NCBI GenBank assembly: GCA_041651115.1
Contig: JBAZJY010000002.1
Location: 286,855-350,854 of the forward strand
Length of the DNA stretch: 64,000 bases
Reading direction: 5' to 3'
Source: Candidatus Omnitrophota bacterium
GTDB taxonomy: Bacteria > Omnitrophota > Gorgyraeia > Gygaellales > Profunditerraquicolaceae
Shown: positions 1-64,000 of the stretch, one piece after another
Position numbering within the stretch: the stretch's first letter is position 1
How the letters are laid out: each line of letters begins with the position of its first letter
Program-made: the position numbers and the translations under genes
Notes under the pieces: model-generated
Told to the model about the DNA's origin: nothing
Databases searched by the model: none
What the model saw: only the letters and a program-made list of their open reading frames with translations

Positions 1-16
1 AGTAGGGGGGTGAGAG

Positions 17-415
17 ATGGGTAATAGGAAGAGGGTTCTTTTGATTGATGATGAAAAAGACCTTTGCGCGCTCACCAAGAAACTGCTTGAGAAAATAAGC
101 AATTACACAGTCGCTACTGCTACCAGCGGGCAGGAAGGCCTGCAGCTGGCAAAAGAAGACAAGCCGGACCTGATCGTTCTTGATATAATAATGCCGGGGA
201 TGAACGGGTTTGAAGTGCTGGAGGAACTGAAAAAAGACATTTCTTTAGCAGCGGTGCCGGTGATCATTTTAAGCGGCAAGAGCGATGAGGCATCCCGGGT
301 CAAGGCGCTGGAATTATATAATGAAATGTTCCTGATCAAGCCGGTTACTGCGCAGGAATTAAAAACCAAGATCGACGAAATATTCAAGATACGTATGCGG
401 GGAAATAATTTATAA
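17..415 (+). CDS. Stand-alone response regulator receiver domain protein (CheY-like)
   Basis: 132 aa; receiver-domain hallmarks LLIDDE, phospho-acceptor context DLIVLDIIMPGMNG, conserved K near C-terminus; no output domain. Confidence 0.8.
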   Translation: MGNRKRVLLIDDEKDLCALTKKLLEKISNYTVATATSGQEGLQLAKEDKPDLIVLDIIMPGMNGFEVLEELKKDISLAAVPVIILSGKSDEASRVKALELYNEMFLIKPVTAQELKTKIDEIFKIRMRGNNL

Positions 416-421
416 ACAACT

Positions 422-1696
422 ATGCTTGATCTTAAAGCTCTTGATCTGTTAATTTTTATTTCAGCTTACCTGCTCTTTGTTATCCTTCCTGGCCGCAGGA
501 TGCCGGTTGCCGTAGGCGCGGCTGTGTTAATGGTCTTAACAGGGATAATCTCATTAAAGCAGGCTTTTTTTGCGGTTAACTGGAATGTAATGGGGATTTT
601 CGTCGGAACGCTGGTCATCGCAGATATTTTTATGGAAAGCCGTGTTCCGGCATATATTGCCGAAGTTATCGTAAACAAATCGCGCAATACCGCCTGGTCA
701 ATACTATTGATCTGCGCTTTGACGGGTTTTATTTCTGCTTTTGTGGAGAATGTTGCTACGGTTTTGATCGTTGCTCCCATCGCCTTATCGCTGGCCAGGA
801 AATTACAGATCAGCCCGGTAAAAATGATGATTGCTATTGCAGTGTCTAGTAATTTACAGGGAGCGGCAACCTTAATCGGCGATCCGCCAAGCATGCTTTT
901 GGGCGGTTTTGCCAAAATGAACTTCGGAGATTTCTTCTTTTATCGCGGCCGGCCGAGCATATTTTTTGCCGTTGAGATAGGCGCGCTCGCTTCATTTGCC
1001 GTGCTTTATTTTATTTTCCACAGCCATAGGAAAAAGGTGGCGCTGATAGCGGTAGAGAAGGTACGGTCATGGTTTCCTACGGCCTTGTTGGTAAGCCTGA
1101 TCGTTTTACTTGCATTATCGTCTTTTCTTGATACCGGTTTCACGTATATGGCAGGCATATTGTGTATGGCGTTTGCCGTAATTGCGGTAATCTGGGAAAA
1201 ATTCATCAATAAAGGCTCGGTGGTCAAAGGCATAAAGTCCCTTGATTGGGATACAACCTTTTTCTTGATCGGGGTATTTATCCTTGTCGGCAGTATTGCG
1301 CTTAGCGGATGGATAGAGGTGATTTCCGGGCTGCTTGCCGGGATGATCGGTAAAAACATATTTCTCGGCTATACCCTTTTGGTATTTATTTCCGTTATTC
1401 TTTCCGCGTTTATAGATAATGTGCCGTTTCTGGCCGCGATGCTTCCGGTAGCGATCTCGCTTTCTGATAAACTCCAGGTTCATCCGTCGCTATTTCTCTT
1501 CGGTTTACTTATCGGAGCGAGCTTAGGCGGCAATATCACTCCGATAGGCGCCTCGGCAAATATCGTTGCCTGCGGCCTGCTGAAAAAAGAGGGCTATGAG
1601 GTGAAATTCCCGGAATTTATGAAGATCGGCGTGCCGTTTACGCTGGCTGCAGTAACTACGGCTTATTTATTCGTCTGGTTTATCTGGAAAAACTAA
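422..1696 (+). CDS. Polytopic anion permease, ArsB/NhaD (ion-transporter superfamily) type
   Basis: 424 aa, >10 predicted TM helices, duplicated halves with GDPPSMLLGG-like motif typical of ArsB/NhaD/CitMHS-type permeases; family assignment from memory only. Confidence 0.5.
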   Translation: MLDLKALDLLIFISAYLLFVILPGRRMPVAVGAAVLMVLTGIISLKQAFFAVNWNVMGIFVGTLVIADIFMESRVPAYIAEVIVNKSRNTAWSILLICALTGFISAFVENVATVLIVAPIALSLARKLQISPVKMMIAIAVSSNLQGAATLIGDPPSMLLGGFAKMNFGDFFFYRGRPSIFFAVEIGALASFAVLYFIFHSHRKKVALIAVEKVRSWFPTALLVSLIVLLALSSFLDTGFTYMAGILCMAFAVIAVIWEKFINKGSVVKGIKSLDWDTTFFLIGVFILVGSIALSGWIEVISGLLAGMIGKNIFLGYTLLVFISVILSAFIDNVPFLAAMLPVAISLSDKLQVHPSLFLFGLLIGASLGGNITPIGASANIVACGLLKKEGYEVKFPEFMKIGVPFTLAAVTTAYLFVWFIWKN

Positions 1697-1711
1697 ACAG
1701 GGGGTGCCGGA

Positions 1712-2038
1712 ATGGAAATGTTCCATGATCTGATAAACGCGGTTAGTTTTGCCCTGAACATTATCGGGGCGCTGGTGATTATCTGGGGCGTGATCATCAG
1801 CCTGATGGAATTCTTTCAAAGCGCGGCAGCGGAAAAAGGCGACTGCCTGAAGTGTAACGAAATCATCCGCCTTAAGCTCGGCAGCTACCTGGTGCTCGGC
1901 CTTGAATTTTTCATTGCCGGCGACATCATCAAAACCATAATCACGCCGACGTGGCAGAGCCTGGGCATGCTGGGAGTGATCGTGGTTATCCGCACCATCC
2001 TAAGCTATTTTTTGACAAAGGACCTGAGGAAAATATAA
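1712..2038 (+). CDS. Small membrane protein (DUF1622-like)
   Basis: 108 aa, two hydrophobic helices, sequence pattern recalled as DUF1622; RBS GGGGG upstream. Confidence 0.45.
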   Translation: MEMFHDLINAVSFALNIIGALVIIWGVIISLMEFFQSAAAEKGDCLKCNEIIRLKLGSYLVLGLEFFIAGDIIKTIITPTWQSLGMLGVIVVIRTILSYFLTKDLRKI

Positions 2039-2046
2039 CAAGGTAA

Positions 2047-4272
2047 ATGGAAAAGATCATTATCGGTATCCGGGGCATGCACTGCGCTTCCTGCGCCGTA
2101 AATATTGAAAAGTCTTTACGCGGCAGGGACGGAGTGGCCAGCGTAAACGTAAATTTTGCCTCGGAAAAGGCTTACCTTGAATATGATCCCGGTAAAGTCA
2201 CCCCTCCGGATTTAGAAAAAATAATTGAAAAAACAGGTTATCAGGTTGTTAGGCCCGCTGCGTTGCCGAAAGGGATAGAAGAGGATACCGGCCTTGACCG
2301 GGAACTGGTTTTGCGGCGCAAGGAAATATCGGCTGCCAGGATAAAATTTTTTATTTCATTACTGCTTTCCCTGCCGCTGATGTATTTCGGCATGGGCGGA
2401 AAATTCTCTAATATGGCGCTTGTGCAGTTTGTCCTGGCAACCCCGGTGTTGTTTGTCGGGTATCAATTTTTCACCCGTGGCCTGGCCGCTGTTATTACCG
2501 GGGGCAGCGCGAACATGGATACGTTGATCTCTCTTGGTGTGGGATCGGCTTATCTTTATAGTTTATATTCTTCGGTAATGATCTGGACAGGCAGGCAGCA
2601 CGCTGCCATGGAAGGCCTTTATTATGAGACAGCGGCGTTTCTTATTACCTTTATCCTTTTGGGCCGGCTCCTTGAAGCGATTGCCAAGGGCAAGGCTTCC
2701 GAAGCCATAAGAAAGCTTTTGGGTTTACAGCCGAAAACAGCGGTAGTGGTCAGGGAAGGCAAACAAGTAGAGATCCCCGTTAAAGAAGTCATTACCGGGG
2801 ACATAGTAGTGGTAAGGCCGGGCGAAAGGATCCCTGCCGACGGTATAGTTGTTGAGGGCCATTCCAGCGTTGATGAATCAATGATTACCGGCGAAAGCAT
2901 GCCCGTGGAAAAGACAACAGGCAGTCTGGTAACCGGAGCAACCATTAATAAAGCCGGCGCATTTAAATTCCGGGCAACGCGGGTCGGTAAAGATACGGTC
3001 TTGGCGCAGATCATCCGCTTGGTTGAGCAGGCCCAGGGATCCAAGGCACCTATCCAGCAGCTGGCTGATAAAATTTCCGCTTATTTTGTCCCGGCAGTGC
3101 TTTTGACCGCGATAGCAGCATTTCTCATCTGGCTGCTGTCCGGCGCGGAATTCAGCTTTGCTTTAAATATATTTATCTCAGTATTGATCATTGCCTGCCC
3201 ATGCGCCCTGGGCTTGGCTACTCCTACCGCGGTAATGGTAGCTACTGCCGTAGCTGCAAATAACGGCATCCTGATAAAAAATGCCCGTAGCCTGCAACTT
3301 GCCCATAAAATAAAAACGATCGTCTTTGATAAGACCGGGACTTTAACAAAAGGCAGGCCCGAGTTAACTGATATTGTTTCGGTAGGTAGCCTCAGCAGGC
3401 AGGAGGTATTAAAATATGCCGCCATCGCGGAAAAACGTTCGGAGCATCCCCTGGCAGAGGCGATGGTGGAAGCGGCAAAACAAGAAAATTTGGATATTCC
3501 CGACCCGGAAGCGTTTAATTCCCTTACCGGAAAAGGCGTGATCGCCCGTTTTAACTCGGAGATAATTGTTCTGGGTAACCGGAAATTATTCGTTGATCGG
3601 GGCATTGATATTTCCCGCTGGGAAGATAAACTAAGCGCGTTGGAAACGCAAGGCAAAACCGCGGTCTGCGTAAGTTATAAAAATGAGGTCATCGGGATTA
3701 TAGCCGCTTCGGATACGCTTAAGGAATTTTCCCGTAAGGCAGTAGATGCGCTAAAAAAACCGGGCAGGCAGGTATTGATGATTACCGGAGATAACCGCGT
3801 TACTGCCGCAGCGATTGCCCGCGACCTGGAAATAGACCGGGTCATTGCCGAGGTCCTGCCTCAGGAAAAGGCAGCGGAGATCAGAAAGTTGCGTAAGGCC
3901 GGGTCAATAGTGGCGATGGTCGGCGACGGGATCAACGACGCGCCTGCTTTGGCGCAGGCAGACATCGGTATTGCCGTCGGCGCAGGCACGGATATCGCGC
4001 TTGAATCGGCGGACATCGTGCTGATGAGCGATGACCTGCGTGACGTCTCGGCAGCCATAGACCTGTCGCGTTACGCGATGGAAAAGATCAAACAAAATCT
4101 TTTTTGGGCATTTATTTATAATATTATCGGCATTCCGGTTGCCGCGGGCATACTCTATCCCTTTTTTGGCTTCCTCCTCAACCCGGTGTTAGCCGGCGCG
4201 GCAATGGCATTCAGCTCGGTATCGGTAGTAGCTAATTCTTTGCTGATGCGCAGCTATAAGAAAAATATTTGA
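2047..4272 (+). CDS. copA: Copper-translocating P1B-type ATPase
   Basis: 741 aa; N-terminal HMA domain [15 protein letters not shown]; TM CPC motif ([10 protein letters not shown]); DKTGTLT phosphorylation site; GDGINDAP hinge. Confidence 0.9.
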
Positions 4273-4306
4273 CCGATATTTTTTGGGTGTATAATATAAA
4301 GGAAGA

Positions 4307-4337
4307 GATACCCAACTCAATCGGATGAGTTGGTATC
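4307..4337 (+). promoter_or_regulatory. Hairpin 1 with conserved AUCGGAUG loop (12-bp stem GATACCCAACTCA/TGAGTTGGTATC, 1-nt bulge), at predicted 5' end of transcript from TATAAT at 4290
   Basis: Read directly; loop ATCGGA(TG) identical to hairpins at 14697-14718 and 15970-16000 while stems differ (covariation); SD GGAGGAGGG 25 nt downstream. Confidence 0.45.
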
Positions 4338-4362
4338 CCATTTTCTATGGGAGGAGGGAAAG

Positions 4363-4461
4363 ATGATGACGGGGTTGGCAATAATACTTGCAATAGTAAT
4401 AGTGCTTTTTTTGTGCAGGAAATTTGGCGGCGGCTGCGGATGCTGCGGCGGAAAAAAATGA
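4363..4461 (+). CDS. Candidate 32-aa single-TM peptide ending CRKFGGGCGCCGGKK
   Basis: ATG preceded by GGAGGAGGG at 8 nt; hydrophobic TM stretch TGLAIILAIVIVLFL; stop overlaps next start (ATGA) suggesting translational coupling; shares CGCCG motif with peptide at 16026. Confidence 0.35.
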   Translation: MMTGLAIILAIVIVLFLCRKFGGGCGCCGGKK

Positions 4462-5207
4462 AGACGTTCGCCATTAAGGCCCAGTTGGTTGTTTTCCTTT
4501 CCTTCTTTGCGTTTTACCTCTCTTTTATCGATAAAGATAGCCGGTTCCTGCTTGCCCTGCTTGTTGCCGTGGCTTCAACTGCAGCCATAGACACGGCTTT
4601 TACTCTTCTCAAGCAAAAAAAATTCTCCATAACTTCCAGCTCCCTGATATCGGGCTTGATCATCGGGTTTGTGCTTTCAAGCGACCTGCCTTTATGGACT
4701 ATTGCCCTGGCTTCGCTGATCGCCATTGCCTCCAAGCATCTGATCAATTTTAAAGGCAGGCATGTGTATAACCCGGCAGCGCTGGGGATATTCGCGGTGA
4801 TAATAAGCCTGGACGCTTCCACGCAATGGCGGGGCACTTATTTTTGGCAGGCCCTTGTGCCTGCGGGATTATATTTTTCCTATAAGATCAGGAAGCTGGA
4901 GGTTATCGTCAGTTATTTTGTTGCCGGCTTTGCCTTATTCGGCGCTCAGGCTTTAATGCAGGGAGTAAGCCTGTCAAATGTCTTTGGCTACTTTAGTTAT
5001 TTTTACATATTCATCATGGTCATTGAGCCTAAAACAACGCCGACTAATCTGTTGGGTAAAGTGATCTTTGGCGTAATGCTTGCCGGCTTGATCTTTGTCC
5101 TCACCGGCGCAGCTGTCAGATTTGATGTTGAGCTTGCCAGCCTCTTGGCCATGAACAGCGCGACGCCGTTATTGAACCGGCTGAATATCGCCAAAAAGGG
5201 AGGGTAG
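4458..5207 (+). CDS. Integral membrane protein (about 8 TM), possible copper-associated (CopD-like?) or NqrB/RnfD-like; unassigned
   Basis: 249 aa from ATG at 4458 (the 4347 start in the ORF track is an upstream extension in the same frame through the small-ORF region); strongly hydrophobic; genomic context copA / CopC-like. Confidence 0.5.
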   Translation: MKTFAIKAQLVVFLSFFAFYLSFIDKDSRFLLALLVAVASTAAIDTAFTLLKQKKFSITSSSLISGLIIGFVLSSDLPLWTIALASLIAIASKHLINFKGRHVYNPAALGIFAVIISLDASTQWRGTYFWQALVPAGLYFSYKIRKLEVIVSYFVAGFALFGAQALMQGVSLSNVFGYFSYFYIFIMVIEPKTTPTNLLGKVIFGVMLAGLIFVLTGAAVRFDVELASLLAMNSATPLLNRLNIAKKGG

Positions 5208-5549
5208 GTGAAGAGGGCATTTTTTGTTTTATTGCTTATTTTTAGCGTGTGTGCGCCGGCGTTTGCGCACCCGCCATCTAAGATAATTATTTCTTACGAT
5301 CCTACCGTAGGGGAATTGCAGGCGCTGATTATCCATAATGTCAGTTCACCGGAAAGCCATTATATAAAAAAGATAGATATCGGGCTTAACGGTAAGGAGA
5401 TTGCCGAGCTTGAGTTTTCCCGGCAGGACAACAATGTCACCCAGACTCTCACCTATTTTATCCCGAATGTCAAGCCTGGCGATACCCTTTCAGTCGAGGC
5501 GTATTGCAGCATCAGCGGAAAGCTTGAGAAAGAAATAAAGGTCCAGTAG
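5208..5549 (+). CDS. Exported small beta-rich protein, CopC-like periplasmic copper-binding protein candidate
   Basis: 113 aa; signal peptide ...CAPAFA then mature N-terminus HPPSK (CopC family mature proteins begin His-Pro); context next to copA. Confidence 0.35.
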   Translation: MKRAFFVLLLIFSVCAPAFAHPPSKIIISYDPTVGELQALIIHNVSSPESHYIKKIDIGLNGKEIAELEFSRQDNNVTQTLTYFIPNVKPGDTLSVEAYCSISGKLEKEIKVQ

Positions 5550-5587
5550 CAAACTCCGGCCGTAATTTAAAAAATATTATTTTTCCC

Positions 5588-5617
5588 TTGACAAATGATA
5601 CTATTATGGTATCATTT
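5588..5617 (+). promoter_or_regulatory. Promoter (TTGACA -35 / TATCAT -10) overlapped by 9-7-9 perfect palindrome AAATGATAC-N7-GTATCATTT; candidate Rrf2 operator
   Basis: Read directly; sits 20 nt upstream of the Rrf2 regulator start; Rrf2 (NsrR/IscR) sites are AT-rich palindromes of similar size. Confidence 0.45.
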
Positions 5618-5637
5618 ACCAAGAATGGAGAAGAGCG

Positions 5638-6045
5638 ATGAAACTTATAACCAGGGATACGGATTACGCGGTAAGGGCGCTGGCGTATGTCGCAGCGGCC
5701 AGGCAGGACGTAGTTTCTGTAACGGAGTTGGTAAAAAAATTAAAGATCCCGCGGCCTTTCCTGCGCAAGATCCTCCAGACACTCAATAAAAAAGGGATCC
5801 TTGAATCGGCTAAGGGCTTTGGCGGCGGGTTCCGCCTGGCGGTTAAACCCGGGGATGTTTACTTGCTTAAGCTGATGGAAATTTTTCAGGGAAAATTCAG
5901 GCTTAATGAATGCCTTTTAAAAAATAAGTTTTGCCCGAATATTTCCCGCTGTCCGCTGCGCAAGAAAATAAACAACATCGAGCGTTATGTTATATCGGAA
6001 TTAAAAGGCGTTACTCTGGCTTCTTTAAATAAGAGGGGTGGATGA
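5638..6045 (+). CDS. Rrf2-family transcriptional regulator (NsrR/IscR-like, Cys-containing)
   Basis: 135 aa; N-terminal wHTH pattern DYAVRALAYVA...SVTELVKKL; C-terminal cysteines CLLKNKFCPNISRC consistent with Fe-S-binding Rrf2. Confidence 0.8.
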   Translation: MKLITRDTDYAVRALAYVAAARQDVVSVTELVKKLKIPRPFLRKILQTLNKKGILESAKGFGGGFRLAVKPGDVYLLKLMEIFQGKFRLNECLLKNKFCPNISRCPLRKKINNIERYVISELKGVTLASLNKRGG

Positions 6046-6275
6046 TGTTTTCTGGTTGTCCCGGGCAGGATAAACGGAATATTAAGGTTGAGTCAATCGC
6101 TTGTACGGCGTGCGGCTACGCAGTGGAGATATTTTCTGATGAGGCGAGGCAGAAATGCCCGAAATGCGGAAATTGGGCTAACCGCCAGAAGCTTGCCTCT
6201 TGCGCCTTGTGGTGCAAATCCGCCCGGGAGTGTATCGGTGAAGAGCGGTGGGAACAATTAATCAGGGGAGGTTGA
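6042..6275 (+). CDS. Small Cys-rich zinc-ribbon-like protein
   Basis: 77 aa, 8 Cys including CTACG...CPKCG ribbon pairs; overlaps rrf2 stop, immediately precedes hcp. Confidence 0.45.
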   Translation: MMFSGCPGQDKRNIKVESIACTACGYAVEIFSDEARQKCPKCGNWANRQKLASCALWCKSARECIGEERWEQLIRGG

Positions 6276-6278
6276 AAA

Positions 6279-7571
6279 ATGTTCTGCTATCAATGTGAAC
6301 AGACAGCAGGCGGTACCGGATGCCTAAAAACCGGAGTGTGCGGCAAGAATGAAGATATTCAAAGCCTGCAGGATATATTATTATTCGGCTTAAAGGGCAT
6401 TGCCGCGTATGCCTTTCACGCGCAGGAATTGGGCGCCAGAGATGCAGAAGTTGATGCGTTCATGCACGAAGCATTGTTTAAGACCATAACTAACGTCAGT
6501 TTTGACATCAATCAGTATGTCGGCATGGTCTTAAAATGCGGCGAGATGAACTTAAGGGTAATGGAACTTCTGGATAAGGCACATACGCAGAAGTTCGGGA
6601 ATCCCGTGCCTACGGCAGTGCCTACGGGTACGCGCAAAGGGCCGGGGATCCTTATAACCGGCCATGATCTGCTTGACCTTTATGAATTATTAAAACAAAC
6701 CGAAGGTACCGGGATAAACGTTTATACCCACAGTGAGATGCTTCCGGCGCACGGTTATCCGGAACTTAAGAAATTCAAGCATCTGGCAGGAAACTACGGT
6801 GGCGCATGGCAGGAACAAAAGAAGGAATTTAATGAATTTAGCGGCGCGATCCTGGTTACCACTAACTGCGTGCTTATCCCGCCGCAAAATTCCTACCTTG
6901 ACCGGCTGTTTACCGTAGGTATTGCAGGCGTAGAATGCGCAGCACATATAAAAAACAGAGATTTCTCTGCCGTGATTGCAAAGGCAAAGTCCTTGCCGCC
7001 CCTGCCGGAAGCCCCCGGGAAAACCATTATGACCGGTTTTCACCATACGGCGATCCTCGGCCTGGCCGATAAGATCATTGCCGCGGTAAAAGCCGGAAAG
7101 ATCAGGCGTTTCTTCTTGATCGGCGGCTGCGACGGAGCAAAACCGGGGCGTAATTATTATACGCAGCTTGCGGAAATTGTGCCCAAGGATTGCGTGATCC
7201 TGACGCTTGCCTGCGGGAAATACCGTTTCAATAAGCTTGATTTCGGCGAGATCGACGGTATCCCGCGCTTGATTGACATTGGCCAGTGCAATAATGCCTA
7301 TTCGGCAATACAGGTGGCGGCTGCTTTGGCAAAGGCATTTAACTGCAGCGTTAATGAGCTGCCGTTATCGATCGTGCTTTCGTGGTTTGAGCAGAAGGCA
7401 GTGGCAATACTATTGACCCTATTATATCTTGGCATTAAAGGCATGCGTGTCGGCCCGACGCCCCCGGCGTTCATTTCCGCGAACGTGTTCAAGCTGCTTC
7501 AGGAAAAATTCGACCTGAAGTTGATCGCTACTCCGGAAAAGGACCTGGCGGATATGCTGCAGGCAAAATAA
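6279..7571 (+). CDS. hcp: Hybrid-cluster protein (hydroxylamine reductase), short class-III type
   Basis: 430 aa; N-terminal cubane-cluster motif MFCYQCEQTAGGTGC...GVCGK; hybrid-cluster region ligands; length matches the short Hcp class. Confidence 0.85.
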   Translation: MFCYQCEQTAGGTGCLKTGVCGKNEDIQSLQDILLFGLKGIAAYAFHAQELGARDAEVDAFMHEALFKTITNVSFDINQYVGMVLKCGEMNLRVMELLDKAHTQKFGNPVPTAVPTGTRKGPGILITGHDLLDLYELLKQTEGTGINVYTHSEMLPAHGYPELKKFKHLAGNYGGAWQEQKKEFNEFSGAILVTTNCVLIPPQNSYLDRLFTVGIAGVECAAHIKNRDFSAVIAKAKSLPPLPEAPGKTIMTGFHHTAILGLADKIIAAVKAGKIRRFFLIGGCDGAKPGRNYYTQLAEIVPKDCVILTLACGKYRFNKLDFGEIDGIPRLIDIGQCNNAYSAIQVAAALAKAFNCSVNELPLSIVLSWFEQKAVAILLTLLYLGIKGMRVGPTPPAFISANVFKLLQEKFDLKLIATPEKDLADMLQAK

Positions 7572-7654
7572 AAAACGTTTGTTAACACTAAAATAAGAAG
7601 ATATAATAGAGACAGTATTCATCCTGCCTGATATCTTCTGCCTGTGAGTATATA

Positions 7655-8368
7655 ATGGTGAAAGAAATAAGAGCGCGTTTTATAGAAAAAATACCCCGGA
7701 CCGGCTCGGTAGAGAGCTTCCGATTTACGCCGGCTGAAAGCCCCGGCTTTTTACCGGGGCAGGCAGCGCAGCTTATCTTTGACGAAAATAACCGGAATAA
7801 CCGGGAGTTGAATAAATACCTTTCTTTTTCTTCTTCGCCGGAGAGGGCTTATGTAGAGTTTACTAAAAGAATAAGCTCAAGCGCTTTTTCAAAGCAGCTG
7901 GAAAATTTAAAATCCGGCGATGAGGTTTTGCTGAAAGCGCCGGTAGGCAATTGCGTATTCAGGGATGATTACGCAAAGATCGGGTTTTTGATCGGTGGCA
8001 TCGGCATTACTCCGGTTATTTCCATAATTGAGCATATCATGGACAAAAAACTTACTACCGACGCGTTGCTCCTTTATTCTAACCGCACTGATGACGACAT
8101 TGCCTTTAAAGAAGAACTGGACCGCTGGCAGGCGCTCAATAAGAATATTAAGGTAAGCTATATCGTTACAGATTGTCAGCCAAAGGATAATACTTGCATA
8201 CGCGGCGTGATAGATAAAGAGATGGTAAGCGAGAAGGTCTATGAGCTTAACAAAAGGATATTTTTTCTCTTTGGGCCTCCGGGAATGGTCGCGGCGATGA
8301 ACAACCTGTGTTTGGATTTGGGTTGCAGCGGAGAAAATATTAAGGCGGAGAATTTTGTAGGGTACTAA
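7655..8368 (+). CDS. FNR-like FAD/NAD(P)H oxidoreductase (possible Hcp reductase partner)
   Basis: 237 aa; ferredoxin-reductase-type FAD-binding (RxYS-like) and NAD-binding GGIGITP motif; follows hcp. Confidence 0.65.
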   Translation: MVKEIRARFIEKIPRTGSVESFRFTPAESPGFLPGQAAQLIFDENNRNNRELNKYLSFSSSPERAYVEFTKRISSSAFSKQLENLKSGDEVLLKAPVGNCVFRDDYAKIGFLIGGIGITPVISIIEHIMDKKLTTDALLLYSNRTDDDIAFKEELDRWQALNKNIKVSYIVTDCQPKDNTCIRGVIDKEMVSEKVYELNKRIFFLFGPPGMVAAMNNLCLDLGCSGENIKAENFVGY

Positions 8369-8388
8369 TATTAAAATGGAGGTGGAAA

Positions 8389-8784
8389 ATGGCAGGGATG
8401 AAAGAATTATTTCAGGCAGCTGATTGGAAAGCGGAAAAGCACGTACCGGTGATTGAGGCGGCGGATAAGGTAAAAAAAGGCGCATGGGTCGGGATAACCG
8501 TCAGTATCGGCAAAGAGATTCCCCATCCTAATACTACGGAGCATCATATTGCCTGGGCTGCGGTTTATTTTCTAGCTGCGGGTGAAAAGTTCTCTTACGA
8601 AATAGCTAAATTTGAATTTAACGCTCACGGCTCTTCAGTGCAGGGCCCCAACACCAGCACGATCTTTACTCATGCCCAAGGCACCTGTAATTTTAAGACG
8701 GATAAGCCCGGCACGATCATTGCCGCTTCTTATTGCAATATCCACGGCTTATGGGAAAATTTCAAAGAATTGAGTGTAGAATAA
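8389..8784 (+). CDS. Superoxide reductase (neelaredoxin / 1Fe-SOR)
   Basis: 131 aa; EKHVPVI motif, His ligands HH...H and C-NIHGLW (CxxHGxW) typical of desulfoferrodoxin/neelaredoxin centre II. Confidence 0.8.
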   Translation: MAGMKELFQAADWKAEKHVPVIEAADKVKKGAWVGITVSIGKEIPHPNTTEHHIAWAAVYFLAAGEKFSYEIAKFEFNAHGSSVQGPNTSTIFTHAQGTCNFKTDKPGTIIAASYCNIHGLWENFKELSVE

Positions 8785-9663
8785 ATGACTGAGCTGGATC
8801 CGCAGTTAAGGGACAGGATACTTAAGATACAGCAAAACGAGATCACCGAATACTTGATCTATAAAACGCTTGCTGCGATCGCCGGCTTAAAGCAGGATAA
8901 AAATAAAGCCGTGCTTGAGGCGATCTCCAACGATGAACTGTCCCATTATAACTTCTGGAAGAATTTTACGCAGGCGGAGGTAGCGCCGCAGCGGCTTAAG
9001 GTGAATTTTTACCTGTTCCTTGCCAGGACGCTTGGCTTAAGTTTCAGCCTTAAATTGATGGAGTCCGGCGAAGAAAACGCGCAATTAGTTTATGGAAAGC
9101 TTGCCTCGCTCGACCCGCAGGTAGTAAAAGTGATGCAGGATGAAGAACGTCATGAGCAGGAAGTCTTGGCGCTCATTGACGAAGAGCGGCTTAAGTATAC
9201 CGGTTCGATCATCCTCGGCCTTAACGACGCGCTGGTTGAATTGACCGGAGCGCTTTCCGGATTTACCCTAGCTTTGCAGAAAACAAAATTGATTGCCGTA
9301 GTCGGCCTGATTACCGGCATTGCCGCGGCGCTTTCTATGGCAGGTTCGGAATACCTCTCAACTAAAGAAGAGGGGTCAAAGAGCCCGGTTAAAGCGTGCG
9401 TATATACGGGAATAGCCTATATTTTTACCGTTATATTACTGATTCTACCCTTTTTTATCTTTCAGAGCCCTTTTGTCGCATTGGGATTGACAGTGTTTTT
9501 TGTTGCCTGCGTGATCTTTATTTTTACTTTTTACGTATCGGTTGCCAAGGGTCTTAATTTTAAGACGCGTTTTTTTGAGATGCTGGGGATTGCCCTTGGC
9601 GTTGCTATATTGAATTTCTTTATTGGATTGGCAGTAAAAAAATACCTGCATATTGACGCATAA
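8785..9663 (+). CDS. VIT1/CCC1-family iron/manganese transporter with N-terminal ferritin-like domain
   Basis: 292 aa; N-terminal rubrerythrin/ferritin-like helices (ELSHYNFW, EERHEQE); C-terminal membrane domain with GLNDALVELTGALSG signature of the VIT family. Confidence 0.6.
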   Translation: MTELDPQLRDRILKIQQNEITEYLIYKTLAAIAGLKQDKNKAVLEAISNDELSHYNFWKNFTQAEVAPQRLKVNFYLFLARTLGLSFSLKLMESGEENAQLVYGKLASLDPQVVKVMQDEERHEQEVLALIDEERLKYTGSIILGLNDALVELTGALSGFTLALQKTKLIAVVGLITGIAAALSMAGSEYLSTKEEGSKSPVKACVYTGIAYIFTVILLILPFFIFQSPFVALGLTVFFVACVIFIFTFYVSVAKGLNFKTRFFEMLGIALGVAILNFFIGLAVKKYLHIDA

Positions 9664-10517
9664 TGGAAAGAAAGATAACTTTCAAAGCCGGCCCGCTCAC
9701 GCTCGTAGGAAGGAACTTAAAAGTCGGCAACATCGCGCCCGAATTTAACGTAGTTTCCCAGGACCTGGCTGCTGTGCGGCTTTCCGATCTGGGGGCAAAG
9801 ATTAAAGTAATTTCTTCTTTTCCTTCGCTGGATACGCCCGTATGCGACCTGCAGGTAAAGGAATTCAATAAAAGGGCAGCCGGTTTTTCCGATGAAGTGG
9901 TCGTGATCGGGATAAGCAAAGACCTGCCCTTTGCCCAGAAAAGATTTTGCCAGGAAAACAGCATAAAAAACGAGACCGTTCTTTCCGACTATAAATCTTC
10001 TTCTTTTGCCATAAACTACGGCCTGCTCATAAAAGAGCTCAATCTTTTAGCAAGGTCGGTTTTAATCATCGACAAAAACAATATTCTGCGCTATTTTAAG
10101 ATCGTGGGAGAACTGACCAGCCCTCCGGATTACAGCGATGCGCTTAAAAACCTTGAGGAAGTCATAAAAATTCCGCTGCAGGCAGCTTCGAGGCCGGCTT
10201 TACCTGCGCGCTGTAAACCTTGCGAAATCGGCACTCCGCCGCTTTCCGAAGAAAAGATAGAGAAGCTGATTGCCGGATGCCCAGGGTGGGAATTAGTTGA
10301 AGGGAAAAAGATAACCCGGGAACTCAAATTCAAGGATTTCGCGGAGGCAAAATATTTTCTGGACATTGTTGCGCTGATCGCCGAAGAACAGGGGCATCAT
10401 CCGGCGTTGGCTATAATTTATAATAAGCTCAAAATCACGCTGACGACTCATGCATCCGGGGGGCTTACGGAAAACGATTTTATTATGGCCGGGATGATCA
10501 ATGAGCTGGAGGGATAA
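9663..10517 (+). CDS. Fusion protein: thiol peroxidase (Tpx, atypical 2-Cys peroxiredoxin) + pterin-4a-carbinolamine dehydratase (PCD/DCoH)-like domain
   Basis: 284 aa; residues 1-165 align to Tpx (FPSLDTPVC peroxidatic Cys, DLPFAQKRFC resolving Cys, EPDY); residues about 200-284 align to PCD (GWELVEGKKITRELKFKDF...EEQGHHP...TTHASGGLTENDF); linker with CKPC. Confidence 0.75.
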   Translation: MERKITFKAGPLTLVGRNLKVGNIAPEFNVVSQDLAAVRLSDLGAKIKVISSFPSLDTPVCDLQVKEFNKRAAGFSDEVVVIGISKDLPFAQKRFCQENSIKNETVLSDYKSSSFAINYGLLIKELNLLARSVLIIDKNNILRYFKIVGELTSPPDYSDALKNLEEVIKIPLQAASRPALPARCKPCEIGTPPLSEEKIEKLIAGCPGWELVEGKKITRELKFKDFAEAKYFLDIVALIAEEQGHHPALAIIYNKLKITLTTHASGGLTENDFIMAGMINELEG

Positions 10518-10519
10518 AT

Positions 10520-11026
10520 ATGAAGAAAGTGGCTGTTTTAGTTGAAGATCATTATCAGGTCCTGGAAGTATGGTATCCCTATCTACGGCTGCGCGAAGAA
10601 GGCATAGAAACCGTCCTTATCGGTACGGGAAAAAAACAATACTCAAGTAAAGAAGGTTATCCTGCTGAAGCAGAGTTGTCCATAAGGGATGCCAATGTTA
10701 CTGATTTTTCCGGCGTGATCATTCCCGGAGGGTATGCCCCTGACATATTAAGGCGGCATAAGGAAATAAACGATTTTGTGAAAGCAATGGATAAGGCAAA
10801 TAAGCTGGTTGCCGCGATCTGCCATGCGGGATGGGTACTGGTATCTGCTGGCGTGTTAAAGGGCCGCAAGGCAACTTGTTTTTCCGCGATAAAAGACGAT
10901 GTGATAAATGCCGGAGCTGAATATAGCGACAAGGAAGTTGTCGTAGACCGTAACCTTATTACGTCACGTAATCCTTATGACCTGCCGGCTTTTTGCCGGG
11001 AGATCATCAGGTATTTAAAGGGTTAA
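10520..11026 (+). CDS. DJ-1/PfpI family protein (class I glutamine amidotransferase-like)
   Basis: 168 aa; nucleophile elbow AAICHAGWVL, PGGYAP motif. Confidence 0.8.
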   Translation: MKKVAVLVEDHYQVLEVWYPYLRLREEGIETVLIGTGKKQYSSKEGYPAEAELSIRDANVTDFSGVIIPGGYAPDILRRHKEINDFVKAMDKANKLVAAICHAGWVLVSAGVLKGRKATCFSAIKDDVINAGAEYSDKEVVVDRNLITSRNPYDLPAFCREIIRYLKG

Positions 11027-11033
11027 ATCGGTT

Positions 11034-11921
11034 ATGAGTTTAGAACATTATCATTTGCATCATCGGTTGAATAAGCTTTCCCGTTTACGGCTGGCGCTAT
11101 TTTTGACCGGTTCAGGCATGGTCATTGAATTTGCCGGAGGCCTGCTTTCTAATAGCCTTGCCTTAGTTTCCGATGCCTGGCACATGGTAACGCATTTGTT
11201 TGCCCTGGGCATGAGTTATTTTGCCATCGTCCTTGCCTTAAGGCCGGTTACCAAACAGCATACTTACGGTTTATACCGGGCGGAGATCCTCGCGGCATTC
11301 ATTAACGGCATAGTCTTGATCTTTATTTCCGGGTATCTGGTATATGAAGCGGTAATGCGCTTTATCCATCCCGAAGAAGTAAAGATATTAGAAATGTTTT
11401 TAGTGGCGGTCATTGGCCTTATTATCAACGGCGCGAGTATTTATCTTCTTTCGCGCTCCGGTTCACATGACCTGAATATACGCAGCGCCATACTTCATGA
11501 AATAGGCGACCTTATATCAAGTGTTGCCGTAGTCGTCGGCGCCTTGTTTATTTTTTATACCCGAAATTACCTCATTGACGCGCTATTGACGTTCTTTATT
11601 GCCATCCTGATCGTTATCTGGTCAATAAAGCTGCTGGTTGATTCGGCGCATATCTTGCTTGAGGCTGCACCTAAGCATCTTGATATTGACTTGCTAGTCA
11701 CTCTGCTCAAGGATGAAATTCCCGGGATACATGAGGTGCATCATGTGCATGCCTGGACTATTGCTACGTCAATGTACGCGCTTACTGCGCACGTGGTGAT
11801 TGACGACTGTCATGTGAGTAAAGCCAACGATATTCTAATTAAGGTAAACGACCTGCTCAAAAAGAAATTTAATATTGAACATACAAATATTCAGTTTGAA
11901 TGTTTGATTAAAAAGGCATAA
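11034..11921 (+). CDS. Cation diffusion facilitator (CDF) family metal exporter (CzcD-like)
   Basis: 295 aa; His-rich N-terminus, 6 TM, HxxxD-type sites (SDAWHMVTH, HEIGD), C-terminal cytoplasmic domain. Confidence 0.8.
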   Translation: MSLEHYHLHHRLNKLSRLRLALFLTGSGMVIEFAGGLLSNSLALVSDAWHMVTHLFALGMSYFAIVLALRPVTKQHTYGLYRAEILAAFINGIVLIFISGYLVYEAVMRFIHPEEVKILEMFLVAVIGLIINGASIYLLSRSGSHDLNIRSAILHEIGDLISSVAVVVGALFIFYTRNYLIDALLTFFIAILIVIWSIKLLVDSAHILLEAAPKHLDIDLLVTLLKDEIPGIHEVHHVHAWTIATSMYALTAHVVIDDCHVSKANDILIKVNDLLKKKFNIEHTNIQFECLIKKA

Positions 11922-11946
11922 CGCCTAATCCGATAGGAGGATAAAA

Positions 11947-12138
11947 ATGAAAGCAGTAGTTAATCCAGAAATATGCATCGGCTGTACGCTTTGCGTAGGC
12001 ACATGCGCGGAAGTATTCCGGATGGAAGGGGACAAGGCAGTTGCCAACCGCGATCCGGTGCCGCCGAATTTATATGATTGCTGCAGAAGGGCTGCGGAAG
12101 AATGCCCGGTAGCGGCAATAGAGATTACCGAGGATTAA
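11947..12138 (+). CDS. Small [4Fe-4S] ferredoxin
   Basis: 63 aa; CIGCTLCVGTC...CP motif; precedes korAB. Confidence 0.75.
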   Translation: MKAVVNPEICIGCTLCVGTCAEVFRMEGDKAVANRDPVPPNLYDCCRRAAEECPVAAIEITED

Positions 12139-12154
12139 CAGGAGGCAGGAAAGG

Positions 12155-13828
12155 ATGAACGATGTTTCTATCCTTATCGGCGGTAAAGCCGGCTTTGGCA
12201 TAGATGCCGCCAGCCTGATTATCGGCGCCATACTAAATAAGCTGGGCTATCGCATCTATATCTACCGCGAGTATCCATCTCTTATCCGGGGCGGCCATAC
12301 GTTTTCCATTATCCGCGGCTGCCGGGAAAAGGTCTATACCCACCGCAATAAAATTGATTTTCTTCTTGCCTTAAATCAGGACACGTTCAACTTTCATAAG
12401 GATAAATTAAGAGACAACGGGGTTGTGGTTTATGACTCTGATGTGGTGAACATCGGCGATCTGCAGCCCGGTATGCAGGTTCTGGCTATTCCGGCTTCAA
12501 AAGTAGCCAAAGAAGAGAATGCCGCCGAAATTATGCGTAATACCTGTTTGATCGGAGCATTTTGTAAGGCTGCGGGCATAGGCTGGCCTATCCTGGAACA
12601 AGTATTTAAGAAGCGCATACCCAGAGAAACCGAGCAGAATTTAAAGGTTGCCTCGGTTGCTTATAACGAGGCGCATGAATTAGTAAAAATCCCCGGCTTG
12701 GATCAACCGGCATTGCCTATTATTACCGGCAACGAAGCTATTGGTTTAGGGTTAGTTGCAGCCGGCCTGAATGCTTACATTGCTTATCCTATGACCCCGT
12801 CTTCTGCTATCCTGCATTTTTTAGCCGGCATTACCGATAAAATCCCCTTAAAAGTCATCCATCCGGAGAGCGAGATCGCCGTAATGCTTATGGCATTAGG
12901 TGCTGCTTATGCCGGAGATAAGGTTGCTGTCGGCACTTCAGGCGGCGGATTCTGCCTGATGACCGAAGGCCTCAGCCTTAGCGCAATGGCAGAGCTTCCG
13001 GTCACGATTGTCTTGGGACAGAGAACCGGGCCAAGTACCGGCCTTCCGACTTATACCGGCCAGACAGAGCTACAATTTGCTTTAAGCGCCGGCCACGGCG
13101 AATTCAGTCGCTTTGTGGTTGCTCCCGGAGACGCCGAAGAAGCGTATTTCTGGTCGGCAGCCGCGTTAAACATGTCTTCCAAATATCAGATCCCGTCCAT
13201 TATTTTATCGGATAAGACCCTTGCCGAAGGCACGTATAGTTTTGATATTGCATCAGCCGGCGAAGTCAGCGCAGAGAAATTCCTTTTATGGGATAGGCAG
13301 GGGCAATATAAAAGATATCTGGATGCAGAAAACGGCGTATCTGGCCTGGCTTTTCCTTCGGATAAGGACGCGGTAGTAAAAATAAACAGCTACGAGCATG
13401 ACGAATACGGGATTACCACCGAAGACCCGGCAATCACCGTTAAAATGCAGGAAAAACGGCTGTGTAAAGGCGAATGCCTTAGCCAAGAATTAGAGAATTA
13501 TAAAACCGTGAACGTATACGGCAATGCTAAATCTAAAACAGCAGTACTTTGCTGGGGATCAAATAAGGGCGTTTGTATTGAAGCGGCAGAGAGCCTCGGA
13601 TTAAAAGTCATCCAGCCTGTGGTATTGTGGCCGTTTTCCGTTGGACAGTTCAAGCTCGCCCTAAAAGGCGTTAAACAGCTGATCTGCGTAGAAAACAGCG
13701 CTACTGGCCAGTTACCGGCTTTACTTAACAGTTTTGGCATTAAGACGGATAAAATGATCTTAAAATACGACGGTAGGCCGTTTGAATTGGCCGAGCTTGA
13801 AGCAAAGATTAAAGAGGCAATAAAATGA
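12155..13828 (+). CDS. korA: 2-oxoacid:ferredoxin oxidoreductase, fused gamma-alpha subunit
   Basis: 557 aa; N-terminal gamma-like domain plus alpha core (GNEAIGLG, YPMTPSS motifs). Confidence 0.8.
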   Translation: MNDVSILIGGKAGFGIDAASLIIGAILNKLGYRIYIYREYPSLIRGGHTFSIIRGCREKVYTHRNKIDFLLALNQDTFNFHKDKLRDNGVVVYDSDVVNIGDLQPGMQVLAIPASKVAKEENAAEIMRNTCLIGAFCKAAGIGWPILEQVFKKRIPRETEQNLKVASVAYNEAHELVKIPGLDQPALPIITGNEAIGLGLVAAGLNAYIAYPMTPSSAILHFLAGITDKIPLKVIHPESEIAVMLMALGAAYAGDKVAVGTSGGGFCLMTEGLSLSAMAELPVTIVLGQRTGPSTGLPTYTGQTELQFALSAGHGEFSRFVVAPGDAEEAYFWSAAALNMSSKYQIPSIILSDKTLAEGTYSFDIASAGEVSAEKFLLWDRQGQYKRYLDAENGVSGLAFPSDKDAVVKINSYEHDEYGITTEDPAITVKMQEKRLCKGECLSQELENYKTVNVYGNAKSKTAVLCWGSNKGVCIEAAESLGLKVIQPVVLWPFSVGQFKLALKGVKQLICVENSATGQLPALLNSFGIKTDKMILKYDGRPFELAELEAKIKEAIK

Positions 13829-14676
13829 GTGATAAGAATTTAAATACTTACGCCGTCAACACATGGTGCCCGGGTTGCGGCAACTTTTCCATACTTAACG
13901 CGATCAAGTCCGTACTTTTGTCTTTGGCGCAGGAAGGGCTTGGCCTGGAAAACGTAGTTTTGGTGTCCGGCATAGGATGCCACGCAAAGATCGTGGATTA
14001 CATAGACGTAAACAGTTTTTATTCCATACACGGCAGGGCAACCCCGGCTGCCAGCGCGATAAAGATCAGCCGTCCGGGATTAAAAGTGATCGCTTTTGCC
14101 GGAGACGGAGACGCTTACGGCGAGGGTTTAGAACATTTAATATTTGCCGCAAAGCGTAATGTTGATATCACGATGATCATCCATAATAACCGTGTTTACG
14201 GGCTGACCACCGGCCAATACACACCTACCTCGCCGTTGGGTTTTAAAGGAAAGTCCACTCCGATGGGGACAAAAGAATCGCCGATAAATCCGCTTGAGTT
14301 GATGCTTTCCTGTGGCGCAGGCTTTATCAGCCGCGGCACGTCCCACGGTATAGAGCTGCTCAAAAAAATCTTTAAAGAAGCGATACTTCATAAGGGGTTT
14401 TCCATCGTAGACGTGCTACAGGTTTGCGTAACGTATTATAATATGTATGAATATTACGATAAGCGCGTTTATGAGCTTACCGGCCATAATCCGCAGGATT
14501 ACAAGCTGGCTATGGATAAAATACGCGAGTGGGATTATAATAAAGACGCTCCTATTGGTTTGGGGGTTTTTTACAAAAAAGAGTCAGCTGTATTCGAAGA
14601 AGGTTTTCCCAGGGCAGCTACAGCGGACACGGAGAGGCCGGAAAAAATAAAGCAAATCCTGGCGGGTAGGCTTTAG
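13825..14676 (+). CDS. korB: 2-oxoacid:ferredoxin oxidoreductase, beta (TPP-binding) subunit
   Basis: 283 aa; CPGCG N-terminal Cys cluster, TPP motif GDGDAYGEG...NN; start overlaps korA stop. Confidence 0.85.
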   Translation: MSDKNLNTYAVNTWCPGCGNFSILNAIKSVLLSLAQEGLGLENVVLVSGIGCHAKIVDYIDVNSFYSIHGRATPAASAIKISRPGLKVIAFAGDGDAYGEGLEHLIFAAKRNVDITMIIHNNRVYGLTTGQYTPTSPLGFKGKSTPMGTKESPINPLELMLSCGAGFISRGTSHGIELLKKIFKEAILHKGFSIVDVLQVCVTYYNMYEYYDKRVYELTGHNPQDYKLAMDKIREWDYNKDAPIGLGVFYKKESAVFEEGFPRAATADTERPEKIKQILAGRL

Positions 14677-14751
14677 CACCCGAACCTAAAATGCACCTTG
14701 CCCTATCGGATGGGCAAGTGTCCCGCCTACTGCGGGAATGGTTCGGTGTGC
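14676..14751 (+). promoter_or_regulatory. Composite hairpin element 2: outer stem GCACCCGAACC/GGTTCGGTGTGC enclosing hairpin CTTGCCC-TATCGGAT-GGGCAAG and hairpin CCCGC-CTACT-GCGGG; begins at korB stop codon
   Basis: Read directly; same outer stem sequence and same ATCGGATG loop as element at 15970-16000; followed by small hairpin and SD AAGAGG before fprA ATG. Confidence 0.45.
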
Positions 14752-14775
14752 ACTTGCTGTGCAAAGAGGCACATT

Positions 14776-15963
14776 ATGGCACGTATAGAGATCAAAAAAA
14801 ATATATTCTGGGTAGGCGCAGTTGACTGGAACATCAAGAATTTTCACGGCCATACCTATACGACAACAAGGGGTACGACTTATAACGCTTATTTGGTTAT
14901 TGATGATAAGATCGCCCTGGTAGATACTGTTTACGGCCCGTTCAGCGCAGAGCTCATTGAGAGAATAAGGCAGGTTATTGACCCGGCAAAGATAGATTAT
15001 ATTATAGCAAACCACGTAGAGACTGATCATTCAGGCGCTATGCCGGAGATCATGAAGCTCTGCCCCAAGGCAAAAGTTTTAGGCACAGCTAAATGCAAAG
15101 AAGGCCTATACAGAAATTATTACGGCAATTGGGATTTTCAAGTCGTAAAAACCGGGGATAAGCTGGAATTAGGCAAGAGGACCTTGTCTTTTATTGAAGC
15201 GCCGATGATCCATTGGCCGGATAGCATGTTTACTTATTGTCCTGAAGAGAAGCTTTTAATGCCCAATGATGCTTTTGGCCAGCACTATGCAACGGCAGAA
15301 AGATTTGATGATGAGGTAAGTGATTGCGAACTGATGGATGAGGCGGAAAAATATTACGCTAATATCCTCTGGCCGCTAAGCGCGATCATTGGCAAAAAAC
15401 TTGAAGAAATAATCAGTATGAATATTCCTATTGATATGATCGCGCCCAGCCACGGCATAATCTGGCGCAAGGACCCAAAAAAGATCATCAATGCGTATTC
15501 CTCGTGGGTAAAGAATACAACCCAGCCCAAAGCAGTCGTGCTTTATGAAACCATGTGGCGCTCCACGGAAATAATGGCGCGTAGAATCGCAGATGGCATT
15601 ATTGATTCCGGGATAATGGCAAAGGTTATTGATATAACGCAGGCTGACCGTACGGAAACGATCAAGGCATTATTCCAGGCAAAAGGTTATGTTATAGGCT
15701 CGTCCACCCACGATAACGACATGTTGCCGAATTTAGCAGGGTTCCTCGAGTTTCTTAAAGGGCTTAAGCCTCAAAATCGGCTTGCTGCGGCATTTGGTTC
15801 GTATGGTTGGGCAGGGGGTGCCGTAAAAAATATTGAGTCGGTATTGGGCGCTTCAGGGATCAAGATCGTCCAGCCGGGGCTGGGTATTCAATACGTCCCG
15901 GATCAGGCCGGCCTGCAACAATGTTATGATTTCGGGAAGAGTTTTGCGGAAAACGTGAAATAG
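14776..15963 (+). CDS. fprA: Flavodiiron protein (rubredoxin:oxygen/NO oxidoreductase)
   Basis: 395 aa from ATG 14776 (the ORF-track start at 14698 would translate through the structured element; rejected); metallo-beta-lactamase-like diiron domain (HVETDHSG) + C-terminal flavodoxin domain. Confidence 0.85.
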   Translation: MARIEIKKNIFWVGAVDWNIKNFHGHTYTTTRGTTYNAYLVIDDKIALVDTVYGPFSAELIERIRQVIDPAKIDYIIANHVETDHSGAMPEIMKLCPKAKVLGTAKCKEGLYRNYYGNWDFQVVKTGDKLELGKRTLSFIEAPMIHWPDSMFTYCPEEKLLMPNDAFGQHYATAERFDDEVSDCELMDEAEKYYANILWPLSAIIGKKLEEIISMNIPIDMIAPSHGIIWRKDPKKIINAYSSWVKNTTQPKAVVLYETMWRSTEIMARRIADGIIDSGIMAKVIDITQADRTETIKALFQAKGYVIGSSTHDNDMLPNLAGFLEFLKGLKPQNRLAAAFGSYGWAGGAVKNIESVLGASGIKIVQPGLGIQYVPDQAGLQQCYDFGKSFAENVK

Positions 15964-15969
15964 CAAGTA

Positions 15970-16000
15970 GCACCCGAACCTATCGGATGGTTCGGTGTGC
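15970..16000 (+). promoter_or_regulatory. Hairpin 3: GCACCCGAACC-TATCGGAT-GGTTCGGTGTGC, directly after fprA stop, followed by GCGC hairpin and SD AAGGAGG
   Basis: Read directly; loop identical to hairpins 1 and 2. Confidence 0.45.
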
Positions 16001-16025
16001 GCTTAACTGCGCAAAGGAGGACGAT

Positions 16026-16091
16026 ATGGGTTGCGGATGTTGCGGAGCAGCAAAGAAGAAGCCGAAAAAGAAAGCAAAGAAGAGAAAATAA
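16026..16091 (+). CDS. Candidate 21-aa peptide MGCGCCGAAKKKPKKKAKKRK (Cys-rich N-terminus, polybasic tail)
   Basis: ATG 5 nt after perfect SD AAGGAGG; shares CGCCG motif and nucleotide string TGCGGATG(C/T)TGCGG with the 4363 peptide; not in supplied ORF track (<60 aa). Confidence 0.35.
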   Translation: MGCGCCGAAKKKPKKKAKKRK

Positions 16092-16165
16092 ACATTATTG
16101 CCTTAACCGGCTTTGGCTTATAACCCGAGCCGGTTGAGGCAGCATCAACAACAGGAGATCTTAGT

Positions 16166-16324
16166 ATGGCTAAATATCGTTGCACTGTTTGCGGTTATGT
16201 TTATGATCCTGCTGCCGGAGACGCGACTCAAGGCATTGCCCCGGGCACAGCGTTTGAAAGCCTTCCTGCGGGATGGACCTGCCCTGAATGCGGAGTAGGC
16301 AAGGACATGTTTGAAAAAATTTAA
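16166..16324 (+). CDS. Rubredoxin
   Basis: 52 aa [15 protein letters not shown]...[17 protein letters not shown]; two CxxCG knuckles; SD ACAGGAG upstream; not in ORF track (<60 aa). Confidence 0.85.
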
Positions 16325-16331
16325 AGCCGGC

Positions 16332-16805
16332 ATGAAAAGAATCCCAGAAGACATCGTGCATTTTTTTCGGGAACAAGGGTTTGTCATTGTTTCTACGTTA
16401 GATGACCGGGGCCGGCCTCATAATTCCTGTAAAGGGATAATAAATATCTCGCCGTCCGGGAAAGTTTACCTGCTGGATGTTTACCTGAAAAATACTTATA
16501 GTAACCTTAAACGTAACTCAAATGTCAGTATTACCGCTGTTGACGAGCATAAATTCAAAGGCTACTGCCTTAAGGGCAAGGCTAACATTATTAATCGCGA
16601 GCAGATCAATCCGCAGATAAGAAAAGAATGGGATGGTCGCATTGCCGGCAGGATCACGCAGCGGCTGATCAAAAATATCCGCGAACAAAAAGGGCATCCG
16701 AAGCACCCGGAAGCGCTCCTGCCGCATCCGGAATATATGATCGTGATGGAAGTCAGCGAGATCGTTGACCTGACTCCCCATAATTTAAAAGGAGAGGTCC
16801 AGTAA
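16332..16805 (+). CDS. Pyridoxamine 5'-phosphate oxidase-like FMN-binding split-barrel protein (flavin reductase-like)
   Basis: 157 aa from ATG 16332 (track start 16311 is a TTG overlapping rubredoxin); split-barrel pattern; oxidative-stress operon context. Confidence 0.5.
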   Translation: MKRIPEDIVHFFREQGFVIVSTLDDRGRPHNSCKGIINISPSGKVYLLDVYLKNTYSNLKRNSNVSITAVDEHKFKGYCLKGKANIINREQINPQIRKEWDGRIAGRITQRLIKNIREQKGHPKHPEALLPHPEYMIVMEVSEIVDLTPHNLKGEVQ

Positions 16806-17281
16806 TGGGAAATATATTTGCCGCCAGCGAGATCGTAGAGATCGGCATTCAGATTGAAAAGAACGGCAGGGATTTTTATAATGTGCTTTGCCGTAAGTCA
16901 AAAGACCAGAATGCCGTAGAGGTTTTTAAATTCTTGTCAGGAGAAGAGGAAAAGCATATCCAGGTTTTTAAAAGTATCCTTGAGACGACCGAGAAATACG
17001 AGCCGCCTCAAGCGTATGCCGATGAGTATTTTGCGTATATGAACGTGCTGGCAAGCGAATATGTCTTTACCCAAAAGGATAAAGGCGCTGAAATGGCCGG
17101 CAAGATCAAAAGCGACAAAGAAGCCGTGGAGATAGGCATTGGTTTTGAAAAAGACTCAATAATCTTTTATGAAGGGATGAAAAAGGCAGTGCCGGAATAC
17201 AATGTATCCATAGTAGAAGAATTAATACATCAGGAGCAGAAACATTTACAGCAGCTGGTAAAATTAAAGGAGAAAATATGA
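16805..17281 (+). CDS. Rubrerythrin-family ferritin-like diiron protein (no rubredoxin domain)
   Basis: 158 aa; two ExxH-type diiron motifs (EEEKH, EQKH) in four-helix-bundle pattern. Confidence 0.6.
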   Translation: MGNIFAASEIVEIGIQIEKNGRDFYNVLCRKSKDQNAVEVFKFLSGEEEKHIQVFKSILETTEKYEPPQAYADEYFAYMNVLASEYVFTQKDKGAEMAGKIKSDKEAVEIGIGFEKDSIIFYEGMKKAVPEYNVSIVEELIHQEQKHLQQLVKLKEKI

Positions 17282-17514
17282 CCAAGAGCGTGAAGGTTTA
17301 CAGTACTTCCACCTGCCCTTATTGCATCCGCGTAAAGCAGTTCTTAAAAGATAATAATATTGCCTTTGAAGACGTTGATGTCGCGTCTAACGAGAAGGAA
17401 GCTGAGCTAATGGTGGAAAAATCCGGCCAGATGGGCGTGCCGGTGCTGGACATAGATGGCGAGATTATTGTCGGTTTTGATAAGGAGAGAATAAAAGAGG
17501 CGCTGGGACTATAA
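17278..17514 (+). CDS. Glutaredoxin-like protein
   Basis: 78 aa; CPYC active site, GVPVLDIDGE thioredoxin-fold motif. Confidence 0.75.
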   Translation: MTKSVKVYSTSTCPYCIRVKQFLKDNNIAFEDVDVASNEKEAELMVEKSGQMGVPVLDIDGEIIVGFDKERIKEALGL

Positions 17515-17515
17515 T

Positions 17516-18427
17516 ATGTATGACCTGATTATCATCGGAGCAGGGCCGGCAGGCATTACTGCCGCTGTCTATGCCGCCCGCAAGAGGATCAAACAGCTGG
17601 TCATTAGCATGGATATCGGCGGCCAGGCAGCATGGAGCGGCGACATTGAAAACTACACCGGCTATCAATTTATTTCCGGGCCTGAACTGGCAGCTAAGTT
17701 TGAAGAGCATATGCGCAAGTTTGAGATAGAATTGAAGGAACAGGAAACGGTTACGCAAGTCTTGAGGTCCGGAGACAAGATATTGGTTAAGACTAATAAG
17801 ACTGAATATGCGGCAGCAAGCGTGATCATTGCCTCGGGCAAAAGGACGCGGGAATTAGGCGTGCCGGGTGAAACAGAGTTTAAGAATAAGGGCCTGACTT
17901 ATTGCGCGACCTGCGACGCGCCGCTGTTTTCCGGAAAGAACGTGGCGGTTATTGGCGGAGGCAATTCCGCGTTGGACGCCGCTATACAGCTGATGCGCAT
18001 TGCAAAACATGTATACATCATTAATATTGCCGCGGCTTTAACGGGTGACGCGATAATGCAGGAGCAGGTAAATACAAGCCCGCTGGTTACGGTAATAAAC
18101 AACAGCCAGGTAACTGCTGTTTTGGGCGACAAAATGGTAAGCGCCATACAGATAAAAAAAGAAGGCAGGATTGAAACTATTCCTCTTGAAGGCATATTCG
18201 TAGAGATCGGCTTGATCCCGAATTCAGAATTCGCCAGTTCCATAGAAAAAAACCAGCTGGGAGAGATCAAGGTAAACTGCCGTAATGAAACCAGTATTGA
18301 AGGGATCTTTGCCGCCGGAGACGTTACCGACGTGCCGGAAAAACAGATCATCATTGCTGCAGGAGAAGGCTCAAAAGCCGCGCTTAGCGTTTTTCGTTAC
18401 CTCATCCAGCATCGCTTCGGGGCATAA
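17516..18427 (+). CDS. trxB: Thioredoxin-disulfide reductase
   Basis: 303 aa; FAD site IIGAGPAG, redox-active CATC (TYCATCDAPLF), NAD(P) site GGGNSA. Confidence 0.8.
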   Translation: MYDLIIIGAGPAGITAAVYAARKRIKQLVISMDIGGQAAWSGDIENYTGYQFISGPELAAKFEEHMRKFEIELKEQETVTQVLRSGDKILVKTNKTEYAAASVIIASGKRTRELGVPGETEFKNKGLTYCATCDAPLFSGKNVAVIGGGNSALDAAIQLMRIAKHVYIINIAAALTGDAIMQEQVNTSPLVTVINNSQVTAVLGDKMVSAIQIKKEGRIETIPLEGIFVEIGLIPNSEFASSIEKNQLGEIKVNCRNETSIEGIFAAGDVTDVPEKQIIIAAGEGSKAALSVFRYLIQHRFGA

Positions 18428-18508
18428 TACAGGAATCCTTTGACTTGCTTCTCGTTTTGTGTTAACATTTTTCAATTTACCCGCTTCAGTAAGAAGGGAG
18501 GTGAAAAA

Positions 18509-18883
18509 ATGAAGAAGTTAATCCTTACGGCTATGGTTTTATGCCTGGCGGCAGGTTTTGCCTTTGCCGAAGAGGCTGCCATGGAAACTGCAAGCATGCC
18601 GATGATGGTCAAGGGCACGATCATCGACAATATGTGCGCAGGAGCGCATGGCGCGGATCTTGCGGAGTTTATCAAAACACATCCTAAGAGTTGCGCATTG
18701 ATGCCTGATTGCGAAGCCAGCGGTTACGCTATCTATGCCGACGGCAAATTAATGAAGTTCGATATGGCGTCAAACGCGAAAGTCGCGGAATTCCTGAAGA
18801 AGGAAGATAGTAAGCTGGAAGTGGTTGTTGAAGTAGAAAAAGCAGGAGAAGAATTAAAGCTGGTTTCTATAAAGAATCAATAA
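18509..18883 (+). CDS. Exported hypothetical protein with 3 Cys
   Basis: 124 aa from ATG 18509 preceded by GGGAGG; signal peptide MKKLILTAMVLCLAAGFAFA; no recognisable family. Confidence 0.45.
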   Translation: MKKLILTAMVLCLAAGFAFAEEAAMETASMPMMVKGTIIDNMCAGAHGADLAEFIKTHPKSCALMPDCEASGYAIYADGKLMKFDMASNAKVAEFLKKEDSKLEVVVEVEKAGEELKLVSIKNQ

Positions 18884-18901
18884 TTCTCCAGTATTTGTTC
18901 A

Positions 18902-18945
18902 AGGGCCGTTTCTTTTTTTGAAAAGAAACGGCCCTTTCATTTATT
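18902..18945 (+). terminator. Intrinsic terminator (15-bp stem AGGGCCGTTTCTTTT/AAAAGAAACGGCCCT with flanking T/A runs; potentially bidirectional)
   Basis: Read directly downstream of 18883 stop. Confidence 0.65.
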
Positions 18946-19024
18946 AAAAAAATACTTGACAAATTATTGTTCTCATGTATACTATACTATGTTGATAGAG
19001 TTAATAGAATAAAGAGGAAAAAAG

Positions 19025-19465
19025 ATGAAGATTACCTATAAGGGCGATTATGCATTAAAGGCGGTTTTGGACCTGGCAATACATTATGATCGGGAGTTAG
19101 TCACCAGCCATGATATGGCTAATCGCATAGATACTCCGATTAAGTTCCTGGAACAGATATTACTGGATCTCAAAAAGGGCGGTTTTATTGAAAGCCGGCG
19201 CGGGAAAGTCGGAGGTTATTTATTAGCCAAATCTCCCGCTGAAATTACAGTAGGGGACGTAATCAGGTTTATTGAAGGGCCGATAGAGCCGGTTGCCTGC
19301 GCAAAAGACGGATACACAGAATGCAGGGACTTATATAAATGTGTTTTTAGGAAAATCTGGCAGGATGTGGCACAAGCAACATCAGGGATTATAGACAACA
19401 TTACTTTTAAAGAGTTGGCCAGCCGGGTTAGTTCTGCGCAGCAACTGCCGGCTTACTCAATTTAA
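19025..19465 (+). CDS. Rrf2-family transcriptional regulator (second copy)
   Basis: 146 aa; wHTH DYALKAVLDLA...; Cys triad CAKDGYTECRDLYKC; TTGACA/TATACT promoter upstream. Confidence 0.75.
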   Translation: MKITYKGDYALKAVLDLAIHYDRELVTSHDMANRIDTPIKFLEQILLDLKKGGFIESRRGKVGGYLLAKSPAEITVGDVIRFIEGPIEPVACAKDGYTECRDLYKCVFRKIWQDVAQATSGIIDNITFKELASRVSSAQQLPAYSI

Positions 19466-19477
19466 AGGAGAAAATAC

Positions 19478-19564
19478 GTGGCCGTTTATTTCTATGATAA
19501 TACGATGATGTGTTATGCGGTAATGATGTGCCGCCTCTTTGGTGGGGAGGGGCCTCCTATGTAG
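19478..19564 (+). CDS. Candidate Met/Cys-rich leader peptide MAVYFYDNTMMCYAVMMCRLFGGEGPPM
   Basis: GTG 7 nt after SD AAAGGAG; 28 codons with 5 Met codons (two ATG-ATG pairs plus a final ATG) after the GTG initiator, and 2 Cys; two MMC triplets; 30 nt upstream of intrinsic terminator and met/cys biosynthesis operon. Confidence 0.4.
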   Translation: MAVYFYDNTMMCYAVMMCRLFGGEGPPM

Positions 19565-19593
19565 CATTATTACGATATATATAGGATGGACAG

Positions 19594-19626
19594 CCCACTA
19601 CCGAGGAGAGCGGTCAGTGGGTTTTT
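19594..19626 (+). terminator. Intrinsic terminator: CCCACT-A-CCG aggagag CGG-tc-AGTGGG followed by TTTTT
   Basis: Read directly; an alternative pairing of CCTC..TGGTGGG (19536-19548, inside the leader ORF) with CCCACTA..GAGG (19594-19606) could act as anti-terminator. Confidence 0.6.
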
Positions 19627-19657
19627 ATTTGGTGCAAATTAAACTTAGGAGGGAAAA

Positions 19658-21138
<1,481 letters not shown>

Positions 21139-21147
21139 GGGGGGACA

Positions 21148-22083
21148 ATGGGAAAAATATTTTCCGATATTACGAAAACCGTGGGCAATACACCTTTGGT
21201 GAAATTGAACCGTATCACCGAAGGGCTGGAGGCAACAGTATTGGTAAAGCTGGAATCTTTTAACCCACTCTCCAGCGTAAAAGACCGCATAGGAGTGTCA
21301 TTGATCGAAGATGCCGAGCGCAGAGGCTTGCTTAAAAAAGGCACTACGATAATTGAGCCGACCAGCGGTAACACAGGAATTGCTCTGGCATTCGTAGCTG
21401 CGGCAAAAGGCTACAAGCTTATTTTGACCATGCCCGATACCATGAGCCTTGAGCGCAGACAATTGCTCAAGATATTCGGCGCCGAGCTTGTGCTCACTGA
21501 AGGCGTAAAAGGGATGAAGGGAGCAATAGAGAAAGCCGAAGAGCTGGCAAAAAATACTCCTAATGGTTTTGTACCGCAGCAATTCAATAATCCGGCAAAT
21601 CCTGAGATCCACCGTAAGACTACAGCGGAGGAAATCTGGAATGATACAGACGGTAAGATCGATATTCTTGTTTCCGGAGTCGGCACCGGCGGCACGATCA
21701 CTGGAGTTGCGGAGGTAATAAAAAAGCGTAAACCTGAATTTAAGGCGATCGCGGTTGAGCCGGATGCTTCGCCGGTATTATCCGGCGGTAACCCTGGACC
21801 GCACAAGATCCAAGGCATCGGAGCGGGATTTGTGCCCCAGGTTCTAAATCGGGCGGTTATTGATGAGGTTATCCGCGTCACCAATGACCAGGCCGGAGAA
21901 ACCAGCCGTCAGCTGGCAAAACTGGAAGGTATTCTTGCGGGAATTTCCAGCGGCGCTAGCGTTTGGGCGGCATTGGAAGTGGCGAAAAGAAAAGAAAACA
22001 AAGGAAAGCTCATTGTGGTAGTGCTTCCCGATACGGGCGAGCGCTATCTTACTACATGGCTTTTCCAAGAGGTTAATCCATGA
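21148..22083 (+). CDS. cysK: Cysteine synthase A (O-acetylserine sulfhydrylase)
   Basis: 311 aa; PLP-lysine motif [26 protein letters not shown]. Confidence 0.85.
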
Positions 22084-23195
22084 CGAAGGAATATTTCAGC
22101 CTTGACGTGCTTGCCCTGGAAAATGGGGACAGGTTCGGGCCGGTAATACTTGCATATGAAACATACGGTACGTTGAATAAGGAAAAGACCAATGCTATTC
22201 TTGTTCTGCATGCCTTTTCAGGGGATGCGCATGCCGCAGGTCTCTATGACGACAAGAATGATCCGGGTTGGTGGGATTCAATGATCGGTCCGGGAAAGGC
22301 ATTTGATACCGATAAATATTTCGTGATCTGTTCAAATGTCCTTGGGGGCTGTAAAGGTTCAACTGGCCCGTCGAGCATAAATCCTAAAACCGGCAAGCCT
22401 TATGCGCTTAGCTTTCCGCTTATCAGTATCGGCGATATAGTTAATGCGCAAAAGCGCCTTATTGACCATCTGGGTATAGAAAAACTGCTGACGGTGGCGG
22501 GCGGATCAATGGGCGGAATGCAGGCTTTAGCATGGCTGGTAAAATATCCAAAGAGCATACGCAGCGCAATACCGATTGCCACTGCTGTCAGGCATTCTTC
22601 GCAGCAGATCGCGTTTAACGAAGTAGGCAGGCAGGCGATCATGGCCGATACTCATTGGAAAGAGGGAAATTATTACGGCGGGCCGCTGCCGGACAAGGGC
22701 TTGGCAGTTGCCCGGATGATCGGCCATATTACTTACATGAGCGAACGGTCCATGGCGGAAAAATTCGGAAGGCAGAAAAAAGACAACATACAGCCGTTCA
22801 AGTTTACAGCTGATTTTGAGGTAGAAGGATATTTGCGTTATCGCGGGGATAACTTCGTAAAGCGGTTTGACGCCAATTCCTATCTTTATATCACTAAAGC
22901 AATGGATAATTTCGACGCCTCGCAAGATAAGCCTTTGCAAGAAGCCTTGCGGGGAGTAAAGGCCAAACTGTTAGTGATCGCCTTTAAGTCAGACTGGTTG
23001 TATCCTGCGTATCAGTCTAAGGAAATTGTCAGGGCTTGTAAACTTTCCGGCGTAGAAGCTACTTATTGCGAAATAGATTCTACTTACGGCCATGACGCGT
23101 TCCTTCTGGAAGCAGAAGAAGAGACGCACCTGATCGCGCATTTCCTAAAGAAAGTTTTTTATGAATACGAGGTGACGGGTAATTATGCAATATAA
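22080..23195 (+). CDS. metX: Homoserine O-acetyltransferase
   Basis: 371 aa; alpha/beta hydrolase, nucleophile elbow GGSMGG, conserved D/H. Confidence 0.85.
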
Positions 23196-23814
23196 GGACA
23201 TCCATCCGGATCATAGGGCAATATTAGGGCTGGTTAATCCCCGCTCCTCTGTCTTGGACCTTGGCTGTGGTACAGGAGACCTGTTGTATCTTTTAATCAA
23301 AGAGAAAGATGCGGCCGGCCATGGCATAGAGATAGATGAGCAGGCAATATACCAATGCGTCAGCAGGGGGGTAAATGTCCTGCACGGGGATATTGATACC
23401 GGGCTTGCCGAATACCAGGATAAGTCGTTTGATTACGTGATCCTTAACCAAAGCCTGCAACAGATAAGGCATGTCGATAAAGTGCTTCAGGACGCCTTAC
23501 GGGTAGGTAAAAAAGTGATCGTCGGATTTCCTAATTTTGCCCATTACAAGTCAAGGCTGCAGATGTTGTTCCGGGGCAGGACGCCGATAACCGGCGCCTT
23601 GCCTTACCAGTGGTATGAAACGCCGAACCTGCATTTTTTGAGCATTTCCGACTTTACGGCATATTGCCGGTCAAAAAATATCACTATTGAGCAGAGTGAA
23701 TGCATAAGCGGGAACAGGCGTATCCGCATACTGCCGAACCTATTTGCGCAGGTGGGGATATTTTTAATTAAAACTGTGGATAAGACAAAGGAGGACAGAG
23801 ATGCCGTATATTAA
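23185..23814 (+). CDS. metW: Methionine biosynthesis protein MetW (methyltransferase-like)
   Basis: 209 aa; SAM-MTase glycine motif [10 protein letters not shown]; overlaps metX end as in metXW operons. Confidence 0.75.
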
Positions 23815-23980
23815 TCTTAAGGTAGCAGGGAAACTGAATAAGCAGCAGAAGCAAGCGATCGCGAAAGAATTCTCCGATACGTTATTAAAAGTCGCAGGTA
23901 AGAAAAAAGAGAGCACATATCTGGTGATCGACGAAGTAAGCGGCAAAAACTGGGCGCAGGGAGAAAGGTTTTTTGAGTAG
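23801..23980 (+). CDS. 4-oxalocrotonate tautomerase family protein
   Basis: 59 aa MPYINLKV... with Pro-1; SD AGGAGGACAG upstream; not in ORF track (<60 aa). Confidence 0.55.
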   Translation: MPYINLKVAGKLNKQQKQAIAKEFSDTLLKVAGKKKESTYLVIDEVSGKNWAQGERFFE

Positions 23981-24022
23981 ATTTAGGCCCGGATAAGTAA
24001 TATAATAAGGCAGGAGGTAACG

Positions 24023-25237
24023 ATGAATTCTGTAAATATTCGTAAAGTATATCTTGACCACAATGCCACTACGCCGCTGCACCCGGAAGTCAAAGCCGCG
24101 TTGATCGAAGCAATGGAAGTTTTTGGCAATCCTTCCAGCCTGCATCAGTTCGGCAGGCAGGCGCGTAAACTTGTTGAGGATGCGCGCGAGAAGATCGCTT
24201 CTTTTATCAATGCCGGCCCGGATGAACTGATCTTTGTCGGCAGCGGTTCGGAGGCAAATAATACCGTGATCAATCTTTTTTCCTGTATCGGGTATAAGGC
24301 CTGCGAGGTTCCGTCGCTTAAGCCGGCTAAAAAGGAGATCATCACTACCAAGATCGAGCATCCTTGCGTTTTGGAGTCAACCGCCTGTCTGCAAGCCAGA
24401 GGCACAAAAGTCAACTATATCGGGGTTGATCAATACGGAAAGATCGATCTTGAGGAATTGAGAAAAGTGTTGTCAAAAAATACAGGGTTAGTTTCGGTAA
24501 TGACCGCCAATAATGAAATCGGTACGACCCAGGATATTAAGCCGATCGCAGAAATCGTCCATCAGGCAGGAGCTTTATTTCATACTGATGCTGTGCAGGC
24601 ATTGGGCAAGATCCCCCTTGATGTAAAAGAGCTGGACATAGATTACCTTTCTTTTTCCGCGCATAAGATCTACGGCCCAAAAGGCGTAGGCTGTCTTTAT
24701 GTAAAAAAAGGCGCCCCGTTCTGTCCTTTTATCCGTGGCGGCCATCAGGAAATGGGAAGAAGGGCCGGCACGGAAAATACGCTGGGGATTATCGGATTGG
24801 CAAAGGCAATAGAAATGCGGCAAAAGGAGATGGCCTCGGAAGCCAAGCGGCTGGCTGTGCTGAAAAATAAACTGCGTGAAGGTATTGAGAAGAATATCCC
24901 GGATATCCAATTTAACGGCCATCCCGTAGATAATTTACCGAGCACCTTGAATGTTTCTTTTAATGCCGCCGAAGGAGAGTCAATCCTGCTTTATCTTGAC
25001 TTGGAGGGGATAGCGGTTTCTACCGGCTCTGCCTGTGCCTCTGGTTCGCTTGACCCGTCCCATGTTTTGCTGGCAACCGGCATTGCCCAGGAACGCGCGC
25101 ATGGCTCTATCCGCATGAGCATGGGCAGGGATACCAATGAAGAGGATATTGATTATACCGTAGATAAACTCACGCAAGTCTTAAAACGCGTGAGGCAAAT
25201 TTCTACGATCTCCTCGTCAGGAGGTAAGCATGGATAA
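24023..25237 (+). CDS. nifS: Cysteine desulfurase (NifS/IscS class)
   Basis: 404 aa; PLP lysine SAHKIYGPKGVG; active-site loop SGSACAS. Confidence 0.85.
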   Translation: MNSVNIRKVYLDHNATTPLHPEVKAALIEAMEVFGNPSSLHQFGRQARKLVEDAREKIASFINAGPDELIFVGSGSEANNTVINLFSCIGYKACEVPSLKPAKKEIITTKIEHPCVLESTACLQARGTKVNYIGVDQYGKIDLEELRKVLSKNTGLVSVMTANNEIGTTQDIKPIAEIVHQAGALFHTDAVQALGKIPLDVKELDIDYLSFSAHKIYGPKGVGCLYVKKGAPFCPFIRGGHQEMGRRAGTENTLGIIGLAKAIEMRQKEMASEAKRLAVLKNKLREGIEKNIPDIQFNGHPVDNLPSTLNVSFNAAEGESILLYLDLEGIAVSTGSACASGSLDPSHVLLATGIAQERAHGSIRMSMGRDTNEEDIDYTVDKLTQVLKRVRQISTISSSGGKHG

Positions 25238-25844
25238 TCCGTCAGACTGGCTTTATACGGAAAAAGTCAAAGATCATTTTATGCATCCGCGTAATTTACT
25301 TATGGATGAGGCTTCTTTTCAGGCAGACGGCAGGGGAGTGATCGGTAATATCAAATGCGGCGACGAAATGATCGTATTGATAAAGGTCAATGAAGAAAAA
25401 GGCACGATCGCCGAATGTAAATGGAAGACCTATGGTTGCGCCAGCGCGATCGCCTCTACTTCGGTGCTTTCAGAGCTGGCTATCGGTAAGACACTTGATC
25501 AGGCTTATGCTTTGAGTTCCCGCGATATTGCCGAAGCCTTGGGCGGGCTGCCGGAACACAAGATCCATTGTTCGGTGCTTGGCGATAAGGCTTTGCGCGC
25601 GGCGATTGATGATTATTATACGCGCAAAGGCATGACCGATAAGGTAAAAAAAGAAAAAGAGCATGTGATCTGCCAGTGTTTGGGCATCACAGACTCTGAA
25701 ATTGAACATGCCGTACTTGAAGGGGCAAGGAATTATTACCAGCTCCAGGAGAGGACAAAGATCGGCACAGTCTGCGGCAAATGCAAGGAGAAATCCATAA
25801 AGCTGCTTGAAGAATACAAGATTAAGTATTTTAATAAACCATGA
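25230..25844 (+). CDS. nifU: Fe-S cluster assembly scaffold NifU (U-type N-terminal domain + BFD-like [2Fe-2S] domain)
   Basis: 204 aa; IscU-like Cys (GDEMIV, GCASAIAS); C-terminal CQC...CGKC. Confidence 0.8.
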   Translation: MDNPSDWLYTEKVKDHFMHPRNLLMDEASFQADGRGVIGNIKCGDEMIVLIKVNEEKGTIAECKWKTYGCASAIASTSVLSELAIGKTLDQAYALSSRDIAEALGGLPEHKIHCSVLGDKALRAAIDDYYTRKGMTDKVKKEKEHVICQCLGITDSEIEHAVLEGARNYYQLQERTKIGTVCGKCKEKSIKLLEEYKIKYFNKP

Positions 25845-27112
25845 TAAAAAAGACGTTATTTGTTGCGTCTATATTAAATTTCCTGATCGTTATCTTTCCC
25901 GCGCCTTCGTATTCTTCCGATATCTTCAGCTTGAATTTATTAATCGATGAGTGCCTTACGAACAACCCGCAGATCCAGGCGGCAAAGCAGCGTTATGAGG
26001 CTGCTCAAGCAAGGGTAAGACTCTTGCGCACCCTGGAAGATCCCAAGATAGAATATGAGTATAATAAAATAATACCGGATATGATCGCGGGGGGAACCGG
26101 GAATGCCGGAGCTATGCGCACATTTCAAGTTTCTCAGGAAATTCCTTTTCCTACCAAGCTTTTTCTACGAAAACAATCCGCGCAAAAAGAAGCCAACGCC
26201 TATGAGCAGGAATATAAAGAAACAGAACGCAAAGTCATAAAAGATCTGAAGGATTCATATTTTCAGTTATTCTTAAATGACAAAAAAATTGAGGTTACTA
26301 AAGAAAATTTAGGCCTGCTTTCACAATTCATTGAGATTGCGAATAAAAAATACGCGGTAAATAAAACCGGCCAACAGGACTCTTTAAAAGCGCAGGTAGA
26401 ATATTCAAAACTTTCCAATCAGTTTGTGTTATTAGAGCAGGAAAAGAAAATCTTTCAAAGCATGTTAAATTCTCTCCTTAACCGTTCTCAGGATATAGAG
26501 CTTAGTAATATAGAAGAAAAAAGCAATAAGGCTCTGGAGCTGGATGAACAGAGGATCCTTAAGTTAACAAAAGAAAACCGTCCTGAGTTGAGGTCGTTTA
26601 AGGAGATGTTGAGAAAAGCGGAAATAGATTACGCTTTGGCAAAACAGGAGTACTTCCCGGATTTTATGATTAAATACAAGAGACAAGAGAAAAACGGCGG
26701 AGTTGGTTCTTGGTCCGGTATGCTGGGGATAACTGTTCCCCTGTGGTTTTGGGAAAAACAGGATTCTTTTGTGAAAGAAGCCCATGCCAATGTCGGCGTA
26801 GGAAAGGCAGAATACCAGGCTGAAGAGAATATGGTTTTATTTGAGGCACGCAGCGCATATGCAAGGTTTGAGGCAGGAAAAAAGTTGGTAAAAATTTATG
26901 AGACGGGAGTTCTTCCGCAGGCGCAGGCTGCTTTGGAGACCGCGCAGCGCGGTTATGAGACAGGCGCGGTAAGTTTTCTTGATTTATTGGATTCCCTGCG
27001 GACTTTGCGGGAATTCCAGATAGAATATTTTGAAGCATTGGCTAATTTGGAGATTGCTTTAGCGGATTTAGAGCGGACTGTTGGCGTTGATTTAAGTGAG
27101 GTGAAAAAATGA
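25841..27112 (+). CDS. TolC-family outer-membrane efflux protein
   Basis: 423 aa; signal peptide; two repeated coiled-coil/beta halves typical of OEP family. Confidence 0.7.
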   Translation: MIKKTLFVASILNFLIVIFPAPSYSSDIFSLNLLIDECLTNNPQIQAAKQRYEAAQARVRLLRTLEDPKIEYEYNKIIPDMIAGGTGNAGAMRTFQVSQEIPFPTKLFLRKQSAQKEANAYEQEYKETERKVIKDLKDSYFQLFLNDKKIEVTKENLGLLSQFIEIANKKYAVNKTGQQDSLKAQVEYSKLSNQFVLLEQEKKIFQSMLNSLLNRSQDIELSNIEEKSNKALELDEQRILKLTKENRPELRSFKEMLRKAEIDYALAKQEYFPDFMIKYKRQEKNGGVGSWSGMLGITVPLWFWEKQDSFVKEAHANVGVGKAEYQAEENMVLFEARSAYARFEAGKKLVKIYETGVLPQAQAALETAQRGYETGAVSFLDLLDSLRTLREFQIEYFEALANLEIALADLERTVGVDLSEVKK

Positions 27113-28254
27113 AGAATAAGTTAAAGAATCTTATTGTATTAAGTATCATCTGGATTTTGGGTTTAGGCAATATTCTGTTGTTTATGCGCACTACATACGC
27201 GGCTGAGGAGAAAGGGAGGCAAAAGGTCCTATATTACCGCAATCCCATGGACCCCTCGATCACCTCGCCTACATTCATGAAAGATTCTATGGGTATGGAT
27301 TATATTCCGGTATATGAGGAAGACAGAGATGGTGTAAATGCCTCATCTGCGGAAACCGTAAAGATAAGCAAAGATAAACAGGAGCTTATCGGCGTTAAGA
27401 CCGAAGCAGTATTGAAAAGGCCGTTAATGCGTATGGTTCGTACGGTAGCTCAAATTGCTTACGATCCGGACTTATATGTAGCCCAGGAAGAATATATCCA
27501 GTCCTTAAGAACCGCAGAGGCTACGAAAAACAGCGCGCTTGCTTCTGTTTCGGCGCAATCAAATTCTCTCGTTGAGGCAGCTAATCTTAAGCTAAAATTA
27601 CTGGGTTTGAGCGACAGGCAGATCGAAGAATTAAGGGCTAAGGCAGAATCTGACCGGGGGCTTATCATTTCCGATTCGCTTACGCCTTATGTTTGGGCTT
27701 ATTTGACAATATACGAATATGATCTTGATACTGTAAAAGTTGGCGGCCGCGTTGCTTTAAGGGCCATCGCATACCCGGGAGAGGAATTCCAGGGAGAAAT
27801 AGTTTCCATTGATCCGGTCTTGGATATGAATACGCGTAGCGTCCGCGGCCGCGTAAGGATCGATAACCTGCAGGGGAAACTTAAGCCTAATATGTATGCG
27901 GATGCCTTCTTGCATATTGATTTAGGAGAGAGCTTGGCCTTGCCTAAAGAAGCAGTTTTGGATACAGGGATAAAAAAGATTATCTATATAGATTTGGGCA
28001 AGGGAGAATTTGCGGCGCGTGAGGTAGAAGTTGGGCAGGAGGCAATAGCGGTGATTGATGGCCAAGAGCGTAGATTCTTCCCTGTTATAAAAGGAATAAG
28101 CGAGAATGAAATTATAGTTACCAGCGGAGCTTTTCTAATAGATTCGCAAAGCCAGCTTACCGGAGGTATGTCTGCATTGTGGGGTAGCGCCAGTGAAATA
28201 GAGCAGGAAGCAGTTCAAAAAACCGGAGAACCTAAGACGCAGCACAAGCATTAA
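27109..28254 (+). CDS. cusB: RND efflux periplasmic adaptor, CusB-like heavy-metal type
   Basis: 381 aa; N-terminal Met-rich metal-binding segment YYRNPMDPS...MKDSMGMDYIP; beta-barrel/lipoyl MFP core. Confidence 0.7.
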   Translation: MKNKLKNLIVLSIIWILGLGNILLFMRTTYAAEEKGRQKVLYYRNPMDPSITSPTFMKDSMGMDYIPVYEEDRDGVNASSAETVKISKDKQELIGVKTEAVLKRPLMRMVRTVAQIAYDPDLYVAQEEYIQSLRTAEATKNSALASVSAQSNSLVEAANLKLKLLGLSDRQIEELRAKAESDRGLIISDSLTPYVWAYLTIYEYDLDTVKVGGRVALRAIAYPGEEFQGEIVSIDPVLDMNTRSVRGRVRIDNLQGKLKPNMYADAFLHIDLGESLALPKEAVLDTGIKKIIYIDLGKGEFAAREVEVGQEAIAVIDGQERRFFPVIKGISENEIIVTSGAFLIDSQSQLTGGMSALWGSASEIEQEAVQKTGEPKTQHKH

Positions 28255-28273
28255 AAGATAGAAGGAATGACGC

Positions 28274-31200
28274 ATGATAAATAAATTAATAAATTATTGC
28301 TTAAAGACCCCGTTTGTAGTGGTCGTCGTTTATATCTCTTTATTCTTCTGGGGGCTCTGGGCAATGACAAATATCCCGGTTGACGCCATACCGGATATCG
28401 GCGAAAAACAGGTGATTGTCTATACGGAGTGGCCGGGCCGTTCTGCCAAAGACGTAGAAGATCAGGTTACCTATCCACTTTCGGTATCCTTGCGCGGGGT
28501 TCCGGGGGTAAGAACTATCCGCGCTTCCTCGGCCTTTGGTTTCTCCGAAGTATACCTTATTTTTAAAGACAACGTGGATTATTACTGGGCGCGCTCCAGG
28601 GTTTTGGAAAAGTTAAACCTTTCTGCAGGGCGGCTGCCAATGGGTGTTGTCCCTGTCTTGGGCCCGGATGCGACCGGCTTAGGACAGGTCTTCTGGTATA
28701 CGGTTGAAGGTAAGGGTTATAGTATAGATAAATTAAGAAGCCTGCAAGACTGGTTTATCCGTTATCAGCTTAATTCCGTAGAAGGTGTCTCCGAAGTTGC
28801 TTCTATCGGAGGTTTTGTTAAACAATACCAGATTGATATTGATCCTAATAAAATGCTCAGCCTTAACATCCATTTAGGCGAGGTAATGGAAGCAGTTAAG
28901 AGGTCCAATGTCGATGTGGGCGCGAAAGTCATTGAGAATAATGCCATAGAATATATTATCCGCGGCTTAGGGTTTATTAAATCTCTGGATGATATTGAGA
29001 ATATAGTAGTAGGCGAGAGTAACGGAACGCCGATTTACGTAAAGAATATTGCTACAGTGCAGCTTGGGCCGGAATTCAGGCGCGGCGCCCTGGATAAGGA
29101 CGGGCAGGAAGCAGTAGGCGGCGTGGTAATTATGCGTTACGGCGAGAATGCGATGCAGGTTATACATCGCGTAAAAGAGGCGATAAAAGAATTGGAAAAA
29201 GGCCTGCCCGCCGGAGTCAAGATCATCCCCTTTTACGACCGTACTGAACTTATCCACCGTACTATCGGTACCTTAAGAGAGGCCTTGGTTCTCGAGATAA
29301 TAATTACCATGGCAGTAGTTGTGCCGTTTCTGGCGCATTTCTGGGCAGGGATAATGATCTGCCTGACTTTGCCATTTTCCGTGCTATTGGCTTTTATTGC
29401 CATGTATTACCTTAAAATAGATTCTAATATTATGTCTTTATCCGGCATTGCTATCGCTATCGGCACATTGGTGGACATGGGAGTTGTGATGACTGAAAAT
29501 GCCTATCGTCATTTGATCATCCATGCCGATGAGATCAAGCGGGGCGTAAAATCACGTTTGGAAGTTGTATTTAAAGCTGCCAGCGAAGTAGGTTCTGCGG
29601 TAATAACCGCAATCTTAACCACAGTTGTTTCTTTTTTGGCGGTTTTTGCTTTGGAAGCGCAAGAAGGCAAGCTTTTTAAGCCCCTTGCTTATACCAAAAC
29701 CTTTGTTCTACTTGCTTCGGTAGTAGTGGCTTTAACTTTGATCCCAGTACTAAGTATGTATTTCCTGAAAGGTAAATTACGCCCGCCCGAAGAAAACCCA
29801 TTGGTGAAGATGCTCCAGCGCAATTATGAGAAAGTCCTGCGCTGGTGCTTAAGTCATCGCGTTACCTTCTTGCTTATTCCGGCAGTTATTTTGATAACTA
29901 GCCTCGCCTTTATTCTGCCTAAAGATATTATTTCTTTAATTGTTTTCGCCGGGATTGTCCTGGCAGTGCTTATCTTTATTCTTCCTAAAAAAGTAAAATC
30001 GGCTTTACTTATAGCATTGATTGCAGCTTTAAGTTTAACCTGGTTTTGGTTTAGCCCGCGTATCGGCCGGGAGTTTATGCCTGCGCTTGATGAAGGCTCC
30101 ATTCTTTTTATGCCGGTGATGCGTCCGTCTGTCTCTTTAACCGAGGCAGTAAGGGTGATCCAGATACAGGATAAAATTATTAGTTCTTTTCCGGAAGTAG
30201 AAATGGTAGTGGGTAAGGTTGGCAGAGCAGAATCAGCTACGGATCCTGCGCCGGTTGAGATGTTTGAGACCATTGTTACCTTAAAACCAAAGAACCAATG
30301 GCGAAAAGGCATGACTAAAGATAGGCTTGTTAGGGAGATGGATGCGGTCTTGCAAATACCCGGCGTTTCCAATATCTGGACCCAACCGATTGTAAATCGC
30401 ATTGATATGTTGGCTACCGGGATAAGGACTTCGGTGGGGGTCAAGGTGTTTGGTCCGGATTTAAATAAGATTGAAGAAATTGCGACAGAGGTAGAAAAGG
30501 TAGTTAAAACTATTCCCGGAGCAGTAGATTTGTATGCGGAGAAAATTGTCGGTAAGCCTTACATTGAATTTAAGATTAAAAGAGAAGAGGTGGCGCGTTA
30601 CGGCATCTCTATCCGCGACGTTCAGGATGTGATAGAGATGGCTATTGGAGGAGAAAATCTTACTACCACGGTTGAAGGCAGGGAGCGTTATCCGGTACGC
30701 GTGCGCTATGCCAGGGAATTACGCGATAATATCGATGCGCTTAAGCGCGTGCTTGTCTCTACCAAATCCGGTGCGCAGATTCCCATCGTCCAATTGGTGG
30801 ATATATATTTTGTTACCGGGCCGGCAATGATTAATTCGGAGAACGGGCTCCTGCGCGCCTATGTGCTAATGAATGTGCGCGGCCGCGATATGGTTGGTTT
30901 TGTGGAAGAAGCTTCCAAGATAGTTGCCAAGGAGATAAAATTGCCCCCGGGTTATTTCCTGCAATGGTCAGGCCAGTTTGAGAATCAGGTGCGCGCCAAG
31001 AACAAGATAGCCATACTTTTGCCCATAAGCCTTTTAATTAATTTTATGCTCATCTATATGAATTTCCGCTCTATTATAAAATCGGTGTTTATTTTTACCG
31101 CCGTTCCGGTGACATTAGCGGGAGGGATTTGGTTATTAGCCTTTTCCGGGTTCAACTTTTCCGTGGCAGTTTGGGTCGGTTTTATCGCGCTCTTCGGAGT

Positions 31201-31525
31201 TGCGGTTGACGATGGCGTGCTGATCACCACTTATCTTAATGATGTATTTAAAGAACGCGAGGATAAGATAAAGACGCGGCAGGAGGTAGTTGAAGCTACG
31301 GTGTATGCGGGGTTGGGTCGAATCCGGCCGGCATTCCTGACTACAGTCACCACCATGGCAGCATTATTACCGATAATGTTCTTAAAAGGGACAGGCGCCG
31401 AGATAATGCAGCCAATGGCCATACCTTTAATCGGCGGGATGGTCGTTGAAATGATCACCTGGTTTATTGTACCCACACTTTATTCGTGGCGCGAAGAAAA
31501 AAAATTAGCCAAGCAAAAGACTTAA
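28274..31525 (+). CDS. cusA: Heavy-metal efflux RND transporter (CusA/CzcA family)
   Basis: 1083 aa; 12-TM RND architecture with two large periplasmic loops. Confidence 0.85.
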   Translation: MINKLINYCLKTPFVVVVVYISLFFWGLWAMTNIPVDAIPDIGEKQVIVYTEWPGRSAKDVEDQVTYPLSVSLRGVPGVRTIRASSAFGFSEVYLIFKDNVDYYWARSRVLEKLNLSAGRLPMGVVPVLGPDATGLGQVFWYTVEGKGYSIDKLRSLQDWFIRYQLNSVEGVSEVASIGGFVKQYQIDIDPNKMLSLNIHLGEVMEAVKRSNVDVGAKVIENNAIEYIIRGLGFIKSLDDIENIVVGESNGTPIYVKNIATVQLGPEFRRGALDKDGQEAVGGVVIMRYGENAMQVIHRVKEAIKELEKGLPAGVKIIPFYDRTELIHRTIGTLREALVLEIIITMAVVVPFLAHFWAGIMICLTLPFSVLLAFIAMYYLKIDSNIMSLSGIAIAIGTLVDMGVVMTENAYRHLIIHADEIKRGVKSRLEVVFKAASEVGSAVITAILTTVVSFLAVFALEAQEGKLFKPLAYTKTFVLLASVVVALTLIPVLSMYFLKGKLRPPEENPLVKMLQRNYEKVLRWCLSHRVTFLLIPAVILITSLAFILPKDIISLIVFAGIVLAVLIFILPKKVKSALLIALIAALSLTWFWFSPRIGREFMPALDEGSILFMPVMRPSVSLTEAVRVIQIQDKIISSFPEVEMVVGKVGRAESATDPAPVEMFETIVTLKPKNQWRKGMTKDRLVREMDAVLQIPGVSNIWTQPIVNRIDMLATGIRTSVGVKVFGPDLNKIEEIATEVEKVVKTIPGAVDLYAEKIVGKPYIEFKIKREEVARYGISIRDVQDVIEMAIGGENLTTTVEGRERYPVRVRYARELRDNIDALKRVLVSTKSGAQIPIVQLVDIYFVTGPAMINSENGLLRAYVLMNVRGRDMVGFVEEASKIVAKEIKLPPGYFLQWSGQFENQVRAKNKIAILLPISLLINFMLIYMNFRSIIKSVFIFTAVPVTLAGGIWLLAFSGFNFSVAVWVGFIALFGVAVDDGVLITTYLNDVFKEREDKIKTRQEVVEATVYAGLGRIRPAFLTTVTTMAALLPIMFLKGTGAEIMQPMAIPLIGGMVVEMITWFIVPTLYSWREEKKLAKQKT

Positions 31526-31543
31526 AAGTCGAAAAACCTGCCG

Positions 31544-32347
31544 GTGAATAAAATAAAAATCGACGCATATAGTTTACTGAAAAAGATCAGGGCGGAGAAA
31601 CCCGTGGTGCATCACTTGACCAACTGGGTAACGATCTATGATTGCGCCAATGTCGTTAAAGTGTTGGGCGCTTCTCCGGTAATGGCGCATGCCAAAGAAG
31701 AAGTCAGTCAAATGGCAGGTATTGCCTCCAGCCTGGTTTTAAATATCGGCACGCTTACTCCGGAATTTGTGGAAGCAATGAAGCTCGCGGCAAAAAGCGC
31801 CAATAAAAAAGGTATTCCGGTTATCCTTGATGTCTGCGGCGCAGGCGCTACGCAACTGCGTGATAAGAAATGCTTTGAGCTGCTTGATCAAACTAAGATA
31901 AATATTGTCAAGGGTAATGCCTCTGAGATCGCCAGGATCAGCGGAGAATCCGTAAAAACAAAAGGCGTTGACAGTGGTTATGTTGCTAAAGATATGATAA
32001 AAATCGCCCAAGTTCTTGCGCGAAAACGCAAGGCTACGGTAGTGGTAACCGGCAAAGAAGACATTGTTACCGACGGTAAAAAGGCCTATATTATAAAAAA
32101 CGGTCATCCGATGATGACGCATATTGTCGGCACGGGCTGTATGGCTGCTTCGGTGATCGGAACATTTGCTGCCGTAGAGAAGGATCTGGTTTATGCCGCC
32201 AGCGCAGGTTTAGCCTGTTTTGAGATCGCCGCGGAATGCGCGGTAAGATCATCTGCTGGCCCGGGCACGTTTAAAGAGAAGCTTTTTGACTGCCTTTATC
32301 ATTTAGACAGGAAAACGCTTGAAAAGAAACAAAAAATAGAATGCTAA
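31544..32347 (+). CDS. thiM: Hydroxyethylthiazole kinase
   Basis: 267 aa; GTD motif and HHLTNWV. Confidence 0.8.
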   Translation: MNKIKIDAYSLLKKIRAEKPVVHHLTNWVTIYDCANVVKVLGASPVMAHAKEEVSQMAGIASSLVLNIGTLTPEFVEAMKLAAKSANKKGIPVILDVCGAGATQLRDKKCFELLDQTKINIVKGNASEIARISGESVKTKGVDSGYVAKDMIKIAQVLARKRKATVVVTGKEDIVTDGKKAYIIKNGHPMMTHIVGTGCMAASVIGTFAAVEKDLVYAASAGLACFEIAAECAVRSSAGPGTFKEKLFDCLYHLDRKTLEKKQKIEC

Positions 32348-32952
32348 AAGGTTATTATTTTATTACAGATACAGGCCTTAGCCGCGCGGGAAACATAAGC
32401 GACGTGAAAAATGCCTTGGCAGCAGGCGTCACGGCTGTCCAATACAGGAATAAGCAGGCAAGCACGCGGCAGATGTGTAAAGAGGCGATAAAATTAAGGT
32501 CACTTTGCCGGCGCGCGCTTTTTCTGGTCAATGACCGGCTGGATATAGCTTTAGTAGCAGACGCTGACGGAGTGCATTTAGGCAGCGATGATCTGCCTTA
32601 TCGGGTAGCCCGCAAAATACTGGGTAAAAAGAAAATTATCGGGATGACCGTGCATAATCTGAAACAGGCAAAAGAAGCGCAAAGGTTGGGCGCGGATTAT
32701 ATCGGGGTAGCACCGGTATTCGCCACAAAAACTAAAAAAGACGCCGGAAAACCCGCAGGCGTACGGCTGATAGAAGAAATACACAGGCAGGTCTCAATAC
32801 CCATAATTGCCATCGGCGGAATAAAATTATCTAATGCCGCGGAAGTCATCAAGGCCGGAGCTGACGGCTTATGCGCCATATCCGCGGTGGTTACAAAGCC
32901 GGACGTAAAAAGAGAAATAAAAAAGTTTCAATCGCTGTTTTTAGAGCAATAA
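32341..32952 (+). CDS. thiE: Thiamine-phosphate synthase
   Basis: 203 aa; YFITD start, GADGVHLG, IAIGGI motifs. Confidence 0.85.
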   Translation: MLKGYYFITDTGLSRAGNISDVKNALAAGVTAVQYRNKQASTRQMCKEAIKLRSLCRRALFLVNDRLDIALVADADGVHLGSDDLPYRVARKILGKKKIIGMTVHNLKQAKEAQRLGADYIGVAPVFATKTKKDAGKPAGVRLIEEIHRQVSIPIIAIGGIKLSNAAEVIKAGADGLCAISAVVTKPDVKREIKKFQSLFLEQ

Positions 32953-33008
32953 AGTATGGAAATATGGCTGATGCGATGTTATAATGGAACATATCAAATC
33001 TTCTTTTA

Positions 33009-33935
33009 ATGCAAAAAATCGCTAAAGATATTACTGAACTTATCGGTAACACACCCATGGTATACCTGAATAGGGTAACCGGGGATAGTGCTGCCAAAGT
33101 CGCGGCAAAACTGGAATTTTTTAATCCCTGTTCTTCGGTCAAAGACCGCATTGGCTTGAGTATGATTGAAGATGCCGAAAAACAGGGAAAAATAAACAAA
33201 GATACAATAATTGTTGAGCCAACGTCCGGAAATACCGGCATTGCTTTGGCTTTTGTCTGCGCGGTAAAAGGTTACCGGCTGATCTTAACCATGCCGGAAA
33301 CAATGAGCATTGAGCGCAGAAAACTTTTAGCTGCCCTGGGAGCTGAAATCGTGCTTACTCCGGGCGTTGAGGGAATGACCGGCGCAGTCAAAAAGGCGGA
33401 AGAGTTAACGAAATCGGGCAGGCAGTATTTTATGCCGCAGCAGTTTAAGAATCCGGCTAATCCTGAGATCCATCGTAAGACCACGGCGCAGGAAATCTGG
33501 CGCGATACCGAGGGAAAAGTTGACATTCTGGTTGCCGGGGTGGGCACAGGCGGTACGCTCACCGGGATCGCCGAAGTGCTTAAGAAAAAAAATCCTTCTT
33601 TTAAGGTAATTGCCGTTGAACCAAAAGAATCTCCGGTATTATCCGGCGGAAAAACCGGGCCGCATAAAATCCAGGGCATTGGCGCTGGTTTTATCCCGGA
33701 AGTGTTAAACACTAAGACAATCGATGAAGTGATCTCCGTATCCAGCGAGGACGCCATGCAAATTTCCCGCAGGCTGATACGCGAAGAAGGGATCATGGCA
33801 GGTATTTCTTCGGGTGCGGCGGTATTTGCTGCCCTTGAAGTGGCGAAAAGAACGGAGAATAAAGACAAACTGATTGTGGTAATTCTTCCCGATACAGCTG
33901 AACGTTACATCAGTACAGATTTATTTAATGGATGA
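33009..33935 (+). CDS. Cysteine synthase (second CysK/CysM paralog, about 65% identical to 21148-22083)
   Basis: 308 aa; [21 protein letters not shown]. Confidence 0.85.
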
Positions 33936-34041
33936 GTCCCGCAGCTAAGCGCTCGTAGATTTTGTAAAAATCTACTCGCAGCCGCGGGATTAATTCGGCC
34001 CAACAACTTATGTTCGCTATTGCTCCATAAGTTGTGGCCTC
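33936..34041 (+). repeat. Extragenic palindromic element A (two hairpins; core CAACAACTTATG-N13-CATAAGTTGTGG)
   Basis: About 65-nt core near-identical to reverse complement of 37913-37975. Confidence 0.55.
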
Positions 34042-34057
34042 ATTTAAGGAGAGCAAA

Positions 34058-34279
34058 ATGAAAGAAAAAGTTGAGAAAGCGTTAGAAAAGATCCGTCCGA
34101 TGCTTATGGCTGACGGCGGCAATGTGGAATTAATTGATGTCAGCGCCGACGGCGTGGTAAAGGTAAAACTTACGGGAAGCTGCGGCTGCTGCCCGATGAG
34201 CCAGATGACCTTAAAGATGGGCGTGGAAAGAATATTGAAACAAGAGGTGCCGGAAGTAAAGGAAGTTATCTCCCTATAG
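34058..34279 (+). CDS. NifU C-terminal-domain (Nfu-type) Fe-S carrier protein
   Basis: 73 aa from ATG 34058 (SD AAGGAGAG); CxxC in TGSCGCCPMS. Confidence 0.75.
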   Translation: MKEKVEKALEKIRPMLMADGGNVELIDVSADGVVKVKLTGSCGCCPMSQMTLKMGVERILKQEVPEVKEVISL

Positions 34280-34299
34280 AGGGGGTTTGAGGTTTAAAT

Positions 34300-35514
34300 A
34301 TGAAAACGATAAAAGAAATAAACGAAAAAATAAAAAAAGGCGACGCGGTGGTGGTTACTGCCGAGGAAATAATTGACCTCGTAGATAAGAAGGGCGCAAA
34401 GAAGGCGGCGCAGGAAGTTGATGTTGTGACTACCGGCACGTTCGGCCCGATGTGTTCATCGGGCGCTTATTTTAACATCGGCCATTCCCGCCCCAGGATC
34501 AAGATCGGCGGGGGCACCTGCAAGTTTAACGACGTGCCTGCTTATTGCGGCTTTGCGGCAGTGGATGTTTATCTGGGCGCGACCGCTATCCCCGATGATG
34601 ACCCGCGCAACAAAGTTTTTCCCGGCGAGTTTAAATACGGCGGCGGCCATGTTATACAGGAACTGGTAGCGGGTAAAGACGTGCGGCTTGAGGCAACTTC
34701 ATACGGCACGGATTGCTATCCGCGTAGAAAGCTTGAAACGCTGGTCAATATCAAAGACCTGAATGAAGCAGTGCTTTTTAATGTCAGGAACTGTTATCAG
34801 AATTATAATGTCGCGGTTAATCTTTCCGATAAGACGATCTATACCTATATGGGGATGCTTAAGCCGGAACTCGGCAATGCTAATTATTGTTCCGCGGGCC
34901 AGCTTTCTCCGCTTTTAAAAGATCCGTATTATAAAACCATTGGTATCGGCACGCGGATCTTCTTAGGCGGCGGCATCGGCTATGTTTCCTGGCAGGGCAC
35001 GCAGCATAATCCTTCGGTAAAAAGGAAGGAAAACGGCATTCCTCAGGCTCCGGCAGGGACCATCGCGGTGATTGGTGATTTGAAACAAATGAAACCGCAG
35101 TATCTGGTGGGTATTAGTATGCTTGGTTACGGCGTGACTATGGCAATAGGCATAGGCGTGCCCATACCCGTATTAAGCGAGGAGATCCTTGCTTGCGCGG
35201 CAGCCAAGGACGAGGAAATATATACGCAGATCGTTGATTACAGCGAAGCATATCCTCAAATGGTTTCCCAGAGCCTGGGTGAAGTAAGTTATGCCCAGTT
35301 AAAGTCAGGAAAAATTATTGTGCGGGGTAAAGAAGTGCCTACCGGCAACCTTTCAAGTTATTCCAAGGCCTGTGAGATCGCCGAAGAGCTTAAGGCTTGG
35401 ATCAAGAAAGGGGAATTTTTCCTTTCTGAGGCCGTGGCGCCTTTACCGGGCGCGGAATCAGGCTATACCTTTAAGCCTTTAAAAGAAAGGCCGATCCCGG
35501 AGGTAGGAAAATGA
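34300..35514 (+). CDS. Homocysteine biosynthesis protein, DUF39/COG1900 (putative L-aspartate-semialdehyde sulfurtransferase)
   Basis: 404 aa; family resemblance to methanogen MA1821-type proteins; followed by NIL-ferredoxin partner. Confidence 0.7.
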   Translation: MKTIKEINEKIKKGDAVVVTAEEIIDLVDKKGAKKAAQEVDVVTTGTFGPMCSSGAYFNIGHSRPRIKIGGGTCKFNDVPAYCGFAAVDVYLGATAIPDDDPRNKVFPGEFKYGGGHVIQELVAGKDVRLEATSYGTDCYPRRKLETLVNIKDLNEAVLFNVRNCYQNYNVAVNLSDKTIYTYMGMLKPELGNANYCSAGQLSPLLKDPYYKTIGIGTRIFLGGGIGYVSWQGTQHNPSVKRKENGIPQAPAGTIAVIGDLKQMKPQYLVGISMLGYGVTMAIGIGVPIPVLSEEILACAAAKDEEIYTQIVDYSEAYPQMVSQSLGEVSYAQLKSGKIIVRGKEVPTGNLSSYSKACEIAEELKAWIKKGEFFLSEAVAPLPGAESGYTFKPLKERPIPEVGK

Positions 35515-35918
35515 TCTCTAAAAAAATAGTGCTGCATTTTCCTAAGCGGCTGGTGGATGAGCCGATCGTTTATAAGCTGGTTAAGGATTACGATCTCAAA
35601 TTCAATATCCTTAAAGCCTCGGTCACTCCGCAGGAAGAAGGTTTGATGGTCCTGGAGCTAAGCGGCAAAGCGGAGAATTACGATAATGGCGTTGAATATC
35701 TTAAATCCTGCGGGGTTAAGATCCAGTCTTTGAGCCACGACGTAACGCGCAATGAAAAAAAATGCACTGACTGCGGCGTATGCATACCTATTTGCCCGGT
35801 GGAGGCGCTTACGGCTGACCCTAAAACGCGCAAGGTAAGCTTTGATAATAAGAAATGTATTGCCTGCGAACTCTGCGTAAAGATCTGCCCTACCCGGGCA
35901 ATGGAAGTGCATTTCTAA
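35511..35918 (+). CDS. NIL-domain + 2x[4Fe-4S] ferredoxin protein (COG2122-like partner of DUF39)
   Basis: 135 aa; CTDCGVCIPICP and CIACELCVKICP. Confidence 0.7.
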   Translation: MISKKIVLHFPKRLVDEPIVYKLVKDYDLKFNILKASVTPQEEGLMVLELSGKAENYDNGVEYLKSCGVKIQSLSHDVTRNEKKCTDCGVCIPICPVEALTADPKTRKVSFDNKKCIACELCVKICPTRAMEVHF

Positions 35919-35956
35919 GGCATGCGCAGGAAATGCAATTTCTAATCTCCTCTTTG

Positions 35957-36751
35957 ATGTCCAAGCTGGAAAAATTAAAAAAAATATTAAAAGGCATGCG
36001 CTCTGCGCTTTTGGCTTATTCCGGAGGGGTGGACAGCGCTTTTTTGCTTAAGGTTTCCCGCGATACGCTTGGCGACAAAGTATTGGCAGTGACTGCAGTT
36101 TCCGCCACTTATCCGCGGGAAGAGCTGGAATCTGCAAGAGAAACCGCTTTAAGGCTTAAGGCAAAGCATAAGATCATCCGTACGCTTGAATTGAAACAAC
36201 CTAATTTTGTTTCCAACCCCGTTAACCGCTGTTATTTTTGTAAGAAAGAGCTGTTTGGAAAATTGAAAAAGATCGCCTGTGACAACGATCTTAATTTTGT
36301 GATTGACGCAAGCAACGTGACGGATAAAAAAGATTTCCGCCCGGGAGATAGGGCAAAAAAAGAGTCTGGCGTGCGTTCTCCGCTTCAAGAAGCGGGGTTT
36401 ACTAAGAATGAGATACGCAGGTTAAGCCGGGAATTGCGCTTGGCTACTTGGGATAAGCCCAGCCTTGCTTGCCTTGCCTCACGTATTCCTTACGGGAGCA
36501 GGATCACGCCAGCGGTTTTATCCCGGATCGAAAAAGCGGAGAGCCTGATCAAGGCATTAGGGTTCAAACAGGTAAGGCTGCGGCATTACGGCGAACTTTG
36601 CCGCATTGAAGTTGAGCCTGATAAGGCCGGGCAGCTGGTAAAAAAACGCAGTTTAATTGTAGCGCAGCTCAAGAAGCTGGGTTATAATTATGTAACCGTA
36701 GATTTAGAGGGCTACCGCGTTGGCAGCCTTAATGAAGCGATAAAACGATGA
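35957..36751 (+). CDS. PP-loop ATP pyrophosphatase, LarE-like sulfur transferase family (TIGR00268-like)
   Basis: 264 aa from ATG 35957 (start uncertain; 35996 alternative); PP-loop SGGVDSAF; CYFCKK motif. Confidence 0.6.
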   Translation: MSKLEKLKKILKGMRSALLAYSGGVDSAFLLKVSRDTLGDKVLAVTAVSATYPREELESARETALRLKAKHKIIRTLELKQPNFVSNPVNRCYFCKKELFGKLKKIACDNDLNFVIDASNVTDKKDFRPGDRAKKESGVRSPLQEAGFTKNEIRRLSRELRLATWDKPSLACLASRIPYGSRITPAVLSRIEKAESLIKALGFKQVRLRHYGELCRIEVEPDKAGQLVKKRSLIVAQLKKLGYNYVTVDLEGYRVGSLNEAIKR

Positions 36752-37914
36752 AAAAGATCTATTTTGATTATGCGGCTACTGCGCCCACCGATCCGAAAGT
36801 TATTGAGGCGATGCAGCCTTATTTTTTTGAAAAATTCGGCAATTCCTCCAGCATACATTCTTTTGGGCAGGATGCGCGTAAGGCAATTGATGATTCAAGG
36901 GAGATAACCGCATCTTTTTTGGGCGCTGATCCGGAAGAGATCGTTTTTACCTCCGGCGGTACAGAATCAAATAATTTTGTGGCCCAGGGCATTGCCTATG
37001 CAATGCAGCATAAGGGCGACCATATCATTACTACTGCCATTGAGCACCACGCAATAACCGAGCCCTGCAAGGCCCTGGAAAAACGCGGGTTCAAAATTAC
37101 CTCTATTGGCGTAGATAAAACCGGCCTTGTTGACCCGCAAGATATCAAGAAAGCGATCACAGATAAAACTATCCTTGTTTCCGTAATGCATGCCAACAAT
37201 GAAATAGGTACAATACAGCCGATAGCTGAAATCGGAAAGATCACCCGCGAAAAAGGCGTATATTTCCATACCGATGCGGTCCAGACTGTCGGCCATATCC
37301 CGGTTAATGTGGATGAGCTAAACGTTGACCTGTTATCGCTTTCAGCCCATAAATTTTACGGGCCCAAAGGCGTGGGCGCGTTATATATCAGAAAAGCAAC
37401 TCATATAGAAACGTTCTTGCGCGGAGGAGACCAGGAAAAAGGCAGGCGCGCTTCCACGCACAACACCCCCGGCATAGTCGGCTTGGCTTGCGCACTTGAG
37501 ATTTGTAAAGAAAAAATGGCCCAAGAGGCAAAATTCCAGGCAGGATTAAGGGATAAGTTGATCAAACAAATGCAACAGGAGATACCCGATACTTTCTTGA
37601 ACGGCCATCCGGTAAAGAGGCTGCCGAACAATGCTAATTTTTCCGTCAAGTATATTGAGGGAGAATCAATGCTTTTAAACCTGGACATGCTGGGCATTGC
37701 CGCCTCAACCGGCTCTGCCTGTACTTCTACGTCCCTTGAGCCGTCCCACGTGCTTTTGGCGATAGGATTACCCCATGAGATCGCCCATGGTTCCCTCAGG
37801 TTCACTTTCGGCAGGTGGACAAAAGAAGAGGACGTAAATTATCTGATGGAAAACCTTCCGAAAATCGTGAAAAAATTACGCCAGATGTCCCCTCTCTATG
37901 AGAAAAATAAGTGA
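36748..37914 (+). CDS. Cysteine desulfurase (second NifS/IscS-class paralog)
   Basis: 388 aa; SAHKFYGPKGVG; SGSACTS loop. Confidence 0.85.
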   Translation: MKKIYFDYAATAPTDPKVIEAMQPYFFEKFGNSSSIHSFGQDARKAIDDSREITASFLGADPEEIVFTSGGTESNNFVAQGIAYAMQHKGDHIITTAIEHHAITEPCKALEKRGFKITSIGVDKTGLVDPQDIKKAITDKTILVSVMHANNEIGTIQPIAEIGKITREKGVYFHTDAVQTVGHIPVNVDELNVDLLSLSAHKFYGPKGVGALYIRKATHIETFLRGGDQEKGRRASTHNTPGIVGLACALEICKEKMAQEAKFQAGLRDKLIKQMQQEIPDTFLNGHPVKRLPNNANFSVKYIEGESMLLNLDMLGIAASTGSACTSTSLEPSHVLLAIGLPHEIAHGSLRFTFGRWTKEEDVNYLMENLPKIVKKLRQMSPLYEKNK

Positions 37915-38030
37915 GGCCGCAACTTATGGAGCGGATGGCGAACATAAGTTGCTTGGCCGAACTTACCCCCGCAGCTTCGCTTTGCGAAGCAAAGCGGCGG
38001 AGGTTAATTCGCGCAAATGATTTACTCGCA
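37913..38030 (-). repeat. Extragenic palindromic element B (inverted copy of element A core plus CGCTTTGC-GAA-GCAAAGCG hairpin)
   Basis: 37913-37975 reverse-complement aligns to 33978-34041 with few mismatches. Confidence 0.55.
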
Positions 38031-38061
38031 CTTTCGTGTTCGTAAATCATGCGCTCATTAA

Positions 38062-39018
38062 ATGCATAATAAGATCATTGATTTCCTGAAACGCAAACAC
38101 GAATATGTTTCCGGTGAAGAAATCAGCAGTCATCTAAAAGTGAGCAGGCAGGCATTGTGGAAGCACATTGAAGCCCTGCGTGATTCCGGGTATGAGATCG
38201 TCGCTGTGCCGCATCTGGGGTATAAGCTTGTTTCCGTGCCTGACCGGCTTTTTCCTTCGGAAATAGAAGCCGGCCTAAAGACAAAATTTATTGGAAAGAA
38301 GATATATTATTTTGATAGCATTGCCTCAACAATGGACATGGCAATGCAGCTGGGAATGAAGCAAGCAACAGAAGGGACAATTGTCTTGTCTGAAGCGCAG
38401 CATAAAGGCAGGGGCAGGATGGGCAGGGACTGGGCATCGCCAAAATACAAGGGCATATATATGTCCTTGATACTCAGGCCCGAAGTCTTTCCCGGCCAGC
38501 TGCCCATACTTACGCTTCTGGCTGCGGTAAGCATCTGCGAGGCAATAGGGCATGAGACAGGCCTGGAGGTAAAGATAAAGTGGCCTAATGATATTTTTAT
38601 TCATAATAAGAAACTCGGCGGCATCCTGACTGAATTAAGCGCTGAGGCTGATGAAGTGCGTTTTGTGGCCATCGGCATAGGCCTTAATGTAAACAACGAT
38701 AAAAAATCGCTGGTTAGCGGAGCAACGTCGGTAAGGGAAGAAAAAGGCGAAGCAGTCAGCCGCATATCCCTGTTTCAGGAAATCTTGCGCAGGATAGAAG
38801 AGAATTACCTGGTCTTCCAAAAAAAAGGCCCTAACCCGGTAACCGACAAATGGCGCCAGTATAATATTACCTTAGGCATGAGGGTAAGGGTGGCTTTTCA
38901 TAAGCATCACCTGGAGGGAGAGGCTAGCGATATTGACTCCGACGGCGCGCTTTTAGTGCGCAAGGATTCCGGGATAGTGCAGAAGGTTACTGCCGGAGAT
39001 GTCGTGCACTGCAGGTAA
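38062..39018 (+). CDS. birA: Bifunctional biotin-[acetyl-CoA-carboxylase] ligase / biotin operon repressor
   Basis: 318 aa; N-terminal HTH; GRGRMGR biotin-binding loop; KWPNDI. Confidence 0.85.
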   Translation: MHNKIIDFLKRKHEYVSGEEISSHLKVSRQALWKHIEALRDSGYEIVAVPHLGYKLVSVPDRLFPSEIEAGLKTKFIGKKIYYFDSIASTMDMAMQLGMKQATEGTIVLSEAQHKGRGRMGRDWASPKYKGIYMSLILRPEVFPGQLPILTLLAAVSICEAIGHETGLEVKIKWPNDIFIHNKKLGGILTELSAEADEVRFVAIGIGLNVNNDKKSLVSGATSVREEKGEAVSRISLFQEILRRIEENYLVFQKKGPNPVTDKWRQYNITLGMRVRVAFHKHHLEGEASDIDSDGALLVRKDSGIVQKVTAGDVVHCR

Positions 39019-39071
39019 TCGTCAACTTAAAATAAATTTATAGTTGACAATATCCTCATGTTTCTTATAAT
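39019..39071 (+). promoter_or_regulatory. Palindrome TCGTCAACT-N14-AGTTGACAA overlapping -35 (TTGACA) of promoter (-10 TATAAT 39066-39071) of the TonB-dependent receptor gene; candidate BirA operator
   Basis: Read directly; geometry (9-bp half sites, 14-bp AT-rich spacer) resembles known bioO sites. Confidence 0.4.
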
Positions 39072-39077
39072 ATCCGC

Positions 39078-40886
39078 ATGCAGAAGTTATGCGCATGCGG
39101 AATATTTTTTATTATAGCTTTCTTAGTTCCTTTCTATCCTGTATTTTCCGGAGAAGATGCCCCGGTGAGCCTTGAGCGGATCGTCGTTTCTAGGCCAAAT
39201 ACCCGCCTTTCCAGTGTATATTCCCGCGATTACGACAGCCTTGAGAGCCTGCCCGCAGTTTTTTCGGCGGTTGAAGCTTTAAATTTTCTTCCGGTTGACA
39301 TGCAGGGACGCGTACTTAATACCGGCACGTTCACTGATTTTTCCATGCGCGGCTCTAATTTTCAGGGCGTTTTAATGCTTTTAAACGGCCAGCGTATTAA
39401 CGACCCGCAAACCGGGCATTTTAATTCCGAGATCCCTTTGACCAAAGAAGACATTGAAAGCGTTAAGGTAATGCCCGGGGCTTGTTCGTCACTGTTTGGC
39501 CCGGATGCGATTGGCGGAGCGCTGGATTTTCAGGTTAAAAAACCCGAAGAAAATAAGCTGGTCATGGAAATAAACGGCGGAAGTTTTAATTCTGCAGCCG
39601 GAATTTTTAGCGTAAGTAAGCGGCTGACAGATAATTTTAACGCCCGGCTGTCTCTGCAGCGCAGGGAGTCCGGAGGTTTTCGCTTTGATACGGACTTTAA
39701 AGAGTTTATTTCCAGTATTACCGCTTCTTTAAAAATTCCAGACGGAGAGCTGAATACGGTTTTCGGCTATCAGGATAAGAGTTTCGGCGCGTTTGATTTT
39801 TATACTCCGGGCTTGGGGTATCCGTCTAAAGAATGGACTAAAACTTATCTCTTGGATCTGGGCCTGGCCGTAAATAAACCAGGATTTACGGCCAGGCCAA
39901 ATTTTATCTGGCGCAGGCATTACGATAAATTTGTGCTTGATAAGACCGGCATAAAAAGCACCTACCTTAATCATCACCGTAACGACATATTCACGCCTAA
40001 TGTTTATTTTCAGAAAGATGCCGGGATGCTTGGCAGGGTAGGCGCAGGCATTGAATACGGCCAGGAGCGCATCAGCTCCACAAATTTAGGCAAGCACGTG
40101 CGCGAACACAAAAGCATATTTATTGATGACGCTAAAGACCTGGCTCCGGAACTTTCTCTCGGTTTATCTTTACGGGCTGATGATTTTGCAGGGTTTGATA
40201 AGGCATATACCGGTTCATTTAACCTGAAGTACCGGGTTTCTGCAGCCGGGGCATTAAACTTAGGCTTAGCGCAGAATATCCGCGTCCCGTCTTTCACCGA
40301 GCTGTACTATAGCGACCCTACGACAGTAGGCGATCCGGGCCTGTCCAGGGAAAAAGCAATAAATTATCAATTAGGCTACGCGTACGCCGGCACAGATTTT
40401 TCATCCGGCGCAACGCTCTTTTTCCGGGATGAAAAAGATATGATTGACTGGGTAAAGACTGCAGCCAATCAGGCTAAGTTCAAAGCCGACAACATTACCG
40501 AAGATCAGGTCTATGGCATTGAGGCATATGCAAAGTTAAAGCTTAGCGGGTGGTGGAATTTAGATGTTAATTATGCCTATGCCAATAAGCATACAGATAA
40601 AAAAGGATACATTTATAAATACGGCCAAAATTATACCCGGCATTTAGCCAATGCCTTATGTACTTTTCGCCTGCCCTTTGGAACGCAAAGCTTTGGTTGG
40701 ACTTATAAAAAGAAACCCGGCCGCAGCAGTTGGGTCATTATGGATGCCCGCTTTTCTTACGATTTTAATCCTCGCAGCCGCATTTTTGTCAATCTTACCA
40801 ATTTATTTAATACTAAATACGAAGAAATAGCCGGAATCCCGCAAGCCGGCCGCTACATTGAAGGCGGCCTAAGGTTTGAATGGTAA
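39078..40886 (+). CDS. TonB-dependent outer-membrane receptor (small BtuB-like)
   Basis: 602 aa; signal peptide; plug domain motifs (RGSNFQGVLMLLNGQRINDP, ESVKVMPGACSSLFGPDAIGGALDF); C-terminal aromatic residue. Confidence 0.65.
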   Translation: MQKLCACGIFFIIAFLVPFYPVFSGEDAPVSLERIVVSRPNTRLSSVYSRDYDSLESLPAVFSAVEALNFLPVDMQGRVLNTGTFTDFSMRGSNFQGVLMLLNGQRINDPQTGHFNSEIPLTKEDIESVKVMPGACSSLFGPDAIGGALDFQVKKPEENKLVMEINGGSFNSAAGIFSVSKRLTDNFNARLSLQRRESGGFRFDTDFKEFISSITASLKIPDGELNTVFGYQDKSFGAFDFYTPGLGYPSKEWTKTYLLDLGLAVNKPGFTARPNFIWRRHYDKFVLDKTGIKSTYLNHHRNDIFTPNVYFQKDAGMLGRVGAGIEYGQERISSTNLGKHVREHKSIFIDDAKDLAPELSLGLSLRADDFAGFDKAYTGSFNLKYRVSAAGALNLGLAQNIRVPSFTELYYSDPTTVGDPGLSREKAINYQLGYAYAGTDFSSGATLFFRDEKDMIDWVKTAANQAKFKADNITEDQVYGIEAYAKLKLSGWWNLDVNYAYANKHTDKKGYIYKYGQNYTRHLANALCTFRLPFGTQSFGWTYKKKPGRSSWVIMDARFSYDFNPRSRIFVNLTNLFNTKYEEIAGIPQAGRYIEGGLRFEW

Positions 40887-40931
40887 AAAGGCTGCGTTGC
40901 TGTATAATATTAATATTACAAAGGGGGCCAT

Positions 40932-41963
40932 ATGGACGAATTATTAAGGAAACTATTGAACGCATCGGGAGTATCCGGGCATGAAAGCGAAATTGCCGGA
41001 ATAATGCAGCAGGAACTCAAAAATAGCTGCGATGAAGCGAGCATTGATAATTTCGGCAATGTCATTGCCCGCAAAGGAAGCGGCGGTAAAAAGATCATGC
41101 TTGCTGCGCATATGGACGAAGTCGGGCTGATGGTCAAGCATATCTCTAAAGACGGATACATAAACTTTATTAAGGTCGGTGGAGTTGATGACCGGATCCT
41201 GCCGGGTCAGCGCGTGGTGGTCAAAGCCAAAAAAGGCGATGTTTTAGGCATCATCGGGAGCAAGCCGCCGCATCTTCAGAAAGAAGAAGAGAAAAAGCAT
41301 CCAATAAAATACGAAGATATGTTCATTGATATCGGCTGTAAGAATAAAGAAGAGGCGCTGGAAAAAGTATCGCTGGGAGACTCAATGATCTTTGAGCCGA
41401 ATTGCGGCGAGCTAAGCAGCAAGCTCTGTTATGGAAAGGCGGTTGATAACCGCCTTGGCTGTTTTATTTTATTAAAAGTAATGGAGCGGTTGAAGGTCAA
41501 TGCAGAAGTTTACGCCGTGGCTACTGCGCAGGAAGAGGTCGGCTTAAAAGGCGCTAGGACATCTTCGTTTAAGGTTAACCCGGATTTTGCTATTGCCATA
41601 GACACGACCATGGCCGGAGATACGCCCGGTATCAAAGAAAGCGAGACCCCGCTGAAATTAGGCGAAGGACCGGCAATCATCATGATTGAGGCCAGCGGCC
41701 GCGGGTTTATTATCAGCGAAAAGACAAAAGATATTTTTATTGAAACCGCCAAGGAGCATAAGATAAAGCATCAGGTCGCGGTAATTGAAGGCGGCATGAC
41801 CGACGGCGCAATGATCTATATGAACCGCGAAGGCGTGCCCACCGGCGTTTTGAGCGTGCCGACGCGTTATGTGCACGCGCCCACCGGCGTATTCAGCCTT
41901 GACGACATCAATAGCGCCATTGACCTGACAGTAAAAGTTGTCGAAAAAGTTGCCAAGATATAG
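40932..41963 (+). CDS. M42-family aminopeptidase (FrvX/PepA/CelM-like)
   Basis: 343 aa; metal-binding His/Asp/Glu pattern (HMDEVG, DNRLG, EEVG). Confidence 0.8.
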   Translation: MDELLRKLLNASGVSGHESEIAGIMQQELKNSCDEASIDNFGNVIARKGSGGKKIMLAAHMDEVGLMVKHISKDGYINFIKVGGVDDRILPGQRVVVKAKKGDVLGIIGSKPPHLQKEEEKKHPIKYEDMFIDIGCKNKEEALEKVSLGDSMIFEPNCGELSSKLCYGKAVDNRLGCFILLKVMERLKVNAEVYAVATAQEEVGLKGARTSSFKVNPDFAIAIDTTMAGDTPGIKESETPLKLGEGPAIIMIEASGRGFIISEKTKDIFIETAKEHKIKHQVAVIEGGMTDGAMIYMNREGVPTGVLSVPTRYVHAPTGVFSLDDINSAIDLTVKVVEKVAKI

Positions 41964-41974
41964 TTATTGATGAT

Positions 41975-42415
41975 TTTGCTGGGCCTGCCTTGGGTAGTTT
42001 CTCGCGGGGACGTTCGCCCCGCCCAGCGTGCGGGGCCTCACTCGGAAGAAATTCTCGCTCTGCCTTAACGTAAGCGAGGGCAACCGTGCCCGCTCGAATT
42101 TCTTACGCCCCGCTCAAAACCACCCAAGTCACCCGCAAAATCATAAACAATTAGCCTATAAAATGAATCTGGCGGCTATTCGAGCGGATTAGGCGATTTT
42201 AGGCGGTTTGCTATGCTTATGCGAAGGGTTTTGTTCGCGCGCATTGTAAACTCTTGCCAATTCGTTCCAGAGATCAGTCGGCAAGGCTTTACGGCGAGTG
42301 AAAGCCCTAATGTTACGAAAGTATGCCTGAGAGCGAGCTGTAAACCGTAGCCGACGGCAAGATGTTTGCAGCGCGCGAAGCAAAGCCCTGAAGCATAAAG
42401 CATGACAATGCAGAC
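41975..42415 (+). ncRNA. Candidate structured non-coding RNA region(s): module 1 (about 41975-42130) of nested hairpins; module 2 (about 42205-42412) a >200-nt imperfect rod
   Basis: 470 bp without credible ORF, GC clearly above local average, dense complementary segments (e.g. CTTGGGTAGTTT/AAACCACCCAAG; CGGAAGAAATTC/GAATTTCTTACG; TTTGCTATGCTTATGCGAAGGG...CCCTGAAGCATAAAGCATGACAA); strand unknown. Confidence 0.25.
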
Positions 42416-42432
42416 GCTAAATTCGAAATGAT

Positions 42433-43521
42433 ATGATGAAAAAGAAAATACGCGTGGTGGTGGCGATGAGCGGAGGAGTGGATTCTTCGGTTGCCGCCGC
42501 CTTATTACAGAAGCAAGGCTATGAAGTTATCGGTATTACGATGTGCTTTAACCTGCCGGATGCCGTTACGAAGAAGCCGCGCTGCTGCGGCCTGAAAGGC
42601 ATTGAAGACGCGCGGCGCGTGGCGCATAAGCTGGGGATAAAGCATTATGTCTTAAATATGCAAAAGGCCCTGGAAGAAAAGGTGATCAGGGAATTCTGCC
42701 TTGAGTATTTAAGCGGCAGGACGCCCAATCCTTGCGTCAGGTGTAATCAATATATAAAATTTGACGCGTTGCTAAAAAAGGCGCTTTCTTTGGGAGCACA
42801 ATACCTTGCTACCGGCCATTACGCGCGGATCACAAAGGCATATTTATTAAAAAAAGCAAAAGACCTGCGCAAGGACCAGTCTTATTTTCTCTATCGCCTT
42901 AGCCAAAAACAATTAAAACATATTTTATTCCCGTTGGGCAATTATACGAAAGAAGAAGTAAGGAAGCTGGCAAAGGGGTTTGCCTTACCGGTCGCGGAAA
43001 AGGCAGAAAGCCAGGAAATCTGTTTTCTTCCCCGCAATAACTACCGCGAATTTCTGGAGCATAAACTGCCCCAATATAAAAACCGTTTTAGTAAAGCGAT
43101 TAAGCCCGGGCCTATCGTTGATACGCAGGGAAAAACCGTTGGCCAGCATAAAGGCATTGCGTTCTATACTATCGGCCAGCGTCAGGGGTTGGGTATTGCC
43201 TTTGGCCGGCCTGTCTATGTGATAAAGATCAACAGCCGCAATAACCGCGTAGTCATTGGCACAAAAGAAGAAGCAGCCAGCCGGGAATTTTTAGTAAAAG
43301 ACACGCATTATCCCTGCCGACCTATAAAAAAGAAAGTTGCGGTAAGCGTTAAGATAAGGTATAATCACGCTGAAACACCTGCAGAAGCAGCCCCATGCGG
43401 TAAATCCTTAAAGGTTAAGTGTAAAATGCCTCAGTTTGCGGTTACTCCCGGACAGTCCGCGGTATTTTACAGTAAAGATACGGTGATCGGCGGCGGTATC
43501 ATAGATAAGGTGATAAGCTAA
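42433..43521 (+). CDS. mnmA: tRNA-specific 2-thiouridylase
   Basis: 362 aa; PP-loop SGGVDSSVAA; catalytic Cys. Confidence 0.9.
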   Translation: MMKKKIRVVVAMSGGVDSSVAAALLQKQGYEVIGITMCFNLPDAVTKKPRCCGLKGIEDARRVAHKLGIKHYVLNMQKALEEKVIREFCLEYLSGRTPNPCVRCNQYIKFDALLKKALSLGAQYLATGHYARITKAYLLKKAKDLRKDQSYFLYRLSQKQLKHILFPLGNYTKEEVRKLAKGFALPVAEKAESQEICFLPRNNYREFLEHKLPQYKNRFSKAIKPGPIVDTQGKTVGQHKGIAFYTIGQRQGLGIAFGRPVYVIKINSRNNRVVIGTKEEAASREFLVKDTHYPCRPIKKKVAVSVKIRYNHAETPAEAAPCGKSLKVKCKMPQFAVTPGQSAVFYSKDTVIGGGIIDKVIS

Positions 43522-44444
43522 TGTTCAAGAAATTTTTTAAAGACGACCTGGCAAAGAAGATCCGTGAGTTAAAGAAAAAGCGCGACGCGGTGATCCTGGC
43601 GCATAATTATCAACTTCCTGAAGTTCAGGAGGTTGCCGACTTTTGCGGCGATTCTCTTGAACTTAGCCGTAAGGCTGCCAAGACCGAAGCAAAAATAGTG
43701 GTGTTTTGCGGCGTGCATTTCATGGCTGAGACCGCGTCCATACTTTGCCCGCAGAAAAAGATCATTGTTCCGGATATCCATGCCGGATGCCCGATGGCAA
43801 ATATGATCACTGTGGATGACCTTAAGCAATTGAAAAAGGAACACCCCGATGCCGTGGCAGTAGGGTATGTAAATACCTCGGCTGCGGTAAAGGCAGAGCT
43901 TGATTATTGTTGTACCTCTACGAATGCCGTGGCGGTCGTCAATGCCCTGAAAGATGCCAAAGAGATCATTTTTATTCCCGACAAATACCTTGCGGATTAT
44001 ACTTCCAAGCGGACCGGCAGAAAGCTTATTGCCTGGAATGGTTTCTGCCCGACGCATGTTAAGATCCTGCCGGAAGATATAAAGCGTGAAAAACGTTTTC
44101 ATCCCGAAGCAAAAGTGATCGTCCATCCGGAATGCCTGTCTTCGGTAGTGGCCTTAGCCGATGCCGTGCTTTCTACCAGCCAGATGTCTAAGTTCGCCAA
44201 AGAAACATCCGCAAAGGAGATGATCGTCGGCACGGAAGTCGGCATGATTTACCGGTTGAAGAAAGATAATCCGGACAAAGAATTTTACCCGGCTTCCGAA
44301 AGGGCAGTCTGTCCGAACATGAAACGCACCACGCAGGAGAAGATCCTTTGGGCCCTGGAAGAATTAAAAGAAGAGGTCAGGGTTTCGGATGAAATCCGCA
44401 GCCGCGCCAAAAAAGCAATTGACCGCATGCTTGAGATCGTATAG
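43521..44444 (+). CDS. nadA: Quinolinate synthase
   Basis: 307 aa; three-Cys [4Fe-4S] ligands in conserved NadA repeats. Confidence 0.85.
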   Translation: MFKKFFKDDLAKKIRELKKKRDAVILAHNYQLPEVQEVADFCGDSLELSRKAAKTEAKIVVFCGVHFMAETASILCPQKKIIVPDIHAGCPMANMITVDDLKQLKKEHPDAVAVGYVNTSAAVKAELDYCCTSTNAVAVVNALKDAKEIIFIPDKYLADYTSKRTGRKLIAWNGFCPTHVKILPEDIKREKRFHPEAKVIVHPECLSSVVALADAVLSTSQMSKFAKETSAKEMIVGTEVGMIYRLKKDNPDKEFYPASERAVCPNMKRTTQEKILWALEELKEEVRVSDEIRSRAKKAIDRMLEIV

Positions 44445-45041
44445 GTGGAGATACCGGTAATTTTTGAAGACGATTGGTTATTAGTAGTAAATAAACCCGC
44501 CAGCCTGCTGACCATACCCGGTCATAAAGGCGAACCCCAAACCCTTACCAGCCTGCTTGGCCTTCATCCCTGCCATCGCTTAGACAAAGAAACTTCCGGG
44601 TTGATCATTTATGCCAAAGGAAAATCAACCCAGCAGAAAACAATGGCGTTATTCCATGGGCATAAAGTTAAGAAAACATATATTGCTTTTGTGCAGGGTA
44701 AAATTGAAAGGCCGCAAGGCGAGATAAAGCAGCGCATTGAAGGTCAGCCGGCATTAACGCGTTACCGCGTTATCGAGCAGCGCAGTGATTTCGCGGTCGT
44801 AGAGGTCCAGCCTTTTACCGGGAGGACCAACCAGATCAGGATCCATTTTAAATCCATCGGCCATCCTTTAGTAGGGGAAAAGAAATTCGCTTTCCGGAAA
44901 GATTTCAGCCTTAAGGCAAACCGGCTTTGCCTGCACGCGCAGATTTTGGAATTTCCGCATCCAATAACCGGGAAAACCATCAGCCTAAAAACAGAACTGC
45001 CGGCAGGCATGAAGAATTTTTTGGAAAAGCATGTATATTAA
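44445..45041 (+). CDS. RluA-family pseudouridine synthase
   Basis: 198 aa; catalytic motif HRLDKETSGL. Confidence 0.75.
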   Translation: MEIPVIFEDDWLLVVNKPASLLTIPGHKGEPQTLTSLLGLHPCHRLDKETSGLIIYAKGKSTQQKTMALFHGHKVKKTYIAFVQGKIERPQGEIKQRIEGQPALTRYRVIEQRSDFAVVEVQPFTGRTNQIRIHFKSIGHPLVGEKKFAFRKDFSLKANRLCLHAQILEFPHPITGKTISLKTELPAGMKNFLEKHVY

Positions 45042-45047
45042 GGTAAG

Positions 45048-45821
45048 TTGATCATGAGTATAATACAGGCGGTTATTTTCGGGATTGTAGAGGGCATCAC
45101 GGAATTCCTGCCTATTTCTTCTACCGGGCATCTGATGCTTACTGCCCGGTATCTGGGCATAGCGCAGACAGAATTCGTAAAGAGTTTTCAAATCGCTATT
45201 CAATTCGGCGCGATCCTTGCGGTAGTAGTCCTGTATTGGAAAACGCTGGTTAAAGGCGGCAGTATCTGGGCTAAGCTTTTGGCGGCTTTTCTGCCTACCG
45301 CAGTGATTGGCGCGTTGTTCTATAAAATCATCAAAGGCTTCCTGCTTAACAGCAATAGCGTTGTACTTTGGGCTTTGTTCTTGGGAGGTATCGCTTTGAT
45401 CATCTTTGAATTTTTTCACCTGGAAAAGGAAAACGCCGCAGGGACGCTGTCAGAGATATCTTATCCGCAAGCGCTGATGATCGGTTTATTCCAATCGCTG
45501 GCGATTATCCCGGGCGTTTCACGCGCAGCCGCGACTATCGTCGGCGGCCTGAGCGCCGGGCTCAAGCGCAAAACGATAGTAGAATTTTCTTTTTTACTTG
45601 CCATACCCACGATGGTTGCGGCAATGGCTTTGGACCTTCTAAAAAGCGCGGTTGCCTTTAATCGCAGCCAATTCCTGGTGCTGGCCGTGGGATTTCTGGT
45701 ATCGTTTATTGTCGCGCTTATAGCGATCCGTTTCCTGCTTGTTTTTATTAAAAGGCATACTTTTATTCCGTTCGGCATATATAGGATAATCATAGCGTTA
45801 ATATTCTGGTTTATTTATTAG
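45048..45821 (+). CDS. uppP: Undecaprenyl-diphosphatase
   Basis: 257 aa; BacA motifs (EFLPISSTGH, PGVSRAAATI). Confidence 0.85.
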   Translation: MIMSIIQAVIFGIVEGITEFLPISSTGHLMLTARYLGIAQTEFVKSFQIAIQFGAILAVVVLYWKTLVKGGSIWAKLLAAFLPTAVIGALFYKIIKGFLLNSNSVVLWALFLGGIALIIFEFFHLEKENAAGTLSEISYPQALMIGLFQSLAIIPGVSRAAATIVGGLSAGLKRKTIVEFSFLLAIPTMVAAMALDLLKSAVAFNRSQFLVLAVGFLVSFIVALIAIRFLLVFIKRHTFIPFGIYRIIIALIFWFIY

Positions 45822-45893
45822 GGACGGTTCTCAGCCAAGGAGAAAAATGTCCCCGAATGGGGACACTTTTCCCTTGGTCTGAGAACCGTCCCT
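45820..45893. repeat. 74-bp palindromic extragenic element copy 1 (TTAGGGACGGTTCTCAG...CTGAGAACCGTCCCTAA), starts on uppP stop codon
   Basis: Near-identical to 46804-46876 (loop GAAT vs AAAA); embedded AAGGAG-N5-ATG mini-ORF MSPNGDTFPLV. Confidence 0.7.
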
Positions 45894-45905
45894 AAGGAGA
45901 GAATA

Positions 45906-46805
45906 ATGAGTATTATCGTTCTTGGCACTGTAGCATTAGACACCGTAAAAACGCCTTTTGGCGTAAGGAAACACATGCTCGGCGGTTCTGCCGTGCATTT
46001 TTCCATGTCTGCCCGGCTGTTTACAGATGTAAATTTAGTCGCGATCATCGGCGAAGACTTTCCCCGTAAGCATATTGATTTCCTGCGCAGGAAAGGGCTT
46101 AATCTGGCTTCGCTTATCCGTACGCCGGGTCAAACTTTCAAGTGGGCAGGTGAATATCGCGGCGACCTTAATGCCGCGCTTACCCTAAGTACGGAATTGG
46201 GCGTGCTTTCTACTTTTCAGCCGCGGGTATCCGAAGCGCAGCGGAAAATAAAAAATATCTTTCTGGCAAACGTTGATCCCGATGTGCAGGAGCATCTCTT
46301 AACTCATATGCATTCTCCGGATCTGGTGGGCTTAGACAGCATGAATTTTTGGATAAAAAATAAGCGCCGCAGCCTGCTTAAGCTGCTTAAGCGGGTGCAT
46401 ATTTATGTTGCTAATGACCAGGAGGCAAAGGATTTGACCGGAGAGCATAATCTGATCAGGGCTGCTAAACGGCTACGCGGATTTGGGCCGCGGATTGTTC
46501 TGATCAAAAAAGGAGAGCACGGCGTGTTTTTATACAGCGATAAATTCATTTTTTCCTTGCCGGCGTATCCGACGGATAAGGTGATCGATCCTACCGGCGC
46601 AGGCGATACATTTGCCGGCGGCCTGATGGGTTATTTGGCAAAGGTAAAAAAAGTTAACATGGCTACCTTAAGAAAGGCAGTGGCCTATGGTACAGTGGCT
46701 GCTTCGTTCAATGTGGAAGGTTTCGGGGTTACCGTGACTGCCGGCCTTACGCTTAGCCGGCTGGAAAAAAGGCTTAAAGTTTTCCGCGAATCAGTTCTAT
46801 TTTAG
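45906..46805 (+). CDS. PfkB-family carbohydrate kinase (ribokinase-like)
   Basis: 299 aa; DPTGAGDTF anion-hole motif. Confidence 0.75.
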   Translation: MSIIVLGTVALDTVKTPFGVRKHMLGGSAVHFSMSARLFTDVNLVAIIGEDFPRKHIDFLRRKGLNLASLIRTPGQTFKWAGEYRGDLNAALTLSTELGVLSTFQPRVSEAQRKIKNIFLANVDPDVQEHLLTHMHSPDLVGLDSMNFWIKNKRRSLLKLLKRVHIYVANDQEAKDLTGEHNLIRAAKRLRGFGPRIVLIKKGEHGVFLYSDKFIFSLPAYPTDKVIDPTGAGDTFAGGLMGYLAKVKKVNMATLRKAVAYGTVAASFNVEGFGVTVTAGLTLSRLEKRLKVFRESVLF

Positions 46806-46876
46806 GGACGGTTCTCAGCCAAGGAGAAAAATGTCCCCAAAAGGGGACACTTTTCCCTTGGTCTGAGAACCGTCCC
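46804..46876. repeat. Palindromic extragenic element copy 2, starts on kinase stop codon
   Basis: See copy 1; embedded mini-ORF MSPKGDTFPLV. Confidence 0.7.
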
Positions 46877-46894
46877 TAACCATGGAGGAGAGAA

Positions 46895-47347
46895 ATGCTG
46901 GAAGAAAAGATCTTGAATGATTACAAGGATGCGATGAAGGCAAGGGACAGCCTGAAGAGTTCGGTTTTAAGTTGCCTGCGCGCGGAGATCATGAATACGG
47001 CGCTGGCAAAAAAGAAAAATAATCTTGACGATAACGAGGTACTTGCCGTTATCAAAAAGCAGGTTAAGCAGCATCAGGATTCTATTGACCAGTTCACTAA
47101 GGGCAACCGGCTTGACCTTGCGGAAAAGGAAGCAAAAGAGCTGAAGATCCTGGAAGCATACCTGCCGGCGCAGCTCTCTGCGGATGAGCTTAAGAAAATC
47201 GTTGAAGAAATAATCGTTTCTACCGCTGCCAGCGGCATGAAAGACATGGGCAAGGTAATGAAGGAAGCAACTGCCCGCGTAGGCGCCAGCGCCGACAGTA
47301 AAACCTTAAGCGACCTGGTAAGGGCAAAGCTGGCAAGCCCCGCCTAA
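46895..47347 (+). CDS. GatB/YqeY domain protein
   Basis: 150 aa; characteristic KDAMKARD...LRAE N-terminus. Confidence 0.8.
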   Translation: MLEEKILNDYKDAMKARDSLKSSVLSCLRAEIMNTALAKKKNNLDDNEVLAVIKKQVKQHQDSIDQFTKGNRLDLAEKEAKELKILEAYLPAQLSADELKKIVEEIIVSTAASGMKDMGKVMKEATARVGASADSKTLSDLVRAKLASPA

Positions 47348-47368
47348 AGAGTATTTTTTAGAAATTTC

Positions 47369-47452
47369 TTGACAAACAGCCGGATATAAGGTATATTTTG
47401 ACTATTGGAACACCACTATTTTTTTAGGGCCGCTTTGTGATACTTTTCACAA
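47369..47452 (+). promoter_or_regulatory. Promoter TTGACA-N17-TATATT followed by perfect Rex operator TTGTGA-TACTTT-TCACAA (47435-47452)
   Basis: Read directly; matches Rex consensus TTGTGAAnnnnnnTTCACAA at every conserved position; upstream of hydrogenase operon. Confidence 0.65.
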
Positions 47453-47527
47453 GATAGATCCTGCACAAAAATAGGTTCCCCCAGAGACGAGTTACTCACA
47501 ATTCAGTAATACTTCAGGAGCGATGAG

Positions 47528-48007
47528 ATGACCCAAGAAGAAGTTTCCACTGATATCAAAGCTCTCGTTGAGAAGTGGAAGGATAAGCCCGGCAATTTGA
47601 TCATGATCCTCCACGAGCTGCAGAATCACTATGGCTATGTCCCGCGCGTTGCCGCCCTTGAGTTGTCAAAAATACTCGATGTGCCCCTTGCCAGAATATA
47701 CGAAGTAATTACCTTCTATAATTTATTCAAATTAGAGCCGCCCGGTAAACACCGGATCTCCGTGTGCATGGGCACTGCCTGTTATTTGAAAGGCGCTGCG
47801 GTGATCCTGAATGAGATCAAAAACATGCTCAACGTGGCAGAGGGCCGCACGACTAACGACGGGCTTTTTCAGCTTGAAGTTGTCCGCTGCCTCGGCTGCT
47901 GCGGTTTGGCGCCGGTGATCATGATCGACGAGAAGGTATACGGCAAGGTAAAAAAGAACGAAGTAATGGATATCCTTTCGCAATACGGCAATCATAAAGA
48001 GGGGTAG
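47528..48007 (+). CDS. hndA: [FeFe]-hydrogenase complex NuoE-like [2Fe-2S] subunit
   Basis: 159 aa; thioredoxin-like 2Fe-2S Cys pattern CMGTAC...CLGCCGLAP. Confidence 0.8.
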   Translation: MTQEEVSTDIKALVEKWKDKPGNLIMILHELQNHYGYVPRVAALELSKILDVPLARIYEVITFYNLFKLEPPGKHRISVCMGTACYLKGAAVILNEIKNMLNVAEGRTTNDGLFQLEVVRCLGCCGLAPVIMIDEKVYGKVKKNEVMDILSQYGNHKEG

Positions 48008-48361
48008 ATGAAAAAGCTTACTAATCAGGACTTAGAAAAAATAAAGGCAGGCTCCGCCAAAGAACCGAAGAACTGGATCAAGGTAGGCATGAGCACCTGC
48101 GGTATTGCCGCGGGAAGCGACGTTGTATTCAATACCCTTGTTGAAGAGGCGAAAAAACGCAATACCGGCATCCAGATAAAAAGATGCGGCTGCCAGGGGA
48201 TGTGTTTTGCCGAGCCGCTGGTAGAGGTAAAGACCGAAGGCCTGCCCGCGGTTATTTACGGCAAGGTCAATAAAGACGTGGCGATAAAGATACTGGAAAA
48301 ACACGTCTGCGCCGGCATTCTGGTCAAAGACCATATTTTTGAGCTAAGGAGCAAGGTGTAA
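48008..48361 (+). CDS. hndB: [2Fe-2S] thioredoxin-like ferredoxin subunit (HndB-like)
   Basis: 117 aa; MSTCG...RCGCQGMC pattern. Confidence 0.65.
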   Translation: MKKLTNQDLEKIKAGSAKEPKNWIKVGMSTCGIAAGSDVVFNTLVEEAKKRNTGIQIKRCGCQGMCFAEPLVEVKTEGLPAVIYGKVNKDVAIKILEKHVCAGILVKDHIFELRSKV

Positions 48362-48366
48362 TTTTT

Positions 48367-50109
48367 ATGGATAAGAAGATCATATTATTAAAGGATACCG
48401 AAAGCTCTGCCCAGGATACTACCCGCGACGTTTACACGCTTTTTGTAAATCAGGTCAGGGAAGGCGGGCTTGAAGAAAAAGTACAGGTAGTCAGGGTGGC
48501 TGACATCGGTATTTATAACCAGGGCGTGATCGTTAAGGTCATGCCGGATAACGTCATATACTCCAATGTCAAGGAGCCTGATATCAGCCGGATCATTGAG
48601 CAGACCGTAAAAACGGGCAAGGTGATTGAAGAATTGCGCTTTAAACAGCCGCCCAAGCAGATAAGGATCGTGCTGCGTAATTGCGGAGTGATTGACCCGG
48701 AAAATATAGACGATTATATTGCCGTTGACGGCTATCAGGCATTAAGGAAAGTTTTATTTGAATATACCCCGGAAAAAGTCATTGAAGAAATGAAAAAAAG
48801 CAGCTTGCGCGGCAGAGGAGGCGCAGGTTTTCCTACTTGGCTGAAATGGAAGCTTACCCGCGACATAAAAGCCGATCAGAAATATATTATCTGTAATGCC
48901 GATGAAGGCGATCCGGGCGCGTATATGGACAGGAGCGTACTGGAAGGCGATCCGCATTCAGTCATTGAAGGCCTGGCCATTGCCGGTTTTGCCATCGGCG
49001 CCTCCCAGGGCTATTTTTATGTCAGGGCAGAATATCCGCTGGCAGTAGAAAGGGCTAAGAAGGCGATTACGCAGGCGCGTGAATACGGGCTTTTGGGAAA
49101 AGATATTTTAGGGAGCGGCTTTGATTTTGACTTAGACATAAGGTTAGGCGCCGGGGCATTTGTCTGCGGCGAAGAAACCGCGTTGATCGCTTCAATCGAA
49201 GGCAAACGCGGCACCCCGCGTCCGCGTCCGCCGTATCCTTCAGTCAAAGGGTTATGGGATAAACCTACGGCGATCAATAACGTTGAAACGCTGGCAAATA
49301 TCGCTCCGATAATCTTAAAAGGCGGGGATTGGTATGCTTCAATCGGCACGGAAAAATCAAAAGGCACCAAGGTATTTGCGCTTACCGGAAAAGTAAAAAA
49401 TTCCGGGCTGGTAGAAGTGCCGATGGGCATTACTTTGCGGGAGATAGTTTTTGATATTGGCGGCGGGATGATCTCTTCCAAAGGCATAAAGGCAGTGCAG
49501 ACCGGCGGCCCGTCAGGCGGGGTGATCCCCAAAGAATACCTGGATACGCCGGTTGATTATGAGAACCTGCAGAAGCTCGGCTCGATCATGGGTTCAGGCG
49601 GCATGATCGTCATGGACGAAGACGATTGCATGGTGGACATTGCCAAATTTTATCTCGGGTTTTGCGTGGATGAATCTTGCGGTAAGTGCGTTCCCTGCCG
49701 CATCGGCGGCTATCAGATGCTTACGGTATTAAACAGGATATCCGAAGGTAAGGGCGTTTCTTCCGATAAGGATAAATTAAAGAAGATCGCGCAGGCGATG
49801 CAAAAGGCTTCGCTCTGCGCCTTGGGGCAGACCGCGGCAAACCCGGTTATTTCCACGCTTAAATATTTTGAAGAAGAATATAACGACCATATTGCCAACA
49901 AAAAATGCCGTTCGCACAAATGCACCCATTTACTGGCGTATAACATTATCCAGGAAAAATGCAAGCGCTGCCGGGTATGCGTGATCAATTGCCCGGTCAA
50001 TGCCATTGAAGGCGATAAGGAAAAAGGCTTTAATATCCGTATGGATACTTGCGTAAAATGCGGAAAGTGTTTTGAGGTATGTAAATTCGGGGCAATCTCC
50101 AAGGAGTAA
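48367..50109 (+). CDS. hndC: NuoF-like NAD(P)H-binding flavoprotein subunit with Fe-S clusters
   Basis: 580 aa; FMN/NADH motifs ([16 protein letters not shown]), C-terminal 4Fe-4S ferredoxin-like Cys motifs. Confidence 0.85.
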
Positions 50110-50113
50110 ATGA

Positions 50114-51859
50114 ATGGTTAACGCCAAGATCAACGATATCCCGGTAAGCGTAAAGCAAGGCACAACGATCCTTGACGCCGCAAAACAGGTGCAGATCAAG
50201 ATCCCGACCCTGTGCAAACATCCGGACCTGCCTCCGGGAGCAGGCTGTGGGCTATGCATTGTAAAGATCAAGGGTTCACAAAAAATGCTTAGGGCTTGCT
50301 GCACGCCGATTGAAAACGGGATGGAAGTGGTTACGCATGACCCGGAGATCGTTGCGGTAAGGCGGACAGTAGTTGAATTAATACTTTCCAACCATCCTAA
50401 TGACTGCCTGCAGTGCGGAAGGAATAATAATTGCGAGCTCCAGGCGCTGGTAGCGGATTTCGGCATCAGGCAGGAACCGTTTGATAAATTTTTACCGGAT
50501 GTTGCCAAGGATGATTCCACTAAGACTATCGTGCTCGATGCCCAAAAGTGCATCCGCTGCGGCAGGTGCGTGGAAGTATGCCAGGATATGCAGGATGTCT
50601 GGGCATTGTCGTTTTTAGAAAGAGGATTTTGCACCCGGATATCTCCTGCCGGTGACATCAAGCTTGCGGATTCTCCCTGTATCAGGTGCGGGCAGTGCTC
50701 AAACCATTGCCCGACAGGCGCGATCGTAGAAATGGATGAGACTGCCAGAGTCTGGGAAGCGCTGCAGGACCAGGATAAATATTGTGTGGTCCAGATCGCT
50801 CCGGCAGTAAGGGTGGCGATCGGCGAGGCTTTCGGATTTCCGATCGGCACGAACCTGACGAAAAAATTATACGCACTTTTACGCAGGATAGGTTTTAAAG
50901 CGGTATTTGACACCAATTTCGGCGCGGACGTAACGATCATGGAAGAGGGAAATGAGTTCATCGATAAATTCACGAAGAACCCTTCAGCGCTTCCCTTGAT
51001 CACCAGCTGCTGCCCGGCATGGGTGGATTTCATGGAAAAGTTCCATCCTGACATGATCAGCCATTTTTCCTCCTGTAAGTCGCCGCATGAGATCGTGGGA
51101 GTGCTGTCAAAAACATATTATGCCCAGAAAAATAATATTGACCCGGCAAAGATATTTGTCGTCTCGGTCATGCCTTGCACCGCTAAAAAGAACGAGATCG
51201 TCCGGGGCGAGGAAATGTTTTCTTCCGGATCGCAAGACGTGAATGTCTCTCTTACTACCCGCGAATTGGCAAGGATGATAAAGCAGGCAGGTATTGATTT
51301 TGCCAATTTGCCGGATGAGGATCCGGATTATATATTGGGCGACTATACCGGCGCCGGAGTGATTTTTGGGGCAACCGGCGGGGTAATGGAAGCTGCGCTG
51401 CGTACTGCCTACTTTGTTTTGAACGGAAAAAATTTGGAGAACATCGACCTTACGCAGGTCAGGGGGCTGGACGGCGTCAAGGCCGCGGAAATTCCGATCA
51501 ACGGCAAGGTAGTTAAAGTCGCCGTAGCGCACGGCTTGAGCAACGTAGAATATGTTTTGAATAAAATAAGGGAAGCCAAAAAGAATAAACAGGAACCGCC
51601 GTATCATTTTGTGGAAGTTATGGCCTGTCTCGGCGGATGCGTAGGCGGCGGCGGACAGCCTTACGGGGTAACCGATGAATTAAGGATGAAGCGCGCAAGC
51701 GGCATTTACCAGGACGATAAAGAATGCAAACAACGCTTTTCCCACGAGAACCCTCATGTGAAAAAGCTTTACGAAGAATTCTTGGATAAACCGCTGAGCA
51801 AAAAATCGCACAAGTATCTACACACGCGTTATAAAGCAAGGCCGGTGTATTCAAAATAA
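50114..51859 (+). CDS. hndD: [FeFe] hydrogenase catalytic subunit (group A, multimeric NAD(P)-linked type)
   Basis: 581 aa; N-terminal 2Fe-2S + two 4Fe-4S domains; H-cluster motifs L1 TSCCPAW, L2 MPCTAKKNE, L3 EVMACLGGCVGGGGQP. Confidence 0.9.
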   Translation: MVNAKINDIPVSVKQGTTILDAAKQVQIKIPTLCKHPDLPPGAGCGLCIVKIKGSQKMLRACCTPIENGMEVVTHDPEIVAVRRTVVELILSNHPNDCLQCGRNNNCELQALVADFGIRQEPFDKFLPDVAKDDSTKTIVLDAQKCIRCGRCVEVCQDMQDVWALSFLERGFCTRISPAGDIKLADSPCIRCGQCSNHCPTGAIVEMDETARVWEALQDQDKYCVVQIAPAVRVAIGEAFGFPIGTNLTKKLYALLRRIGFKAVFDTNFGADVTIMEEGNEFIDKFTKNPSALPLITSCCPAWVDFMEKFHPDMISHFSSCKSPHEIVGVLSKTYYAQKNNIDPAKIFVVSVMPCTAKKNEIVRGEEMFSSGSQDVNVSLTTRELARMIKQAGIDFANLPDEDPDYILGDYTGAGVIFGATGGVMEAALRTAYFVLNGKNLENIDLTQVRGLDGVKAAEIPINGKVVKVAVAHGLSNVEYVLNKIREAKKNKQEPPYHFVEVMACLGGCVGGGGQPYGVTDELRMKRASGIYQDDKECKQRFSHENPHVKKLYEEFLDKPLSKKSHKYLHTRYKARPVYSK

Positions 51860-51926
51860 GATCTTAACGATCCTGCGGTAAGGAACCATGCGGTTCTGAA
51901 ACTAAGGGAAAGAGCGAGGAAAAATT

Positions 51927-51970
51927 GTCCCGATCTTTTCAGCAGGAACGAAGAGGTCGGGACTTATTTA
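51927..51970 (+). terminator. Putative terminator hairpin GTCCCGA-N23-TCGGGAC + TTATTTA
   Basis: Read directly after hndD stop; weak T-run. Confidence 0.35.
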
Positions 51971-52015
51971 TAATGATCCGTTTTGCGGGTCCTGCCTAAA
52001 AGGATGGAGGAGTTT

Positions 52016-52267
52016 ATGGAACGCAGGTTGGGATTTGTGGGGATTATCGTTGAGAACAGGAAAGCCGCGGCAGCCAGCGTGAACAAGGTACTTTCTGATT
52101 CCGGGGAGATCATCGCGGCAAGGATGGGCCTGCCGTACGCCAAGAAAAATTGCTGCGTGATTACCCTGATCGTTGACGCGACTACGGATGAGGTGGGCGC
52201 CTTGACCGGAAAGCTGGGCTTGATAAAAGGCGTATCGGTTAAATCCGCGCTGAGTAAATGCGGATAA
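52016..52267 (+). CDS. TM1266-like small ACT-fold protein (putative iron-only hydrogenase system regulator)
   Basis: 83 aa from ATG 52016 (SD GGATGGAGGAG); family recalled as co-occurring with hydEFG. Confidence 0.55.
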   Translation: MERRLGFVGIIVENRKAAAASVNKVLSDSGEIIAARMGLPYAKKNCCVITLIVDATTDEVGALTGKLGLIKGVSVKSALSKCG

Positions 52268-52274
52268 AAGAATA

Positions 52275-53666
52275 ATGAAGTATATTAACGAAACAAAGAT
52301 TAACGGTTTGTTGGAAGCGGCAAAAAAAGCAAGGCCGTTTGATATAGGCGCCATATTAGAGAAAAGCCGGAAACTTAAACGCCTCAATTTGGCAGAAACT
52401 GCTGCGCTTTTGGCTGCCGATGATCCGGAAAGCATAAAAAAGATCTTTGCCGCCGCCTCTTACGTAAAAGATACCATTTACGGCAGGCGGGTGGTGCTTT
52501 TTGCGCCCCTTTATATCAGTAATATCTGCGCTAACAACTGCCTTTACTGCGCGTTCAAGTCTGACAATACCATGACAAAGCGCCGCGCGCTTTCCGCGCG
52601 AGAGATAAAAGAACAGACAGAATGGCTGTTAAACCGCGGGCACAAACGCATTTTAATGGTTGCCGGAGAAGCTGCTCCGTCGGGAATGGCAAACGTTGAT
52701 TATTATGTTGAAGCAGTGCGGGCGATCTATTCTGCCGGCGTGGGGCAGCACCGCATAAAGCGCGTCAATGTCAACTGCGCGCCGTTAAGCACCGAAGAAT
52801 TCAAAAAATTAAAGGCTTCCGGCATCGGCACATACCAGTTATTTCAGGAAACTTATCATGAGGCGACTTACCGTAATGTACACATTAAAGGCCCGAAGTC
52901 AGACCCTGATAACCGCATCGACGCGGTTGACCGCGCGTTCCTTGCGGGCATAGACGATATCGGTATCGGCGCGCTTTACGGGCTCTATGACTGGAAATTT
53001 GAAACGCTGGCAATGCTTATGCACATAGAGCATATGGAGAGCCGCTTTAATGTCGGGCCGCATACGATCTCTGTGCCGCGCATTGAGCCTGCGCTGGGGG
53101 TGAGCTTTACGGAAGATATGCCTTATGCATTAAGCGATAATGAATTCAAGCGCTTAGTCGCGGTGTTAAGGCTTTCCGTGCCTTACACCGGCATAATCCT
53201 TTCCACGCGCGAGAGCCCTGATATGCGCGACGCGCTTTTCTCTCTGGGTGTATCACAGATCAGCGCCGAATCGCGCACTTCGCCCGGCGGCTATTCTTCG
53301 GATGATAATAACCGTAATCACGACATCCAATTCACCATCGGGGACCAGCGAAGCCTTGATGAGGTCATCGGTTCGTTGATCAAGCAAAAATTCATCCCCA
53401 GTTTCTGCGCTGCCTGTTACCGTAAAGAGCGCACGGGAAAGGCCTTTATGAAATTGGCAAAACCCGGAACGATTAAAGGTAAATGCAGCATGAACGCGCT
53501 GATTACTTTAAAAGAATACCTGGATGATTTTGCTTCAGCGGCGGTGAAACAGGAAGGTTACGCGCTTATCAATAAGCTTAAAGGAACCCTGGATCCTGCG
53601 GATCGAGAGATTTTGGCAAAATTTTTCCGTGGTATAGATAAAGGTAAGCGAGATGAGTTCGTTTAA
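52275..53666 (+). CDS. hydG: [FeFe] hydrogenase maturase HydG (radical SAM tyrosine lyase)
   Basis: 463 aa; CANNCLYC radical-SAM motif; C-terminal CxxC-N22-C auxiliary cluster. Confidence 0.85.
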   Translation: MKYINETKINGLLEAAKKARPFDIGAILEKSRKLKRLNLAETAALLAADDPESIKKIFAAASYVKDTIYGRRVVLFAPLYISNICANNCLYCAFKSDNTMTKRRALSAREIKEQTEWLLNRGHKRILMVAGEAAPSGMANVDYYVEAVRAIYSAGVGQHRIKRVNVNCAPLSTEEFKKLKASGIGTYQLFQETYHEATYRNVHIKGPKSDPDNRIDAVDRAFLAGIDDIGIGALYGLYDWKFETLAMLMHIEHMESRFNVGPHTISVPRIEPALGVSFTEDMPYALSDNEFKRLVAVLRLSVPYTGIILSTRESPDMRDALFSLGVSQISAESRTSPGGYSSDDNNRNHDIQFTIGDQRSLDEVIGSLIKQKFIPSFCAACYRKERTGKAFMKLAKPGTIKGKCSMNALITLKEYLDDFASAAVKQEGYALINKLKGTLDPADREILAKFFRGIDKGKRDEFV

Positions 53667-54705
53667 GATCCTGGTTTTATTAAAAGATGTATTGGACAGT
53701 CCTATGCCTGACCGTCGCGCCTTGGAATTTCTGCTTGGTCTTCAACGCGATGATCAAAAAAGGGTGCTTTTTGATTACGCCGATGCCATACGCAAACAAT
53801 TTGCCGGAGACGGTATACTTTTACGGGGCATAATTGAATTTTCCAGCTATTGCAAGAACCGCTGTTTTTACTGCGGGCTAAGCAGCCGCAATAAAGCGTT
53901 AAAGCGTTATCGCCTTAGCCTTGAGGAAATATTAGAAAGCGCCGAACAGGTCGCTTCGGCAAAAATTAAGACTGTTGTTTTACAGTCAGGCGAAGACCCG
54001 AAAACTGACAGTAAATGGCTGGCGGAAATAATCAAGGAAATAAAATCCCGTTTTGCCGATATGGCAGTCACTCTGGCCGTAGGCGAAAGGCCGGCTAAAG
54101 ACTATAAACTTTGGCGAAGGGCAGGCGCGGACAGGTATTTACTTAAGATCGAGACATCGGATAGGAAATTATACCGCAGGCTGCATCCGGGAATGAGCTT
54201 TGAAAACCGGCTAAAGTGCCTTAAGGAGTTGAAGAAGTCGGGTTATCAAGTCGGCTCGGGAAATATTATCGGCCTAAAAGGCCAGACCATAGAGAGTATC
54301 GCGCGTGATATTATTTTTTTTAAGGAGCGCGGCTTTGAAATGATCGGCATTGGGCCGTTCATCCCGCATGATAAGACCGAGCTGGCAAAAGAAACTCGCG
54401 GCGATATAGCGCTTACTTTAAAAGCGCTGGCATTGACGCGCGTAGTTACCAAATACGCGCATCTACCGGCAACCACTGCTTTAGGCAGCCAGGAAAAAGA
54501 CTTTCGTATAGACGGGCTTAAGGCAGGGGCAAACGTTTTGATGCCGAATTTTACCCCTCAAGGATACAAGGCGCGTTATGAAATATATCCGGGTAAAAGG
54601 TGCGTCGGAGAGTCTTCCGGTGAATGCAGCGGTTGCATGGAAGCAAAAGCAAGGTCAATTGGCAGGTTCATAGATTATTCACGAGGAGACGCGTTAAATG
54701 TATAG
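53653..54705 (+). CDS. hydE: [FeFe] hydrogenase maturase HydE (radical SAM)
   Basis: 350 aa; CKNRCFYC motif; BioB-like fold. Confidence 0.8.
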   Translation: MSSFKILVLLKDVLDSPMPDRRALEFLLGLQRDDQKRVLFDYADAIRKQFAGDGILLRGIIEFSSYCKNRCFYCGLSSRNKALKRYRLSLEEILESAEQVASAKIKTVVLQSGEDPKTDSKWLAEIIKEIKSRFADMAVTLAVGERPAKDYKLWRRAGADRYLLKIETSDRKLYRRLHPGMSFENRLKCLKELKKSGYQVGSGNIIGLKGQTIESIARDIIFFKERGFEMIGIGPFIPHDKTELAKETRGDIALTLKALALTRVVTKYAHLPATTALGSQEKDFRIDGLKAGANVLMPNFTPQGYKARYEIYPGKRCVGESSGECSGCMEAKARSIGRFIDYSRGDALNV

Positions 54706-55906
54706 GACGCCGGCAAGTAACAGATTGCATATAGGGATATTCGGCAAGAGGAATACAGGTAAATCCAGCTTGATCAACGCACTGACCGGGCAGGATACTG
54801 CTATTGTCTCAGAGATTGCCGGCACGACCACCGATCCGGTTTATAAGGCAATGGAGATCAACCCTATCGGTCCGTGCATGTTAATCGATACTGCGGGTAT
54901 TGACGATGAAGGGATACTGGGAGAAGAACGGGTTAAACGTACATTAAAGGTTTTACGGAAAACCGACGTTGGGATTATTGTTGTTAACCCGGATACTCTA
55001 ATAGATAAATTTGAGGATGACCTGACAGCAGTTTTTAAAGATAAGAAGCTTCCCTTTATTTTCGTGATTAATAAATGTGATTTGGCAGGAACCAGGGCCG
55101 AGGAATACCTTAGGGCTGGGTCTTTGCCTTATATTAAAGTAAGCAGCGCTACCAAGGAAGGCATTGAAGAATTAAAGAAAAAAATCATGGATATTGCTCC
55201 GGGGCATTGGTCGCCGGTGCCTTTGGTAGGCGATATAATCAACAGCAAAGATACGATCGTGCTTGTCTGCCCGATTGACAGTGCTATGCCGCAAGGCAGA
55301 TTGATCTTGCCGCAGGTGCAGGTAATGCGCGACATACTTGACAACAACGCAATGGCTTTTGTCACCAAGGAAACAGAGCTGGATGCGGTCATCGCTTCTT
55401 TAAAAGAAAAACCCAGGCTGGTGATCACTGATTCACAGGTATTTGAGATTGTGCGCGACAGCCTGCCTAAAGATATCCCTTTAACGTCTTTCTCAACGGT
55501 TTTTGCCCGGCACAAAGGCGACTTACGCGCGTTTATCCAGGGAGTTTACGCAGTGGAGCATTTATCAGACGGCGACGAAATACTCATCGCGGAAGCCTGC
55601 ACGCACCATGTGCAGCCTGAAGATATCGGCAGGACCAAGATCCCCACCTGGCTTTTGAATTACACGCATAAGGAATTGCATTATGAGGTAACTGCCGGCG
55701 GTGATTTTCCCGACGACCTAAGCAGGTTTAAGCTGGTGATCTCCTGCGGCGGGTGTATGGTTAATCGCCGCGAATTATTGCACCGCATAGAAAAAGCGAA
55801 AAGTCAGAATATACCGATCACCAATTACGGTGTGTTAATGGCTTACCTTTCCGGAATTTTAGACCGCATCATTGAGCCTTTTAAAGGCGGGGTAGTAGCA
55901 GTATAA
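54698..55906 (+). CDS. hydF: [FeFe] hydrogenase maturation GTPase HydF
   Basis: 402 aa; P-loop GKRNTGKSS; C-terminal CxH...HCGGC cluster motif. Confidence 0.85.
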   Translation: MYRTPASNRLHIGIFGKRNTGKSSLINALTGQDTAIVSEIAGTTTDPVYKAMEINPIGPCMLIDTAGIDDEGILGEERVKRTLKVLRKTDVGIIVVNPDTLIDKFEDDLTAVFKDKKLPFIFVINKCDLAGTRAEEYLRAGSLPYIKVSSATKEGIEELKKKIMDIAPGHWSPVPLVGDIINSKDTIVLVCPIDSAMPQGRLILPQVQVMRDILDNNAMAFVTKETELDAVIASLKEKPRLVITDSQVFEIVRDSLPKDIPLTSFSTVFARHKGDLRAFIQGVYAVEHLSDGDEILIAEACTHHVQPEDIGRTKIPTWLLNYTHKELHYEVTAGGDFPDDLSRFKLVISCGGCMVNRRELLHRIEKAKSQNIPITNYGVLMAYLSGILDRIIEPFKGGVVAV

Positions 55907-55959
55907 AAATCTTGTGGCAAGAAGTTGCGGACAGTGTTAATATATGAAGGGGTGAACAT

Positions 55960-56322
55960 ATGAAAAAAGCCGTAATCGCGCTTATCGTATTGGTCGTGGC
56001 AGCAGCGTTCACTTGGCTGTTCCTGTATAACGGCATTGGCCGCTATAAATCAATGGTATTTGCGACCAATAACAGCAAGAACGCGGAAAAGCTAAAAGCA
56101 GGCATGGTCAAAAGCGAAGTGCTGACGATCATGGGCCCGCCTAATAAAGTGGAAATATATTCCGTAAACGGCCAGATACTTGAATTTTTGCTTTATCGCA
56201 CCAAAGCCTTTGATTTTTTCTTTAAGGATAAAGAGGCTAATTTTCTGCCTGTTGCCGTGGATAACACAAGCGGAAGGGTATTGAGCCTGGACAGGAGTTT
56301 TTATCTGGAGACCAGGAAATAA
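55960..56322 (+). CDS. Hypothetical N-terminally membrane-anchored protein
   Basis: 120 aa; single TM. Confidence 0.4.
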   Translation: MKKAVIALIVLVVAAAFTWLFLYNGIGRYKSMVFATNNSKNAEKLKAGMVKSEVLTIMGPPNKVEIYSVNGQILEFLLYRTKAFDFFFKDKEANFLPVAVDNTSGRVLSLDRSFYLETRK

Positions 56323-56337
56323 TTACCGTGGGGCGTT

Positions 56338-57369
56338 ATGCATAAAAAATTTATTTTTTCCGGTATTATTCTGTTTCTCGGCATTTGCCTTGGCGTTACG
56401 ACATCCTACGCGGAAAATAATGATTTTACAACCGGCTATCTCTGCGACTACGCGATGCAGCTGCACAGGCAAGGCAGGACCAGCGATGCCGTGCACCAAC
56501 TGGAAATAGCCCTTACTATTGACCCGGGGAATCAACTTGCCCTTAAATATCTTGATAAGATCAGCCCCGGGAACAAAAGATCCCGCAAGCCTGCCGGCAG
56601 CAGCCAAGCAGATGACTATGCCGCCAGGTTAAGGTCAATGCAGGAGGTGCAGGACGTTGCATTAGAGCGTGAAAAGGAATTACAGCTTTCAGTTAAGGAT
56701 AAAGAAAGCCGGCTTGAAACCTTGAGCAGCCAGCTGGAAAATTTTAAGTCTGCGATGGCTCAAAAAGATAAGGAATTGAAGCAAATAGAATCACAGTTGG
56801 AATCTGAAAAAGGCAGCCTTGCCAGCAAGGAAGAGGAACTAAGCTCTTTGCTCCAAGATAAGCAAAACGAGGTAGAACAGCTTAAGAAAAAGATGCTCGA
56901 GTTGGAGGGGGAAAAACGTTCCTATGAGAACGAACTGGAATCCCTTAACGCGTCCCTTTCGGAAAAAGAAAGCAGCCGTCAGGAACTTACCCGGGAACTT
57001 GAATCATTAAAAGGCCAATACGCCGAAGACCTCAAGCGCAACGAAGAGGATTTGGAAAAGGCGAGGCAGGATTATGAAAACCGCCTGATCTCTCTCGGCG
57101 GACAGCTTCAGGTAAAAGAAACGCTGATCCAAAAATTAAAGGATGATAATGCGGCAATGCTGGAAAAAGGCAAGCAGGAAAGACAAGAACAGTTAGGCCG
57201 GGTAGAAAAATTAATGGGTGAAATAGAAGAAATATTCCCCGATAAAGAAGAGTTGAAAGGCCGGACAGCAACTTCGTATGATGATATTGACGCAAAGAAC
57301 CGGCAGTTGGACAGAATAGACAGGCTGATGAAAGAAATTGAGGAAGTCCTGCCCGAATCCGATTTGTGA
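56338..57369 (+). CDS. Exported TPR + long coiled-coil protein
   Basis: 343 aa; signal peptide; heptad-rich (LE/SLK repeats). Confidence 0.5.
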   Translation: MHKKFIFSGIILFLGICLGVTTSYAENNDFTTGYLCDYAMQLHRQGRTSDAVHQLEIALTIDPGNQLALKYLDKISPGNKRSRKPAGSSQADDYAARLRSMQEVQDVALEREKELQLSVKDKESRLETLSSQLENFKSAMAQKDKELKQIESQLESEKGSLASKEEELSSLLQDKQNEVEQLKKKMLELEGEKRSYENELESLNASLSEKESSRQELTRELESLKGQYAEDLKRNEEDLEKARQDYENRLISLGGQLQVKETLIQKLKDDNAAMLEKGKQERQEQLGRVEKLMGEIEEIFPDKEELKGRTATSYDDIDAKNRQLDRIDRLMKEIEEVLPESDL

Positions 57370-57438
57370 ATTTACGCATTCTCCGTTCGTAATATCCCGT
57401 ATTAATAAAAAAGCAACTTTCTGTGCGAGGAGCTATAG

Positions 57439-57798
57439 ATGAAAAGATTTGTGCTTTATTTATTTCGTTGGCAGTTAAGTACCCCGATACTCTGGTTGGT
57501 GTTGAGAAAAATGGGCGCGGGCATATTTGCGACGGTAGTCGCGAACTTGATCGGCGGAGCGATATTCTTCTGGGTGGATAAATTTATCTTTACTTCGCAT
57601 GCGATCGAAGTCTGGCACATTAAAGAAAAAGGCATCTGCGATAAATGCGGCAAGGAAGCAAGCGTCTGGAGGCTGGTCAAGGCAAAAAATTACGACCGTT
57701 CAGGGTCAAGGCCGGTTTTCCTTTGCAGCCGCTGTTCTAAGGAAAAACTTAGCGAATTAAAATCAAGGGGAATCAAACCAAATAGCCCGATAAAATGA
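57439..57798 (+). CDS. Membrane protein with C-terminal CxxC...CxxC zinc-ribbon
   Basis: 119 aa; 2 TM then CDKCG...CSRCS. Confidence 0.4.
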   Translation: MKRFVLYLFRWQLSTPILWLVLRKMGAGIFATVVANLIGGAIFFWVDKFIFTSHAIEVWHIKEKGICDKCGKEASVWRLVKAKNYDRSGSRPVFLCSRCSKEKLSELKSRGIKPNSPIK

Positions 57799-59720
57799 TC
57801 GCCATAAATAACCTTTCCAAGAATTACGGCAAGAAAGTCCTTTTTAACGATCTTAGCCTTACAATTAACCGGGGAGAGAAAATCGGCCTTATCGGGCCAA
57901 ACGGCACAGGTAAGACTACGCTTTTTTCCATGATCCTCGGAGAGACAGAGCCGTCAAGCGGCTCGGTGCAGGTCTTAAAAAATACCCGTATCGGCTACCT
58001 GCCGCAGGAAGCCAGTTTTAAATCTGCTCACACGGTTTTATCCGAGGTTGCCGGAGGCGACAGCCATATCATGCGGCTGATAAATGAAAAAGAGCAGCTG
58101 GAGTCCAAAAACGAAGCCGGCTCAAAACGATACGGCGAAGTATTGCATGAATTGGAAACACTCGGATATTTTGAGTTGGAATATAAAGCAAAAAAGATCC
58201 TCATGGGACTTGGTTTTAAGGAAACGGATTTTAACCGCCCGATAACCGAGCTAAGCGGCGGCTGGCAGATGCGTACGCTGCTGGCAAAGCTCCTGGCATT
58301 TCATTATGATATTCTTCTCTTAGACGAGCCCACCAATTACCTGGACTTGAATGCCGCGATCTGGCTTAAAGATTACCTTGCCGGCTTTAAAGGCACGTTC
58401 CTGATGATCTCCCATGATAAGGCTTTCCTCAACGAGGTAACCAATTACACTTTAATCCTGGAAAACGGCTCGATCTTTAAAGTACAGGGAAATTATGAGC
58501 ATTACGAGGCAATAAAAGAAGAGCGGCGCACTTTCCTGATTAGGCAATTTAAGGAAACCGAGAAAAAGCGCGAGCAGCTGGAGAAATTCATTGCCCGTTT
58601 TCATGCCCAACCCAATAAAGCAGCGGCAGTGCGGGCAAAGCGCACGGCGCTGGAGCGCCTGGAAGAGGTCATTGTCCCGCCTGATCCCCGCGAGAGCATC
58701 CACAGTTTTCGTTTTCCGCCTACGCATCAAAGCGGCCAGCGGGCGATCTCGCTTAAGAAAATTTCCAAAGCCTATGGCCAGCTTCAGGTATATAAAGATT
58801 TTGATTTTGAGATTGAGCGCGGAGAAAAGGCAGTGCTTGCCGGTGAAAACGGCGCGGGTAAATCCACGCTGCTTAAAATACTTGCCGGCGTGATCAACAT
58901 TGACTCCGGAGAACGGAGCCCCGGATACAATGTGGACATCGGGTATTTTTCCCAGACGCGGCTTGACGTGCTTAACCCGGAAAATAGCGTGCTGCAGGAG
59001 GCGTATACTGCTGCGCCGGGATATATGTCACAGGAGGTGATCCGCACGGTGCTGGGGGCATTTTTATTCACCGGAGACGATTCCGATAAAAAAGTCAAAG
59101 TGCTTTCCGGCGGCGAGAAGAGCCGGTTGATACTGGCAAAGCTTTTACTTAACCCTCCCAATTTCCTGCTGCTGGATGAGCCGACAACTCACCTTGACGT
59201 GGATGCGGTGGATGCGCTGATCAAGGCGCTTAATTCCTACGAAGGTACGATCGTCTTTATCAGCCACGATATCCATTTTGTGCGTTCGGTAGCCAATACC
59301 GTCTTTGAGGTAAAAGACGGCAGGGTAAGGAAATTCCCCGGCAGCTTTGATTATTATCTGGAGAAGAAAGAAAAAGGGGAATTACCTCTAGCGGATACCG
59401 GGCATAAGCCGGGCTTGGCACGGCAAGAAAAACCTGCGGCAAAAGCAAGGAAAGAAGGCGAAGAATTAAGGCATAAAGAAGATGAAACAAGGCGCAAATT
59501 CCATAATTTTGAAGTTAAGGAGAAAATAAAGAAATTAAAAGCGGAGAAAGAAAGCCTTAATTTAGAATATCTTGCCAAGAAGCGCGCCGTAGAAAACCCC
59601 CGCAGTTACCGCGATAATGAGGCGTTAGAGCAATACATTGAGCGCATACAGGAGATCGAGCAGCGCTTCTGCGAGATCAGCGACCAAATCCGTTCTCTTA
59701 AGAAGCAAATTGAGAAATAG
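57795..59720 (+). CDS. ABC-F family ATPase (two ABC domains + C-terminal coiled coil)
   Basis: 641 aa; two Walker A (GPNGTGKTT, GENGAGKST), two LSGG signatures, no TM domain. Confidence 0.85.
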   Translation: MIAINNLSKNYGKKVLFNDLSLTINRGEKIGLIGPNGTGKTTLFSMILGETEPSSGSVQVLKNTRIGYLPQEASFKSAHTVLSEVAGGDSHIMRLINEKEQLESKNEAGSKRYGEVLHELETLGYFELEYKAKKILMGLGFKETDFNRPITELSGGWQMRTLLAKLLAFHYDILLLDEPTNYLDLNAAIWLKDYLAGFKGTFLMISHDKAFLNEVTNYTLILENGSIFKVQGNYEHYEAIKEERRTFLIRQFKETEKKREQLEKFIARFHAQPNKAAAVRAKRTALERLEEVIVPPDPRESIHSFRFPPTHQSGQRAISLKKISKAYGQLQVYKDFDFEIERGEKAVLAGENGAGKSTLLKILAGVINIDSGERSPGYNVDIGYFSQTRLDVLNPENSVLQEAYTAAPGYMSQEVIRTVLGAFLFTGDDSDKKVKVLSGGEKSRLILAKLLLNPPNFLLLDEPTTHLDVDAVDALIKALNSYEGTIVFISHDIHFVRSVANTVFEVKDGRVRKFPGSFDYYLEKKEKGELPLADTGHKPGLARQEKPAAKARKEGEELRHKEDETRRKFHNFEVKEKIKKLKAEKESLNLEYLAKKRAVENPRSYRDNEALEQYIERIQEIEQRFCEISDQIRSLKKQIEK

Positions 59721-59793
59721 GGCCAGGTGTATTTAGCCAATTCAGCGGTAATCCAGCCATTGACAGATAGGGGAATAGGGGTAAAATAATAGT

Positions 59794-60321
59794 ATGAAAC
59801 GAAGCACGAAAATACTGTTAATTATCTTAATTGTTGCTCTCGCGGCCTTTGTAGCCAGGGCGTATGTCCTGCTTGCTGCCAGGCTTGTAGAGAACAACAT
59901 AGAGATGCAGGAAAACAGGGCGCAGCTAAAGCAGGAGCAGGAAGCAAGGCAGTTGCTGGAGCTTGAATTAAAGGCAACGCAGGAACAGCTGCAAAAGGTC
60001 ATCGCTGAGCTGAAGACCGTCAGCGATAAGCTTAGCAGCGCCGAAAAGAATAACCAGGCGTTATTGCAAGAAAAAAAGGAATTAGAAGCTAAATTGCATT
60101 CTTTAAAGGAACTGAAAAAAGCAATAAGGCAGACAAAAGCAGAATATCGCCAGGAGAAGGCGCAGCAATACCGCGCCAAGAAAGAAAAACAGAAAGAGAT
60201 CGATGCCCAGAGACTGGCGCAGGGCAACCGCGGTTTTCTGGTCAGGGATGGCCAACCCACCCATCAGCCAAAAGTAAAGATCGCAGTCGAACCTACAAGC
60301 GGGTTATTTCAGGGTAATTGA
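59794..60321 (+). CDS. Membrane-anchored coiled-coil protein
   Basis: 175 aa; N-terminal TM then Q/E/K-rich heptads. Confidence 0.45.
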   Translation: MKRSTKILLIILIVALAAFVARAYVLLAARLVENNIEMQENRAQLKQEQEARQLLELELKATQEQLQKVIAELKTVSDKLSSAEKNNQALLQEKKELEAKLHSLKELKKAIRQTKAEYRQEKAQQYRAKKEKQKEIDAQRLAQGNRGFLVRDGQPTHQPKVKIAVEPTSGLFQGN

Positions 60322-60717
60322 CATAACTTTACTCTCGTTGTTCTTCATGAGAGTGTATTCAACGCTAACTTTATCCCCCGCCTTCAAATCCTTTAGCTTC
60401 AGGATATTCTTTTTATAATCCAACACCATGATCAGCCCGGGCACAAAAGAAAAATCCCGCTGGTTACCTTTGTCATCAACCACCGTAATTTTATATGTTG
60501 AACCCTGGCTATTCCCGGGTTTTGTTATTGCCTCTATTTTTCCTTCAAAAACATCTGAGTTAATAAAAGTATCTGCCGTAAGGTCAGTTTTATACCGGAT
60601 CTCCTTTATAAACGGCACATGTTCGCCCTCTCTGATCCTTGTTTCTTCCACTTCCAGGGCTAAGCATAAAGGAACAAGGGATAAAATAAAGAATACGGCA
60701 AGCAGCATCTTTTTCAT
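60304..60717 (-). CDS. Exported hypothetical protein (the only convincing minus-strand gene in the window)
   Basis: 137 aa; signal peptide MKKMLLAVFFILSLVPLCLA; convergent overlap with 59794 gene. Confidence 0.55.
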   Translation of the reverse strand: MKKMLLAVFFILSLVPLCLALEVEETRIREGEHVPFIKEIRYKTDLTADTFINSDVFEGKIEAITKPGNSQGSTYKITVVDDKGNQRDFSFVPGLIMVLDYKKNILKLKDLKAGDKVSVEYTLMKNNESKVMSITLK

Positions 60718-60829
60718 ACATTTAATTTACACTGTTTTAACGCATAAGTCAAGCATTGCCCTTTTTTCCTTGCTAATTTCAAACAAGTGTAGTATATTAT
60801 AGAAGTTCTTCTTTTTATTTTTGCAATTT

Positions 60830-60847
60830 TTGTGATAAATTTCACAA
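60830..60847 (+). promoter_or_regulatory. Second perfect Rex operator TTGTGA-TAAATT-TCACAA, 30 nt upstream of the 60877 gene
   Basis: Read directly; TATATT -10-like box at 60793. Confidence 0.6.
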
Positions 60848-60876
60848 AGAACCAGTTATTTTAATCTACTTGCAGG

Positions 60877-61932
60877 GTGCATAACTTCTATTATCTAGAA
60901 AGCGCCGGAATAAACGAATTATTAACCCGCCTGAAAAACGATCACGCTATTTTTTTTCCCGTCGTAAGGCCCGCTAATTTCACCAAGGAAACCGACTATT
61001 CTTACCAGAATTTTTCCGACAACCGGCAGTTTATTTTTAATCCTTATCGCGTGATCGAGCCGCTTAAGTCTTTTCTTACGCCGGCAATGGAAAAAACCGC
61101 CGATTATTTCAGCCCCCAAAAAGAAGCGGTTGATCCGGGAAAAACAATTATTTTCGGTGCGAAAAATTGTGACATTGCTTCACTGAAGATCCAGGATTTT
61201 GTCTTTATGGAAGGCGTGGAAGTGGATTATTCTTACCGCGTCAAGCGCGAAAACACAATTATCGTTTCCAGCGACTGCACGGAATATAAAGAAGTTTGTT
61301 TTTGCCTTGCCCTTGACATCCTGCCTTATCCCACGCAGGGTTTTGATATAAACCTTTCGCCGGTATCCGACGGATACCTGGTTGAGGCCGGTTCGGAAAA
61401 GGGAAAAAATTTCATCCGGCAATTCAGGGATTATTTTTCCGAAGCAAAGGACGCGCAGGTTTGGGCAAGGAAGACAAAACGGGAAGACATTGTCCAGCGG
61501 CTTAAGCGCCACCTCCTGCCGCAGAACATACCTGCCAAAGACAGCCTGCAGCGCCTGGTCAAAGACGGGTATGGCCTTGATACCTGGAAGCAGTTCATGC
61601 TTACCTGCGTTGAATGCGGCGGATGTAATTTCGTCTGCAATACCTGCCATTGTTTTCTTCTGGCTGACAAAAGCGAAGACGGCCGCAATAAGCGGCTTAA
61701 GGCCTGGGATTCCTGCCAATACGCGAATTACGCGACAGTAGCCGGAGGCGCCAATCCTCTAAAGCTGCGCCATGAACGGCTGCGGTTCAGGTTCACTAAA
61801 AAATTTGATTTTTTTATGGAAAATCTGGGCATGCCTGCCTGCTGCGGCTGCGGCAGGTGCATTGAAGTTTGCCCGGGAAAGATCGATCTCAGGGAAGTCT
61901 GGAAAGACCTGGAGCAAAAATTAAAGAAATGA
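60877..61932 (+). CDS. AsrA / sulfhydrogenase-beta-like Fe-S subunit
   Basis: 351 aa (GTG start); C-terminal CxxCxxCxxxC and CCGCGRC motifs. Confidence 0.55.
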   Translation: MHNFYYLESAGINELLTRLKNDHAIFFPVVRPANFTKETDYSYQNFSDNRQFIFNPYRVIEPLKSFLTPAMEKTADYFSPQKEAVDPGKTIIFGAKNCDIASLKIQDFVFMEGVEVDYSYRVKRENTIIVSSDCTEYKEVCFCLALDILPYPTQGFDINLSPVSDGYLVEAGSEKGKNFIRQFRDYFSEAKDAQVWARKTKREDIVQRLKRHLLPQNIPAKDSLQRLVKDGYGLDTWKQFMLTCVECGGCNFVCNTCHCFLLADKSEDGRNKRLKAWDSCQYANYATVAGGANPLKLRHERLRFRFTKKFDFFMENLGMPACCGCGRCIEVCPGKIDLREVWKDLEQKLKK

Positions 61933-62744
61933 GAAATATTTATACCCCGTTTGAAGCTATTGTCGAAGAGATTATCCCTGAAACGCCGGCAATAAAAACT
62001 TTTGTCATCAGGCCGAAGGAAAAATTCAGCTTTAGGACCGGCCAGTTCATCGAGTTGACCCTTCCGGGGATAGGGGAGGCGCCGTTTACTCCGTCTTCTG
62101 ACCCGGACGTAAAAGACAGATTTGAAGTGACCGTGATGAATGCCGGCAGGGTAACTTCTTTACTGCACGCGCTGCGGAGCAATTTTTCCGTCGGTATACG
62201 CGGCCCTTACGGCAAGGGCTATCCTTTGGATACGTTCAGCGGTAAGGATATCCTGATCGTCGGAGGAGGCGTGGGGCTGGCGCCGCTGCGTTCGCTTTTA
62301 TTCAGCCTTTTTTCCGGGATGGATAAATATAATAAAGTTGTGCTGCGCTACGGCGCGCGCTCTCCGGAAGACATCGTTTACCGGCAGGCGATACCGCAGT
62401 GGCAGCAAAAGGACAAAGTTGATATTGTTGTGACCGTAGATAAAGGGGACAGCCAGTGGAAGGGTAATGTCGGTGTGGTCACTACCATCTTGAATGACCT
62501 GCCTGTTGACCTGAAAAATTGCGCGGTGATTGTCTGCGGCCCGCCGGTAATGATGAAATTCGCTACGATGAAGTTGCTGGAAGTGGGTTTTCAGCCGAAT
62601 GACATTTATCTCTCAATGGAAAAAAACATGTCCTGCGGCCTGGGAAAATGCGGGCATTGCCGCATCGGCAAGTTCTATACCTGTAAAGACGGCCCGGTGT
62701 TTACTTACGGTCAGATCAAGGATATTTACGATATTTGGGAGTAA
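61929..62744 (+). CDS. AsrB / sulfhydrogenase-gamma / PyrK-like FAD-NAD(P)H oxidoreductase with C-terminal [2Fe-2S]
   Basis: 271 aa; RxYS-type FAD site, GGGVGLAP NAD site, C-terminal CGLGKCGHC...C. Confidence 0.65.
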   Translation: MRNIYTPFEAIVEEIIPETPAIKTFVIRPKEKFSFRTGQFIELTLPGIGEAPFTPSSDPDVKDRFEVTVMNAGRVTSLLHALRSNFSVGIRGPYGKGYPLDTFSGKDILIVGGGVGLAPLRSLLFSLFSGMDKYNKVVLRYGARSPEDIVYRQAIPQWQQKDKVDIVVTVDKGDSQWKGNVGVVTTILNDLPVDLKNCAVIVCGPPVMMKFATMKLLEVGFQPNDIYLSMEKNMSCGLGKCGHCRIGKFYTCKDGPVFTYGQIKDIYDIWE

Positions 62745-62746
62745 GG

Positions 62747-63238
62747 ATGAAACGCCTGTTCATAGACCTGGATATCTGTAATGAATGCGCGGAATGCCGC
62801 GTGGTTTGCGGGTATTTTTATCACCCCCAGAATAACGGCGTGGCTAACCTCCGGGAATACGCTACATTCGCGACTATCTGCCGGCATTGCGATGAGGCGC
62901 CCTGCGTGAATTCCTGTTATCATAACGCGCTTGAGCGTGCCAGCGACGGACATTTAAAGCGCTATAAGATGCGCTGCACCAGCTGCAAGTCTTGCACAAT
63001 AGCTTGCCCGTTCGGCATAATCTTCCAGGATTTCATACCTTATCTTGACTCCAAGTGCGATTATTGCTTGGGGCTGGCCGGAAAGCTTCCCAAATGCGTG
63101 ACGAGCTGCCCGGAAAAAGCCATAGAGCTCAAAGAAATAGAAGAAGACCCTGGGCAGAATATTTATTTGATCGGAGACCGCCTGGCAGTGCGCACGCGGA
63201 AATGGTCAAGGGAAGACATCAAGGCCAAGAAAAAATAA
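62747..63238 (+). CDS. HycB/HyfA-like polyferredoxin (4x[4Fe-4S])
   Basis: 163 aa; four Cys clusters CNECAECRVVC / CRHCDEAPC / CTSCKSCTIACP / CDYC...C...CP. Confidence 0.7.
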   Translation: MKRLFIDLDICNECAECRVVCGYFYHPQNNGVANLREYATFATICRHCDEAPCVNSCYHNALERASDGHLKRYKMRCTSCKSCTIACPFGIIFQDFIPYLDSKCDYCLGLAGKLPKCVTSCPEKAIELKEIEEDPGQNIYLIGDRLAVRTRKWSREDIKAKKK

Positions 63239-63247
63239 AGGGCAAAG

Positions 63248-64000
63248 TTGATAAAAACATTTTTCAATTATTTGGTATTTCCCGGTTTTATTTTCAGCGC
63301 GGTTATCGGGCTGATCGCCGGATGGGTTGACCGCAAGGTCAGCGCGCGACTTCAGTGGCGCGTAGGGCCGCCCTGGCATCAGAATTTTACCGACATTATA
63401 AAACTCTTCGGTAAGGAGATCATTGTGCCGCTCAACGGCCGCTGGACATTTTTACTTGCCCCTTATATCGGGCTTTTGGGTCTGACCCTGGCAGCGACGA
63501 TCTTAGGCAAGGCAGCCGGTTTATCTTTTGGAGGGTTTAGCGGCGACTTGATCGTTATTTTGTATCTTCTGCTGATGCCGGCAGCTTCTTTGATCATCGG
63601 CGCTTCGGCGTCCGGCAACCCGCTTGCTTCCGTGGGCGCCTCCAGGGAAATGAAGCTTGTGCTGGCATATGAATTGCCGCTTATCCTTTCGGTGATCGCG
63701 GTAGCGATCAAGGCCGCGGGCGCGATAAGGCTGGAACAGCTTATCCTTGCGCAATCTGCATCCGGGTCGTTCATTTTTTCTTTTTCCGGGGCGCTCGCTT
63801 TTATCGCAGCGCTTATTGCAACTCAAGCAAAATTAGGCCTTGCGCCGTTTGATGTTTCCGAGGCAGAGCAGGAAATAATGGCCGGGGTATTGATTGAATA
63901 TTCCGGCCTGCCTTTGGCAGTGTATAAGTTAAATAAAGCGATCCTCCTTTATACCATGCCGTTATTTTTGATCCTGCTGTTCTTGGGCAAGGACCTGAAT
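63248..64000 (+). CDS. NuoH/HycD/EchB-family membrane subunit of an energy-converting (group-4 [NiFe]-hydrogenase/complex-I-like) complex; 3' partial, runs off window
   Basis: TTG start; open frame to window end; NuoH signature GWVDRKVSARLQWRVGPP...QNFTDIIKLFGKE; not in ORF track because no stop in window. Confidence 0.6.
   Translation, partial: MIKTFFNYLVFPGFIFSAVIGLIAGWVDRKVSARLQWRVGPPWHQNFTDIIKLFGKEIIVPLNGRWTFLLAPYIGLLGLTLAATILGKAAGLSFGGFSGDLIVILYLLLMPAASLIIGASASGNPLASVGASREMKLVLAYELPLILSVIAVAIKAAGAIRLEQLILAQSASGSFIFSFSGALAFIAALIATQAKLGLAPFDVSEAEQEIMAGVLIEYSGLPLAVYKLNKAILLYTMPLFLILLFLGKDLN

Follow-up and report, generated by a model that had tools for sequence, protein, structure and literature searches.

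What fills the spacer between the M42 family peptidase gene and mnmA, on a stretch of Candidatus Omnitrophota DNA that has no credible gene at that point? A sequence-only reading of the 64,000-nt stretch analyzed here (hereafter the window) had described this region as GC rich, free of open reading frames, and built from nested inverted repeats, and had proposed either a structured noncoding RNA or a non-autonomous mobile element. These were the right alternatives to weigh. We show here that the spacer is a head-to-head pair from a superfamily of interspersed, strand-specifically folded elements of Candidatus Omnitrophota, whose helices change by compensation while junction and loop letters stay fixed. 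Both of the families that make up the pair were previously uncurated and have no match in Rfam 15.

The M42–mnmA spacer is noncoding and consists of two structured modules

The 469-nt spacer (41964-42432) lies between two genes that are readily assigned by Pfam (Table 1). The named homologs of the window MnmA are Candidatus Omnitrophota MnmA proteins, while exact look-up of the window M42 protein and of the 351-aa MnmA returned the source contig, ENA ERZ27247363 k141_3084633, only, and exact look-up of a 362-aa reading of MnmA returned no record. Within the spacer there is no credible gene, as had been claimed, since its open reading frames are all short (plus strand, 54 and 45 aa; minus strand, 75 and 64 aa). 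The description as GC rich holds mildly, at 51% vs. 46.8% for the whole window.

The folding energy of the spacer as a single strand is -193.9 kcal/mol for the plus strand (z -7.8) and -186.6 kcal/mol for the minus strand (z -6.25), and 0 of 100 shuffles matched the spacer in this respect. The prediction of two separate, highly structured modules was confirmed. Values of z ≤ -7 were found in 4 of the 17 intergenic gaps of at least 80 nt in the window, this spacer included. Module 1 folds better on the minus strand (-95.5 kcal/mol vs. -83.8 on the plus strand) and module 2 on the plus strand (-108 to -110 kcal/mol vs. -85 to -89 on the minus strand). That the two modules lie on opposite strands had been missed in the sequence-only reading.

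The two modules are oriented with their 5' ends toward each other, on either side of an A/T-rich spacer, and with their 3' ends adjoining the neighboring genes, that of module 2 lying 8 nt upstream of the mnmA start codon. Module 1 is enclosed by an outer A/T-rich inverted repeat that lengthens its closing helix and takes in the M42 stop codon, TAG at 41961-41963; a comparable A/U-rich extension of the helix surrounds the copy at another locus, L019. The central A/T-rich spacer contains a motif, M (AAATGAATCTGGCG, plus strand, 42161-42174), which is followed by TTCGAGCGG. Elsewhere, M and its complement bracket family-1, mini, or family-2 elements (defined below) at a distance of ~200–240 nt.

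Table 1. Features of the M42–mnmA spacer, its neighbors, and a possible relative in the window
Feature	Coordinates	Strand	Evidence or details
Possible "mini" relative, basal arm alone (UGAGCGCAUGAUUUACGA...GCGAGUAAAUCAUUUGCGCGAA)	38001-38064	-	Weak match to model R1, 8.6 bits, E 0.66
M42 family peptidase gene, upstream neighbor	40932-41963	+	Pfam PF05343, E 8e-98
Outer A/T-rich inverted repeat	41961-42153		Arms 41961-41982 and 42132-42153, 22 nt each, 82% complementary
Family-1 element (module 1)	41971-42143	-	Covariance model R1, 153.9 bits, E 3e-42, full model length
Hairpin P5	42016-42037	-	Stem GGCCCCG/CGGGGC, conserved loop CACGCUGG
Conserved junction strand GAGCGGGCACGG	42084-42095	-	Invariant or nearly so in 76 and 105 copies
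A/T-rich spacer separating the 5' ends of both modules	42144-42192		
Short open reading frames, 75 and 64 aa	42176-42403 and 42189-42383	-	
Family-2b element (module 2)	~42193-42424	+	nhmmer profile and alignment A7
mnmA (tRNA 2-thiouridine synthase), downstream neighbor	42433-43521	+	Pfam PF03054, PF20259, PF20258

Module 1 belongs to a large family whose structure is under selection

BLAST and nhmmer related module 1 to copies at three other loci (L003, L019, and L022), and we call this family 1. A pattern scan of metagenomes gave more than 116 stretches, nearly all of them genuine members, in a sample that is skewed to conserved members by the 21 exact bases that the scan needed. Thirteen copies from outside this selection have the same conserved letters, including the junction strand GAGCGGGCACGG. 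Over 610 kb, the covariance model R1 found 105 full-length copies, with two frequently on the same contig, and the window copy can be aligned with the 104 others. Additional copies, for which a search had been suggested, are plentiful in Omnitrophota loci, but the window itself has no second full copy.

Family-1 elements are ~175 nt long and fold into a three-way junction. Arm A, formed by the 5' and 3' ends, comprises a closing helix (GCGGG/CCCAG), a conserved asymmetric loop (UGA // GGCAGG), a helix of 12 bp, a tandem G.A of the CGAGC/GCGAG type, and helix P2. Arm B consists of helix P3, a tandem G.A, the conserved strand GAGCGGGCACGG, and a variable hairpin (P4), while in arm C a tandem G.A accompanies hairpin P5. 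The elements have the consensus ends (U)UUAGCGGG...CCCGCUAA(A), and the flanks, U rich on the 5' side and A rich on the 3' side, only lengthen the helix. Of the module 1 helices named in the sequence-only reading, CTTGGGTAGTTT/AAACCACCCAAG, CGGAAGAAATTC/GAATTTCTTACG, and GGGCA-ACCG-TGCCC were found, but the GCGGGG-ACGTTC-GCCCCGC hairpin is not a conserved pairing. In the family alignment, GCGGGG pairs with a distal CCCCGC to form P2, and GCCCCGC...GCGGGGC is a separate hairpin, P5.

Compensatory base changes preserve these helices, which demonstrates that the structure of family 1 is under selection. In a MAFFT alignment, 86.4% of the cells are paired vs. 32–50% for slid controls, with a covariation score of 0.434 vs. 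at most 0.126. A second alignment (A8), in which pairing counts are inflated by fitting to the model structure, has 90.6% of cells paired vs. at most 44% for slid controls, a covariation score of 0.487 (at most 0.118 for slid controls, and reached by 0 of 500 shuffles), and both sides changed in 43 of 53 pairs. Hairpin P5 is a clear illustration, since, across the family, each of its nine stem pairs has undergone changes on both sides, with 97.7% of cells paired. The compensatory changes for which a comparative alignment had been suggested are abundant.

As for the unpaired positions, ~45 unpaired or junction letters are fixed throughout the family. The strand GAGCGGGCACGG shows no consistent base pairing across family 1 and is a candidate recognition or tertiary-contact site. 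We also considered a kink-turn at the UGA//GGCAGGA loop and do not claim one, because the letters fit only partly (position 2b is G, not A) and because GCGGC/GGCAGACGC variants give a nearly continuous helix there.

The sense strand folds better in 115 of the 116 listed family-1 copies, by 10.4 kcal/mol on average. G.U pairs outnumber A.C mismatches by 61 to 6 in helix P1b and by 102 to 57 overall, an excess that is small outside P1b and reversed in P5. Because the excess outside P1b is weak, the strand call rests largely on the three G.A motifs.

Module 2 belongs to a second family that pairs head-to-head with the first

Module 2 forms a long, branched hairpin whose tip is variable and which contains a tandem G.A (GGCGAG/GCGAGCC); its predicted fold is nearly continuous, with small loops only. 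The arms described in the sequence-only reading are present, whereas the proposed GNRA hairpin, UACGAAAGUA, lies in the variable tip and is not kept in relatives. An nhmmer profile built from the copies in the window, L164, L142, and L168 found at least 11 further copies of what we call family 2b, giving at least 15 in total among the loci examined. In alignment A7, the arms differ in compensatory fashion. The CGAGC/GCGAG motif of the basal arm is common to family 1, family 2, and short "mini" versions of the elements, and only on one of the strands can it be read as a tandem G.A pair.

Family-2 copies are nearly always head-to-head with family 1, and so are the minis. In 9 of 9 cases, the family-2 copy lies on the 5' side of family 1 and has its better fold on the other strand. 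Close pairs of family-1 copies follow the same geometry, with 12 in the (-,+) arrangement and 0 in the (+,-) arrangement. The outer ends of the doublet have only a CCUGYC-like motif in common. The doublet of the window, family 1 with family 2b, is also found at an unrelated locus, L164. A single RNA of ~450 nt, with the plus strand of the window corresponding to the reverse complement of the L003 unit, was dismissed because the two halves come from different families and fold best on opposite strands, and because relatives bear the modules alone or with other partners.

Copies are old, retained at some loci and rearranged at others

All the organism-named contigs that bear or flank family 1 are from Candidatus Omnitrophota, most metagenome contigs being without a name. 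A search of 299 kb of non-Omnitrophota loci gave 0 matches, and the family pattern had no match in 2.9 million viral contigs, on which basis a phage origin was rejected. Density, extrapolated from genome fragments, is ~1 copy per 40–60 kb; the mnmA-anchored loci, 144 kb in all, contain three full copies, and the 64-kb window contains one. Family-1 pairs on the same contig are mostly 56–76% identical (the family median is 62.5%), the exception being one distant same-contig pair, in L123, that is 88% identical. For 27 of 30 copies, the nearest relative is on a different contig. These identities indicate that the copies are old paralogs.

Some copies have stayed in place. The one downstream of trpF is 80–92% identical in five species whose TrpF proteins are 60–81% identical, and it has the same place and orientation in all five, which shows purifying selection on a copy that has kept its orthologous position. 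The cysS locus and the locus of an 800-aa synthetase display the same pattern of a retained element. The 3' end of family 1 lies at most 10 nt from a convergent stop codon in 27 of 58 such cases, which is the geometry seen with the M42 gene. Overall, the orientation of copies relative to neighboring genes is only ~60:40, a ratio that agrees neither with a strict rule based on replication strand nor with a strict mRNA element.

The M42–mnmA junction itself is far less stable, with five states in five relatives whose MnmA proteins are 78–89% identical. It is empty in the closest relative, L002, and holds family 1 (-) with family 2b (+) in the window, family 2a (-) with family 1 (+) in L003, an orthologous but inverted family-2a copy (88% identical) without family 1 in L203, and family 1 (-) with a mini (+) in L204. 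The family-1 copies of the window and L003 are not mutual closest relatives (0.71, vs. 0.83–0.86 against others). Between close relatives, copies at this junction have thus been deleted, replaced, or inverted. Elsewhere, a segment consisting of a family-1 copy and an ORFan gene has been swapped between contigs that are otherwise 90% identical.

Do these features betray a mobile element? A classical MITE that was recently active and came from a DDE-transposase insertion sequence would have terminal inverted repeats, a target-site duplication, and near-identical copies. The sequence is indeed palindromic, intergenic, and multicopy, the closest relative is without the element, and a 5-bp direct repeat, GATAT, near both edges could be a duplicated target site. 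However, GATAT is the only border repeat and is within chance, no target-site duplication could be defined at the borders in L002, L003, or the window, and the empty site in L002 looks like a secondary deletion fusing both genes, not a preinsertion site. Moreover, copies are highly diverged even within one contig, the window has only the one full copy, and neutral decay of a MITE would not yield covarying internal helices and conserved loops. Clustering of the 781 open reading frames from 116 listed element-bearing loci identified no recurrent mobile-element or non-housekeeping family, and no transposase-bearing relative. The classical MITE reading is therefore already largely refuted, and we find it scarcely credible. 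The largest "cluster" of open reading frames was spurious, consisting of frames that overlie the element itself. The rule proposed with the sequence-only reading, by which many identical copies would denote a MITE and anything else a dedicated noncoding RNA, fails here, since the copies are many but old and diverged; compensatory change, orthologous retention, and rearrangement at the junction are further at odds with it.

A REPIN-like, non-autonomous doublet moving as single-stranded DNA is a different proposition. A single-copy HUH/Y1-type or other recombinase encoded elsewhere would recognize the folded basal arm, and modules would be excised, inserted, or inverted without target-site duplication; the fold would be conserved because only intact hairpins serve as substrates. 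Inverted doublets are the rule in our families and REPINs are by definition two inverted REPs (PMC3337134, PMC3116915), the fold is strand specific with helices that conserve structure above sequence, and no target-site duplication is seen. The five states of the junction, one of them an in-place inversion of an orthologous copy, the same doublet at unrelated loci, and the swapped ORFan segment fit as well, and REPIN–RAYT systems are known to persist vertically over long times (bioRxiv 10.1101/2021.07.10.451892). What is missing from the loci examined is a cognate enzyme. The sole Y1_Tnp (IS200-like) protein near a copy (L099, Pfam E 1.4e-6) is encoded by a gene bracketed by its own classical GTAG-type REPs, GTAGGGAC...GTCCCTAC, and has no homolog in the other loci examined, so that a RAYT as mobilizing enzyme was rejected for this single case. 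Divergence within contigs equals that of the whole family, with no sign of a replicating master sequence, the conservation of orthologs amounts to locus-level purifying selection that a purely selfish model does not predict, the modules are far above REP size, and their orientation bias relative to gene direction is weak. We consider this reading unlikely.

The elements resemble several known classes and differ from each

Rfam 15, whose families include 6S, RNase P, tmRNA, SRP, OLE, ROOL, GOLLD, and HEARO, gave no match in the window or 20 Omnitrophota loci at the gathering score, and nothing relevant at E ≤ 1 in six loci with strong family members. The Rfam/Infernal scan that had been suggested for the spacer yielded, at E ≤ 10, a single chance match to sR2 (12 bits), and ARAGORN found no tRNA or tmRNA. 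The 6S RNA proposed for module 2 does share with it a length of ~200 nt and a long closing helix formed from both ends. 6S RNA, with one or two genes per genome, has a large central bubble that mimics an open promoter. Module 2, on the contrary, is multicopy, has a variable tip, and is without a large central bubble in its predicted structure, while module 1, multicopy as well, is a three-way junction. With no Rfam match either, the 6S-like reading is rejected.

As in the REP/BIME and REPIN–RAYT systems of Proteobacteria, our elements are intergenic and multicopy, fold as a single strand, and form inverted doublets (PMC3116915, PMC3337134), and as with REPs and REPINs they show long vertical persistence, have no target-site duplication that could be defined, and lie beside gene ends (bioRxiv 10.1101/2021.07.10.451892). 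However, REPs are simple hairpins of 20–40 nt with a GTAG-type 5' motif, whereas the Omnitrophota modules are 175–270 nt long and have a three-way junction and conserved loops as well as three tandem G.A motifs. In addition, unlike REP/REPIN sequences, the copies within a genome do not form a tight sequence population, and no cognate RAYT was found in the loci examined.

The ERIC/IRU sequences of enterobacteria are imperfect palindromes of >100 bp that are intergenic and found in either orientation. They are conserved in sequence across genera, occupy orthologous positions, and exist in longer versions (with internal insertions) and shorter ones; their effects are thought to be at the RNA level. 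Our families share with ERIC the copies at orthologous positions, as at trpF, and the longer and shorter versions, without any sequence relationship and in another phylum. ERIC forms one long hairpin, whereas family 1 is branched, has a strand-specific motif, and is head-to-head with a second family. Correia/NEMIS and Rickettsia palindromic elements are short, noncoding, dispersed palindromes of the MITE type, located in or beside gene ends. Each of our modules is itself an imperfect palindrome, and the presence/absence differences between relatives are reminiscent of Correia/NEMIS-type MITEs. Unlike these, the Omnitrophota elements are without near-identical copies, defined terminal repeats and target-site duplication, or a parent insertion sequence, and their internal structure is under selection.

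Integron attC sites are recognized as a folded single strand, and the likeness to them is threefold: structure is conserved more than helix sequence, there is a strand bias, and ORFan "cargo" genes can be adjacent, with a unit of open reading frame and element exchanged between syntenic contigs. In contrast to attC sites, the ends of our elements mismatch RYYYAAC/GTTRRRY (GTTAGCG occurs in a minority of copies and still breaks the RRRY rule), copies are head-to-head rather than in direct arrays, most are between housekeeping genes, and sequence as well as structure is conserved across genomes. An attC identity was rejected because the end motifs and orientation do not fit.

Promoters and terminators in and around the spacer

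The pair could also be two divergent genes for independent trans-acting small RNAs, from two multigene families. Transcription would proceed outward from the center of the spacer, the products would act away from the locus, e.g., as protein-binding or scaffold RNAs, and paralog-specific sequences would confer identity on each copy. Strong covariation together with fixed junction and loop letters, the strand-specific fold, and an orientation independent of neighboring genes are all compatible with this, and diverged paralogs with conserved orthologs are the pattern expected of distinct RNA genes. There is even a -10-like TATAAT a few bases 5' of GCGG in some copies (L101 and L168; TATGAT in the window). 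However, comparison across copies revealed no conserved promoter motif upstream of either module, there is no convincing sigma-70 promoter in 42144-42192 (one weak minus-strand match, 42225-42196), and a scan of 41900-42500 found no terminator-like site. A central bidirectional promoter was rejected on the grounds that no motif is conserved and that spacers are as short as 8–30 nt; in L003, the 5' ends of the partners are ~9 nt apart, which leaves no room for one. The frequent position of the 3' end at convergent stop codons looks positional rather than gene-like, and minis, insertions within elements, and a single junction at which gain, loss, and inversion are rapid would be unusual for essential RNA genes. 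Two trans-acting RNA genes are thus an improbable explanation.

More simply, the modules might be passive by-products, stable hairpins that serve as terminators or stabilizers of mRNA 3' ends without specific recognition, which would suit their location directly after stop codons and the very stable folding of both strands. An intrinsic terminator was rejected since the stem is without a U-run on either strand; in the family consensus, the 3' flank is A rich whichever strand is read. Furthermore, the better-folding strand is usually antisense to the adjoining gene, and simple hairpins have no need of ~45 conserved unpaired or junction letters, which makes this explanation very improbable.

A structured repeat that probably acts as a folded single strand

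Our preferred interpretation is that the pair is probably a structured repeat of the REP/ERIC-like kind, old, under selection, and rearranging, which acts in the form of a folded single strand. Each module would work either as RNA or as transiently single-stranded DNA, its conserved unpaired letters being read by a conserved host or element factor. The pair would behave like a REP/BIME-, REPIN-, or ERIC-type element, with rare spread or rearrangement, and it would be retained because its fold does something locally. The most likely local role would be to mark or protect the ends of adjacent transcripts. At this locus, family 2b would be part of the mnmA leader, in sense orientation if there is transcriptional read-through, and family 1 would face the end of the M42 gene.

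As for the working form, we would name a cis-acting RNA first, at somewhat short of an even chance. A single-stranded DNA substrate of a recombinase or transposase is possible, on the doubtful side, and independent trans-acting RNAs are improbable, as is any other form. A bolder view, which is tentative and which we hold to be rather doubtful, is that the modules constitute a new class of genetic element, a phylum-wide superfamily of active nucleic-acid machines rather than passive hairpins, in which a shared tandem-G.A basal arm carries distal domains with fixed junction letters. One possibility is that such machines serve a single-strand recombination or inversion system, as yet undescribed, as its folded ends or substrates, with intergenic DNA and ORFan cassettes being shuffled as a result; another is a new catalytic or protein-scaffolding RNA with dozens of paralogs per genome.

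Long-kept repeats are rare in bacterial genomes. The few families that do persist, REP/REPIN and ERIC, are simple hairpins, and debate about their biology continues. Omnitrophota are an uncultured phylum of ultra-small cells. What is unusual here is the combination of two related families, branched folds of 175–270 nt, a one-strand motif, and head-to-head pairs, along with the coexistence of purifying selection and rearrangement in elements that are sometimes bordered by swapped ORFan genes. If the elements act as RNA, they would rank among the most abundant classes of structured RNA that are uncatalogued in a bacterial phylum, a class that Rfam-style annotation of Omnitrophota genomes currently overlooks. 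If they act as single-stranded DNA substrates, they would point to an unknown recombination system. Under either reading, the alignment and the model make the question testable on existing metagenomes and metatranscriptomes.

A possible mini elsewhere in the window

The sequence-only reading had also linked the spacer, through a shared 12-mer, to the repeat at 37985-38000. The match, to 37984-37995, is exact but at chance level (blastn E = 3.9). Beside that repeat, the hairpin at 38001-38064 is a weak mini-like relative of module 1 (Table 1), located in an intergenic gap whose fold has a z of -7 to -8. Minis of the same design are far stronger at other loci, where they reach 40 bits (L022), 47 bits (L128), and 70 bits (L204).

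A strongly folded spacer between the M42 peptidase gene and mnmA

The 469-nt gap between these two genes (Table) was described in the sequence-only reading as GC-rich, devoid of a credible ORF and built from nested inverted repeats. Its ORFs are indeed all short and overlapping (45-75 aa), the two minus-strand ones singled out by that reading included. The GC enrichment is only mild (51% vs. 46.8% for the window), most but not all of the listed helices could be found, and the 12-mer reported as common with a second intergenic gap is an exact match but one to be expected by chance (E 3.9). The folding energy of the single-stranded spacer is -193.9 kcal/mol for the plus strand (z -7.8) and -186.6 kcal/mol for the minus strand (z -6.25), values reached by no shuffle. 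The original observation is confirmed. The window contains no tRNA or tmRNA and has no Rfam match at gathering score, and the proposed Rfam scan returned nothing for the spacer at E up to 10 beyond a chance sR2 match (12 bits). The public gene call for mnmA (P0001, 351 aa) begins 11 codons 3' of an upstream ATG. Since homologues retain the RVVVAMSGG segment, a 362-aa MnmA is more likely, which places module 2 only 8 nt from the start codon.

Location of the features discussed
Feature	Sequence	Coordinates	Strand	Remarks
M42 peptidase gene	window	40932-41963		
Spacer	window	41964-42432		two modules
Module 1 (family 1)	window	41971-42143	-	153.9 bits with R1, the family-1 covariance model
Motif M	window	42161-42174		
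Module 2 (family 2b)	window	~42193-42424	+	fold -108 plus vs. -85 minus
mnmA	window	42433-43521		
Extra MnmA N-terminal codons	window	42433-42468		ATG at 42433
12-mer match	window	37984-37995		in middle hairpin of the gap before birA
Gap, cysteine desulfurase-like gene to birA	window	37915-38061		147 nt; three hairpins, fold z -7 to -8
Hairpin closest to birA	window	38001-38064	-	R1 E 0.66
Palindromes	window	45818-45895; 46802-46879		78 nt each; fold z -12 to -16
16-bp perfect hairpin	window	18884-19024		AAGGGCCGUUUCUUUU/AAAAGAAACGGCCCUU, A- and U-rich flanks
Gap	window	51860-52274		fold -141 plus (gene strand) vs. -100 minus kcal/mol
Gap	window	19466-19845		fold -100 plus (gene strand) vs. 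-70 minus kcal/mol
Gap	window	6046-6278		fold -78 plus (gene strand) vs. -55 minus kcal/mol
Replaced block	L120; L109	3188-4060; 8815-9495		
Family-1 pair with enclosed genes	L099	834-3399		
mnmA locus without M42 gene	L206	671-2501		

Family 1 is a covarying element selected as one single strand

Module 1 is homologous by BLAST to the second half of the corresponding spacer in a relative, L003, where it lies in the opposite orientation, and to sequences 1.2 kb upstream (L019) and 1.7 kb downstream (L022) of mnmA. The first four family-1 sequences showed compensated changes at 14 of 35 pairs. Scanning JGI metagenome contigs with a 21-base pattern from these four yielded more than 116 stretches among the matches listed; about 5 of 106 distinct matches are due to chance, and the remainder are clear members. 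The comparative alignment suggested earlier did reveal compensatory changes. In a MAFFT alignment of 76 sequences, 86.4% of cells are paired (32-50% in slid controls), with a covariation score of 0.434 (controls 0.126 or less) and both-side changes in 39 of 53 pairs. An alignment of 105 copies, which was fitted to the structure, gives 90.6% (controls 44% or less), 0.487 (0.118 or less) and 43 of 53, with 1037 cells changed on both sides, and none of 500 shuffles reaches any of five measures. While the scan pattern itself fixes some letters as invariant in the copies it gathered, 13 copies that do not match it retain the same conserved letters. Strong family members have no Rfam match at E up to 1.

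These data support a predicted three-way junction, described here from the MAFFT alignment. In arm A, which both ends form, a GCGGG/CCCGC helix is followed by an asymmetric loop with conserved letters (UGA//GGCAGGA); then come a helix of 12 bp, a CGAGC/GCGAG step and a helix of 7 bp. Arm B comprises a helix, another CGAGC/GCGAG step, the conserved GAGCGGGCAYGG strand, which faces AGA, and a hairpin that differs in length and sequence between copies. Arm C combines a third such step with a hairpin whose loop, CACGCUGG, is conserved.

The better-folding strand is the equivalent of the window minus strand in 115 of 116 copies, with a mean gain of 10.4 kcal/mol. Much of this difference is probably due, judging from the sequence and from established RNA thermodynamics, to the three CGAGC/GCGAG steps, which form tandem G.A pairs on the better strand and U.C/C.U mismatches on the other; tandem G.A pairs in such a step are a well-known stable context. 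Moreover, G.U outnumbers A.C by 61 to 6 in helix P1b, the excess being small in other helices. Together, the better fold, the reading of the steps and the P1b excess indicate that selection on the family-1 fold acts on a single strand, whether of RNA or of DNA, rather than on a site in duplex DNA.

Family 2 and the head-to-head doublet

Many family-1 copies have, upstream on their own strand, a second conserved element of 220-280 nt. It exists as family 2a, to which the first half of the L003 spacer belongs (at least 17 nhmmer profile matches), and family 2b, which includes module 2 and elements in L164, L142 and L168 (at least 15 matches). In nine of nine cases, the more stable family-2 fold is on the strand opposite its family-1 neighbor, and the two families are therefore head-to-head with their 5' ends facing. 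Read on the strand where it folds better, family 2 shares a basal arm, UUUCGAGCG...GCGAGAAA, with family 1, and family 2b has an additional internal GGCGAG/GCGAGCC step. Minis of 70-95 nt, which consist of the basal arm only, are also found head-to-head with family-1 copies. Motif M, AAATGAATCTGGCG, and its complement occur ~200-240 nt apart with various inner modules between them. Some family-1 copies (L114, L118, L127, L145 and L193) carry insertions of 30-80 nt and are 200-255 nt long, the insertion sites read being the variable hairpin for L127 and L193 and the region of arm C for L114; these long versions are the counterpart of the minis.

Close family-1 pairs are (-,+) in 12 of 12 cases and never (+,-). 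Relative to neighboring genes, family-1 copies are antisense in ~60% and sense in ~40%. Their 3' end faces the end of a convergent gene in 58 cases, in 27 of which it is 10 nt or less from the stop codon, and a gene start in 41 (median 57 nt), while ~150 nt separate their 5' end from genes, that side being taken up by the partner element. This geometry is a consequence of how the doublet is built: where two genes point the same way, the module that comes first between them is antisense and the other sense, as in the window, where the order is M42 stop codon, antisense family 1, spacer, sense family 2b, 8 nt and mnmA start.

Turnover and constraint

Five relatives, counting the window, display five states of the M42-mnmA junction. 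The window has fam1(-) and fam2b(+), L003 (MnmA 79-80% identical to that of the window) fam2a(-) and fam1(+), L203 fam2a(+) alone, and L204 fam1(-) and a mini(+). In the closest relative found, L002 (MnmA 84-85% identical), the genes overlap and there is no spacer, which, from the gene ends, is probably a secondary deletion. The 450-nt L003 spacer is equally structured (z -7.6 and -7.1) and does not align with the window spacer over its whole length. Identity between the window and L003 family-1 copies is 0.71, each having relatives at 0.83-0.86 elsewhere, and they are not orthologous. L003 and L203 are sister lineages (MnmA 88.7% identical) whose family-2a copies are closer to each other (0.88) than to any others (0.80 or less) and lie in opposite orientation between the same flanking genes. 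Two other contigs, L120 and L109, are 90% identical except for one replaced block, bounded by motif M and containing one family-1 copy and an unrelated membrane ORFan (223 vs. 184 aa), a cassette-like exchange next to repeats. These junction states, the inversion and the swap imply that, at the DNA level, the elements slowly relocate, become inverted or are replaced. Beyond L002/L003-type relatives, the M42-mnmA adjacency is lost. In L206, a relative with MnmA 73% identical, and also in L205, there is no M42 peptidase gene, and only 30 nt, free of any repeat element, separate mnmA from a TonB-dependent receptor gene, so the junction varies in gene content as well as in repeats.

Family-1 copies on the same contig are mostly 56-76% identical, like random members (median 62.5%), with the exception of one distant pair in L123 (88%), and 27 of 30 copies have a closer relative, up to 97%, on another contig. 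Five species have one and the same copy at the 3' end of trpF, abutting the stop codon in the same orientation; TrpF is 60-81% identical among them and the element 80-92%, which shows purifying selection on the individual copy.

Distribution

The search for further copies revealed a multi-copy family. There is one full family-1 copy in the 64-kb window, three in 144 kb of mnmA-anchored Omnitrophota loci and ~12 extra in 610 kb around anchored copies, roughly one per 40-60 kb or, by extrapolation, dozens per genome. All named contigs that bear or flank family 1 are Candidatus Omnitrophota, most metagenome contigs carrying no name, and MAGs of Candidatus Omnitrophota are the origin of MnmA and of its best homologues (source contig: ENA ERZ27247363 k141_3084633, 487 kb). 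R1 had no match among mnmA loci of other phyla, 299 kb in total, and the family-1 pattern had none in viral contigs.

Some family-1 pairs enclose ORFan or membrane proteins, a SIR2_2 protein, an ORF6N protein or, once, an IS200-like Y1 transposase; apart from housekeeping genes, no protein family recurs near family-1 copies. The transposase was rejected as a family-1 partner, its own classical GTAG REPs flanking it. It is of the RAYT type and lies in L099, where it shares the interval between the two family-1 copies with a SIR2_2-domain gene and has several classical GTAGGGAC...GTCCCTAC REP hairpins around it; the arrangement looks like a small defense or mobile island between two structured repeats.

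Interpretation

The window spacer is one head-to-head doublet of a superfamily that is real, large and uncurated and whose interspersed elements fold strand-specifically. The initial reading as structured ncRNA(s) or a MITE is partly supported. Selection combined with rearrangement is unlike a recent MITE, and the pattern also differs from that of a one-per-genome ncRNA. Locus-level purifying selection with occasional rearrangement is most closely matched by REP/BIME-REPIN and ERIC. Persistent structured intergenic repeats are a known kind of element; this variant is uncatalogued in Rfam 15, and a literature search likewise yielded no description. The variant is branched, has a motif confined to one strand, combines two families head-to-head and is restricted to one phylum.

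The modules would work as folded single strands, with the conserved unpaired letters serving a conserved factor as sites of recognition or tertiary contact. We found no conserved promoter or terminator at the elements, spacers as short as 8-30 nt and no partner enzyme, each of which weighs against one model or another. We tentatively favor a cis-acting RNA as the working form. A single-stranded DNA substrate, equally compatible with selection on one strand, is somewhat less likely, and trans-acting RNAs are improbable, as is any other form. The new family is solid, and its mechanism is open to test.

Other features of the window

Two short intergenic gaps lying 1 kb apart are each filled by a near-perfect palindrome of 78 nt (UUAGGGACGGUUCUCAGCCAAGG...CCUUGGUCUGAGAACCGUCCCUAA), the two copies being nearly identical. 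Unlike the spacer doublet, these palindromes have the look of a young repeat of the REP/MITE type, and their TAGGGAC ends resemble the GTAGGGAC REPs flanking the RAYT gene in L099. The hairpin closest to birA is weakly related to module 1, as a mini. The 16-bp hairpin looks like an ordinary two-way intrinsic terminator, which indicates that classical terminators are in use in this genome. Nearly all credible genes of the window (1-64000) are on the plus strand, and three further long intergenic gaps, which fold clearly better on that strand and have no Rfam match, may be structured leaders.

Follow-up and report, generated by a model that had tools for sequence, protein, structure and literature searches.

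What kind of enzyme is encoded at the 3′ end of this 64,000-nucleotide stretch of Omnitrophota DNA (the window), where genes resembling the NAD(P)H module of a soluble sulfhydrogenase run directly into genes for a membrane-bound, complex I-like core? The operon comprises 17 to 18 genes, the first four of which fall at the window end on the forward strand. They encode an AsrA/ShyB-like (sulfhydrogenase-β) Fe-S subunit (60877..61932, 351 aa, GTG start), an AsrB/HydG-like (sulfhydrogenase-γ) FAD, NAD(P)H and [2Fe-2S] subunit (61929..62744, 271 aa), a HycB-like ferredoxin with four [4Fe-4S] motifs (62747..63238, 163 aa) and a NuoH/MbhM/HycD-like membrane subunit with a TTG start, cut by the window end (63248..64000; PF00146, 1.2e-49). 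Profile matches placed these genes where the sequence-only reading had put them. That reading also had them coupled by ATGA overlaps; this is true of the AsrA- and AsrB-like genes, but a 2-nt spacer separates the AsrB- and HycB-like genes and a 9-nt spacer precedes the TTG start of the NuoH-like gene. The possibility that the latter is a pseudogene or fragment was dispelled by the 487-kb source contig (ENA metagenome), where it is a complete ORF of 304 aa (L001 10502-11416; window-equivalent end 64162). The complex-I-like modules anticipated downstream are present as well: NuoB-, NuoC- and NuoD-like genes continue the operon past the window end and are followed by genes for three NuoL/M/N-type antiporter-like subunits and MrpB-G homologues. 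By their coordinates, the genes from asrA to mnhG either overlap or are separated by spacers of 9 nt or less.

The first two products have the features of a sulfhydrogenase β-γ module. The AsrA-like protein matched Pfam Fer4_22 (5.7e-27) and NCBIfam ShyB (2e-47), HydB (2e-42) and AsrA (4e-38), with all of these NCBIfam matches far under the equivalog cut-offs, and it aligned with the β subunit of P. furiosus SHI (PDB 9nez_B, 2e-37). Its AF2 model (pLDDT 88.7) was matched to the same chain by Foldseek (TM 0.83/0.85), and 15 of its 16 cysteines are invariant among 56 orthologues. The AsrB-like protein carries the Pfam domains FAD_binding_6, NAD_binding_1 and DHODB_Fe-S_bind, and matched NCBIfam AsrB (7e-67), HydG (2e-57) and the SHI γ subunit (PDB 9nez_C, 2e-56); its GGGVGLAPLR, RGPYG and CGPP motifs and four [2Fe-2S] cysteines are invariant (58 orthologues). 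The β Fe-S fold and the γ motifs for FAD, NAD(P)H and [2Fe-2S] are thus present, as judged by Foldseek against 9nez_B and alignment to 9nez_C. Whether the AsrB-like subunit prefers NADH or NADPH cannot be read from its sequence.

Two known enzymes that contain such subunits were considered and rejected. A group-3b sulfhydrogenase did not fit because the partner is a group-4 core rather than the soluble group-3b α and δ subunits, and because the sulfhydrogenase equivalog scores were not reached (162 against a cut-off of 690 bits and 192 against 650 bits). Anaerobic sulfite reductase AsrABC was set aside because the siroheme subunit AsrC is absent from the operon and the AsrA and AsrB equivalog scores were likewise missed (132 against 323 bits and 225 against 289 bits, respectively).

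The sequence-only reading had left it uncertain whether the large subunit keeps its NiFe-binding CxxC motifs. Both are retained in the 402-aa NuoD-like protein (Pfam NiFeSe_Hases and Complex1_49kDa), as RICGICSSSH and DPCYCCTER, and RICGICSxSH and DPCYxCTxR were found in 79/79 orthologues, which also have a C-terminal extension of 32-52 aa after the motifs, of the type cleaved by a maturation protease. Retention of both motifs identifies the enzyme as a true group-4 [NiFe] hydrogenase rather than a relic of the Mbx/Ehr type. A NuoB-like small subunit with one [4Fe-4S] site (Cys22/25/89/119, invariant among orthologues) accompanies it, together with NuoC-, NuoH- and NuoL-like subunits. The closest solved structures of the large subunit are MbhL (group 4d; 287 bits, 2.3e-84) and HycE (group 4a; 261 bits, 1.8e-76). 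The Mrp part was recognized by three matches to Proton_antipo_M and by MbhD/MbhE, MnhB, Oxidored_q2 (MnhC), MNHE, MrpF_PhaF and PhaG_MnhG. In the literature, Mrp-linked Omnitrophota enzymes are assigned to group 4g (PMC8542988), and the present enzyme may belong with them.

Between the NAD(P)H module and the core lies a peripheral arm of the formate hydrogenlyase type. The HycB-like ferredoxin encoded in the window (Fer4_11, 2e-13) has four cysteine motifs with 16 cysteines in total, all 16 invariant among 62 orthologues, and matched HycB4 of HDCR (1.6e-12) and HycB of the E. coli formate hydrogenlyase (1.5e-11) in the PDB. Its counterpart, a two-cluster HycF/NuoI-like subunit, is encoded by the last gene of the operon in 48 loci and in the closest relative, and with this subunit the wiring becomes formate hydrogenlyase-like. 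The contig sequence examined ends in mnhG; judging from the relatives, the remainder of that gene and a HycF-like gene would follow. No molybdopterin gene that could provide a formate dehydrogenase catalytic subunit was found in the operon or its flanks.

The order AsrA-AsrB-HycB-NuoH-NuoB-NuoC-NuoD is intact in 52/52 related species-level genomes with enough upstream sequence, and also in two more distant lineages. The combination of an NAD(P)H module with a group-4 membrane core in a single operon, singled out in the sequence-only reading as unusual, is a fixed arrangement in all of the related genomes that were examined. The membrane arm occurs in three versions, but the NAD(P)H module stays with each of them, and the cofactor residues are invariant despite an overall identity of merely 53-80%. 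An NCBI MAG labelled 'Elusimicrobia' has the same operon as the window. Upstream of asrA the relatives usually carry yqeY, directly 5′ in about 38 loci, rather than another catalytic partner such as a formate dehydrogenase, CODH or AsrC; the window's yqeY (46895..47347, forward strand; Pfam YqeY, 1.5e-45) serves as a synteny anchor. The operon is conserved across the uncultured phylum Omnitrophota and encodes the standard hydrogenase of the whole phylum.

A perfect match to the Rex-type operator, TTGTGATAAATTTCACAA, lies at 60830..60847 on the forward strand, 30-47 nt before the AsrA-like start codon; its start had been quoted as both 60830 and 60831, and the former is correct. A putative sigma-70-like promoter (TTGCTA-17-TATATT, 60770..60798, forward strand), recognized by its consensus match (9/12), is located 32 nt upstream of the box. 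A second perfect box (47435..47452, forward strand) precedes the HydC-(117 aa)-HydB-HydA [FeFe] hydrogenase operon (47528-51859), to which the NuoE/F-like genes at 47528-50109 belong. The promoter of that operon (TTGACA-17-TATATT) is 38 nt upstream of its box, the same geometry as for asrA. Two perfect boxes in the window compare with 0.09 expected by chance, and 0/100 shuffles gave two. In 18/52 related loci a perfect box precedes asrA at -27 to -74, with nearly none elsewhere in these loci, and the distant L085 has a box with one mismatch. There is no rex gene in the 64-kb window, and a rex gene adjoins asrA in five relatives (L023, L032, L047, L067 and L070). The core TGTGA-N6-TCACA is also that of CRP sites and is compatible with CRP-family proteins, so Rex is named as the probable regulator on the strength of the neighbouring rex genes. 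The predicted control of the operon by Rex is backed by the conserved position of the box and by these adjacent genes, and the second perfect box marks the [FeFe] hydrogenase operon as its putative co-regulated partner.

We favour, with a probability of roughly 0.55, a Rex-controlled, reversible NAD(P)H:H+ oxidoreductase with Na+/H+ translocation, in which a formate hydrogenlyase-like arm would carry a β-γ module in place of formate dehydrogenase. The gene content, the intact cofactor motifs, the linkage kept among relatives and the recurring Rex box with rex genes beside it are observations, whereas the union of all products in one complex, NAD(P)H as its substrate, the direction of the reaction and the ion translocated are what we infer. 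The sulfhydrogenase β-γ-like module would be the port through which electrons enter or exit. They would pass from NAD(P)H to FAD and the [2Fe-2S] cluster of the AsrB-like subunit, then through three [4Fe-4S] clusters in the AsrA-like, four in the HycB-like, two in the HycF/NuoI-like (the last operon gene in relatives) and one in the NuoB-like subunit to the NiFe site of the NuoD-like subunit, where 2H+ and H2 would be interconverted. Turnover at the NuoH/NuoD interface would be coupled to Na+/H+ movement via the three antiporter-like subunits and the Mrp B-G homologues.

Rex would keep both this operon and that of the nearby [FeFe] hydrogenase repressed until the ratio of NADH to NAD+ climbs, so the main job of the operon would probably be to vent excess reducing equivalents as H2. 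Under standard conditions, making H2 from NAD(P)H is an endergonic reaction (textbook E0' values, -320 versus -414 mV). Venting could conserve energy at low H2 pressure, and at higher H2 pressure the ion gradient would have to drive it. Against the NAD(P)H:H+ oxidoreductase, outward pumping would require either low H2 or NADPH to be feasible, and the canonical Rex box is present in just 18/52 relatives. Hydrogenases of groups 3b, 3d and A3 are pyridine-nucleotide-coupled, according to the HydDB descriptions and general knowledge. Ace Lake Omnitrophota MAGs have a single hydrogenase each, of group 3b, 3d, A3 or 4g (PMC8542988), which would fit a group 4g enzyme with AsrAB in the same role.

Published annotations also count against our preferred reading. 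They take reduced ferredoxin as the donor (PMC8542988, PMC9324843), following HydDB, where group 4g is listed as putatively ferredoxin-coupled. Reduced ferredoxin would then feed the HycB- or HycF-like clusters of an Mbh that makes H2 and pumps ions, with the AsrA/AsrB-like pair as a side branch that exchanges electrons with NAD(P)+ in either direction. Such an enzyme would join Fd:H+ with Fd:NAD(P)+ (or H2:NAD(P)+) reactions, and its main donor would be something other than NAD(P)H. Ferredoxin does serve the related MBH and Ech enzymes, MbhL is the nearest large subunit of solved structure, and the window encodes a 2-oxoacid:ferredoxin oxidoreductase. The surface clusters of the four-cluster HycB-like protein could dock ferredoxin, but in formate hydrogenlyase HycB is a wire to a dedicated donor enzyme rather than a port for ferredoxin. 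An optional side branch is hard to reconcile with an NAD(P)H module that is kept in 52/52 loci with invariant cofactor residues, and control by Rex suggests that NADH is the signal that matters. We therefore consider a ferredoxin-driven enzyme unlikely, though a serious contender. Another arrangement, in which a soluble AsrA/AsrB/HycB-like NAD(P)H:ferredoxin-type oxidoreductase shares the operon with a separate ferredoxin-dependent Mbh and feeds it through a diffusible carrier, seems very improbable. AsrB-like and NfnA-like proteins do exist in soluble enzymes, but the tight translational packing, the position next to nuoH, which holds without exception across lineages and across the three membrane-arm variants, and the pairing of HycB with HycF as in an integrated formate hydrogenlyase-type arm all speak for one enzyme rather than two.

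The β-γ-like module might instead reduce polysulfide, S0 or another small acceptor with H2 or with electrons from the membrane arm. Precedents would be the sulfur reductase activity with which P. furiosus SHI was first credited and the chemistry of MBS, and the nearest relatives of both subunits are indeed sulfhydrogenase β and γ together with AsrA/AsrB. The S0 reductase activity of SHI, however, is regarded as non-physiological. Furthermore, the NiFe cysteines are intact, in contrast to MBS/Mbx-type complexes, the operon contains neither AsrC (siroheme) nor another sulfur gene, and its AsrB-like product has a strictly conserved NAD(P)-binding motif. A sulfhydrogenase or sulfane reductase bound to the membrane is accordingly the least probable of the explanations considered here.

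A wider proposal, which we advance tentatively and at somewhat less than even odds, is that Omnitrophota and some neighbouring candidate phyla possess a true 'proton-reducing complex I'. This would be an NAD(P)H:H+ oxidoreductase that runs in both directions and translocates Na+/H+, with a hydrogenase/Mrp core to which an NAD(P)H module of the sulfhydrogenase type, and not NuoEFG, was added independently. If that is true, the main hydrogenase of Omnitrophota would be pyridine-nucleotide-coupled, contrary to its annotation as ferredoxin-coupled. At low H2 the oxidation of NAD(P)H could then conserve energy, or NAD(P)H could be made from H2 while an ion gradient builds. The complex would in addition show, in a living organism, the kind of modular step that has been proposed for the transition from MBH to complex I.

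The enzyme type itself is not new; it has been noticed in metagenome papers and is known from genes alone. It was described in Saganbacteria RX5A as an 'enigmatic' group-4 [NiFe] hydrogenase (Matheus Carnevali et al. 2019, PMC6349859) and in groundwater Elusimicrobia as the 'Mbh-Mrp-oxidoreductase type' (Meheust et al. 2020, bioRxiv 10.1101/765248), with the closest sequences in Omnitrophica and Zixibacteria and the function left open by the authors of both. These types share asrA-, asrB- and cooF/hycB-like genes beside NuoH/B/C/D/I homologues and Mrp antiporter-like subunits. The Saganbacteria locus has an extra FdhH-like molybdopterin subunit, whereas the Omnitrophota operon lacks one and has yqeY or unrelated genes upstream; neither Rex control nor phylum-wide conservation is part of the earlier descriptions.

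Among characterized enzymes, P. furiosus SHI (group 3b, NADPH-dependent; PDB 9NEZ/9NF0) has β and γ subunits that match the first two gene products best in both sequence and fold, but there the β-γ pair docks on a soluble group-3b α-δ hydrogenase, whereas the Omnitrophota pair is linked to a membrane group-4 core. The AsrABC enzyme of Salmonella and Clostridium shares the AsrA- and AsrB-like families and differs by its AsrC. The P. furiosus MBH (group 4d, Mrp-linked, ferredoxin-dependent; PDB 6CFW) supplies the best solved large-subunit match, MbhL (2.3e-84), and has in common with the Omnitrophota operon MbhD/E, MnhB, C, E, F and G homologues and the NuoH-like MbhM. MBH takes ferredoxin electrons through MbhN alone and has one antiporter-like subunit; the Omnitrophota complex would have two or three of these and, in addition, HycB-, AsrA- and AsrB-like subunits. 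The same wire, from donor enzyme to HycB, HycF, HycG and HycE, is found in E. coli FHL-1 (group 4a; PDB 7Z0S) and in Thermococcus Fdh-Mfh-Mnh (group 4b), which has an Mrp module too; the FHL-1 matches are HycB-like to 7z0s_B (1.5e-11), HycF-like to 7z0s_F (1.4e-18) and large subunit to 7z0s_E (1.8e-76). The donor is formate dehydrogenase in FHL and an NAD(P)H flavoprotein pair in Omnitrophota. As in complex I, a pyridine-nucleotide dehydrogenase module would feed a NuoB/C/D/H/I core with antiporter-like subunits. The operon, however, contains no NuoEFG genes and its NAD(P)H module is unrelated to NuoEFG; its NuoD-like subunit keeps the NiFe ligands, and a NiFe centre stands as the acceptor site where complex I has a quinone pocket. 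The NAD(P)H module seems to have been recruited independently onto the same ancestral core.

The operon under study begins at 60877 on the + strand and runs off the end of the window at 64000. The four-gene arrangement claimed by the sequence-only reading was borne out by ORF listing and by Pfam and NCBIfam searches. The first gene (60877–61932, +; 351 aa, GTG start) encodes an AsrA-like or sulfhydrogenase-beta-like protein with a Fer4_22 domain (ShyB 2e-47, HydB 2e-42, AsrA 4e-38). It is followed by genes for an AsrB/HydG-family protein (61929–62744, +; 271 aa; 7e-67) with FAD_binding_6, NAD_binding_1 and DHODB_Fe-S_bind domains, for a HycB-like ferredoxin (62747–63238, +; 163 aa; Fer4_11) with four complete cysteine motifs and 16 Cys, and for a NuoH-like membrane protein of the NADHdh family (1.2e-49) that starts at TTG 63248 (+) and continues past the window end. 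ATGA overlaps had been described between these genes; translation of the junctions showed one at asrA/asrB only, with a 2-nt spacer between the AsrB-like and HycB-like genes. All NCBIfam scores fell far under the equivalog cut-offs, which makes the window proteins kin to the named enzymes but not members of those families.

We followed the operon 9.2 kb beyond the window on the 487-kb source contig L001 (ENA metagenome assembly ERZ27247363; L001 coordinate = window coordinate − 52746), which was matched through the exact HycB-like protein sequence. The NuoH-like gene is complete there, an intact ORF of 304 aa, and the possibility that it is a pseudogene or fragment was excluded. The genes that follow overlap or are separated by a few bases: a NuoB-like small subunit (149 aa), a NuoC-like subunit (141 aa), a NuoD-like large subunit (402 aa; NiFeSe_Hases and Complex1_49kDa), three antiporter-like subunits (464, 632 and 492 aa), an MbhD/E fusion, MnhB, MnhC, MnhE, MnhF and the start of MnhG. 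The candidate complex would have failed had the downstream genes been unrelated to complex-I-like modules, and the NuoB/C/D-like, antiporter-like and Mrp-type genes dispose of that objection. The sequence-only reading had also asked whether the NiFe-binding motifs survive. They do in the large subunit, as RICGICSSSH and DPCYCCTER with a tail of 39 residues behind them, so that both CxxC pairs are retained along with an extension removable by a maturation endopeptidase. An Mbx/Ehr-type complex lacking NiFe ligands was ruled out by these motifs, which are intact and invariant.

Relatives of the large subunit fall into more than 120 database clusters at 81–91% identity, mostly labelled as Omnitrophota or Omnitrophica MAGs, and occur in 254 species-representative genomes; the best 80 of the 254 are all Omnitrophota, a few of them mislabelled Planctomycetales or Patescibacteria. 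Gene order in related loci was determined by tblastn with the L001 proteins as queries. The order AsrA-AsrB-HycB-NuoH-NuoB-NuoC-NuoD was found on the same strand in 52/52 loci with enough upstream sequence, and the same operon is present in two more distant lineages (AsrA-like protein 45–47% identical), one labelled Elusimicrobia. The three-gene input module (AsrA-like, AsrB-like and HycB-like) is common to three versions of the membrane arm, which differ in what lies between the NuoD-like gene and the HycF-like one: three antiporter-like subunits plus Mrp B–G, as in L001 (11 loci, ~7.9 kb), two antiporter-like subunits plus Mrp (28 loci, ~5.6–6.5 kb), or one antiporter-like subunit without Mrp (9 loci, ~2.3–3.8 kb). 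In the closest relative, whose large subunit shares 90% identity, the version differs from that of L001, which suggests module swapping in the membrane arm. Residue conservation was scored over 56–79 orthologues with 53–80% overall identity to the window proteins. Invariant were 15/16 Cys of the AsrA-like protein, the four [2Fe-2S] Cys and the GGGVGLAPLR, RGPYG and CGPP motifs of the AsrB-like protein, 16/16 Cys of the HycB-like protein, the four NuoB-like Cys and the four NiFe Cys, a pattern that would be expected for one functional, cofactor-loaded machine.

Among operon and upstream genes of L001 and the related loci, no further catalytic partner is encoded, and molybdopterin, CODH and AsrC genes are all absent. 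An anaerobic sulfite reductase was ruled out by the lack of AsrC and by the sub-threshold scores, and a formate-linked complex as in Saganbacteria was ruled out for this clade by the lack of a molybdopterin gene. A search for cultured carriers through distant AsrA-like representatives returned MAGs only. In two representatives of this family, P0129 and P0164, the called gene joins the AsrA-like part to response-regulator receiver and histidine-kinase ATPase domains; these fusions may be artefacts of gene calling or may be signalling proteins that sense redox state. In the distant locus L085, CdhD and pterin-binding (Wood-Ljungdahl methyl-branch) genes (1–2419) lie a few kb from the hydrogenase operon, which hints at a tie to acetogenic metabolism in some carriers.

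The stretch read of L001 contains no NuoI/MbhN gene, and the HycB-like protein might have been its substitute. This was ruled out by a HycF/NuoI-like gene located after mnhG in 48 relatives. Its product is a conserved protein of 202–203 aa with two CxxCxxCxxxCP motifs, for which the top family match is the iron-sulfur subunit HycF of formate hydrogenlyase (FHL; 96 bits) and the top complex-type PDB matches are HycF (7z0s_F, 1.4e-18) and MbhN (6cfw_N, 1.6e-12). The gene ends the operon in 48 loci and in the closest relative, and would probably do so in L001, where the sequence read stops in mnhG. An EntS-like MFS transporter gene follows it in ~31 related loci (e.g. L008 19687–20961). Solved relatives of the first two genes are the beta (2e-37) and gamma (2e-56) subunits of P. 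furiosus soluble hydrogenase I (SHI), those of the third are HycB of HDCR and of E. coli FHL, and those of the large subunit are MbhL (2.3e-84) and HycE (1.8e-76). The AsrA-like protein as modelled by AlphaFold2 (pLDDT 88.7, pTM 0.88) superposed full-length on SHI beta with TM 0.83/0.85, the next match having TM 0.50. These relatives and the fit of the model point to a peripheral arm built as an FHL wire, running from donor through HycB, HycF and the NuoB-like subunit to NiFe. The beta2-loop of the AsrB-like protein (G-A-R-S/T...D...Y) has similar residues in NADPH-using SHI gamma and in NADH-using NfnA/PyrK, and hence does not discriminate between NADH and NADPH.

A perfect Rex box had been claimed for this operon, tying it to NADH/NAD+ status together with the [FeFe] hydrogenase, and the box was found. 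The palindrome TTGTGATAAATTTCACAA lies at 60830–60847, and its only other match in the 64 kb, also perfect, is at 47435–47452; 0.09 matches were expected by chance. The latter box precedes an operon for HydC (NuoE-like), a 117-aa protein, HydB (NuoF-like) and the [FeFe] hydrogenase HydA, followed by the maturases HydE, HydG and HydF. Both operons have a sigma-70-like promoter 32–38 nt upstream of the box. Among related loci, a perfect TTGTGA-N6-TCACAA box stands at −27 to −74 of asrA in 18/52, and a one-mismatch box precedes asrA in the distant L085; the canonical box is absent in two thirds of relatives. Other boxes with ≤1 mismatch in ~0.9 Mb of related loci were found only before a rex gene that itself precedes asrA. 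In five loci (L023, L032, L047, L067 and L070) rex is just upstream of asrA, and its product is 36–42% identical to B. subtilis Rex. The queries were Rex sequences of B. subtilis and Thermus; the Put_DNA-bind_N plus Rossmann architecture of these five proteins comes from a Pfam check independent of them. The 64-kb window itself contains no rex gene. CRP-family proteins recognise the same TGTGA-N6-TCACA core. The placement of the boxes, the adjoining rex genes and the L085 box support Rex over a CRP-family protein as the putative regulator, and the comparison demonstrates a conserved Rex-type operator common to this operon and the NADH-linked [FeFe] hydrogenase operon. In L009 and L031, 5-nt-spacer palindromes (TTGTGA-TCAGC-TCACAA; ATGTGA-TTTTT-TCACAT) occur instead ~60–80 nt upstream of asrA and may be decayed Rex sites or sites of another regulator.

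The gene upstream of asrA is usually yqeY, which directly precedes it in ~38 related loci; unrelated genes take this place in L001 and its closest relative. Here a 13.5-kb block (within 46895–60876) separates the two and contains a Rex box, HydC/117-aa/HydB/HydA, HydE/G/F, DUF3192, two coiled-coil proteins, ABC-F and a minus-strand ORF. The closest relative has part of the block, without HydABC. No compositional sign of foreign origin, such as a GC anomaly, was seen in the [FeFe] block. A motif upstream of hydC (tttttagggc..tttgtga) is similar to the leaders found before asrA in L031 and L007; from this likeness, the [FeFe] operon may now be under the ancestral promoter and operator, with a second copy at asrA. 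The minus-strand ORF (60304–60717), the only sizeable one of the region, encodes a protein of 137 aa that has a signal-peptide-like N-terminus and matches no Pfam family, and its counterpart in the closest relative (134 aa, minus strand) lies just upstream of asrA. Almost all genes of the window are on the + strand. Positions 1–46000 carry an oxidative-stress cluster (Rrf2, hybrid-cluster protein, desulfoferrodoxin, rubrerythrin, flavodiiron protein, rubredoxin and a thioredoxin reductase-like protein), a two-subunit 2-oxoacid:ferredoxin oxidoreductase, NifS/NifU, an RND efflux pump and an isolated RnfD/NqrB-like gene.

Sequence comparison demonstrates the gene content, the intact ligands, an obligatory linkage of input module and hydrogenase, and an FHL-like set of electron-transfer subunits. 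We infer that all operon products assemble into one complex, that NAD(P)H is its substrate and that turnover is coupled to Na+/H+ movement. An NAD(P)H-coupled, ion-translocating hydrogenase is the reading we favour, with a probability of about 0.55. That the linked genes specify two separate enzymes seems improbable, and so does a sulfur-reducing role. Mrp-linked enzymes of Ace Lake Omnitrophota and of Auribacterota were assigned to HydDB group 4g and modelled as ferredoxin-driven, with the flavoprotein module unmentioned (PMC8542988, PMC9324843). A ferredoxin-driven hydrogenase, with the NAD(P)H module as a side branch, is in our view less probable, the module being present in every genome examined.

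The potential of NAD(P)H is −320 mV; that of H2 is −414 mV at 1 bar and climbs to about −300 mV at 10 Pa H2. On these textbook values, the favoured NAD(P)H-coupled enzyme could form H2 from NAD(P)H, and might conserve energy in doing so, only where H2 is low or the NADPH pool is reduced. Outside these situations an ion gradient would drive NAD(P)H to H2; in the reverse direction, H2 would reduce NAD(P)+ while ions are exported. Rex repressors are released from DNA by NADH, and since the [FeFe] enzyme would be derepressed together with this one, Rex control argues for a role in reductant venting with H2 evolution. Hydrogenases of groups 3b, 3d and A3 are pyridine-nucleotide-coupled, in keeping with their HydDB descriptions. 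Ace Lake Omnitrophota MAGs have one hydrogenase each, of group 3b, 3d, A3 or 4g (PMC8542988), which fits 4g plus AsrAB in the same niche as 3b, 3d and A3. The L001 contig, unlike those single-hydrogenase MAGs, carries A3 and the group-4 enzyme together.

The finding of the sequence-only reading is real and was rightly interpreted; it is of moderate interest and not a new category, the operon encoding a described but uncharacterised kind of enzyme. In Saganbacteria, fdhH-, asrA-, asrB- and cooF-like genes adjoin the Mbh and Mrp subunits of an "enigmatic" group-4 hydrogenase, for which the closest sequences were in Omnitrophica and Zixibacteria and the extra genes were proposed as an oxidoreductase module (Matheus Carnevali et al. 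2019, PMC6349859). A "Mbh-Mrp-oxidoreductase type" of unknown function was described in Elusimicrobia (Meheust et al. 2020, bioRxiv 10.1101/765248). HydDB gives 4g as uncharacterised, the one [NiFe] subgroup listed with an undetermined role, and a module of this sort is not treated in a 2021 review of complex-I-like enzymes. The literature was searched for biochemical work on group-4 hydrogenases linked to AsrAB, and gave MAG-based remarks only. Added here are the universal occurrence, across a large set of Omnitrophota genomes, of a version free of formate dehydrogenase, the FHL-like wiring including the terminal HycF-like gene, the three membrane-arm versions and the comparative case for Rex control.

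The ubiquity of the flavoprotein module and the putative NADH-sensing repressor both alter the redox and energy balance predicted for this phylum, which is widespread, uncultured and in many cases dependent on hosts. A concrete hypothesis for biochemistry results, namely that ion translocation is coupled to the evolution or uptake of H2 with NAD(P)H. The enzyme is a good candidate, and one open to testing, for a complex I analogue that is driven by NAD(P)H and reduces protons. It is also a natural experiment in the attachment of different electron-input modules to the MBH/complex I core, which include formate dehydrogenase, CODH, NuoEFG, FpoF and, in this case, the sulfhydrogenase beta-gamma pair. 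The Saganbacteria enzyme has an fdhH-like gene, whereas the Omnitrophota operon is free of formate dehydrogenase. Compared with FHL, the electron wire is the same, and an NADPH-binding beta-gamma pair of the group-3b type stands at the place of formate dehydrogenase. That beta-gamma-like pair is shared with soluble group-3b hydrogenase, and the FHL-like arm is mounted on a membrane arm of the MBH/Mrp type.
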